Notes: generated from the sequence alone by a model not told the origin. Counted from the whole stretch's first letter, positions 1 through 51,159 are shown. The stretch: 51,159 nt of DNA, filler included, from Jimgerdemannia flammicorona (GCA_003990765.1; 2 parts of 2 records of this genome joined end to end with filler, not necessarily neighbours in it); one strand, 5' to 3'. Program-made: numbers and translations.

Positions 1-252
1 AGCACCAGCCCTTCCCCCAGCCGGCCACCCACTCCCCTTGACCTTGTCTGCAAAGCTCGGGAGCCCAGACTTTCCCCCATTATCGCCAGCCGACCCTTGC
101 CCACCAGCCCTGTCTCCTCCTCCACCATGTCCTCCTGCCAGCAGGCCCCTCATGCTTCCCCCCAAGCCAGGACCTCTCCCCACATTCTGCCATTCAAATG
201 CTCCAGGGCCACCCTGCCCAGTACGCACCTCTGGATGCTCGTTGGTCGCCAT
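1..252 (-). CDS. LINE ORF1-like N-terminus (runs off window start); element 5' end near 320
   Basis: Manual translation from ATG at 252 is open to base 1: MATNEHPEVRTGQGGPGAFEWQNVGRG...GKSGLPSFADKVKGSGW. Gly-rich with an S[YF]A-type motif typical of LINE ORF1 N-termini. Confidence 0.45.
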   Translation of the reverse strand, partial: MATNEHPEVRTGQGGPGAFEWQNVGRGPGLGGSMRGLLAGGHGGGGDRAGGQGSAGDNGGKSGLPSFADKVKGSGWPAGGRAGA

Positions 253-329
253 GAAACTAGTAGCTTTTCTCCAGAAACTGTGTCGAATGTGTTGCTAAAG
301 GGTTGTGTAACCTGAATGTTACCGGAGAA

Positions 330-1940
330 AGATGAACCTTGATATCTACTATCCTTAGTTAGACTTCAAAATAGTGAGCATATGTGGTATAAGGAATTCT
401 GATAGAGGGTAGTGGATGAAACTCACTATATTAGAAACCACTAATAGAGAGATAAAGGAGAGATGCCTTGAGACTCAGTAATATAGAGATAAGATAGAGT
501 ATTATTAGGGGACACCCTCCTGGACTTTGATATTGGAGATAGGGTTAAATATCAGAGGGGATTGGGCCAGGATGTTTAGCCTAATGGCCAATAGATGGCA
601 GATATTGGAGAGGAGTGAGACTGGAATTGGGTCTAGAGTGTAGAGGTGAGAAGATAGTTACCACTTAAGTACTAGGTAGTCTGATGGTATATACTATAGA
701 GGAATGTCATACTCAATTTTTACTCAGGCCATCTTATAGAGGGGAGGAGTTTTGACTGTGAGGAGTGTTATAATGTAGGACAGGAAGGGGAGTTTGTGCA
801 GACATCAGAATATTGGCTGAGAGAGTATAAAATACTTAGTGATTTTTGGTTAATAGTTGGGTTTTGCTTGGGTATTGTATATAGAGAGAATACTGAGAGA
901 GATTGATAGGAGGATCTTAAGAACAGATTGGTGGGAGAGATTGGGAAGGAATAACTTACCTTGTATTGAGAATTAGCTATATGGGTAGGGCTAGCAAGTC
1001 ACTAGTTATTTATTTTTAAGAAAGGAAAATATTTGAGTTTAAGAGAGTAGCTGTTAAGGTGAGAAGAGTTGATGGAGAATATTCTGACAGGCTGGTGGCT
1101 GAGATGGGGCCTGTAGGGTAGTCAGTAGTATCAATTGATAGAAAAAATTTGTAGGCGGAGTATGGAGAGAGTTGGGATAGTGGAGGATAGGGTAGTATTC
1201 AAGTATGAGAGTATAGAAGATAGTGCTTCAAATGAGTCAATCTGGATGGGATTTGGATGGATTTGCATCCCATCTGGATGGATTTGAATCAACCATTGTT
1301 TTGATTTTCAAATTAGACAATTAAATGTTTACATCAATAGCTCGATGAATAATTATCTAAATTTGATGATATTGATGTCATTTGAAAGCCCTTAATAAGG
1401 CCTTTCTAATGATACCAAGAACATTAAAATCAGATTATGTGTTGCTAAGATATTAAGGAAAACATTCTATTTGATGAAATTTCCAAAATCAACAAATTGA
1501 AGAATTTCCAAAATCGGCAAATCAGACATTTTTCTTCATAACTCAGCAATGTATAATCTGATTTCAATGTTCTTGGTATCATTAGATAGGCCTTATTAAA
1601 GACTTTCAAATGACACTAAGATCATCAAATTTGGATGATTATTAATCGAGTTATTGATGTAAACATTTAATTGTCTAATTTGGAAATCAAAACAATGGTT
1701 GATTCAAATCCATCTGGATGGGATTCAAATTTCATCTGAGTTGATTCAGATGGGATTCAATCCGAATCAATCCAAATCCAATCCAGATTAAATTGACTCA
1801 TTAGGAGCACTAATAGAAGGAGATCTCTTTAGAGAGATTGGATAGTAGGTTGGGACTCTGTATGTATAGATAATAGAATGGTAATAAATAGTGAAGTCTA
1901 TGGAACTATATAAAAATAAAAAAATAAAATAAAATAATAA
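330..1940 (+). mobile_element. Degenerate LINE (L1/Tx1-like) 3' portion with poly(A) tail, interrupted by a MITE
   Basis: Reverse-complement homologue of ~25670-26700 (shared gacaggctggtggct, gtcactag, attggatagtaggt). Zinc-finger remnant DCEECYNVGQEG. A-rich tail from ~1912. Confidence 0.8.
1221..1812. mobile_element. hAT-family MITE / foldback element
   Basis: 21-bp TIRs tagtgcttcaaatgagtcaat / attgactcattaggagcacta (19/21 match). 8-bp TSD atagaaga (1213-1220) / atagaagg (1813-1820). Internal ~190-bp inverted arms (~1265-1460 vs ~1530-1725). Confidence 0.92.
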
Positions 1941-2831
1941 TTCTTAATAGCTTTTTATTTAAACAATTTATATACTTTAGTTTGTTACTGTTTTTTATAT
2001 ATAATATATAAGTAAAATTTGGAAAATTTTTATATTATTTATTTTAAATTATTAATATACTAAAGTAAAATATAAAATTCTAATTAATATAAAACAGAGA
2101 TTTATTTATTAAATTTCAGTCTTTAATATTTATTATTAATATATTTAACTTAGTATATTTATACTAATTTTAAGTAGTCTATATATTTGCAATAAAATAT
2201 ATTAAATTATTTTATTAAAATTTAAAAATTATAGTTATTAATATATGAAAAGTTATAAGTAGTTTAGAGAGCAGACAGTTTAAAGATTATAAAGGATTCA
2301 GAAATTGCAGCCACAAGTAGATTAGAGATTGCATATAGTGGATTCATATTTGTATTTATACTTTATATACATTAATTTCTAGTCCAAACATCATTTAAGT
2401 TGACATTTTCACAAGATTGATATTGATAATAGACAAGCAATAATACTTATACAACCAGCTGAAGCACCAGTACATGAGGGCCTTAATTGACTAACAAGCC
2501 TTAATCCGCTAACAAGCCTCAACAAACGACAGTTGTTTTCTACCGAGCTCTAGCCTACCCCCAATTTGGACATCCTATATCGATACACGCTTTATATGTC
2601 ACGCGTTATTTGTGGCTCGTTTGTTTGGCACGTGACTGACGCGTAATGTATACTCTCTCGCAAGCCACGAGGAACGACTTCACGGATTCTACGTGCGAAA
2701 AATTGGGTCATCGTTCATGCGAAACGAAGTCTGAGAGAACAACCGCGAAGAACACAAACACATTTGTTGCTGAATAAAGCCTCCTAGGTGGCAAGTGTAC
2801 CAGAGAGGGGTTCTCTAATTATCGGCAGAGT

Positions 2832-2960
2832 GTGGTAGTCACGCTGCATACGGCGGCGCGTTGGTGCGTCGAGATAATCGGATTCGGCGTAGATGCGAAC
2901 GCGAAGGTTATGGATGGTGGGACGTTGCACTCGATCAGTCAAGCTGCTTCGGGCAGACGG
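2832..2960 (+). pseudogene. Possible ankyrin-repeat fragment
   Basis: TLHTAARWCVEIIGFGVDANAKVMDGGTLHS resembles the ankyrin consensus (LHxAA...GadvNak..GxTxLH) with deletions. No full gene is apparent. Confidence 0.3.
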
Positions 2961-3135
2961 GACTGCCAAAGGCACCCTGTCGTCGAATATACGAACCTTG
3001 TGGAGACAAACGCAACCCTCGGCCCTTCGCAATCTCATTTCGTTCAGGATATTTGTTGAACAATTTATTATCGTATAAAACTAACCAACCGGTAAACATG
3101 GTTAACATATGGTTGCTCCCATGAACTTCCCCTCT

Positions 3136-6100
3136 TCATTCTCCGTCGCACCATTCCAACTTCCCTTCATGTGATACATTTTGCCTCAACTTCTTGACCA
3201 CTACATGTGTATGGTTTCCGTCGAATAAAATGTCGAACACTAATAATTTCTTCACGTGGCTCGGAATCCCGACATCGTATCCATTCGCTTCGACCTTGTC
3301 CAACTCATTCCGGGCTGCTGAATTTGTTGAGTCTTTTCCATGTGCCACTTTGAGATACATCAGGATTGCGAGTTGTGCGGCTGACTTCGGTAAAACGCGG
3401 ATATCGTACCGCCCTGACTCCGCATCTCCATTCAAATGGATATCATACTTATAACGTAGGTGGCTGAGCATGCCGAGGTAGAGACCGTGAAAGAAAGCCT
3501 CAGCCTTTATCCCCGAGTGTTCACTACCCACATCAAGGTCGGACAGGCTTATCACGATCATATCCTCTAAGTACTTGGTCTCACCAGAAAGCAGCTCATC
3601 TAAACGAGAATTTAAACTGGCGCTGCTCAGCATCGGCATGATCCAGTTGACCCATTCCATGTAAACTTTGTCGTTCGGGATGGTGAGTTGCCCTTCGTCA
3701 TTGAGAGTGAGGTATCCAGCGTAGAGAAGCAGTGCCCAAATGTGTCGGTGATCGTTGATGGTGATGCTGTTGTAGTCGGCGTTGTTCTCAGCATTCTTAA
3801 TTGTGAGCAACCGCAATACGTCACTCATGAACGCCGAACCCGCATTGAAAAGGAGGTGCTTGATTGTGGTTTTGTCCCTGTCCAACGTGAAAGATTTCAG
3901 GAGCAAAGTAAATGCAGAAAAGTCAAAATAGTATTTGACGGTTCAAAGGTAAGTGAGTATTTGATCGTCTTCTAATATTTTAAACAAAAGAAACCGACCA
4001 TCAGTGCACACCTACCTGAATCGTATCAGCTCTTTATCTGCACAGAGACAGAGAATCGACCAAGGATTGTATAGTTTGTACCGTTGATGATAATCACCGC
4101 TCTCATAGCCGTTGTGCTGGCATTGCGGATCTGCGATCGGGATGTTGACCTTATGTCGGTCAAAGAGGAGACCAACTTCGTGCTCGGTAAATCCAAACAT
4201 GTCCGCGTACCACGACGTTTCCATGGAGTAGACACTGATATTATTTGGTCCAAGGAAGTCGGATTTGGCTTTGGGGAGGACGCTGACAATGAAGGCCTTG
4301 CTGAGGTTAGAGTTGTCCTGGAGAAAATTTAAGAATGAGCATGGGTTGGGCAACCATGTCGAATGTCATAACGACAATAGGACAAGTGTGTAACTTTCTA
4401 CACACCTTGAGCAATGACGAGAACATATTCTGAAAGAAGTCACGCGCCTCCTTATAATATCCCTTGTTGTAAGCTACCCTTAATGGTGTGTCATAATCAT
4501 CAATCAGAACGATGCAATCGCTTCCGTGGTAATCGGCTAGATATCCCGAGAGATTCGTGAGAGCGAAGCTGAGATCCCAGGAGGCCGACTCCATGTCGAT
4601 GATGCTGTTGAACTCAGGCTTCTCGTAATCCTCGAGGCCCTGGGTCAGGTAGCCGTGCTCACGGTAGATTTCGCTGATAACTTTGCGCATTTGGGTCATC
4701 ATGTCGTTCCAGGTTGTTCCGTTGATATCCTTCAGAAGGGGAAAGACAACAAAAAAGTTAACGTCAAGGGGCAAGGACAACAAGCGTGTTCACCTTCAGG
4801 CCTCTCCGTATGGAGCAATGAACATGACGATCTACCTCCTCTACGTACCTTAAGGGCCAGGAAAATCACCGGATACTTGCCAAACTCCTTGGAGAACAGG
4901 TCCGGCCTTTCTTTCATGACCTCAAACTGATTGAACAGTTCCATCCGGGATCGTTTCTTGCTCTCAGTCTCGCCCTCGATGCACTCGAAGAAGAGTCGAA
5001 GCATCGATAAGTTGGTCGACTTGCCGAAATGGCGTGGACGCAGGACCAGTGATACTTCGCTGTGGCAATCAACGAACTCGGCAATGAGCATCGACTTGTC
5101 CACAAGCGAAACTCTCGCATTGACCATCTGCTGGAAGTCGGAAGATTCAATGAGAACTTTATCGCCTGGTAGAAGAGTAGCGTCGTGGCCATCTGGGAAA
5201 ACTGAGGACGAGATTGAGGCGAGTGAGGCAGGTCGGAGTAGGAGATGTCGCAGACGATAGACAACGCAGGTATAGAATTCAAACTTCGGAGACCCAAAAT
5301 CGCTTATCGAGCAAATCCAAACGAGTGCTTATTATACCTTGCCTAGGTAATCGCTTAGGTTCTCGCCTGGTAAGGGGTGCTACGGTGAGACCAGAAATGA
5401 AATGTTATTTATAGTCAAAAAAGCTATGAAAAGGGAGTGCATATTATTGACTCACATTGGTCACTGAACGTCATGGATATTTCCTGATTAGTCATTTGAC
5501 GCGTCTTATGGGACGAACTATCGTCATTTAATTCTGCAAGAATAGAGTACCCAGATCAGATGTGTGTGCTTAACCCTCAAATAGGTCACGATTATCAACA
5601 GGCTCCCATCCTTAAATGGTGATGTGTTGACTTGGGAACACAACCTTGATCGAATCGAACAAAATAATAAATACCGAAAATTATTCACCTGTTGATATTG
5701 AATACACTCTAAATCCCCCCTCGTCCACATACATCCCTTTTCCAGATGCTTGCTGGTTAGGGCCTATTCATGGCAGGCGAGAAGTGGAATTGTGGTAATC
5801 ATGTTACAGATCCATCGCAGTCCTTCCTGATCACCCCATAAGGAAGGTCTTCCGATAACCACAATATTTCATAAATATATTGCATGCAAAAAGGACTAAG
5901 GATGAATATAGTACCTTGCTCGTCATCTAACGAGCGCCTTAGTTCATTAGACATCTCTTCCTGCCCATTGGATACCTCTTGCAACTGCTCATTCTTCACG
6001 CCTGCAACAACATCAGGTGAAGAGTTGTGTGAGATATTGTTGCACGCGGGCCGCCGCCGACAACGGCCGATAAAAGAAATAAGCTGGGCGCCCCTCCCTC

Positions 6101-7143
6101 AATGCCAACCTCCTCCTGCCATAAAACTCTATATATTTTACCTTCGCATTCAAGCCTTTCCTCTTCGTATTTATTGTCGCCGTCAGATTCGGAGGGGCTA
6201 CGAGACCGTGAGCGATGCCGTCCTGCGCAAACAAGACATTATGAGCTGTAGCGCACGCTGGCCATACGATATATTGTTGTTCAATTTACTATAGTTATTC
6301 AAACTAGAAGTTGCATAGTGTGCTCGCTTACCATTGGTCTTCCGCTTTTTACGTTGATCTTCATCTGCGACCGACGATCTAGGAGACCGGGAGCGACGAT
6401 GTTCTGAACAAGTACAAAAGAGACAGGAATTATTGTATACACAGACGTGGAGGCCGAGGAGAGCCTAAGCATTCATTTACAGAAAGTAACTTCCGACACA
6501 GAACAAGGTCAAAGTTGAGCTCCAAGCGACGGGTGCCGAAATGAAGCAGAGAAACCGCAATCATCCCATATTGCCGCGTGAACCATTCAGATTGAAACCT
6601 AAAGTTTACCAAGCAGAGATACCGTATCTTGCGGTGGTTGCTGTACAGGGCCTGTTAAAGTCAGACGAGAAAACAAACGCTTGGACTGCTAAGTATGGAA
6701 ATCACGGCGCGAAACATGAGAATCTCGCAGAGAACAGGTCCTTGGGTTCATGATAATATACCTTCAAATTGTTCGATCATAGACGATTTCACGCGCGCTT
6801 TCCTTTTACTCTTGTCTGCTGGAGTTGGTATCTCTTGGCTGTTGGTCATTGTCGTTTTGGAAGTGGCCACCTGGATTTTGAATGGCTGAGATTTCTTCTC
6901 GCCTTTGGGAGTGGACGCCACCCTCGCCCGTGGTTTGGAGGCCTGTATCGCTTCGCCTTTAGTTTTGCTCCTTGTATTGTCTGAAACGTTCGAAGTGGAC
7001 TCAACGCTCGCCGGGGGATTGGAGGTCTGGGATAGGTCTTCGCCTCTGGTTTTGGTCCTTAACTTTGTCGTTCGGTGAGTGGACGTGACGTTCCTCCGTG
7101 GTCTTTGTTCGGCTTTTGCTCGACTTCTTGTTTTCGGTGGCAT
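3136..7143 (-). CDS. AAA-ATPase-like (PF09820-type) + PD-(D/E)XK nuclease protein with disordered microexon N-terminus (paralog A)
   Basis: Exons 7143-6762, 6651-6610, 6403-6332, 6222-6142, 6001-5915, 5763-5689, 5533-5456, 5366-5343 (GC donor), 5201-4849, 4729-4406, 4317-4016, 3877-3136 splice in frame. Motifs VDKS, RPRHFGKS (Walker A), LIDDYD (Walker B), YNPWS, GYLT, IPN, EAFFHG, GRYDI...YLK. Confidence 0.85.
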
Positions 7144-7349
7144 CTTGGGATTTGTGGCTTGAAAGATAGACAGACATAAATACGTCACACGTCAAGCAGG
7201 GGTCGGAACGACGTGTCGAGGTTCTAGACCGTCTCGTCCCGAGTCCCTGAGTCCACGTAGTCTGCTTGACAGTTTGGGTGACGTCAAATGGGGCTGGGAA
7301 AACATACAAGTCCCGCAAGCCCCAGACGTATAATCCCGAAAACCTCAAC
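7144..7349. promoter_or_regulatory. Short bidirectional promoter with CRE/ATF palindrome
   Basis: Only 206 bp separate the divergent ATGs (7143 and 7350). TGACGTCA at 7279-7286 and ACGTCA half-sites at ~7182-7194. Confidence 0.55.
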
Positions 7350-10300
7350 ATGTTAGGAAACAAAAACACCTGGACAAACAACCAGACGGCAAATCCCCAG
7401 ACGAGTGTTGCTTCTACCTCTGGAACTACCGCTGGCGAAGAGACCCAAATTTTCGATTCCGAAATCGAAAGCATTCAGATACCCGAGACGTCGAAACTCC
7501 AGGCAAGCGGAAAAGGCACTGGGAAACAACTTAGAGGTAACTTGCTCAAACCGGACCATTTTGCGACATTCTCAGTTTCGGGGGGTGATAAAGAACGCTG
7601 CCGAGACTTCTGAACTCAACAGCTCAAACATTCTGACTTCAGTAGGCCCTGTACGACGAGTACGCGGGCAAGGTAGTCTCAAACGCTAAGGAGGACTTCG
7701 AAGTTTAATCCAAGTGTTTGACGTGGCAGCGTGGGGGTTTGATGGCATGTCTGTTGCCTGTCGTTAATCCGTATGTCCACTGTCTCATATTACTTATTCT
7801 TGCGCAGGACGTAGACGTAGCCAATCTCTCAGCTCGTTAGGCAGGGACGACGATGGAATTAAGGTAAACAAGCGCAAGATACACGGTGAGCGAACACACA
7901 ATATTTTTAGCGACTCATAGTAAATTTAGCAAATGAAATAAATCTTACAGTAGTATGTCTCATATCAACCGACTTTGGCGGTGTACTAATTTTTATTAAT
8001 TACTTCATCCAACTCTCCACCTGCCTGTGCAGACATGATGAATGAGATGTCAAATGAGCGGCGTCTGTTGGATGGCCAACAAGGTAACGTATTTTGACAT
8101 TTGTCCTTTTGGATTTTGGATCGCAATAACTTTGAAAAATATTATTAGAGGTCAAGTAATTGTTACTCATTGTGTGACTAGAAAGAAAAAAGTCACTGAG
8201 GTTTTGGCAACGTTTTTAACCACAATTCATTACACTTTTGTCCTATATGAACAGGTCCTAGCCAGCAACCTTCCGAGGAAGGGATGGATATGGATGAGGC
8301 GGAACCCGTGCAATATCCAATCTCAGCAGGTGAATAATTTTTTTTGTCATGCACTTTTCATTTTGTGGGCTTGCATCATTTGATTTTGTACTTGTTGGGC
8401 AAATAAATTTTGTTCCCGACAGCATGAACGTCAAAATCGTCATTATTTAAGGAAGAGATGCCATCGTGAAGGATAACATCTGTACTTTGGAACATGCTGT
8501 TGGTTAAATTTATTCTGTTCATCTCATTGTTGTAATCAGAAGACGAGGGTCCTTTCAAGAAGGCGCGCCAAATCTATCTGGAAAGTAACGTGAAGTCCAA
8601 CAGCCAGGGTTAGTACATACCACGCGGTTTCGGTACCTTTTTGACCATAGTTAATATTTCCTTTCCATTGTAACCTTAACAGATGAACAAACAATATTAT
8701 CAGGTACGTTGAATCTTATTTGATTTGGTCTGAGAACAGATTTCAGGGGATGCGTCTGTGATTTGGAAGCTTCACGAACGTGCAACATGTTTACTTTTTC
8801 AACGTTCATCTGACACCTGCACCATCTCCTCCTCAGATTCATCCTCACTTGACTCCCCTTTAGTTATTCCAGGCGGTAGTCTCTACATTGGTTCTTCCGA
8901 CTTCGTTAAGCTGGTCAATCAAAAAGTCATGATTGTTGACAAGTCGATGCTCATTGGCGAGTTCGTTGACATAAATCAAGATGTGTCACTAGTCCTGCGT
9001 CCGCGCCGCTTCGGCAAGTCGACCAACCTATCCATGCTTCGGCTCTTCTTCGAGCGCATCGAGGGCGAGACCGAGAACATGAAACAATCCCGCATGGAAC
9101 TGTTCAATCAGTTTAAGATCATGAAGGAGAGGCCGAAATTGTTCACCGAGGAGTTTGGTAAGTATCCGGTGATTTTTCTGACCCTCAAGGTACGTGGAGA
9201 AGATTGGCCATTATATTTCGTCATTTAGATCGCTTCGTGCGAGAAGGCCTGGAAATTGACGGTATAATTGTTCTTACCCCTCTAAAGGAAATCAAGGGGG
9301 AAACTTGGGAAATTATGGAGAAAAATTTGCAGAGACTCATCGGCAACATCTACCGTATGCACCGCTATCTCTTGCCAACTCTCGAGGTAGAAGAGAGGGA
9401 TGAATTCGGCAAAATCATGAAAATAGACAAGAATTTCCCGCACTTTGAAACAGCCCTCCAGAACCTTTCGAAATATCTGCACCGCCACCACGATAGCAAG
9501 TGCGTCGTCCTGGTTGACGAGTACGACGCGCCAATGGAAGTGGCCTACAACTACGGTTATTACAACAAGGCCTTGGAGTTTCTCGGGATGCTGTTCTCGT
9601 CGTTGCTCAAGGTACTTTGGAAATATGATCTGACCCCATCGTCGCGGTCGATTGTCATATATGTGCTCATTCTCGCCTTACGCCAGGACAACTCCCACCT
9701 TCACAAGGCATTGGTCGTCGGCGTCTTCCGCATCGCCAAAACCGGCTTCCTCTCGGGCTTGAACAATCTCTGTGTCAACTCCATGGCAAGCAGACCGTTC
9801 GCGGACAAGTTTGGCTTCGCTAAGGAAGAAGTTGAACTCCTCCTTCATCGGCATGGCGTCAACAGGCCGATCGACATTGTTCGACTCTGGTACAACGGCT
9901 ACCGGAGCGGAAATCGTCATCACCAGTACGCGCTATTCAACCCTTGGTCGGTTATACACCTCTGTCTCAAGGGAGGGCTGGTACCATACTGGAGCGATAC
10001 AGGTGGGTGTGTATCATGGTTTGCTTTCGTTTCGCCCCAAATCTGCAAAAAGGATGGGGACCCGTCTTGATGTGATTCCATTAACGCTTGTCCCATCTTG
10101 GAACTGTAAAAATATCTCTCTTGCTTTTCTACGTACGGTGCCATTCACGTTGAATTAGAGGGCACATCCAGGATCATGAAACTCCTTCCCGGAACAAGCT
10201 CCAAGTTCAAGAACGACGTGTTGCAGTTAATGTGCAAAAATGCTATTGACGTTACTATTGGAGACAACATCATTTATGAGACCCTCACCACGAATAATGA

Positions 10301-11006
10301 CCACTACATCTGGGTGCTGCTTTGCGATGCTGGATATATCACTCGCAATGACGAAGGAAAACTCATCATACCGAACTACGAATGTTGGATGGAATGGGTC
10401 AAGTGGACTATGCCGAGTCTATGTAACACAAAAACCATCAGCACTTTTTTTTGCGAACTACTGATGATCAAAGGTGACACAGGTGACACCAATGAGATCA
10501 AGCACATCGAGAACATCGAGGGAACATTACAGAATGCGATCAAACAATTTTTGGAGTTCCGTGGTAGCATGCATGGGCTCTCGGAGGGCTTCTACCAAGA
10601 TGTCATTGTCAGCTTGCTGTTCCCCTTCGACCAATATAATGTTCATTCCCAACGAGATGAGGAGAAAGGAGATGAGGAGAAAGGAGATGAGGAGAAAGGA
10701 GATGAGGAGAAAGGAGATGAGGAGAAAGGAGATGAGGAGAAAGAAGAGTTCAGTATCTACATTCTTCCGACGGTGCGTGCTGGATTCCCTGCAGACGGAT
10801 GTGCGATGAAGCTCAAGATGGCTGCCGAAAATGAAACGGTGATCGATGCAAGCGATAGAGCGATATATCAGTTCAGTATGGATAATGACGATTCCAAGTT
10901 TCCGGACAACGTAGTAACTGTGTGGTTATATGCGATTGGATTCAAAGGGGAAGAGGTGCATGTGAGAATGTGGAAAAAAACGCGGAAAGAGGGCGAGGCA
11001 AGCTAA
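7350..11006 (+). CDS. AAA-ATPase-like + degenerate PD-(D/E)XK protein with microexon N-terminus (paralog B)
   Basis: Exons 7350-7536, 7646-7672, 7808-7885, 8033-8083, 8255-8329, 8540-8608, 8683-8703, 8837-9189, 9288-9611, 9687-10002, 10159-11006 splice in frame. Motifs RPRRFGKST, LVDEYD, GVFRIAK..LSGLNN, WYNGY, FNPWS, IPN, SEGFYQ. The first two ATPase introns lie at the same positions as in paralog A. Confidence 0.87.
10654..10743 (+). repeat. Perfect 15-bp coding tandem repeat x6, (DEEKG)n
   Basis: (gagatgaggagaaag)6, in frame within paralog B. Confidence 0.97.
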
Positions 11007-12198
11007 ATGAAGGATGAACCCATCTTGGTGGGTTTAAACGTATCGATGCATAATGACATTCATTTGTATCATTATTGGCTTTTGATGGACAGCTTCAAAC
11101 TTCGCCATCTTTGATTTCATTAGTTACTTCGTGATTAATTATCGATTTCCGGCCAACACATTGTATTATTTACTGAGGCCTTGCTATTTATGTGGAGGAT
11201 ATAATAAACTGTTGTTCACCTATCTGATTTTCGACTCATTAGTTTAGCAATTTGCATAACTTTAGCGATCTAATCTCTTTTCGGTGGTTAAAACAGCGTC
11301 GGTGCATTCCTTTCTACATATCCGCCAGTTCTACCATCGTCGTCCCAAAAGTCAAATATAGAGTTATTCTCAGAACCAATGCTATCAAACGTTGGACGCA
11401 CTTCCTAACGCACCCCACCTAAAATATGACGTATCCAGTTGGAGTACTGCCCTCCGCCATTCTCCATACGGCACTGGGAGAATGTCGACATGGGCAGATT
11501 TTCTCCTGGCGGATCAAAAAAAAAAAAGGTATACTTTACAGGAGAACAACTTCAAACCAGATCGGCGAAAATGACATCGTCGATTCTAGAGTCAAAGGCT
11601 AAATTGGGTAACTCGTTATCTAGTAATTTGTGGCTTATGTGGCTTGCGTATACGTCATCAATTACGTCACTGGCGTTATCAATATAGTACCAGTACCATC
11701 TACAATATTTTACAATATGTATATCTATTGTTCTGTCCAGTATCTTATATAGTCTTCAGTTCACATATAATGTTTTATTTTGAATTTCTATGACTGTAAA
11801 GCTCTAGATATTTCAAATAAGTTGTTTTTCTTTTTCTTTTTCTCTATAATATATAATATTATTTTTTAGATAATATACTAAATATAAATTTTTTATAAAT
11901 TTATATAATAATAATAACAATAAATTCTTTTATTTATTTTATTATTTATTATTTTATTATAGTAAAATAAAATTAAATATAATATTATTAACTTTATAAT
12001 TAAAATTAAAACTTATTAAAAACTTTAATATTAAGTTATTTTAAACTATTACTAAAGTAAAACCCTTTTTATTTAAAATTAAAAAGTTATATTAGTAACA
12101 TAATGATTTTAAATATTACAATTAGATAATATTATATTTTATATATTATAATTAGATAATATTATATTTTATATATTTTTTTTCTAACTTTTATTTAT

Positions 12199-12679
12199 TA
12201 TAATAATTGATCTGAATTAGGAATATAAATCAAGAGAATAGATATTTGATCACAGTACCTAAATCTGATTCCCAAATATAGTATAGCCTTATAAATAGTA
12301 GTTATTTTACAAATATAGAAACTTTAACAAAATGTTAAAATTTTATAAATATTGAGATTTTACAAATATTAAATCTTAATGATCATTAAGATTTCACAGA
12401 TATCAAGAATTTATACTTATAAAAAGTGACTCATAAGAAACATAATCATAACTTGGTTACTTTATAGCTAGCAAACTTATATAAATATCTCAGTATCTAG
12501 AGTGAATAAACCTTAGATCAAAATAGTTTAAAGTAAAGAGAAAGTAAGAGAACTAGTAAGTCTGTAGACTGAACTCATCCACTCTTATATTCTGAGAACT
12601 CTGCAGAGTCAAAGAAGATCAAGTTTTCAAGATACAGAAATCTGATATACTTATATAGTTATATATCCACTATATTACA
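12199..12679 (+). repeat. 5' LTR of gypsy element 1
   Basis: Direct repeat of 24670-25123 (e.g. tatagctagcaaactt, agagtgaataaa, tattctgagaactct, caagttttcaagatacagaaatct). Confidence 0.88.
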
Positions 12680-13704
12680 ACTTAGTATTTATTAGCTAAT
12701 AATTTAAGATGAATTTCTCACTTTTAAGCTAAATAATAAACAACTACTACTACTCAAATAACTACTTAAACCAAACCAAGACATTTAGATAAGATAGATA
12801 TAAGATCATCAGTATTCTATAGATATATATACTTCAAATAAATCAATTATTATCTTTATTAATAATTTCAAGTAGTATACTACTATAATAACTCTGATAG
12901 CTAGATAACAAGTAGCCCTTATATCCTCCAGTCTCTGAGGCCCTGCAAGAGCAGTATTTACAACTATAATCTATATAGAAAATGATGATGATGCTATATT
13001 AATAGTACAAAAGACCTGACTCCAAGCCACTTACTATATAGATAAAATTAGTGCTCTGAATAAATAGAGTTGATCTGGATGAGATTTGATTCAGGTTCAT
13101 CATGTGATAGATTCGAATTAACTCAGATTGATCCAGATTGATCCATCCAGATTAAAATCTTTGGTGACATCACCCTTTCTTTTGTTCATTTTGCTCTTGT
13201 TTTTTTTTTCCTGCTGCACTTTGGTGACATCACCCTTTCCTTTGTTCCCTCTCTTTTCTTTATTCTTTTTCTTTGTTCTTTTCTGCCGCATTCACTAGCA
13301 AACAAAACAGCAGCCCTTAATTTGTACATTGGTCCAGTTTACTCATTTTTCACCCTGCAATGATCATCAAAAGAGGGAGTATTTGAGGTAGAAACACACT
13401 CTCTGCTGACAATGTTAGATTCTTTCTCATATGGACAGCACACAAGCTGCTCATTGAGAGCCAAAGGGGTGATAGTGGTGGCAATGGCAATGGCAATGGC
13501 AATGGCAATGGCAGGGATAAGGGTGAATTCCAGCAACAACTCACAGCAGTCCTTCAGACCTTGGAATTCACAGACCTCATAGCTATATATGTGGCAGCCT
13601 TTTTGGAGCAGCTGGTAGTAGATGTAGGTTGCTCTTTTCTGCTGCTACTTTTTACTTGTTTAAATTCCCCCAGCACAACCTGATTTACCTTGTGCTCTTC
13701 TTAG

Positions 13705-15417
13705 GGTCTACAGCTTTATGGCAAGATCTGCTGACTTTATTCACAACATCTGGTCAAGATGAAGAAAGGTTGGAGGACATTGCAGGGCATACCTTTGGTG
13801 GCTGAGCTATTGAGTCAATGTATCGCATGGCAGAAGTCTCAAAAGGAACAGAAGTAAGCCTTTGTGAGCAATCTTATGCAACTTGTGCAACTCGTTGGTG
13901 TGCAACTTGTTGGCATGCAGCTCACTCACTCACTCACTCATGCTCTTTTTTTGAAATACCCATCTCTATGTTTTATTTAATTTTATTTTTTATGTGGTCT
14001 CCCCCTAAAAAACACCCACACCCACATGCAACCCATCTGCACACAACTTGTCTGCATGCAACCCATCTGCACACAACCTGTCTACATGCAACCCATCCAC
14101 ACGTAACTCATCCGCATGCAACCCATTCACACACAACCTGTCTGTATACTTATCTCGGTCCCTCAGATCAGGGCTCAGTTCCATTGGAAAGGAGAGTTCA
14201 AAGTTACCCAAGTTCAACCATGTCCAGCATCTGATCAAATAGAGAAATTCAAGGGCAAGATATTTAGCATGAGCAGTACCAGCATTGTCATCAAGGCTTG
14301 GGGGTCTACATTCAAATCAGAGTCAATCATTCTCGACCAAGGGGTCCATTGGCCAGCAGAAGTAACCAATAACGAAAAGAACTATATCTTTATTAATGAA
14401 TATAGAGAGGTGGTTGCGATGGTGGTAAGGAACCTCTATGGCAATGAGCTTCGCTACTACATCAACAAGATTTGTGAGAATTGTGTCAAATACTGGGTAG
14501 TAGGAAAGAGGGGGCAAAAAAAGCAAGGAGGGGGGGTTTGGATGGGAATTGGGTATACTACAATACTGGCAAAGGGTGGGTTCTGGAGTTCCAAATTTCC
14601 CCACACTCATCTCCCCTTTTTTTTTTACTCTACTCTAGATAAATCACACTCTTCACCAATATACTCTTTTTGATATAAATCCAGAGATACATAAGATTCT
14701 GTATCCCTACTGGAACTTTAGAAGTGCTGTCGAAGAGCAAACTGCATGCAAGCACAACATGGCCTGTGCAGCAATGGTGGCTATAATCTGGGGTTCTTTG
14801 AGCAGATTGGTAGAGCATATGGTAGGCCAGCTTAGTAGTGATCTCGGCGTAGCTATATGTACATTCTTGGTGCAATTTAGTATGCCATATAAGGTGAGGA
14901 GCTCCGCTTTTTTGGGGTGCTGCAGCCTGGGGGGTTTCTGTGGCCTGGGGGGTTTCTGCCTCCCTGTATATAAAAAGGACTGACCGGTTGCCATCTATTT
15001 TGACAGATTTCCAAGCCAGGGCTCCTGGGGCTGGACTAAGGGCAGGCATCCACCAGCACAGCCTGGCAGTATAAGGTCCTGGGCCAAGGGTTCACCCAAC
15101 TATATGCTTGCATCACATCAGGATATGTCAGGCACAACCTTTCTCTGCCCACACACACAGACAACAATATCACCCTGGTAATGTTTTACATTCCGGAAAG
15201 AAAGGGCCCAATCTGGAAGGATAGTGGCGGAGTCTGGTATGACCTCACCTATGGTTTCGGGGTCCTGTTTGCAGCCAACATAGCCATTCTCTTCCAACCA
15301 CATGACCACCATGGCACCATTGCCTTTGAGGAGAGCTCAGACACAACAGTTGTCACACTTACAATGGATGATAGGCTCATCAAGGCCTGGGACCAGTGGG
15401 TGGAGCAGTTTTTGTAA
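13705..15417 (+). pseudogene. Spliced TET/JBP-like 2OG-Fe(II) dioxygenase (hAT cargo)
   Basis: Exons 13705-13853 (tentative), 14167-14496, 14639-14893, 15007-15417 join in phase. Product includes NYIFINEYREVVAMVVRNL and HNLSLPTHTDNNITLVMFY...SGGVWYDLTYGFGVLF..IAILFQPHDHHGT (HxD...H). Two stops, both explicable as C>T (CGA>TGA, CAA>TAA). A further exon near 13400-13627 is possible. Confidence 0.62.
14024..14145 (+). repeat. Short intronic tandem repeat (catgcaacccatctgcacacaac-like, ~4-5 copies)
   Basis: Directly visible, inside the intron before exon 14167. Confidence 0.8.
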
Positions 15418-15769
15418 GGGTTAGGCAATCTTTCATAAGAGATAGGCAGTCTTTCATGAGGGTTAGGCAGTCATTTTGTGCAGGTTGGGCAGTCTTATGT
15501 GGGGGATTGGGCTGGGTACCTCTTCTGTAGCACTAGCTTAGCCATTATACAGGGCCCTACCAGCCTCTTGGCCCTACCAGCCCCTTGGCTCTGCTCTGTA
15601 GTGCCACCAGTATGGCACTGCAGTACAGGGCCAGGGTGCCCATAGGACCCAAACTAGCAATGGGGCCCGAATCTGTAGTGGACTCTGACTGCTGGAAATG
15701 CCCTCTGACTACCAGAAGTACCCTCTGACTGCCAGAAGTACCCTCTGACCACCAGAAGCACCCTCCACC

Positions 15770-16420
15770 CCAGACTCCTTGGCAGCTTGGGGCTGCCCCT
15801 GCACCGCTAGTAGAGGGCCACGAATTTTGCACACTCTCTCCACCTGCCCTACCTGTCCTGGACACTTGTGGCTTGGGGCTACCCCTTGCTGCCAGCAGAG
15901 GGCCACAAATTTTGCATGCTCTCTTGCTGACCCTATGCCCACCAATCCTGCTGACTGACCCTGCCCACTGACCCAGGCACTGATAGCTTAGAGCTACCCC
16001 TTGCTGCTAGTGGAGGGCCACAAATTTTGCATGCTCCCTCTGCCTGCCCTGCCCATCCTGGACACTTGTGGCTCAGGGCTGCCCCTTGCTGCCAGCGGAG
16101 GGCCACAAATTTTGCACACTCTCTCTACTGACCCCATGCCCACCAACCCCACTGACTGACCCTATCCACTGACCTGGGCACTGACAGCTTGGGGCTGCCC
16201 CTCACTACTGGCAGAGGGCCACAAGTTTTGCATACTCTCTCTGCCAATCCCCTGACTGGGACACTTGCAGCTTGGGGCTGCCCCTTGCTGCCAGTGGAGG
16301 ACTACAAATTTTGCACACTCCCTCCACTGACCTGCCCACCAACCTGAGCACTGACAGCTTGGGGCTGCTCCTTGCTACTGGTAGAGGGCCACAAACATTG
16401 TGCTCTTCCTCCACTGCCAA
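15770..16420. repeat. GC-rich minisatellite, ~7 diverged units of ~85-110 bp
   Basis: Recurring cttggggctgccccttgctgccagcagagggccacaaattttgcacactc core. Lies between the convergent 3' ends of the dioxygenase and transposase genes. Confidence 0.88.
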
Positions 16421-16571
16421 CTCCACCAACCGCTACCCACTTGAGCCACAAACTCTGGGCCGAGTCCTCAGGGTTTTTTGCCTTTTTTATTATTTTTGAA
16501 AGGTATTAAATATTCCACAAGGCCAACCAACTTATCCACAGACCTGCTGAATTTTAGCAGCCCAAGCCCCA

Positions 16572-19100
16572 CTAAGACTTCAGACACATACATGCCCAGA
16601 TTGTCTCAGTATTCAGTACACACCTCTTTAGGGCAATGAGGTCCACCCCACCTAAGAACACCTGCTCAACAGGAGCACTAGAGACAGAAATCACCAGGTA
16701 GTCCCGAGCTATACCACATAGGCTGGGGAAGTCTATTTGACACAGCTGCATGCCCTGGTGGGTAGAGTGGTAGGTAGAGTGGTGGGTAGAGCAGTGGTTA
16801 GATTGGTGGGTTAAATTGGCCCAATGTCCACCTAACAACTCACCTTCCACCAGTTGAGCACCTCCATGCCCTCCAGCAGGATCATGTGGTTGCTGGCAAG
16901 GTAAATGGTAAATTCGTCTATTGACGGCAGCTCTTCCACTGATGGCTCCCTCTTCCTCTTTCTGCTAAAGTAAATGTAGGACAGAAGAGATCCCTTGGCA
17001 TATTTGTCTGGACTTTGACCAGAACCTTGTGGTGGCATGTAGTTTTTCTGGTACACTTCGATTATGGCTTGCTTGGTTCTCTCAATGAAGTGCTGCTCCC
17101 AGCTCTGATCTTTATGGTATTGTAGCTTTAAGCATAGGTCTAGCACTGTTTGAAGGAGAGGAGAGAGTGAGTTTTTGTGGGGGTTTCTCTGTTTTGGAAG
17201 GGGTAATAGCTATATGCCAACATCAACATACCTGTACTGATTGAGTATATGGTGGTATCTGTTTGGGAGTAGTACTTTCTGAGCTTGCTAAGAGCAACCT
17301 CTACAGCATCTCTCTGATCCGGGCTCAACCATAAATCACTGCAACTCTCCAGTCTGTCCTCGAGCTTGTCCTCTAGCCAGTCAATCAGAAGGTTATATAC
17401 TGATATTGCCAAGCTTATTGTCAGGGTCATTTGTTTGACTATATCCTTTGTACAATCATTGAAACACTGGTAGTTATATGTGGTGAGGTATTGCATTGTA
17501 CAGAGACAGACAAAATGAGTGTGGAGGCTGACAAAATGAGTGTGGAGCCAGAGCAATCACCACTTACTTCCAAAACTCTGACAATATTCCTAAGTATGTC
17601 CCACTTACTTTCACCTAGAACCTCAGCCCATATTTCCTTGTCAGCAGCCACTGTTGAATCTATTGACTTTTTTTGATTTTTTTTTTTTTAAATAAATCTT
17701 CAATCATCCGAAACAAGTTGCTTCAGCCGACCGAAGAAAAAAGGATACATACCACAGCAAACTCTAGTGTATGCTGGATCATTGCAAATATTGAGTTCCA
17801 ACATATACAGACATTCAATATAAGCTCTTTCGAGGCTAAACTGATTGCTCTACACTGTGCAGCAAATTTGTCTTGTTATTGTGGGGACAATCAGACTGAT
17901 ACAACCAGGTTACATAGCTTGAAAATTATACTTAGGGCCCCTCCTCTCTTGGATGTTTTGTCTACATATGTAAGATAGTTCTGAATAGTGAGGTTCAGTA
18001 CATGGGTCTGGTATCATATATGGCAGCTTTCTGCATCAAAGGCCACATTTTTCTATTTGAGGCTAGCTACTAAAACTTTGAAAAATGTTAAGTTATTTGT
18101 AGCATTATCCATTGTAATGGTCAAAATCTGTACTTGAAATATTCAGTCAGCAATTTTATGTGAAAATAAATAACCAATAAAATCTGGTTTGGTTTAGGAC
18201 CTCCCTCAAAATGCTGACCTGATGGCAAGCCCCCCTTTTTTACCTTAGTTGTGATCCCAAGCTCCCAGATATAACTAATAAAAGCATCTGCAATGTTGTC
18301 TCCAGAATGAGGGCCAGCAAGTTTAACAAAGTCAAAGGTGAGAGATTTAAGCTACCAATTGAGGTCAATCTAATAACTAGTAATGTTCAGAAATGAAATT
18401 ACATTAGGGGATGTCCGTATATTGATCGTAAATGAAATTTTGCCTGCCGAATTCTGCTTATTGAATGTGAGGTTAAATTGGTAAGCTCTTTTATATGTAT
18501 AATTCAGCTTGCAAAGGTCATAGTGCTACTCTTATTTTATCTGAAGTGTCTGGCGGAGATTATCGTGCTCCTTCCTATAGGCCTCCAGGACATCTTTGTA
18601 AATAGTATCAGTACTTGGCAAATATAAATCATGCTTAAGGAGGCCAAAGATGCTATGCAATTGATCACTCTTGATAGTTGTGAATGGCTGGTCTGTACAT
18701 ACAATCCAGCAAATGAGCTGATTTCGAAATTCTGCCGAAGAGTATGGCTAAATATTTTTGATTAAATGGCATTGTTGGTACAGAAATGGTCAGGCAATTG
18801 GATAAACATACCCACTACAGCTTGGATTTAATTTTATTTGTCTCCATGTTCTTTTTGATTTTGTCAGAGTGCTTGTCTTTTATGTGTCGATTCATATTCA
18901 AAGTTGTACCCCCAAGCATTTTGAACTTCTGGCTGGTGCAGTTTATGGGAGTGGATGAAACAATATCATGTATGTATCAAAACAAACAAAAAGTGTCAAT
19001 AGGTGTGTCTTAATTTTTTACCTGCAATAATTACAAATAATATCATCTCCTATCTTATCTTAGCACAATATTGTCAGATTTTGAAGCAAGAATTGCATAG
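16572..19100 (-). pseudogene. hAT transposase (BED finger, DDE core, C-terminal dimerisation domain), intron-containing, disrupted
   Basis: IICNYC...TTLNMNRHIKDKH (BED finger); WIVCTDQPF; GKISFTINIRTSPN; GPHSGDNIA; ITMDNATNN; HVLNL; LDLCLKL; WWK; FPSLCGIARDYLVISVSSAPVEQVF. Confidence 0.9.
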
Positions 19101-19279
19101 AAGGTGTGGAACTATCAGAGATGTTTGACTTAAAGCATCATTGGTACTATGAACTGTTGAAGACTAATCTGTCAATATGTGTATTTGTATGTTTGCATGT
19201 ACATATGAATGCATGTATGTATATTGTATATACATGTGTGTATATTGTGTTGTGGATACATCCGGCATATGAGTTATGT

Positions 19280-19560
19280 GGAGAATTTGGATTGGAGGAT
19301 TTGGTTGAAGGATTTGGATGAGGATTCAGATTGAAGGATTTGAATTGGAGGATTTGAATTAGAGGATTCAAATTGGAGAATTCAGATTGAGTGATTCAGA
19401 TTGAGTGATTTGGATTGAGTAATTTGGATTGAGTGATTCAGATTGAGTGATTCAGATTGAGGTGGTTTGGATGGGTGATTCAGATAGAGTGATTTGGATG
19501 AGGTGATTCAGATTAATCTGAGTTGATTTGGATGACTTCAGATTTGAGATTCGGATCAAA
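19280..19560. repeat. hAT subterminal repeats (gattcagattgagt-like 14-mers)
   Basis: Many tandem copies next to the TIR. Related gatt/ggat motifs occur at 13070-13155 and in the MITE ends. Confidence 0.8.
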
Positions 19561-19625
19561 CTGTCATGTGACGAATTGAATTCGGATTTGATTTGAATTG
19601 ACTCATTCGGAGCACTAAATAAAAT

Positions 19626-22600
19626 CAAGTAAGCTCTGAAAGATCAGCTCAATATAATATACTAAGGAATGAGTGATGATTCAAACATATTTTACACTAG
19701 AATCTGATATCAGATAATCTTTACAGATTATACTAATACTATCTGAGACTAAGTAGCTAAAGTAATCTTTATAAAAAGAGTTCATCCAGAGATAGTCATA
19801 ACTATCTGCTTACTACTAGTAGTCTTAAATCTAATATAGAAGATTATCTATGTTCAGCAATACTAGATAGCCAGATATCTACAAGACTATATAATAGAAA
19901 GAGTTACTAGAGTTAGAATTGAAGTACTTAAGACAATCTACTATAGTGATCAATTGAAATATACCTCAACTAAGAGCTACTGAGTAGCAGAGAAATAGTA
20001 ACTCTATAGAGGAACTAGCTAAGAAATTTGCTAAAATAACTGTCTACTTAAGAGATATAGTAAAGAAAATCAGAAGAAGAAATTGCTATCCAGTTCAGAA
20101 GTTTGCTACTACCTTAGATAAGAAAAGAGATACTTACTATACCTGTTGAGAAGAAGGTCATTACTCATATAGATATATGAGTGAAATCAAGTATAAGACT
20201 CAGTCAAGCAATGTTACTTAAATTAGAGAATAGGCCAATACTATTACTTTTAAAGAAATTAGAGAATTTGATAAAGAAGAATAAAAGACCTACTCTATAC
20301 AGACTACTAAGAAGAATGTTTGTAAGAAACTCTATAAGAGACTACTAGAGAGATCCCAGAAGAACTTAGTAGAGAAACAGATAGAGACTACTATAGAAAG
20401 CCAAGTCAAAGAAATGGATCAAGATATAGAGTTGGAACAGATTGTTCAGAATATCATTCAAGAAACTATCTCAGCCAGTGAAGGAGAAAAAGAAAAAAAG
20501 CTCCACAAAACCAAGATCTTTAAATATAATATCTTTAAGAATCTCAGCTAACAAAAGATCAATACAACCTTTGGCTAGCTGGCAGAAATTTCCACATTCA
20601 AATAGTAAATGAGATATAGACTTACTAAGATAACTAAGAAGCAAGTTGAAAGATAATCAAGACTAATAATATTTAAGAAGACTTAGAAGAGAAAAGTAAA
20701 GACAATTGCAAGACCTCTACCTATATAATCTGTTAAATCAAAAATAGAATCTTTGAGACCATTATTGATACTAGAGCTAGAGGATATCTCCTTGGTAAGA
20801 AAGTAGCAGATTGCCTAGGTTGGGAGGTCAAAGAAGTAATCAAGTTAGTATTTATTATTATAGATAATATAAGAGCCACACCTCTGAAAAAGATCCGAGA
20901 TATTCCCATTAAGTTTAGAGAAGCAACCATCTCAGTAAATATAATCATAATCAATACAACTAACTATGACATCCTTATTGACAGCCAGTGGCTTCATAAA
21001 GTCAGAGCAATAATTGACCTAAATATGCAGAAGATACAGATCATCTACTAAGGACAGAAGATGAGAATTCCTATCAATATTAATAAAGAAGTACTCTCTG
21101 AAATAGAGGAAGAAGAAAGTGAGTAAGAAAAAGTCTACATATTGACTATTTAGAAAAAGAAGAAGAAAGTTAGATAGATAAGTGAAGAAGAATAGTACAA
21201 AAGAATTATTAAAGAATATATACTATAAGGAGTCTGTCTTCATAGAATTAAGATATACTATATAGAGCATATCAATGATTGCTACCAGTATATCAGTGAA
21301 ATTAAGAAGTTCTATTATGAAAGAAGACAGAAGATTCTTGAGAAACAAGCAAGAGAAGAAAAGAAGAAGAAGAGGATGATGAATTACTGGCCCTTCTAGA
21401 AGATAGTGATGATGAAGAAAATATCAAGATCAAGTTTTAAAAGATTTATTTTAATATAGTTCTACCAGAATATAAATCAGAAAATGCAGTTGAAATAGAT
21501 ATTACTATAGTAGAAAAAACTATACTAGAACTCCAGATAACTACCCTACTCATAACTAGTTTAGAGATGACTATTCTAAAAGACTATATCAGGATTCTCA
21601 AGATAAGAAGCAGCTTGACTAAAAGTGAGATTACTATTAAAGAAGGAGTCATTAATTCAGATTACATATATTGAAGAAATACTACTCATTGCTAGAAATC
21701 ACAATTCTACAATTTCATTCCCAATTAAGAAGAAGGACTGACTGGTACAGATGATGATCTTCTTAGTCCTATAGCCAAAGATTATAGAAGTCAAGAAATT
21801 AGAGAAAATAAAGAGAGAAATGAAAGAATTTGAATCTACTGAAAGAGGAGTATTTGCTAGTACCAAAATCACTGAACTAGATCACAAAAAGAAGAAAAGC
21901 ACAAGTAAGCACAGCTATATTATTAGAAATGAATTCTTACTCAAGAAAGAACTCAAGAAGATATTCTATAAATTTGAGAATGTTCTGACTACAAATTTTA
22001 AAGATATTAAAGAAAAGACACCACACTACTACTATAATATAGATATAGGAGATACCAAACCAATCTATCAAAAAGCAAGACCAATTCCACCAGCCTACCA
22101 TAAATAGCTTAGAGAAGAAATTAAGCAAATAAAAGAAGCTAGTATTATTAAAGAAGCCAGTTGTTCTTAGGTTTTATCAGTCATACTAGCTTTAAAGAAA
22201 GAAAGCAAGTTAGGAGAATTTGCTCCAAGACTCTCACTGATTACAAAAAGCTCAACATATTTATCAAAAAGAATCACTAACTACTGCCTCTTATCAGCAA
22301 TATCCTTATAACTCTAGGAGACAAAGTATAGTATTATAGTACCTTGAACTTATATTTAGGATTCTATCAAATTGGTCTCACAGAAGTAGTAAGTAAAAAG
22401 TCAGCTTTCATCACTCTAGATAAAACCTATGTCTATCTGCAAATACTATTTAGAATATATAATATACTAGTAAGTTTCCAATAAATAATGATCAAAATAT
22501 TCTACTATAATATAGAAAGATGAATGATGGTTTATGTGGATGATATTACTATCTACAGCAAGATACCAGAAGAATATCTACAGTATATCCAGCAGATGAT

Positions 22601-24300
22601 AAAGAAGCTAAGAAAGCATAGTCTATATATTAAGTCTAAGAAGTATAAGTTTGCAGAAATTGAGATCTCCTACTTAGGCCACATTATCAACTGAGATAGA
22701 ACATATACAGACCCTCTCAAGATATAAGCAGTAGTAGCATATCCAAGACCCACAACTGTCACTAAAGCCCAAGCCTTCATGAGACTCACTTCATACTACT
22801 ATAGATTTATCAAAAAATTCTCCAATATCACAGATCCAATCTATAAACTTAATGAGGAGAATATCAAGTTCCAATAGACTAGCAGGTAACAAAAAGTATT
22901 TAATGAGCTCAAGATTAGACTGACTCAAGCACTCATTCTTAGAAGACCCAATTAGACTCAAGAATTCATCCTACAGATAGATACTAATATATAAGAACTA
23001 AGAGCAGTTCTGGTCTAGAAGAAAGATAAAGTAGAGTATATCATTATATATCTCAGTTGAGGAATCTGAGAAGTTGAAAAAGAATATGAATCCTATAAGT
23101 TAGAATATCTTGCAGTCATCTAGACTATAGAAAAGTTCCACTACTATCTCACTAAAAGACACTTTACTATCCAGACAGACTATTTAGCTCTTACTTAGCT
23201 ACTGACTACTAGATAACCCAAAGGAATTTATATTAGATAGATTATAAAGTTGCAAGTCTGTAATGTAATATACTACTCTGGAAGAACTAACATTAATATG
23301 GATGTCTTTTCATAGATATTTGGAAGAACTCTCAACCAATAAACCAATCATAAATAAGGAGCTCTACTATAGAATTATTATCTATCTGAGATAGTGAAAG
23401 ATGCTCTAATATCTAAAAGAATGAATGCAAATAATTATCAATAGAATATAGAAATAATTCAAAACTAATAAAGAAATATTAAAGAAAGAAAAACTACTAG
23501 TTATATCTAAATATAAGAAAGAGTAAGTAATGAAATCAGTATATAAACTTGACTATCTAGGAGGAACAAATATCTATGATAAGATAAGAAGAACAATATA
23601 GTGACCAGGAATAGAGAAAGACATTAGACAATTTGTCAAAACCTACAATAAATACCAAAAATAGAAATAAGAGCAATAAAATTAGATCCCAGAATTAGTA
23701 TATATACACAGAACTAGTATCCTTTATCCATATAGCAATAGATATAATCAGCTCTCTATCCTTAACTTTGACTAGTAACTAATATATCATTATTATTATA
23801 GACCTTTTTACAAAATAGATAGAAGCAGAATACCTCAAAGAAGTCAATATACAGTTAATTACTGATTTCTTCTATAAAGAAATTATCTGCTAATTCAAGA
23901 CTCCAACATAAGTAACTACAGATAGAGAAATAGAATTTATAAATCAATTCTTTGAGGTTCTCTATCAGTATAAGATCTAGTATATTTAGACTATAGTCTA
24001 TTACTCTTAGAGAAATAGATAAGTAGGAAGAATAAATAAGACTCTTAAGAATATTATTGCTAAGATCTATGATAACTATAAAAACTAGGACTACTATCTG
24101 CTAATAGCATTATCTGCTCTCTAGGATATCTGATCATAAAGTATCTATTTTACCTCTTGGGAGATACTATTCAGAGAAGAAAGTTTATAAAAAACTCTAT
24201 TATTTAATAGAGATACTATATGGAAATATATAGATATAGAGATATAGAGACTATACCAAATCAGAAAAAAGACCAAGAATTATATAACTAAGATATGTAG
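19626..24300 (+). pseudogene. gag (rest)-protease-RT-RNaseH-integrase of gypsy element 1
   Basis: Remnants include a decayed zinc knuckle (~20135-20180), protease IIDT (20761), RT VYVDD (~22530), RNase H and integrase TTDR. Many TAG/TAA stops at Trp/Gln positions. Confidence 0.85.
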
Positions 24301-24669
24301 TACAGATACACTTATTCTGAATTTTGTATTTTAAGGTCTATCAGAACTAGATCAAGTTTCAAAAATACTTCAAGTTGAGATAGTTACTAAATTCACAGCT
24401 AGAGATGGGAAAGAAAGACTGAATCAGAGAGTGCTAGCTCTTTCACACTCAGATCATTATTGTTAAATAAGTGAACAAGTTATATAAAGATAATGAGTCA
24501 GTCTTACCTCACTCCTGAGGAGTAATCTTAAGAGACTTTAGACATATTAAGAGATACTATTGAGAGAACATAATAATATAAATTATATAGTATAAGAAGA
24601 TACAACTTGTAGAAGCTTGGGCATTTGAATAGGATATTTCAGAGATAAATTACTTATTTAGGAGAAAAT

Positions 24670-25123
24670 TGTGATAGTCAATCTAAATTAGAAATATAAA
24701 TTAAAGAAATAGATATTTATTCAAGTATCTGAATCTGATTTCTAAATATAATATAGTCTTATAAATAGCAGTTATTTCATAAATATAAAAACTTCAATAA
24801 ATGTTAAAATTTTATAAATGTTAAGATTTCACAAATATCAAGAATCTACACTTATGAAAAATAACTTATAGAAAACATAGTTATAACTTAGTCACCTTAT
24901 AGCTAGCAAACTTGTATAAATATCTCAGTATTTAGAGTGAATAAATCTCAGATCAAAATAGTTCAAAATAAAGAGAAAATAAGAGAACTAATAAGTCTAT
25001 AGGTAGATATACTTCAAATCTACCTACTTCTATATTCTGAGAACTCTACAGAGTTAAAGAAGACAAGTTTTCAAGATACAGAAATCTTATATACTAATAT
25101 AATTATACATCTACTATATTATA
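24670..25123 (+). repeat. 3' LTR of gypsy element 1
   Basis: Starts TGTGATAG after the purine tract ttaggagaaaa. Matches 12199-12679. Confidence 0.88.
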
Positions 25124-25533
25124 TTATTTATTATATAATAATAATTATAATAAATTCTTTTATTTATTTTATTATTTTATTATAGTAAAATAAAATTAAA
25201 TATAATTCTATTAACTTTTAATTAAAATCAAAAAGTTATATTAGTAATATAATAATTTTAAATATTACAATTAGATAATATTATATTATATATATATTTT
25301 TTTTTAACTTTTTATTTTTATTTTTATTTTTAGACTTTTATTTATTTATTTATTTATTTTTTATAATATTTTAATATATTCTGAATATATAAAAATATTT
25401 TTTAATACTAAAACTTTACTAGAATATTTTTGTCTTTTTTTTTTTTTTTTTTTTTTTAATTTTTTTTTTTTTTTTTTTTATTTTTTTTATATTTTTTTTA
25501 AATTTTTTTTTTTTTTTTTTTAAATTTTTTTTT

Positions 25534-25632
25534 NNNNNNNNNNNNNNNNNNNNNNNNNNNNNNNNNNNNNNNNNNNNTTAATTAATTAANNNNNNNNNNN
25601 NNNNNNNNNNNNNNNNNNNNNNNNNNNNNNNN
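25534..25632. other. Assembly gap containing the artificial six-frame-stop linker TTAATTAATTAA (25578-25589)
   Basis: N-runs either side of TTAATTAATTAA. Confidence 0.95.
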
Positions 25633-25637
25633 NTTTT

Positions 25638-25672
<35 letters not shown>

Positions 25673-27976
25673 GTTACTTGGACTCTATCTTTATTACAGT
25701 CTATGAATAAGTATACAATATTACCACCTACTATCCAATTCCCATAGGGGGGCCCCTCCCCACCTCTTCATGGATAAAGACCACCCTCTCACTAATGACT
25801 CTAACTCTCCCACCACTCTGACCACAAATTTTCTCCACTAAGTGGTACCTTCGACCCCTCTGCAGCCCCCAACCAAGCCACCAGCCTGTCAAGGTGTCCT
25901 CCATAAGGTACTGCCACCATGATAACTGGCTCCCCAAGCTCTGTCATCTCTCCTCCTCAAAAACAAATAGCTAGTGACTGGCTAGCCTAACCCAAATAGC
26001 AAATGCCCAGCCTAAGGTAATCCACTCCACCTCTACCCCTCCTACCAATTGATCCCTCAGGTCCTCCCACCTCTACCCCTTCTACCAATCGATCCCTCAG
26101 GTCCTCCCACCTCTCCCATACATCATCTCCCCTACGTCTCACCCCCAAGTGGTCCCCAATGGCCTGCCAAAAGTCTCCTAACACCTCACACTCTCCTAGC
26201 CAATGTTCTGGCATCTGTACAAATCCCCCTTCCTGCCCTACATTATGGCACTCCTTACAGTCAAAGCAACCTCCCATGATAAGGTGTCCTGAGTGGAAGT
26301 TGAGCATCACATTCCTCCTTAGTATATGCCACCAGACCACCCAGTACTTCAGCAGCATCCATTTTTTCACTCTGGCACTCTAGGTCCAAACACCATGCTA
26401 GTCCCACTCCTCTCCAATTCCAACTCCTTGCCAACCACTAGGCCACAGATCCTGGCCCAGTCCCCTTTGGTATTCAACTCTATCACCAATGTCAAATTCA
26501 AGCAAAGGTATGCTGCCCAGAAGAATGCCATCCTATCTCTACATTGCTGGGTCCCAAGCCCTCTCTCCCTCATTCCCTTGCCAGTGAATACCAATGCGGT
26601 GTGCCCCCTCTGCTATCCCCCACCAGAAACCTTTATATCACAATTGTGCAGTATTCGGAAGTCCAACTAATGAGAGAAGATCACCAGTCGAGCCTCTTGG
26701 TGATGACTGCCTCTCCCAGACCTTCTGCAGCAGGGGAACCCAACCCCCTTCCTGCAACTCCACCACCCTCTTAAGCCACTATGCCCTCAAGTAGTGTAGT
26801 CATTTGGGAAAGTCCACCAGCTCAAGACCACCTCTCACTACCAGTAGGGACAAGATCTCTCAACTGATCTGACTCCATCTGCCAGCCCAAATCCATCCCT
26901 TGGCCACCTTCACCAATCTCTTCACTACCCAGGCTGGGAAGTCCAGATGATAAGCCAAATACCACAGCTTCGGCAGCCAGTATACATTCAAAATCGAGAT
27001 CCTTCCTGCCAGAGAAAAGTGTCTTCCCCCCCAACCCCGCAGGTCCTCCTCCCAAATTCCAACTCACTGCTCCCACTATAGTCTGGGCAGAACAGACCCA
27101 TAGACTGACAAATAGATGCCCAAGTACTGCACTACCTCACTGGTGGGGACAATTGTTCCAATAACTTCTCCTCCCACCAGGCTATTGCTCAGCACCATTG
27201 TTTCACACTTGTACCAATTCAGCTTTGCCCCAGAGTACTCCTCATACCACTCCACTGTCTTCTTGAGCTCCTTAACATCAGCAATCACTCCCAAACCAAC
27301 CACCATATCATCAGCAAAGGCTCCAACTTTTTAGCCAATGCTATAGATAGAGAGCCTCACTATCCTCTGCCGAATTCTGTCTATTAGGAGTTCCAAGGAA
27401 AGAATATACAAAATGGGGGACAGTGGGTCCCCCTGGGGCACCCCCCTATCCAGAGGGAATGCTACCCCTCTATGCCCATTACACATGAGCACAGCCCTAC
27501 TCCCTTCCAGTAGGCTGACCATTGCTGACCGAAATTGGACTGGAACTCCAATTCTATCTAATACTTTCACCAGCCAGACTCATCGCACCCAGTCATAAGC
27601 CTTCTCCTAGTCCAAGAAGACAAGATGCCCATTCAGTCCACAGGCTCTAGTACCTTCAATAACTCCATATACCCAGGCTGTGCTATCTCTAATAAGCCGA
27701 CCTCCTATAAAGCCCCTCTGCTCAACACCTACAATTTGCTGGGCTACCTTCTGTAGCCTTGTGACCACCACCTTAGTCACCAACTTTCTGTCCATATCTA
27801 GCAACATTATCGGCTGCCAGTTCTTCCAATCCTCTTGCCTTCCTTTGTTCTTATAAAGTAGCATCACCAGCCCAAGATCCTGCTTCCCCACTCATCTCCC
27901 TGACTGCAATATAAAGTCACACAGTGCTGTCAACTCCCCCAACATGCCTGGGACTCCAACCATTCGCTTCCAGAAG
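25633..27976 (-). mobile_element. LINE (L1/Tx1-like) RT to 3' end with poly(A), truncated at an LTR
   Basis: KNWQPIMLLDMDRKLVTK, EQRGFIGGR, LD*EKAYD, RGVPQGDPLSPILY, AFADD, YLGI, C-terminal CxxC...EHWLGEC. Poly(T) on the plus strand at 25633-25669. Confidence 0.92.
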
Positions 27977-30012
27977 TGTAAGAGGGTTACTTTTTAGAGT
28001 AACTGTTACGTAGTTCTGGAAGGGTTTTCTGGATATTCTGGATGTTCTGGAAGACTGTTTTCTTATGGTCAAGATCAATTTCGTATAGAGTACATCCTCT
28101 ATACTTATTGATTTCAAATCGGGTTGACGTCTCAACCAAAGTCCTTTTCCGGACTAGTTCTAGATATTCAGGATTTTCCATATTTCAGGAAGTTCGAGAA
28201 ACTAAGACCAGCTTAGTCGAATTGGCGTATCACTGTAGACAATACCCAATTAGGAAATTTCGTGATGGGGTTAGGAGTAGGACCTAACAGGGAGCGGATT
28301 TACTTAAGAGTGGTTTGTGAGTTATGGAATAGGTTTATTTACTATTCATGATATTGCTATACTAGGAGTATTTGTGTGAAGGGATATTGTGGGGAAGTGC
28401 TCAGGAGTTGTGTTCAGATTGTTCAAGTCTGAGATTCTGAGGTCTGGGGGAGGGGGTATTTATACTAGTGAGGGGCTATCTGGACTATGCTGAATATGGA
28501 TGTAGCACTAAGTGCCTTGCTGAGTCAGAATGCAGTCATGTAGTACAAGTGTGATCTGACATGTCAAGAGATCATCTGACTGCTGAGTCAGTTCACAGTC
28601 ATGTCATACAAGACTAATCTATCTATACTATGACTGCTAGACTATTTATAGGTTTTAGGCACTATCTGGGTAGTCTTCAATGACATTACCATCGATTGCA
28701 TCATCTCTGATAAAGTAGTTGTCTAGAAAGAGTGGTTTGCGGATTACTTCTCCTTGTTGGCTGAGGTAGTAATACATTGGGACTTCATCTCTGTCCCATA
28801 GGATACATAGCATCGTCTGTTTCGTATGCTGGATAAGGTGTTGGTGGGCGAAGGATGGGTGTATTGTCTTCGCTTTCATCAGATTTACTGTCTGCGTACC
28901 TTCTATAGGTTACTGCACTATACGTTGCAGGATTGTAGTAAGCTGGCAGCTGTGGTTCGTGTCGCTTGTACTCAGATAATGGAGTGGTTGGTTCAATCTC
29001 GAGGGTTGTCTGGAGGTACAGGTTGTGTTCTCCAGTCTCTTCATTGTAGTTGAAGTAGTCAGGGGTAAATGCGGGTTGGTATTTGTACCAGTGGTCATTG
29101 TCTCAATAAGTTTCATATGTGGTTATGAACTATTGTAGATTCATTGGTAAGTTTGGCGGTGTGATCAGGGTTGGCAGAGATCCTTGGCTAGAGGTCATGT
29201 CGGCATCAGAGGGATCATTGTCTTCTGCTTCATCTTCATCGAAGTGGATTATATCGTAGACATCCTTCATGGTGTATCCGACTTGAGGCATTTGTAGAAT
29301 ATGGTCATCAGGGTGTGGGAAGGTTCTGTCTGTGGTCTGGACATATTCGAGGTACTTGTGGTTGAGTTCTTGTATCATGTCATCGATTTGGCCATAGGAT
29401 AGAGTAGCAACCATTTCGCTGGTAGTAACTCGGAGGCAGGGAATAAAGGTGTTATACTCATAGAAGAGTTCTCGATGTTTGCGGGTGATGAGCTTCTGGT
29501 GTTGAGACATCTGGGTAATGTCTGTATCATGGTGGTGTTCGACCATATCTTCTAGGAGGTGGCCAATCTGGTAGTAGCTTGAGATTTGTCCGATTCAGTG
29601 GGCCTCGCTAAGCATGTTCAGGGCATTCCATCAGGCTTCCACGAAGTAGAGGGGTGCCAGGCTATGGATATTCATGAGGGGCAGAGGGGGTGTGGCTCGG
29701 TTGACAATGGCATTCCAAATGTCAGTGTGGATACGGTTGTAGATCTCAGTGGTCATATTTGTATATTTGGAAGTTATAGTTGTTGTTTGTTTTGGTTCTC
29801 TGATTCGATACATCTTGGTGCTCAGTATATATGCATTTGGTCCTAATTGGTAAGATTCTGTTTGTGTAAATCTTGTGTTCTGTGACTTTGTATTGACTCA
29901 GCTTTGTGTGCTGTGACTTCAGTTTGACTCAGCTTTGTAATCAAGCAGGTGATTTCTAGATTTGTTCAGAGGTCGCATATAATTTTGGTGGCTTGGAGGT
30001 TGTGTACTTACA
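27977..30012 (-). repeat. 3' LTR of element 2 (2036 bp), containing a disrupted copy of the U3 ORF (29756-28655)
   Basis: TGTAAG...CTTACA termini. Colinear with 36523-38552, differing mostly by transitions at CpG. Confidence 0.95.
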
Positions 30013-30449
30013 ACTCTCCCCTTCTTAGCTTTCGACGTCCTCATCAGGGTCTTCTAATTTGTTCTAGTATTGTTACACCGTTTGGGAGGTCAAAAGTCTG
30101 GTAAGGTCCATTTTCTCAGAAAGTGGCATGCTCATAGTACAGTTGCCTAACACGTTGGATTCATATGTTAAAGGGTCATATGTTTAATGCCGTGCGCTGG
30201 AAGTGATTCTGACGTCATTCACTGCTGGAGAATTTCCTCTAAGGAATCTTCTTAAATGTCTATGCCTTGTTTCCCACCAGTGGTACAGGGAGAATAGGCT
30301 TACTTTTAGTTTTGCTATTTTTCCAGGGATTCAGTATTCTTATCTTGTTTTGCTGAGTTCTTGACTTGGTTTGTGATAGTTATAATGTTCAGGAGAATAA
30401 TATATAGTATGTACAGATAGGTGTGGAATATTTGGTTCTAGTTGTTCAA

Positions 30450-31840
30450 GGAATCATATTCCTGAACTAGGTCAGTAGCATTCTGGAGATTGATCTTGGG
30501 TTCCCAGGTTGCATCATGGATCGGGTAACCTTTCCATTTGACAAGATACTCAGGATGGTTCTTGTTGCCACGTTTGTTGAGGATTTGTTCAACTTCATAC
30601 TCTTCTTGGTTATTAATAATGACAGGTGCAGGTGGTTTGGTGGCCCGATTTGGAAATAGCTTGTCATCATTGTCATTGTATCGCTTGAGATATTGAACAT
30701 TAAAGACTGGGTGAATCTTAATGGTGTCCAGTAGCGCCAGTTTGTAGGAGGTTGGAGAGACTTGTGCAATGACTTCAAATAGTCCAATGAACTTGCTGTT
30801 CAGCTTTGTGGATGGTCTGTGCTTGAGGTTGTCAATTCGGTATCCTCTGATGTCTAGTAGGACTTTTTCTCCAATATCAAAAGTTTCTTCTTGACGGTGT
30901 TGGTTAACATACTGTGACTGTTGTTCTTGAGCTCATGATAAATTCTCAATTGTGATCTGGCTTAGATTGCGCATTTGAAGTAGGAATTCTTCAACAGCTT
31001 CGACTGTGGAGGGTTCATCAGTAGTTCGGATAAGTATTAAAGAGGTGTTTGGATTTTGTCTAGTATTAGCGAAGAATGGGGTCATTCCAAGAGAGACTTG
31101 CTTATAGGCAAACTCGACTGCGGTGAGATGTTCATGCCAATCATCTTGTCTGTAGGAGACATAGTTCCTTAGTATTTGTTCCAGAGTTCAGTTCATTCTT
31201 TCGGTTTGGCCATCAGTTTCAGGGTGAAAGGCTGTGGATAGTGCAAGTTTCGTTCTAAGGTGTGCATGGAGGGCTTTCCAAAAATGGCTGGTGAACTTCG
31301 GATCTCAGTTACTAATAATGATCTTAGGAAGACCATGATGGCGGAAGATGTTGTCAAACAAGAGTGTGGCTATGTCTGGTGCTGTTGCAGTAGTGGTAGT
31401 AGGCACAAAGTAGGCTTGTTTGCTGAAATAGTCCACAAAGACAACAATTGCATCTTTTCCATTCTTAGTTTGGGGTAGTTGTACAATGAAGTCCATAGAG
31501 ATTTGTTCCCAATTTGCAGATGGTACTGGGATAGGGTAAAGTAAGCCGGGTTTTGCTAGTGTTGAGGACTTATTTCATTGGCAGGCATCACAGGAAGTGA
31601 TGTAGGTTTTGAGCTGATCTGCTATGTGGGGCCAATAGAAGTTTTGGGAGATAACTTTGTAATATTTATCGAATCCTAAATGTCCAGCTGTAGGGGCATC
31701 ATGACATTCGAATAGGATAGTCCTTCAGAGGTCTCAGTTGTTTGGAACATACAATCTGTCCTTGTAGTAGATAGTATTGTCCTTGAGTTGGTATTGATTG
31801 TACCGGGTATGCTTGTTAGCATCATCATTGTTCAGGATTT
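30450..31840 (-). pseudogene. Integrase + chromodomain of element 2
   Basis: HHCC (ECHDAPTAGHLG...SCDACQ), SMDFIVQLP, GQTERMN, KFIGLF. Chromodomain EEYEVEQIL...YLVKWKGYPIHDATWEP at ~30470-30606. Confidence 0.93.
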
Positions 31841-31841
31841 C

Positions 31842-33900
31842 TCAGAGTGCTTGAGCTTCTTTATCATCAACACATGCTGCTATGATTTGTTCCATGATAG
31901 TGTTGGTAACCAAGGTCAGAGTTTGGATAACCTCTTCGATTGGTGGTCTGGAGATTACATCGGCAACAATATTTTCCTTGCCAGGGCAGTACTGGATTTC
32001 ATAGTCAAAGTTGGTGAGGACTTTCATCCATCTAGCTTGCTTTCGGGAAAGGGTAGCCTGTGTCTTGATATTGACTAATGACTTATGGTCAGTCAATACA
32101 GTAAAGTGTGCTCCTTCTAGGTGTGGTCGCCATTTGATCAGAGTGTCTATGATGGCTAGCATTTCCTTCTTATGAGTTGCATAGTTGATTTCAGCATTGT
32201 TGAACTTGCGGGAGTGATAGGCCACAGGGTGTCCTTCTTGCATGAGCACTGCTCCAAGAGCTAGGTCAGAGGCATCAGTAGTAACTTCATATGGTAGGGC
32301 AGGATTTGCTGCTTGAAGTACTGGAGTTGTTATCAAGGCATCCTTCAGTGCTTGAAAGGCAGTATCTTGTTCGGGTCCCCAAGTTACAAGATTGTTGAAG
32401 TCCTTCTCTTGTTTCATGGTCCAGTGTTGTTCTTGTTTCTTGCTATGCTTGGTTATTTGGATGAGAGCAGTAGCAATTTTAGCAAAGTTGGCAACAAATC
32501 GTCTGTAATAGTTTGCTAGTCCCAGGAATGACTGGAGGTCCTTTAGCTTCTTCGGTCTGGGCCAATCTTTGATTGCAGAGATTTTGCTGGGGTCCACTTT
32601 GATTTCTTTCGGAGTGACAATGTGTCCAAGGAATTGGATTTCTTTCAAGAGGAATTTGCATTTGCTGAGTTTTGCGAAGAGCCAGTTTTCTTGGAGTTTC
32701 AGTAGTACTAGTTCAAGGTGTTCAAGATGTTCTTCCAAGGTTTTGCTGAAGACTAGGATGTCGTCAATGTAGACAACAATGAATTTGTCTAGGTATGGAT
32801 GCAGAATAGTATTCATCAGTGTCTGGAAGATTGCTGGAGCATTAGTTAAGCCAAAGGGCATAACTAGGAACTCGAAGTGTCCATAGCAAGTTCGGAAAGC
32901 TGTCTTGTAGATATCTTCTTCTTTCATGGCAATTTGCCAGTAACCATTTTGTAGGTCAAAAGAGCTCATAAATTGTAGGTTGGTGAGCCTATCGAATATT
33001 TCATCAATCCTCAGTAGTGGGCAACAGTTCTTGATGGTCTGCTCATTGAGGTCACGGTAGTCAATGCACATTCACAGGTCTCCTCCTTTTTTGACAACAA
33101 AGAGGACTGGTGCACCATAGAGTGATATGCTGGGTCTAATGAATCCTTGTTCTAGGAGTTTATCAATTTCTTTCTTGAGTACATCGATTTCTCTTGGAGA
33201 CATATGGTAGATTGACTTGAAGGCTGGTTTGGCATCTGGGATAGTCTTGATTGCATGATCTACTGCTCGTTTGGGAGGTAGGCCTTTCGGGAGCTTCTTT
33301 GGGAATATGTCTCGGAATTTCTGGAGTAGTGGTCTGACATGGCTGTCAACTTTGGAAAAATCTTCTTCAGAGTTCTCGTGTTCTCCTTTGGATGGTCGGA
33401 TGGAGATGGCGAAGAGAGGACATTTCTTGGCCAATTTCTTAAGTTGTAGCTTGTTGATGTGAGTGATCTTTGGTCCAGGGTTACTAGAGTTGAGTGAGTC
33501 CTTTTCGCCTTGTAGTTTGAAGTTGTGGCGTCCTTTCTTGATGGTCAGAGAATGGTTTACCCAATTGATCATGGAGTTTTCTCGTTTTAACCATGGAGTC
33601 CCAAGGATGATTTCATTGTCAGGAAGTGGTACAATTTGGAGGGTAACATGTACTCAGTAGTCACCAATTCGGAAGGGTAGATTGTGGACTTCTTTGCTAA
33701 TAACATGTGAGGTTCCATCAGCTGTAGAAACTGCTTGAGTTTGCTGTACTGGAGAGGTGAAGATCTTGAGTCTGTTGGCTGTTTCCTCATTGATGAAGTT
33801 GCCTGAGGCACTACTGTCTATCATAATCTTGACAGGTGCTCCATTGACAAAAGCCTTAAGGGTGAGCAGTTTGTCTGATCCAATAGTAGTGATTTCAGTT
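31842..33900 (-). pseudogene. Protease-RT-RNase H of element 2
   Basis: IMIDSSASGNF (PR), [25 protein letters not shown] (RT), [13 protein letters not shown] (RH). Several CGA>TGA-type stops. Confidence 0.95.
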
Positions 33901-34088
33901 GTAGGAGTCTTTCTTCTATTGGTTCTTCTTTGAGCTAGTTCGTTGACACAAGAGAAGCAATTATCAATCATTCGGGAAGAGTACATTCCAATACCATGAG
34001 GGCATTGGCCACTTGGTACATATCCATCTTCTATCTTCTTGTAGAATTGTTCTTCTTTGCTCATGGTAGGTTGGGCTGGGGCCTTGTT

Positions 34089-34500
34089 TGATGAGCCAAA
34101 TCCTTTGGATCCTTGGATGGTGGGTAGTAGTTCAGAGACTTCCTTGACTGTCAGAGTTGACTTGATTTTTTCAAATAAGATCTGGGTAATGCAGAAGCCA
34201 ATAGGGATCTTGAAGGGTATCCAACTGTGGTTTCGAATAAGGATAATGATTTCGCCTATGTAATCTTCATCAATGACTCCTCCTTCTACTGAGAGTCCTT
34301 TCAATGCTAGGCTACTGCGATAGCATATTCTTCCAACATGTCCTTCAGGGATTTGGATACTGATTCCTGTATAGACTTGTTTGACTTCTCAGTTGGAAAC
34401 TGTAGCTTCTTCGGCTGTATACAGGTCATATCTGGCTGCTTTTTGACTTCCTTTAGTTGGGGCCTTAGCAGTTTGTCTTAACTTGACAAAGTCTAGTGTT
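34089..34500 (-). pseudogene. dut: dUTPase domain inside the polyprotein, between the gag zinc knuckle and protease
   Basis: LDFVKL..AKAPTKGSQKAARYDLY; TGISIQIPEGHVGRICYRSSLALKGLSVEGGVIDEDYIGEI; ITQIL; QGSKGFGSS, corresponding to trimeric dUTPase motifs 1-5. In frame with gag and PR. Confidence 0.92.
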
Positions 34501-36518
34501 CTGGTGGTCAGGTTGTTAAGATGGTGCAGAGTGGTAACAGTTGCTTATATTGCTGTTCAGGGTTTTCAGTTAGGGCAGGCACTGGCCATGTGTCCTGTCT
34601 TTCAGCAATAGAAGCATGCTCTGCTTCTTCGAAGTTCATTCCTTTTGCCTTTAGTAAGTTTCTTGAAGGTACTTGGCTGGGTGGGTTCATGATTTCTGGG
34701 TGTCCAAGAGGTGGATGTAGAGGGAGCTCAAGATGCTTCATGCTTGGGTTCTTCTTTATTGGTCCAAGTCTTTTCCTTATTGTTAAATTGTCTTCGAGGC
34801 AGAATTGGTCCAGCTATTAGGATTTGCTTAACCATGGTCTTGATTCTTGCCAGGCACCATTGTTGGTGATCACAACCAACTGAGCAGTCTTGTTCTCGGA
34901 TTTTTCTAGTAAGCTATTCAGGCAGGGCATCAAATAAATGGTCTGCTCTTGTACTATTTCGTGCTTCATTGTTGGCAATATATCCTAGGCCAACAGTGTT
35001 CAGGAGTGACTCGAGTTTTATACAGAAGGTTTCGAATTCTTCCTTGCCATGTACATCAAATTTGAGGTTGTGGAGTTTTACTCGAGATTCAGCGATCATG
35101 GTTTTGCTGCGGTATTGAGCAATCATGAGTTGTTTAAGTCCAGGGGCTGCAGAATGGGCTCCATATCCTGGGGCATTATTTGCTGCATTCTGGGCAACTA
35201 CTGCAGATCACATATCCCATATGAGGGGTTTTTCAGGAAGGGTTCGCCACCATTCTTCGGCAGGTCCTCGGAAGAATGTAACAACTCGGCGGACATAGGC
35301 TATAGTGGTAGCAAAGAGTTGTTCCAGAGTGTGGTCTTGATTGTTTGTCAGAACGCGGTCAGCAACTCACTCATTAGTCCATTGATTGGCTTCGAAGTTG
35401 GTGTCAACTACACTAATGAAGCTTTGGACTTCTTGTGTAGTACCATTAAAGGTAGGTAGGCTCAGATTTTTGGTAGGTTGGGTCTGTTCAGCTAAGGCAG
35501 TAATGGTTGCTACCATTATAGCTACCTGGGCTGTGAGGTCTAGAATCTGTTAGTTCACCATGTTGATTGCTGGAGGCAGTTGGACTGCTGGTAGTGGTGT
35601 TACTGGTACTACTTGAGGTACTGGTGCAGAGTATGATGGGGTTCTTTAGGTCTGTGTAAGTTGCTGGAGTAGTAGTTGTGGGTCTGGAGTGAGGGCTTGA
35701 TAGATGGCTGTTTGTTGCTGTGTAGGTGTATTCTGTCCTGATGGATGTGTGTCTCCTTCAGTGGTGTATCCGGGATCGAATTCGGTGAGATACTCCTCCT
35801 CCTCTTTGATTTGGTCCCCCTGTAATTGGGTTTGCTCAGCATCAAAGTAGACAGAATCAGTTATATATCTGATTTCAGACAGACTTAATTCAAAGTCAAG
35901 TTCAGGTTCAGTATTGGTTTCAGATTCAGGTAGGGCTGTAGCAGGGCCTGCTTCAGGTTCAGGGTCAGGCAGTTGATGAAGGGTTTCTCTTGCTTCTTCT
36001 TTAAGGATATGGCGGGTCTTGCTGTTCTGGAATCAGTAGTATAAGGCAGTCTTGGTCCTGGTACAGTGAAAGTCGGTAGAGTTGAGCCACTTGGCTATAG
36101 AGGCTTGGGCTTTGTGAGGAAGTAAGGCTAGAAAGACTGCTGCTGGTTGTCCTAGGTCGCTCGGATTTGTGGAGCTGACAAAACTCTTGTTGAGAAGAGT
36201 AAAGAAGACTTCAATAAGACTTTCTTCATCTTGACTTGCTGGGTGTAGTGCAAGGAGTTCGGTGAATAGGGTTTTGCCTATTTGCTGATTTAACTGGAGT
36301 ATTTCTTTCTTGGAATAAAGTTTGTCCCACTTGTTGCAAGTGTGGAGGTCAAATTGTCCTTGTACGTCAGGTTCAATTCTCTCCAGATTGTCAGATGGTT
36401 CGAATAAATTCCAGTTCAGAGGTTGGGCTTTATACCAACTTGTAGGAATTTGCAGAGGGGTTTGTAGCAGGGTGAGGAAGCGTCTTGAAGCAGAATTGGA
36501 TTGTAAACTGCTGCTACC
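34500..36518 (-). pseudogene. gag of element 2 with long N-terminal extension
   Basis: LPTFNG capsid-start motif at ~35460, FFRGPAEEWW, CCHC knuckle CFYC*KTGHMASAC (~34575-34620). The frame extends upstream to the PBS with only C>T-type stops. Confidence 0.8.
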
Positions 36519-36522
36519 AAGT

Positions 36523-38552
36523 TATAAGAGGGTTACTTTTTAGGGTAACCATTACGTAGTTCTAGAAGGGTTTTCTGGAAGTTCTGGATATTCTGGAAGA
36601 CCGTTTTCTTATGGTCAAGATCAATTTCATATGGAGTACATCCTCTACGCTTATTGATTTCAAGATTGGGTTGATGTCTCAACCAAAGTCCTTTTCCGGA
36701 CTAGTTCTAGATGTTCAGGATTTTCTGTATTTCAGGAAGTTCAAGAAACTAAGACCAGCTTAGTTGAATTGGTGTATTGCTACAGACAATACCCAATTAG
36801 GAAATTTCATGACAGGGTTAGAAGTGGAACCTAACAGGAAGCGGATTTACTTAAGGGTGGTTTGTGGGTTATGGAATAGGTTTATTTGCTATTCATGATA
36901 TTGCTATACTAGGAGTATTTGTATGAAGGGATATTGTGGAGAGGTATTCAGGAATGTTCTTATGTGTTTGAGTCTGAAATTCTGAGGTCTGGGGGAGGGG
37001 GTATTTATACTAGTAAGGGGCTATCTGGACTATGCTGAACATGGATATAGCACTAAGTGCCTTGCTGAGTCGGAATGCAGTCACATAGTACAAGTGTGAT
37101 CTGACATGTCAAGAGATCGTCTGACTGCTGAGTCAGTTCACAGTCACGTCGTACAAAGCTAATCTAACTATACTATGACTGCTAGGCTATTTATGGGTTT
37201 AGGTGCTGTCTGGGTACTCTTCGATGACATCACCATCAATGACATCATCTCTGATAAAGTAGTCATCTAGGAAGAGTGGTTCACGGATTACTTCTCCTTG
37301 TTTGCTGAGATAGTAATATATTGGGACTTTGTCTCCATCCCACAGGATAGCATTATCTGTCTTGTAGACTGGATAAGATATTGGTGGGCAAAGGATGGGT
37401 GTATTGTCTTCACTTTCATCAGATTCACTGTCTGCGTACCTTCTATAGGTTACAGCACTATGAGTTGCAGGATTGTTGTAAGCTGGCAGCTGTGGTTCAT
37501 GTCACTCGTACTCAGGTGGTGGTGTGGTTGGTTCAATCTCGAGGGTTGTCTGGAGGTACAGGTTGTGTTCTCTGGTCTCCTCATTGTAGTTGAAGTAGTT
37601 GGGAGTAAATGCAGATCGGTATTTGTGCCAGTGGTCATTGTCCCAATAAGTCTCGTATGCAGTTATGAACTATTGCAAGTTCATTGGCAAGTTTGGCAGT
37701 GTGATCAGGGTTGGCAGAGATCCTTGGCTAGAGGTCATATCAGTGTCAGAGGGATCATTGTCTTCTACTTCATCTTCGTCAAAGTGGATTATATCGTAGA
37801 CGTCCTTCATGGCATATCTGACTTGAGGCATTTGCAGAATATGGTCATCAGGGTGTGGGAAGGTTCTGTCTGTGGTCTGGACATATTCGAGGTACTTGTG
37901 GTTGAGTTCTTGTATCATGTCATCGATTTGGCTATAGGACAGAGTAGCAACTATTTCGCTGGTGGTGACTCGGAGGTGGGGAATAAAGGTGTTGTACTTA
38001 TAGAAGAGTTCTTGATGTTTGCAGGTGATGAGCTTCTGGTGTTGAGACATCTGGGTAATGTCTGTATCATAGTAGTGTTTGACCATGTCTTCCAGGAGGC
38101 AGCCAATCTGGTAGTAGCTTGAGATTTGTCCGATTCGGTGGGCCTCGCTAAGCATGTTCAGGGCATTCCATCGGGCTTCCATGAAGTAGAGGGGTGCCAG
38201 GCTATGGATATTCATGAGGGGCAGAGGGGGTGTGGCTTGGTTGACAATGGCATTCCAAATATCAGCGCAGATACGGTTGTAGATCTCAGTGGTCATATTT
38301 ATGTATTTGGAAGTTGTGGTTATTGTTTGTTTTAGTTCTCTGATTCAATGCATCTTGGTGCTCGGTATATATACATTTGGTCCTGATTGGTAAGATTCTG
38401 TTTGTGTAAATCTTGTGTTCCGTGACTTTGTATTGACTCAGCTTTGTACACTGTGACTTCGGTTTGACTCAGCTTCATGATCAAGCAGGTGATTTCCAGA
38501 TTTGTTCAGAGGTCATGTGTAATTTCAGTGGCTTGGAGGTTGTGCACTTACA
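36523..38552 (-). repeat. 5' LTR of element 2 (~2030 bp)
   Basis: Copy of 27977-30012. Minus-strand TATAAATA at 37002-37009 and AATAAA at 36881-36886 imply a U3 of ~1.55 kb. Confidence 0.95.
37199..38296 (-). CDS. LTR(U3)-encoded accessory ORF of unknown function (208 aa to first TAG, 365 codons to final TAA)
   Basis: MTTEIYNRIC...MNLQ*FITAYETYWDNDHWHKY...EYE*HEPQL...LFLDDYFIRDDVIDGDVIEEYPDST*. No frameshift. The second stop is CGA in the other LTR. Confidence 0.7.
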
Positions 38553-40189
38553 CAAGTCCTACTCTTAACTACTGTCTGAAGGCAGGGACTTCAGCTAGCT
38601 GTCCAAAAGTGGCATTGATCTTCTGTTCCTTGAGGTCCTTGTAGATATCATACTGGTGGATCTTGGTCTTGCACAGCTTCTGTTCCTTCTTGCTTTTGCT
38701 TTCTCCTGAGACTGGAGTAGTGTCTTCTATGATTTGGTGGGCAGCTTCATCTAACTCCATGTCTTGATCAATCTCCTTGGGTTGAGTCTTGCTTTGAATA
38801 GTGACAGCTGAGGTCTTCTTTGGTCTTCCAACTGGCTTGCTGTTGCTCTTCTTGTCATAGGGCTTAGACTGAGTTCTGGTACCTTCAGTAGCAGGGTAGA
38901 ATTCAAGCTCTTCATAGTATTCTTCATTATCAGTGTCACCAATCTCCTCAATGACTACTGCATTGGTTTGTTCTCTAGTTCTATTAGCATTGCTTGGTTG
39001 AGCTTTGTGTCTTGTTTCAGTCATGCAACTCTTTGTATAGTGGCCTTCTTCTCCACATCTGAAGCATGTGATATTGCATTCTTCTGTAGTAGCTGCAAAT
39101 CTCTGCACTAGTCTCCTGTTGGTACTTCAGACTTCTTTAACAACATCACTAAGGTGTGTAGTCATCTCAGAAAACTGCTTGGCAAGTTCCTCCACTGGGT
39201 CAGCTTTGGCTATCTTGGGGATAGGTGGGGTTGGTTGTCTATTTACAACTGTGGCAGGTAAGATACTAGTTGACTTTGATAGCTTCATCTTAATGCCAGT
39301 TATTTTCTCCATTGAGTGTTCAGCAGGGTGTCTGGCAGTCCAATATCTCTGTGCAAAGACCACTTTCTGATCAAGGGTCAGTGCAGCTGGGGTAGACCAG
39401 ATTGCTAGGACAATTTCAGGGTGAACTCTTTTGAGAAAGGTTGAATCTACTATTTGTTCCTTGAGGTGGTCATCATAGCCAGCTAAGACAATCTGGTGGC
39501 AAATTTGGGTATAGAATGAATTGGGATCTTCACTAAGTCCCTGGCAGATAGTATTGAGTTGATCCTTAAGAGCTTGCTTGATCTCTTTGGTATAATATGT
39601 TATTCTGAGGAAGATCTTCATATTGGCAAGTTTGGCTGCACTAGCATCAGCAATGGTGGCTATATTGAACTTGTCTCTGACAGGTCCTCTGAGGCTGACT
39701 GGTAGAAGGGCCAATTGAGCATCCATACCAAGGGCTCATATGGTGGTGAATTGTTCAAAGTCTTCAATGAAGGTCAGGATTGACTCTTCAGTAGTATATC
39801 TATAGAATGTGGGGGGATGCATTTCCATCTTGTCTTGAACTCTTGCAGGGGTGACTCTTGTAGTCAGAGTAGTTGTTGTGGGGGTTGTTTATTTTTCAGC
39901 TTAAAAGTGAGGGATTCATCTTGAATCACCAGCCAATGGGCACCAAGTTGTCACATAGTGGTCGCTGAGTCTTTTAAATAAAGTTAGTTCTTCTCAGTGC
40001 AATATACACACTTCCTTGTAAGCAATCTAAGAGATAATAAGACAGTTAAAGATAAGAAGTTTGAGGACTATAAGATCTTAGGAAGGTACTCTAATAAGAA
40101 CTTGCTTATAACAAACTTGAGTTAGTCTAAGAGATACACCTTGAAGAGAATCTGACATATTTGAAGGACTCAGCGACCACTATGTGACA
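38553..40189 (-). mobile_element. Truncated Ty3/gypsy element 3 (5' LTR 39949-40189, PBS, gag), related to element 1
   Basis: 241-bp LTR TGTCACA...TGTGACA. PBS tggtgcccattgg. gag from ~39828 with KEIKQALKDQLN, QRYWTARH and knuckle CFRCGEEGHYTKSC, cut after GQLAEVPAFRQ at 38553. Confidence 0.9.
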
Positions 40190-40706
40190 CTAAACTTATT
40201 CCATATCTAAATTTATAATAAACCTGTTTTCTAGATTCAAGTTGCAAAATGATAGAGACAATATAGACCTACAAAAAGAGGTCAATTTCTAGGCATAATG
40301 GAAGATGAACAAATGACAGAAAAAATAAGAGATCCTGAAACTTATTATGCTGAATAAAAAGGAAATAAAGATTATTTAAAACATAAAGAAGAAGTCTGGA
40401 AGTTGTAAAAAGAAAAGAACTCCTAGACAGAAAAAGAGAGAGAAAGAGAAGCTTTTAAATTAATAATCAGAAAAGAAATCAAAGATTTAGAAAGAATTAC
40501 TAATCAAACTGAAGAGTAAGAAAAATAACTACAAAATAAAAGAGAAAAATTAGTGAGATTAAAAGCTCAAATAGATGAGCAAAAACAATCTCTTACATAA
40601 TAAATTCTCTTGAATCAGATTAGAAGTAGTTTTAATTATGATTATGAGTATAATTGCTTATTTGTTTGTTAAAGAGAAAGTTAGAGAAGAGAAATAAAGT
40701 TAATTA

Positions 40707-42690
40707 TTACTCAATGATATTTAATACTGGCTTGGGACAAGTAATATCTTTAAATTCATCTTGAACAAAGGGGTGAATATTGTAATAGAGATACTTCTGG
40801 TATTTCAATTCCAGAGAAAGAGGTTTAAGAACTGAAAACAACATAGCTTTGATACTCTCTATAACTTTAGAAGTCTCTAATTTACTAGTTTTCAGTAATT
40901 TGAATTTCTGGAAAGGGCTACTCATGACTTCTTGGGCTTTGATTATCCCAAGATTAGTACTGGTGAAAAGAAAATATTGAAACTTTTGTAGGTCAGGTAA
41001 TTTTTTAAAGTAAGTTTCTAGGTCACTTATGATATTATAATATTGAAATCCTTTACTACTATTATAATATTGAGTTTTATTTAGTCTAGTAATACTAGAT
41101 CTTTTTACCATATCAATGATGTGATCTATATAGTCTACTATAATCTTATGATAAAGCCTTTTGATCAATCTGAAGCTACTATCACATTTGAATTTTATAT
41201 ACTCTGGTACTATAAAATTTAGCTCAATGCTTTCATAATACTCACAAATTATCAGATACAGATGGAATCAAAGAGTAGTATTGTTTTTTTTTTGTCCACC
41301 CACATTGTCACAGGTAATCTTCAAGTGTATCTCATCTTTATTTAATTGTTTAATCTCATCAAAGACTAGACTAAGAGTGCTATTCGAACCTTTATCAAGA
41401 AATTCATTCTTATCTAGTATATAATTAATTTGCTCATAGACTGCTTTATCTTAGATACTAAATAAATGTACTTTATGAGTACTAAGATAATATACTTTAT
41501 CAATTTATTGATCAGAATAAGGAACATAAATATTTTGAGCTCAGTTGTAACTATAATGAGCAGTAGTATCAATACTACAATATTGAGTCTCGGTATTTAT
41601 CAGTAAATATTTGATAAGTTTTCTTTATTCTTCTGTTAACTTGATATTTTTATTATAATAATTTCTCTCTAGTTTGGCTTTGACCAGATATTCTTTATAT
41701 CTCTTTAATAGATCTTGAGCCTCTTTCTCTTTACAAGCTTTGAACTATGAGTCATTTTGCAAATACTGATAAATATCATATAAATTAGTCCTCAGACTTA
41801 TGATTTGAATATATAGAATTAACTAGTACTATAATTTATAAAATACATTATACTTGAGATTATGCAATTTACTATTATCCTCTAGACCAGCTAAAAAATC
41901 TCAATAAATAGTTCTGTAGCTCATTTCTGCTAGTAGAAAAATAATTGATAGGGTGACTCAATTAATATTTCTGACTGGATTAGGTAAGCCATGAACTTTG
42001 GTATAATTGAGTAGAAAATTCTTAACAGTGGTAGTAATATCAATATCAATAACTATTCTGATTTTTCATTATAGCATTCTTTTTACATTACCATGGATCT
42101 ATGGTAGAAAACTATTCTTAAACAAGTGATTTTAAATGTTTTTAAAATAATTGCAGCTAATACTAAACATATTGAGGTAAGTTTTTTGGCAAATCAAAGT
42201 GCTATAATTTCAGCAGTAGACAGTTCTCTTATTGACTCAAGTCTTGTTCTTAAGATGCCAACTAGTACTCATTACTTCTCTATCTATAGATCTAAATTGG
42301 GCTATTAAGAAAATGTCTTGTTCAGATTTTGTTAGTATTTGAAAGTCTTCTCATATGTATGTATGATACCCATAATATTCTACTCTTCAGAGGTTTTTCT
42401 TTTTTTCCTAGGCTCTTGGGATATTTCTGATAATTCTCACTTCTTAGAATTTAATTCCTGCCGACTTCATCCAGAAATATCTTCTTGATGAGTAATATTT
42501 ATGCATTTATTAGAAATATTAGAATTGACATATAATTATTGGTAAATTTCATAGATAATTCTCTCTTTATTCAAATATTCTTGAATAGCTTTGGTGTCAG
42601 ATACTTTGAAAACATATAGGGCAATTTTCTCACCTTGCTCTTATTTCAAGATACTTCTAATAATGCTGTAATTTTTTGGTTCCATAGTGG
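40707..42690 (-). pseudogene. Decayed DDE transposase, Sola1-like (DNCxGQNKN family)
   Basis: AQNIYVPYSDQ..KVYYLSTHKVHLF; LKITCDNVGGQKKNN; ELNFIVPEYIKFKCDSSFRLIKRLY, matching DNCxGQNKN and FxxxGHTKFxxDxxFG after G>A/C>T decay. Confidence 0.65.
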
Positions 42691-43229
42691 ATTTAATGTA
42701 AATTAGTTTCATATTGGTATTTTATATATAGGGATAGTCATATTTGGAAGAGTTATGTGTCAGGATTATGGCTTTAATATTTTATAAGTTGGTCTTAATG
42801 GCATGCAGCCTACAAACTTAGTAGTGGTATTATTATAATAAGTCCAGGTCAACGACCCTCAGACTTTAACAGCAGATAGAGTAGCAAGCAAGCGCTAGTG
42901 AGCTTGTTCTCATTATTGAATAAAATAAAGAACAACAAAACTAATAATAGAAGAAAGTTACATGCATGACATACATAAAAGTAAGGTCCTATTTCCTAAA
43001 ATTTTCTTCCCCTACGCTTTCCGGGTTGGAAGAATGCCGATTTTAGGGGTAGAATGAAGCACTTTCGTTTGTGTGGTGAGAGAAATGCATGACCTTTGGT
43101 TGGACAAACTTTAGGGTTTTAAAAATGTTGTGGCTTGGAGGCTAACCAGTACATAAATAAGCGTCTGTTTGCAAAGTAATACACCGCATCTTAACAATCA
43201 AATCACCTCTCTTCCATTATCCTTTCGTA

Positions 43230-44839
43230 ATGTCACACTCTCAAATCTATTCTCTCTGGATTCTCCTTGAAGGATATGAATCACCTCGCCGTTTGCACAA
43301 CCTTACCTTCGATCTTCAAACGGAGGCTGACTTGTCGGATCTTGCACCTCATCTTATCAGCCGATTTAATAATGAGCTGGCCAATGTCAGTGGACTCTCC
43401 TTGAAGTTCTTCAACTACGACGATCGCACCGAGGATCTTCCTCTCGATACTACGCTTAAAGTTGTGGAGCAGGATATGTCGGCTACAAAGCCACTTGTTG
43501 TGCGCTATCCACTGTCGGGTAACACTAGTAGGTCTTTTTTTCTTGCACATATTGCTTGCGCTCGCGCAGTGTGCCTTTCTTATTTCCTGTTCTTGCCTCC
43601 AACCTAAAGTCGTGATCAATCTCAGATTCCTCGGTACTCCAGCGAAAATTCGCCTCCCCCACACCACTGGCGTCTGGTACATGCTTCTTGCCGAGACCAA
43701 AGAGAAGTATGAACGTTTGCAAGAGGATGAGAATAAATTCTACTTTGTCGACCAGGAAACAAAAAAGGAAACCATCGACAAAGAGTTCACGTTCAATGAC
43801 CTGGTGAAGAAGACCAAACCGGACTGTGAAGACGAGATCACCATAAACTTGTTGATCAGAATTAAAGGTTTGTAATTTTTTTAAAATTGCTGACATCTTT
43901 GAAACTTTGCCATGACTTCTTACCCATATGTTTGTAGGCAAAAAGGCATATGGAGATTGGGGAGCCAAAGAAATGCTCAAGGAAATTTTGCACGACCAAT
44001 ATTCATCGATCGAAACAATTCCCGAGCTCGACATAGGTAATGTCTTCGAGGTTTTTATTAGCGTCAGCATTTCTTTATTAATTGATCAATATTGTCTCTC
44101 TGCAGATGCTACTTTTGGGACTGAACCTATGCTCGACGGGCAGGAATTCAGGCGCTTCACCGACAACCTTGCAAAGATTGCTTCAGCATTTCATGACAAA
44201 GCTACCACTAACGAAGCTACGGCACGAAATTACATTAACCCTTTTATGGTTGAGGCAGTCGCTAAAGTTAGGTCGAAACATCCGTCGACAATGCTGGCCG
44301 TTGAAGAGGACTTCGACGGAAGTCGCGGCTATGGTCGTCTGGACTATGTTGTCTATTGTGGAGATCTCGCGATTTTGATCACCGAAGCAAAAATGGTTGA
44401 GATGCATAAAGGAATAACGCAAAATATTGTACAACTTCATACTGCGGCAGAGGTACCCAACATTATCGATTTTGTTTTAATTGCTCATTCCGGGCTGTTC
44501 TGTTTACACATCGCTACTTTTCAGAAACGTAAGCGCAAGCTCCACGAGTCAATCACTAGTCCTCCAATCATCTGCGGCATCGTGTCGACCGGGATAGAAT
44601 GGCGATTCCTCCGCTGGTCCGGTACACCAGAAAAACCTACTTTAAAGGTTTCTAAAACGTACGTTTCTGCATTCGGAGGAGATATGCGTGACGCCAAGGA
44701 AGTGGTTTCTATCATCATCCGTGTTCTTCAATCACAAGCAAGTGTGTTGACACCACAAACCGAAGTGGAAGCTGAAAGAATTGACGAAGATAAGAAAGAA
44801 GATGAAGAGCGATTGGCCCAGCGCGTGCGTCTTGAGTAA
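43230..44839 (+). CDS. Crinkler-like (CR) protein: N-terminal ubiquitin-like region + C-terminal restriction-endonuclease-fold domain
   Basis: N-terminus IYSLWILLEG...DLSDL...KPLVVRYP. C-terminus NEATARNYI, GSRGYGRLDY, ITEAK, GITQNIVQL, GIVSTGIEWRF. GT-AG introns at ~43519-43609, 43868-43937, 44037-44105, 44453-44524. Confidence 0.75.
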
Positions 44840-45669
44840 TTTGTAAAAATCCTCTTTTTTGATCAGATAGAATTTGTAAAATGAATCATCTGCTTTAAAG
44901 TAAAAAAAAATAAAATAAAAAGTATATTGAAATTCATTCCAACTATTAAAGAAAAACGATGACTATTTTCCTTTAAGATTGATTTTCTATGAGAAATTTC
45001 ATATTATGCTTCCAGAAAATACATCAATGTCCCATCCATATTCAGTGATCTCAAAGATGAAGACTTTGCCAAAGCCAACCAAGAATATAAAGCAAATCAG
45101 AAAATCCAATTAGAAAGAGAAAGTAGAGAAGTGTGAAAACAGAGAGCATTAGATTATACTTTTGGCTTGCTTACTGTAATTATTTCATATGGTAGATATT
45201 ATTGAATCATTAAACTGTCACAAGCAAAGCAGCAGCAAAAATAAAATATGCATTGAGTGATGTCAAATGTTCGCTTTGTCTGGTTTTGTTACAGCATACC
45301 CCATATAAGAAAAATATAATTAAAAAAATATATATTATTATAAAATTTAAATTAATATTTATAATTTTATAAAAACAAAAATTAAAATTAAAAAATAGAT
45401 AGATAATAAACCTTAAAAATATAAAGGTCAATATTTAATTAAAAATAAAATTTAAAAGTTAAACTATTATAATTTAAAAGTATATAATAATAATATATTC
45501 TATAATATATTTTCTCACTATTATACCAAATGATCAAAATAATTTTTAGTGTAAAATATAAGATGCTGACAATCTTTGTTTATTTTTATTAATATCTTTT
45601 TCAAACATCAAAAACTTCCAAGCCAAGGGCCCTTTCAAGCATCAAGGATAACATTTTTCGAAACCGACC

Positions 45670-45682
45670 TTGGGTGACGTCA
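45670..45682. promoter_or_regulatory. CRE/ATF site upstream of the USP gene
   Basis: TTGGGTGACGTCA, ~77 bp before the ATG at 45759. Identical 13-mer at 7274-7286. Confidence 0.4.
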
Positions 45683-45758
45683 TATGTTCACTTTGTATGG
45701 TTTTGTTACAGCACCTCCCATATTCCTTTTCGACTTCACGAATCTGACACCTGACAAC

Positions 45759-48700
45759 ATGAATCTCACCACAGCTCCGCATGCTAAGAAGCGCGTTGCC
45801 ACCACTGAATCTCTACAGGGTAGCGTCATTACTCCTGCGAAACGTCGAAGTGAAAGACGCTTGCGCAGGCTGAACGAGAATGAGGAAGACATCGAAGCGT
45901 CCGAGGAGGAAGGTCAGCCTGATTATGAACAAGATGAAGACGAGGAAGACGAAGACGATGAGGAAGCGGTAGAAGAAGGAGAAACTGGCGACGAAGACTC
46001 CGCGGAACTTGACGACGATCTGGAGGTGGAGAGCTCGCCTTGGATGCCAACCCGTGAACCGCCCAAGCAATCTCCGCAGTATCGGGAATCTCGCCTTCAA
46101 TACCTATTCAAAGAGCAACATATTTTGAGAGGGCTACAAGATGGTTCGTGTTTCCTGCTACTTAACTGGTTTGGACACTTGTCTTACCGTGGCAAATGAA
46201 GGAACGCGAAGGGTTATGAATCCTTGGCATTCCAACTGAAATATCATATTCTTTGTGTTTGCAGCACGCAACCCAAAGGATGATATTGTCAAGGCTAATG
46301 ATATTGCCGATCTGGTCCTTCGATCCTATGAGCTGAGCACGTCAGAAGATCCCGTCCACAACACCAACAGAATCGATAAGAGTCTTTTGGAATACATTGT
46401 TACCGAGGCTCTCCCGTCGTATATCGAAATCCTGTTGTTGAGAATGTAGGTTTTGACGCTTTTCGAATGAACTTGAAATACCCAAAATGACCCTACGACC
46501 TTTTTTCTTAACGTCAAATGTATACTTTCTATAAACAGCGAATACGACGATGATTCTGTGGCAAGCACCATTAACGACTTCTTCCAGAAAATGCTTCTCA
46601 TAACAATCAAGCTCCTACAAAATTGGGTACAAAGTGTAAAAAGATTCCAATATCAGGGGAGATTACGTGCACCTATCCCCGACAAGCTCCGGGCGGCTGT
46701 GTCCAAAATACTAAACGAAAAAGCGGCGCCGTTTTACAAGCGATTCAATGGCTGTATGGATCAGGAGAGAATGATGATGTTCGACAATGACGATGAGGTA
46801 GGTCTATGCTGCCTTCGATCTCATGTACTCAGACTGTAGATTGGCAAGAGTTAGGCTGTCCTTATTGGATATCTGATGTTTGAAAGAGAGACTTACAGCT
46901 CTGTTATCTGCATTAATAAAGGGTCTCTTGGATGGCGCAGAACAAGTAAGTTTCGTTGAGTTGGACTCTTTCATGCGCATATATGACGAACCATACATCA
47001 CTGTCTCGTAAGTTCTATCACCATATCGAGATTCATTTTCTTTTGGTGACTTTTTCGCGTCTACCACCATGCAGGATTTTCAATACTCGCGTTGTCATTT
47101 GAAAAATGTCGAGTTATTTGTGGATAAAGGCGGCATTGACGTCGTATCACAAGCGTTGCATGCTTTGGAAGATATACAAACCAATAGTTATGATAGTGTT
47201 GAGGAGGATGGAACAGACTTGGAACCTCATATCGGTTTGGAATCAGTGAACGATTTACTCGAGATAATACGACAGGTGAGCGCGGAATATTTTTCGTGGT
47301 AAATCATCCGGCTTTGTAATAGAAGGCTCGTAGGCATTGATATAACGAATATCAAGCAACACGAAAGTTACCACACATAACAAATTTGGCGTGCCTGACC
47401 CAGTCCTGTCTCATCGCACCCACCATTCGAAAATCATATCTATGGGCACAAAAACCATGACCGTATGCTCGCATCAAACACAGGTCGGTCCCATCGTCGA
47501 AGGCAGTGGCGTGATCGCAGTACCTTCCTCATGGTCTCGTAACATGAGGATAATTGCTTGCGCCGTGCGAAATATTATCCTGACTGTGTCAGATGACGCA
47601 TTCAAAACTTACGACAAAAAGGCGATTCACGATGCAGTTGCCATCGTGACCTCCAATCTTTGTGCGTCAGTTAATAGCAACTCGCGTGATTGCACATCGG
47701 GAAGTTCAGCAACTCATGCGAAAGATTTGGAGGGCAATTCGACGCAGAGTCGAGTCGATGCATTGCTTTCGGCCGATCAAGAACCAGAGGAAAATATGTG
47801 TTCCTCCCGCCAATTCGTAGAGTATGCGGAATTTCGGCTGCCAATCGCCGAGCGTTTACTGAAGAGTCAGCGTCTTGACATGCGCTTGAATGGGCTCAAC
47901 GACATAAAAATTGTGCTCGGAGAAGCAAACGAACAAGCATGTTTGCGCCGAAGTACGCTTGAACAAGCACCTATAGAAATGGACAGGTGGCAAACCGGAA
48001 TGGAAGGCTGGGAAGATACAATAAGGTAAGTGTTTGTCGTCCCGCTCGGTGTTATCATTACACGCACAGGTAAATTCACTGCTCACATCGTCTTTGGTCG
48101 TTCATATTGTTAGATATTTGATCAAATGGGTTCGCGACAAGAAGATTTTGCAGTACATTTTCGGTCCTAATATCCACTTGGAGATTGTTCAACGCAGCCA
48201 GCATATCTTTTTGTTTCTCTTGCACGCAAAAGCATTGACAGACCAAGATCTCGAGATAGTTTGGGGACCCATCGTGGTAAGGAGATCATCAGAGCAGTCC
48301 TTTTTGGTTAAAATTTTACATCCGTTATCTTTGCCTACACTTACCTGGTTTATCATTTCCTAATCCAGGCAAACCAACACAGATCCGTTGTACATGGCGT
48401 CTTCCACGTTCTGACTGAGATAGCTCAGCACTTTACATTACAACAGATCGAATATATGTTTATCAAGCTCTCCACTGTTCCGCTATCGCAACTTGATCCG
48501 AAAATGTGTGCATTAATTCGCCAGCTCGTGTCCACCATGATCAACCGTGCCCGAATCCCTGCGAAGGCATCGTTTACGTTTGCCGTGGTATGCTTCGGTT
48601 TTATCAATCAACGCAACTACTGGTATCACAAGCCATTGTCTCACGGGCAACATATTCGATATGATTACACTAATTTGGTGCATTATTCGGGGTTTTGTTT

Positions 48701-51159
48701 CCAATTTGAAAGGATTGCGACAAACTTTCTTTTGAAGCATATCTACTTCTGTGGAAAATTTTGCGAGATTCCACCGCGTTGCCGATGACTGCCAACATTG
48801 TCCCGACAAATGGCACCGAACCTGCATCTCCTACCGGTGTCACCGCTGGCTTCCCTGTTGTCGATATGGATTTGCTTGGTAGTGTGTACGAAATCATGAA
48901 TTATTCGCTTCAGCATGGGCCAGGGACGGACGACCGAATCCGGTTGTTGAAGATGTGCTTGGAAGATTTAAGGGAGCACCATCCTGGAGCTATGTGGGGT
49001 TTGAAAGTGATTATGAAACTAATGTGTAAGTGAGCTGGACGCTTGTTAATCATAAGAAATAAGAGTTTCGAGGAATAGTCATAAATCTAATGATTATATT
49101 ATTCAGCATCGCTATCAAGTACGCCGACCAACGAATCAGCCACACCGAATATTGTTACGCGACTGCAGACCGAATTCAAACTGTTGGACCTATTTTTGGA
49201 CGACTTGGAGCATTGGACACGAACTGCCAAGAGGGCTCTGGTGGAACGGCGATGTAGTGCAACTGTTATATTGAACGAGGAAAGTGGCATGGATCATACA
49301 AGTATGTTACATAACTTTCGCGTCCTGCTAGTACGTTATTTAATGGATTGCTCGAAGATTGACAAAATTATATACATGCATTTTAGGTTGGGTGTCTCCG
49401 CCATCGCCAACAAGCCCGTGTCTTTCCGGGAAACTTACTCCTCTCTCATCGAACTTATTCAGCCGCGAACAGCTATCATCAAGACTCGATTTTTTCCTGT
49501 GGTCGGTCAATCACCAGGCGTTTACGTACTCAGTTGACCAGATGGATGTAGTTTGGAATTGCTTCATAGCCAACCCGGTTGGCACAGAGGAGCGTGATGA
49601 AGCTTTCAAATACCTGGAACAAATCGAAAGTGTAAGATCTTCTCCATTATCTATCGGAAACTTCAGTAAATTCGTTATCCTTTGATGACTTAGTAAATCT
49701 ATTGACTATCTTGTCTTTTTTTCGACTTGTGCGTGTAACAGCATGATGTCTTTACCATGCATTATTTTCGAAACCGGTTGCCGGAGCTTGATGTTCGCTA
49801 CTTCTCACCAACAGCCCTTCAATACGTACTCCGTTGTTTCATATCAGTAAATACCGAAGGTGCCCGGATCGCGAAAATGGTAGGTCGTCGTTATGGGCGA
49901 CATATTTTCATCATAAATATTATAATATAGCATTGTCATATTGTATTGTATTTATCCAAGAAATTCTCTTGCACACACGTATGTGTTAACAAATTCTTTC
50001 GGACGTTTCACGTCCGTACCCGTGAAGGAAATTCAGCAAGACTTATTGCTCGTAAAGGACGATCTTTTGGAAGTGGATCATATATGGAACATCGCCCTTC
50101 ACTGTTTAGACGAAGAAGTTGGAAAGGATGCCGTACGCTTCCTGGCCATATTGCACTTGGATGTTAGTTCGATTTCAACATTGTTTAAACGTTAAGTTTG
50201 CTGAAAGCATGTTTATGACGTCGTTTTGCACCCTGACACACTCTGTGCTTTTCACCCTCCTGCCTTGTCATGTAAAAGACTGAAACTAATAGGACAGAAC
50301 CAGCCGCTTTCGCCAAGAAACAATGGCATAATCTCATTGATAAGTGCTTCGCCCATCTCGCCTCCGCCGCCTTTGTGCTTGCCTCTAAAGATACGCTGAA
50401 AGTGCCCCTAGCACCAGGCGTTGAAACCAATCTTGTGCACACGTTACCCGAGAACGTTACAAAGAACCTAGCGCAAGATTTGTTCTCAAGCAACCGATCA
50501 TTCACTCATGCACTCAAGTTACAGCGGTGCTTGCAGCTATTGAAGATTTTCCTCGACATGTTTGAAGCGAAGCATGTGCTCCCCGACTGGGCAATGCAGA
50601 GACATGGCTATTTGAACGAGAATCACACCATTGTCTTAAAAATCCAAGTGCATTGGGTATGGTATATAATATTTTCTCTTGTCCAATCACTCAATATGAT
50701 TTGTCATCCGATCACGCCATTGATTCTTCCGTTTAATTTCAATACATGTTCTGTAGTCCGGCAAAACAATCGAGCTATCTGTAAACGCATGTGAGACAGT
50801 GCTTATTTTTCGACGACGCGTCGCAAAGTCACTTGGATTCCCTAGGCCAGATTTCGTGCGTTTGGTGAATAAAGGAAAGGAGCTCTCTGCTGAAATGAAT
50901 GGGAAGACACTCAAAGATTTGAGAATCTGCGATCGAGAAGTCGTCATTGTTGTAAAACGACAGCTGGCAAACGGCAGTGCATCCGCAGAAGCTGATACAA
51001 CGGATGGAGTCTCCGAACATGACGATGCGGACTATCCTAATAGTCTCTTATCACAGCCAAAATACTTTGATCGCTTTCTTGATATGTTGCTTTTGGAAGA
51101 GGTTTACGCTTCACAGGTGCGTTTCGGAAATGTAGCAGTCAATATTTTCCTAATCAAAA
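45759..51159 (+). CDS. USP34/USP24/USP9X-family ubiquitin C-terminal hydrolase, 5' part (multi-exon, truncated by window)
   Basis: RLLKSQRLDMRLNGLNDI; WVRDKKILQYIFGPNIHLEIVQRS (cf. USP34 HIFGPNLHIEII); SRLDFFLW; HIWNIALHC; Ubl-like RLVNKGKEL...KTLKDL. The catalytic domain is not in the window. Confidence 0.8.

Follow-up and report, generated by a model that had tools for sequence, protein, structure and literature searches.

Background

The closest described systems are the transposon-borne TET/JBP genes catalogued by Kojima 2025 (Biology 14:1741, PMC12730594). In the accessible parts of that paper, such genes are described inside hAT and ten other lineages of DNA transposons, and an anti-silencing role is already proposed for them. 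The same parts state that biochemical data are lacking for the transposon-borne PU or PE types and leave non-canonical activities open. For PE-type proteins an HHpred match to CMD1 with an E-value of 1.4 is reported, and CMD1 is named as one of the solved structures closest to the PE and PU types (PMC12730594). In the accessible part of Li et al. 2021 (PMC7854593), CMD1 is stated not to use 2-oxoglutarate (2OG), for want of a basic residue that would stabilise the C5 carboxylate. Two 2OG-binding arginines are strictly conserved in the 2OG users, namely R1261 and R1896 in TET2 and R224 and R289 in NgTET1 (PMC7854593).

The present locus lies in a window, i.e. the whole analysed stretch of DNA, of 51,159 nucleotides from Jimgerdemannia flammicorona (GCA_003990765.1), two parts joined end to end with filler. 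The initial annotation had put forward a TET/JBP gene on a hAT transposon as new; as Kojima 2025 already describes TET/JBP genes in hAT together with the anti-silencing idea (PMC12730594, accessible parts), this claim to novelty is lost. We consider the locus to be probably a dead copy of an autonomous hAT carrying a four-exon gene for a protein of about 372 amino acids, which would represent a small subfamily, not listed so far, within the TET/JBP-like 2OG-Fe(II) dioxygenase superfamily; the closest published proteins by eye are of the PE-type.

Results and discussion

The hAT element and its transposase

The element is real, and its termini lie exactly at the positions that the initial annotation had given (Table 1). 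The arms of the terminal inverted repeat (TIR) at 13048-13061 and 19605-19618 show 93% complementarity over 14 nt; by hand count, 15 of the 20 first bases match between the two ends. After base 13 the left TIR is diverged from the three other termini of the two elements compared. A search with a TIR pattern, allowing up to 3 mismatches, gave five sites in the window, with 0.99 expected and five reached in none of 100 shuffles; the pattern was built from both ends of the element itself, so that two of the five sites are these ends. These matches revealed a miniature non-autonomous element, whose ends share 90-92% identity over 21-25 nt with the right end of the main element and whose flanks ATAGAAGA and ATAGAAGG agree in 7 of 8 positions. 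Flanks of 8 bp match at 7/8 in each of the two insertions, and both differences are of the G/A type. A target duplication of 7 bp, as in hAT7, was rejected: an exact 7-mer is found in both copies, but offset from the termini and on opposite sides. The tandem-repeat block between the two converging genes has a GC content of 0.53-0.54.

Table 1 Features of the hAT element and of the related miniature element in the window
Feature	Coordinates	Strand	Evidence and remarks
hAT element	13049..19617		dead copy with matching terminal inverted repeats
Left target-site duplication GATAAAAT	13041..13048	.	7/8 positions identical to AATAAAAT; sole difference G/A
Left terminal inverted repeat, starts TAGTGCTCTGAAT	13049..13068	+	inverted repeat of 14 nt, 93% complementary; zero-mismatch pattern match
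Exon A, ATG at 13759	13759..13853	+	tentatively inferred; AG/GT borders; extends local alignment to P0003 residue 7
Exon B, contains NYIFIN..EVVAMVVRN and GGGVWMGIGYTT	14172..14575	+	AG..GT borders; BLASTP to P0003
Exon C	14685..14893	+	AG..GT borders; BLASTP to P0003 residues 168-227, E 1e-4
Exon D, predicted catalytic core	15007..15417	+	translation; phmmer relatives; conservation of H39, D41, H91
G+C-rich tandem-repeat block, units of about 21, 20, 83-87 and 201 bp	15418..16431	.	Tandem Repeats Finder
hAT transposase remnants, at least 9 frame pieces	16575..18976	-	PF05699 on one ORF; motifs by eye in others
Right subterminal short repeats, GATTYRGATTGAG-like, periods of 14/28/42 bp	19279..19514	.	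Tandem Repeats Finder
Right terminal inverted repeat, reverse complement TAGTGCTCCGAATGAGTCAA	19598..19617	-	inverted-repeat and pattern searches
Right target-site duplication AATAAAAT	19618..19625	.	flank comparison with GATAAAAT
Miniature non-autonomous element, 592 bp, same termini as main element	1221..1812	.	pattern matches at 1221 (+) and 1812 (-)

The hAT affiliation was confirmed by the dimerisation domain Dimer_Tnp_hAT (PF05699) on the minus-strand ORF 16572-16964 (E 8.7e-6; 25.9 bits, cutoff 21.4). A Pfam scan of the other eight transposase pieces gave no match at E-values up to 0.1, neither for a DDE/RNase-H-like catalytic core nor for a BED zinc finger. In these pieces we recognised by eye what we take to be hAT-like motifs, several of them with replacements of the G-to-A or C-to-T type. 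A full-length relative of the transposase ORF was not found by a word-based protein search among longer proteins. The second gene lies on the plus strand and converges with the transposase, in agreement with the proposed arrangement.

The passenger gene

The plus-strand passenger gene is real. The four-exon model comprises 1119 nt in frame, or 372 codons, with GT..AG introns and a single internal TAA, and is collinear with the database protein P0003 (374 aa): 314 residues aligned over P0003 residues 7-337, with 87 identities. The alignment score rose from 221 for the earlier three-exon model to 303. BLASTP of the ORF 14107-14673 against P0003 matched residues 92-167 (E 3e-12), and the break before exon C, at P0003 residue 167, occurs at the same protein position in the metagenome contigs L001 and L002. 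BLASTP of the exon A region against the ORFs that lie upstream in L001 gave no match. Two additional candidate 5' exons (13387-13627 and 13709-13758) were considered and dropped, for they did not align to these ORFs.

In exon D the HTD codons occupy 15154-15162 and the codon of the distal histidine 15310-15312, followed by the natural stop at 15415-15417. The reading of this last exon by the initial annotation, with HTD upstream of the ATG at 15181, agrees with the translation, and the three exons it had listed (14167-14496, 14639-14893 and 15007-15417) all have AG..GT borders. Its first intron, 14497-14638, was wrong: the frame remains open and homologous to P0003 up to about 14575, and the fitting intron is 14576-14684. 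Instead of two premature stops only one was found in either exon model, the in-frame TAA at 15037-15039.

Relatives and conserved residues

A phmmer search with the exon D peptide retrieved 7 matches among 1.84 billion representatives, with E-values from 1.6e-64 to 6e-8. The best, P0001, is 81% identical to exon D; P0002, P0003 and P0004 were also matched. Word-based searches, one with P0003 among proteins of near length and one with a C-terminal profile among longer proteins, yielded only P0008. The metagenome contigs L001 and L002, 99% identical to each other, encode a relative that is uninterrupted over three pieces matched by tblastn, with the triad intact; the pieces break at the same two protein places as the passenger gene. 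Exon D is 25-28% identical between the passenger gene and this lineage, while break positions and protein length are kept. The gene is thus not confined to one copy. The two contigs differ at 8 of 1026 aligned coding bases and at about 13 positions of the non-coding remainder, not counting the first 20 bases, which are misaligned; this is too few for a selection test. Two further metagenome loci among the four returned, L003 and L004, had matches of 21 residues and were judged to be chance. A word search of sequencing runs listed no RNA run; one soil-metagenome DNA run matched 7% of the words.

L001 ends in a region of subterminal repeats resembling the right end of the hAT element (71% in blastn over 90 nt; E 6e-4 for a search space of 15.7 kb). 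This likeness suggests a long-term linkage of gene and element. An unbiased 24-nt pattern, with up to 3 mismatches allowed, had no match at the L001 terminus; a pattern fitted post hoc did match and is given no weight.

The HxD...H layout was conserved in the family alignment, with H39 in 12/12, D41 in 11/12 and H91 in 11/12 rows, six of the 12 rows being one lineage of at least 90% identity. The H-x-acid motif reads HTD or HVD in 11/12 rows and HVN in one, P0004; the other exception is P0018 with YD for HG, and both are of the deamination type. No invariant arginine follows H91 in the 12 rows, which bears out the earlier remark that a clear 2OG-binding arginine after the distal histidine is missing. 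In a provisional hand alignment, the positions of the TET2 and NgTET1 2OG-binding arginines are apparently taken by Thr and by Val/His/Asn: the position equivalent to GWRK reads GYTT or GYTV in the passenger family, and at the second position, after the distal histidine, V, H, N or G is seen by eye across the members.

Fold and family assignment

An assignment by HMMER to Tet_JBP or Tet-like families, envisaged in the initial annotation, did not result. Pfam on five window ORFs gave no Tet_JBP or PF20515 but two unrelated sub-threshold matches at E-values up to 1, and on P0001-P0004 no family at E-values up to 10. The PDB was searched with the exon, resulting in two unrelated SEC13 matches only (E about 2), and with the family profile, without a match. 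PHROGs provided only unrelated weak matches (E 0.036 or higher), and canonical PU-type motifs in the six frames of the window only one unrelated GG.hW..G match. AlphaFold2 models were unusable for P0003 (8 rows, mean pLDDT 38.6) and for exon D (12 rows, mean pLDDT 41.3); Foldseek with this poor exon D model had no match at E-values up to 0.001.

The best fold and feature evidence stems from the ESM Atlas. The Atlas model of P0001 has a pTM of 0.59, and 8 of its 10 listed structural neighbour rows bear the name or a Pfam family of 2OG-Fe(II) oxygenases, no other family being named. The neighbour families comprise Tet_JBP (in 28% of one cluster), 2OG-FeII_Oxy_3, 2OG-FeII_Oxy_5 and prolyl 4-hydroxylase at a TM by query of 0.54-0.63; with a TM of 0.6 over about 100 residues, Tet-like and prolyl-hydroxylase-like oxygenases cannot be told apart. 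By features, P0001 was affiliated to a cluster named 'Tet-like 2OG-Fe(II) oxygenase' (0.91; 178 shared features; PF20515 in 72% of the members), and the top cluster of P0003 (0.96) contains PF20515 in 15% of its members. Together, these data point to the 2OG-Fe(II) oxygenase superfamily for the passenger protein, and Tet-like families are the closest among those named. The fold is inferred from a model that another group made of a close relative, and the TET/JBP membership rests on leads, without a significant alignment; under the rules of the tool itself, the Atlas evidence counts as a lead.

CpG decay and the putative role of the passenger

The ratio of observed to expected CpG was 0.15 in the hAT element and 0.27 in a neighbouring LTR retroelement; for NCG trinucleotides, values of 0.8-1.3 were calculated in the two outer stretches 1-11000 and 43000-51159. 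The depletion in both transposons relative to the outer stretches indicates that the host methylates CpGs in transposons. The initial annotation had considered that the passenger shields the element. Cytosine decay has affected the present copy as well, so protection, if there was any, did not last. With a nonsense codon, a broken transposase and about 85% of the CpG sites depleted, nothing in this copy is functional now.

Substrate and benefit to the element are presumed for intact copies. There, the protein would bind Fe(II) via His-x-Asp...His, flip 5-methylcytosine out of methylated transposon DNA and oxidise it. This oxidation may weaken the silencing of the element by CpG methylation and slow its decay by deamination.

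Alternative explanations

Chance ORFs with a chance HxD...H pattern in transposon DNA are hardly credible. The lack of a Pfam match and the shortness of the individual ORFs would suit them, but chance is refuted by database relatives with E-values down to 1.6e-64, the collinearity of four exons with P0003 and two identical break positions in an independent lineage. Alternatively, the transposon may have captured a fragment that decays neutrally, or the gene may encode a pseudo-enzyme of no benefit to the element. This would explain the nonsense codon and the heavy CpG decay of the present copy, the deamination-type triad lesions in several relatives (P0004, P0018) and the very small size of the family in the databases, with its 7 matches. 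This reading is quite improbable in view of the uninterrupted L001/L002 copy with an intact triad, the preservation of two break positions and protein length between so divergent lineages, and the repeat region of L001, which suggests that gene and element have long been linked.

More weight, though still little, is given to two functional alternatives. The passenger may be a generic 2OG-Fe(II) oxygenase, e.g., a prolyl-hydroxylase-like enzyme acting on a protein or small molecule, captured by the transposon and without a role on DNA. Prolyl-4-hydroxylase, HIF-prolyl-hydroxylase and 2OG-FeII_Oxy_3/5 are Atlas neighbours of P0001 at the same TM as the cluster containing Tet_JBP, and no TET model matched the window ORFs or P0001-P0004 by sequence. 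We regard this as unlikely, since Tet-like PF20515 marks the nearest named feature cluster for both queries, P0001 and P0003, the hand alignment to the PE-type extends into the N-terminal half, outside the core common to all oxygenases, and fungal TET/JBP genes are known to sit on DNA transposons in genomes with CpG methylation (PMC12730594, accessible parts). A low probability is likewise assigned to a TET-fold enzyme that no longer uses 2OG canonically and either employs another co-substrate, as CMD1 does with vitamin C, or hypermodifies bases. Such an enzyme would account for a metal triad conserved despite the non-basic residues seen by eye at both canonical arginine positions in all family members. 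CMD1 sets a precedent for the failure of 2OG use in the absence of a basic residue for the C5 carboxylate (PMC7854593, accessible part), and the accessible parts of Kojima 2025 (PMC12730594) allow non-canonical activities for the PU and PE types. Yet the residue equivalences stem from a hand alignment at about 30% identity, and other conserved basic residues, such as R54, kept in at least 90% of the alignment rows, could take over the 2OG contact. The PE-type, also without an obvious C-terminal arginine, is nevertheless treated as probable TETs in these parts of PMC12730594.

A bolder proposal is a fourth type of transposon-borne TET-fold enzyme, with the iron triad kept and both 2OG-binding arginines lost, carried on hAT elements in at least two distant lineages, i.e. 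the present genome and an organism of 34% GC known from metagenomes only. We think this improbable; if true, the enzyme would employ another co-substrate or produce a new DNA base modification rather than simply demethylate, which would amount to a transposon-encoded DNA hypermodification system in eukaryotes.

A dead hAT copy with a TET/JBP-like passenger is preferred. The clearest candidates for a means by which eukaryotic mobile DNA counters silencing by cytosine methylation are TET-like enzymes encoded by transposons. The locus adds a subfamily absent from the accessible parts of the published catalogue, a further hAT carrier lineage and relatives in a second, low-GC lineage, and thereby widens the known spread of the TET-transposon association. 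The apparent loss of both 2OG-binding arginines next to a kept iron triad makes the family a useful test for true 5-methylcytosine oxidases versus a different chemistry. As a dead, CpG-decayed relic, the copy in the window is of comparative value only.

Comparison with described systems

CcTET and the AG-type TET of Kyakuja/Zisupton (PF20515, 2OG-FeII_Oxy_6) are fungal and transposon-associated, and PF20515 clusters are the nearest named ESM feature neighbours of the passenger. Their motif HRD..WYD and the arginine after the distal histidine are unmatched in the passenger, and their carriers are different transposons. The TET homologue CMD1 of Chlamydomonas reinhardtii, likened to the passenger by description, has the same HxD...H triad; it still possesses the alignable Arg244 and Arg410 and is encoded by the host rather than by a transposon (Li et al. 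2021, PMC7854593, accessible part).

The TET+ hAT7 of Puccinia (PMC12730594, accessible parts) resembles the present element as a hAT with a TET/JBP-like passenger beside the transposase. It has target duplications of 7 bp and starts with CAACGGTGGG or CAGCGATGGG, whereas the present element fits 8 bp (7/8 in two copies) and starts with TAGTGCTC. The hAT7 proteins are of the PU-type with GWRK and R-L-G-L-S motifs, both absent from the passenger. The CpG loss in the present element is not TCG-specific, unlike the pattern that PMC12730594 cites for Pucciniomycotina. In the accessible supplement of that paper, 15 short peptide motifs of the passenger family detected no family protein: ten had no occurrence, and for the other five, 8 passages among the matches listed lie in other PU, AG or PE proteins.

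The PE-type TET/JBP proteins, as far as the accessible parts of PMC12730594 describe them, are closest by eye. Like the passenger, they are carried by DNA transposons, and overall length and block order agree by eye. The common blocks are, in order, NYIF..E(I/V)V..V.RN, GY(S/T), a hydrophobic helix with W, H-x-acid, an arginine 13-14 residues later and GG.(F/W)(F/Y)..YG....N....(W/F).P.D.HGT. In a hand alignment with Helitron-1_MoIm, a PE-type protein in Table S1 of PMC12730594, identities counted by eye and not computed were 11/33 for the window and 14/33 for L001, ungapped, over GG..YG..AN..P.D.HGT and 9/18 over NYIF..E.V..V.RN. Both groups lack an arginine at the C-terminal position resembling TET2 R1896, and both have diverged beyond the reach of ordinary HMMs. 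The hallmark of the PE-type is HxE (PMC12730594), that of the passenger family HxD. New at this locus is a PE-like subfamily that had not been listed, with HxD in place of HxE, with 2OG-binding arginines not evident and on a different hAT lineage, which adds an example rather than a principle to the described systems.

Passenger gene and its relatives

The TET/JBP-like candidate inside the hAT transposon is a plus-strand passenger gene. For the three exons of the initial annotation (14167-14496, 14639-14893 and 15007-15417), AG..GT borders were present throughout, and the reading of the last exon agreed exactly in its letters. The first exon had been ended too early: the match to the database protein P0003 (374 aa) crossed the proposed intron, therefore the exon ends near 14575 and the intron covers 14576-14684. 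ORF 14107-14673 matched P0003 residues 92-167 (E 3e-12), ORF 14639-14983 residues 168-227 (E 1e-4) and exon D, the predicted core, residues 254-341; thus the collinearity of P0003 and window extended well outside exon D. A four-exon model of 1119 nt was in frame with GT..AG borders on all introns and aligned over 314 residues (87 identical) to P0003 residues 7-337, with a score of 303 versus 221 for the three-exon model. The 5' exon A is tentatively assigned to the gene. Two premature stops had been reported; one internal stop, TAA at 15037-15039, was found in the gene and the second was not.

Coordinates of the features in the window
Feature	Position	Strand	Description
Miniature element	1221-1812		592 bp; bounded by two more sites of the terminus pattern; long internal inverted structure, roughly 1300-1440 versus 1560-1700
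Predicted AAA-ATPase (PF09820), left copy	3136-5328	-	with PD-(D/E)XK nuclease (PF08011) domain
Predicted AAA-ATPase (PF09820), right copy	8734-11006	+	divergent from the left copy
hAT element	13049-19617		6569 bp; ends are inverted copies of TAGTGCTC(C/T)GAAT; terminus of the family TAGTGCTCCNAATGAGTCAAT
Passenger gene, four-exon model	13759-13853 (A), 14172-14575 (B), 14685-14893 (C), 15007-15417 (D)	+	TET/JBP-like candidate
Tandem repeat	14025-14144		30-bp unit, 4 copies, in the intron between exons A and B
Nested tandem repeats	15418-16431		G+C-rich; units of 21, 20, 83-87 and 201 bp; between the 3' ends of the converging genes
A+T-rich stretches	19618-26000 and 40000-43000		very A+T-rich, GC 0.21-0.32
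Gypsy-type LTR retroelement	about 28000-40000	-	reverse transcriptase, RNase H, aspartyl protease, dUTPase; strong GC skew

A phmmer search with exon D against 1.84 billion representatives yielded seven proteins at E <= 0.001, P0003 being one of them. P0001 (136 aa) was 81 % identical to exon D (E 1.6e-64) and P0002 50 %; P0008 (259 aa) came from a word-based search. The metagenome scan revealed two contigs, L001 and L002, 99 % identical to each other and both of about 34 % G+C. Their gene was uninterrupted, lay in three pieces with breaks at the same two places of the protein, and had HVD and HGT intact. In an alignment of 12 rows, six of which fall into a single lineage (>=90 % identity), so that the independent lineages number about six, the first histidine of the metal triad was invariant, the aspartate was present in 11 rows (Asn in P0004) and the distal histidine in 11 (Tyr-Asp in place of His-Gly in P0018). 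Both exceptions are deamination-type changes.

On L001, two open frames of 93-94 aa (2320-2945) followed the intact TET-like gene and preceded a hAT-like end. This end consisted of short GATTTGA-type repeats followed by TTGACTCGTTGGAAGC and resembled the right subterminal region and terminus of the window element (blastn, 71 % over 90 nt, E 6e-4 in a 15.7-kb search space). A left hAT end was not found on L001. These similarities hint, short of proof, that the gene and hAT ends may move as a unit in a distant lineage. With no space left for a transposase, L001 may have arisen by deletion and retained only the passenger gene.

The hAT element and its surroundings

The inverted repeat arms (13048-13061 and 19605-19618) were 93 % complementary over 14 nt, and 15 of the first 20 bases agreed between the ends in a hand count. 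Allowing <=3 mismatches, the terminus pattern occurred at five sites in the window versus 0.99 expected; in 100 shuffles the count never reached five. Two of the five sites are the ends of the element itself, from which the pattern was built. The ends of the miniature element were 90-92 % identical over 21-25 nt to the right end of the large element; it belongs to the same hAT family as a non-autonomous derivative. The 8-bp flanks were GATAAAAT and AATAAAAT for the large element, ATAGAAGA and ATAGAAGG for the miniature one. Seven of eight positions matched at both insertions, with a G/A difference in each. This agrees with an 8-bp duplication of the hAT type, since eroded by the transition decay evident throughout. 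A duplication of 7 bp was also considered and rejected: the exact 7-mers do not line up with the termini and are shifted to opposite sides in the two copies.

The minus-strand ORF 16572-16964 encodes a hAT C-terminal dimerisation domain (PF05699, E 8.7e-6). The rest of the transposase was broken into at least nine frame pieces on the minus strand between 16575 and 18976; eight further pieces were scanned and had no Pfam match at E up to 0.1. By eye, these pieces contain what we take to be a BED-finger remnant and D..WTS-, DNA.NN-, C..H.LNL- and RWNS-like blocks, several with replacements of the type expected from G-to-A or C-to-T changes. Exon D differed from P0001 by many V-to-I, A-to-T, T-to-M, P-to-L and E-to-K replacements, transition-type as judged by eye. 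This hAT copy is a relic: the passenger gene contains a nonsense codon, the transposase is broken and one terminus has diverged.

The window alternates between moderately G+C-rich and very A+T-rich blocks. CpG was observed at 0.15 of expectation in the hAT element (TpG 1.34, CpA 1.41), at 0.27 in the nearby LTR retroelement with the dUTPase and at 0.02-0.10 in the A+T-rich stretches. These stretches probably represent far older repeats, decayed completely, that received the hAT insertion. All four NCG contexts were depleted (0.07-0.23), unlike the TCG-specific pattern of rusts cited in the available text of PMC12730594. In the outer stretches, 1-11000 and 43000-51159, NCG trinucleotides ranged from 0.8 to 1.3. 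From this opposition it follows that the host methylates CpGs in transposons; the hAT element did not escape. Over 1-11000 the values were near expectation (0.8-1.1), so the AAA-ATPase copies look like unmethylated host genes or recent duplicates.

Proposed assignment to the TET/JBP proteins

Pfam gave no Tet_JBP or PF20515 match for five window ORFs or for P0001-P0004, and PHROGs and PDB sequence searches returned nothing relevant. Two AlphaFold models had mean pLDDT values of 38.6 and 41.3, low because the alignments were shallow, and Foldseek with the second of them found no match at E <= 0.001. P0001 is present in the ESM Atlas in identical form and with a model of its own (pTM 0.59, mean pLDDT 0.69). 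Eight of the ten structural neighbours listed were 2OG-Fe(II) oxygenases by name or Pfam family, and no other family was named among the ten (TM by query 0.54-0.63); the families were Tet_JBP (28 % of one cluster), 2OG-FeII_Oxy_3, 2OG-FeII_Oxy_5 and prolyl 4-hydroxylase. In language-model features, the third match of P0001 was the "Tet-like 2OG-Fe(II) oxygenase" cluster, in which 72 % of the members have PF20515 (score 0.91, 178 shared features), and the first match of P0003 was a basidiomycete cluster where 15 % have it (score 0.96). As leads, the predicted structure and the feature matches are consistent with a TET-like oxygenase. The initial observation held up for the most part; the assignment as a TET/JBP-like passenger is plausible, on these leads and a hand alignment.

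In TET2 (R1261, R1896) and NgTET1 (R224, R289), two arginines hold the 2OG carboxylates and are described as strictly conserved in 2OG users in the part of PMC7854593 consulted. The matching motifs of PU-type transposon proteins, GWRK and R-L-G-L-S, are evident in the accessible text of PMC12730594. By hand alignment, the passenger family appears to have GYTT or GYTV at the first position and V, H, N or G at the second, and the 12-row alignment contained no invariant Arg after the distal histidine. The earlier caveat about a 2OG-binding arginine after this histidine was therefore borne out and widened to both positions. A non-canonical chemistry of the putative oxygenase is conceivable, mainly because both positions appear to lack Arg.

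Comparison with published transposon-borne TET/JBP genes

Full-text literature on JBP-type dioxygenases with a fungal hAT transposase yielded only Kojima 2025 (PMC12730594). In its available text, TET/JBP genes of PU, AG and PE types are reported from 11 DNA-transposon lineages, among them 20 "hAT7" families from six Puccinia species, with a proposed role in countering methylation-based silencing. Because of hAT7, the premise that carriage by hAT elements was undescribed no longer holds, and the claimed novelty is mostly pre-empted. As far as checked, the window element is outside the listed families. hAT7 elements start with CAACGGTGGG or CAGCGATGGG and have 7-bp duplications, and the window element differs. 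Within the supplement, covered up to 400 characters per table cell and without the PDF figures of termini and TSDs, where a family with these termini could sit, TAGTGCTC occurred only inside two unrelated Agaricus elements. None of 15 short family peptide motifs was found there in a family protein: ten had no occurrence, and the eight passages shown for the other five were all in unrelated PU, AG or PE proteins.

By eye, the passenger family appears much closer to the PE type than to the hAT7-borne PU type, in the sequences accessible from this source. Across GG..YG..AN..P.D.HGT, hand counts gave 11 of 33 ungapped identities between the PE-type Helitron-1_MoIm and the window, 14 of 33 with L001, and 9 of 18 across NYIF..E.V..V.RN; a GY(S/T) block and an Arg 13-14 residues past the metal-binding acid are common to both by eye. 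HxE is the stated hallmark of the PE type, whereas the passenger family has HxD. For PE-type proteins, the text reports only an HHpred E of 1.4 to CMD1, and significant structural similarity of AlphaFold DB models to CMD1, NgTET and CcTET; if the hand alignment is right, this structural evidence would carry over to the passenger family. Among the AlphaFold DB entries that it names are K5WYP2, A0A8H7KFD6 and A0A8H7C4L8. The remaining novelty is a PE-like subfamily that bears HxD and is without the two arginines; its carrier is another hAT lineage, and it has relatives in a second lineage of low GC.
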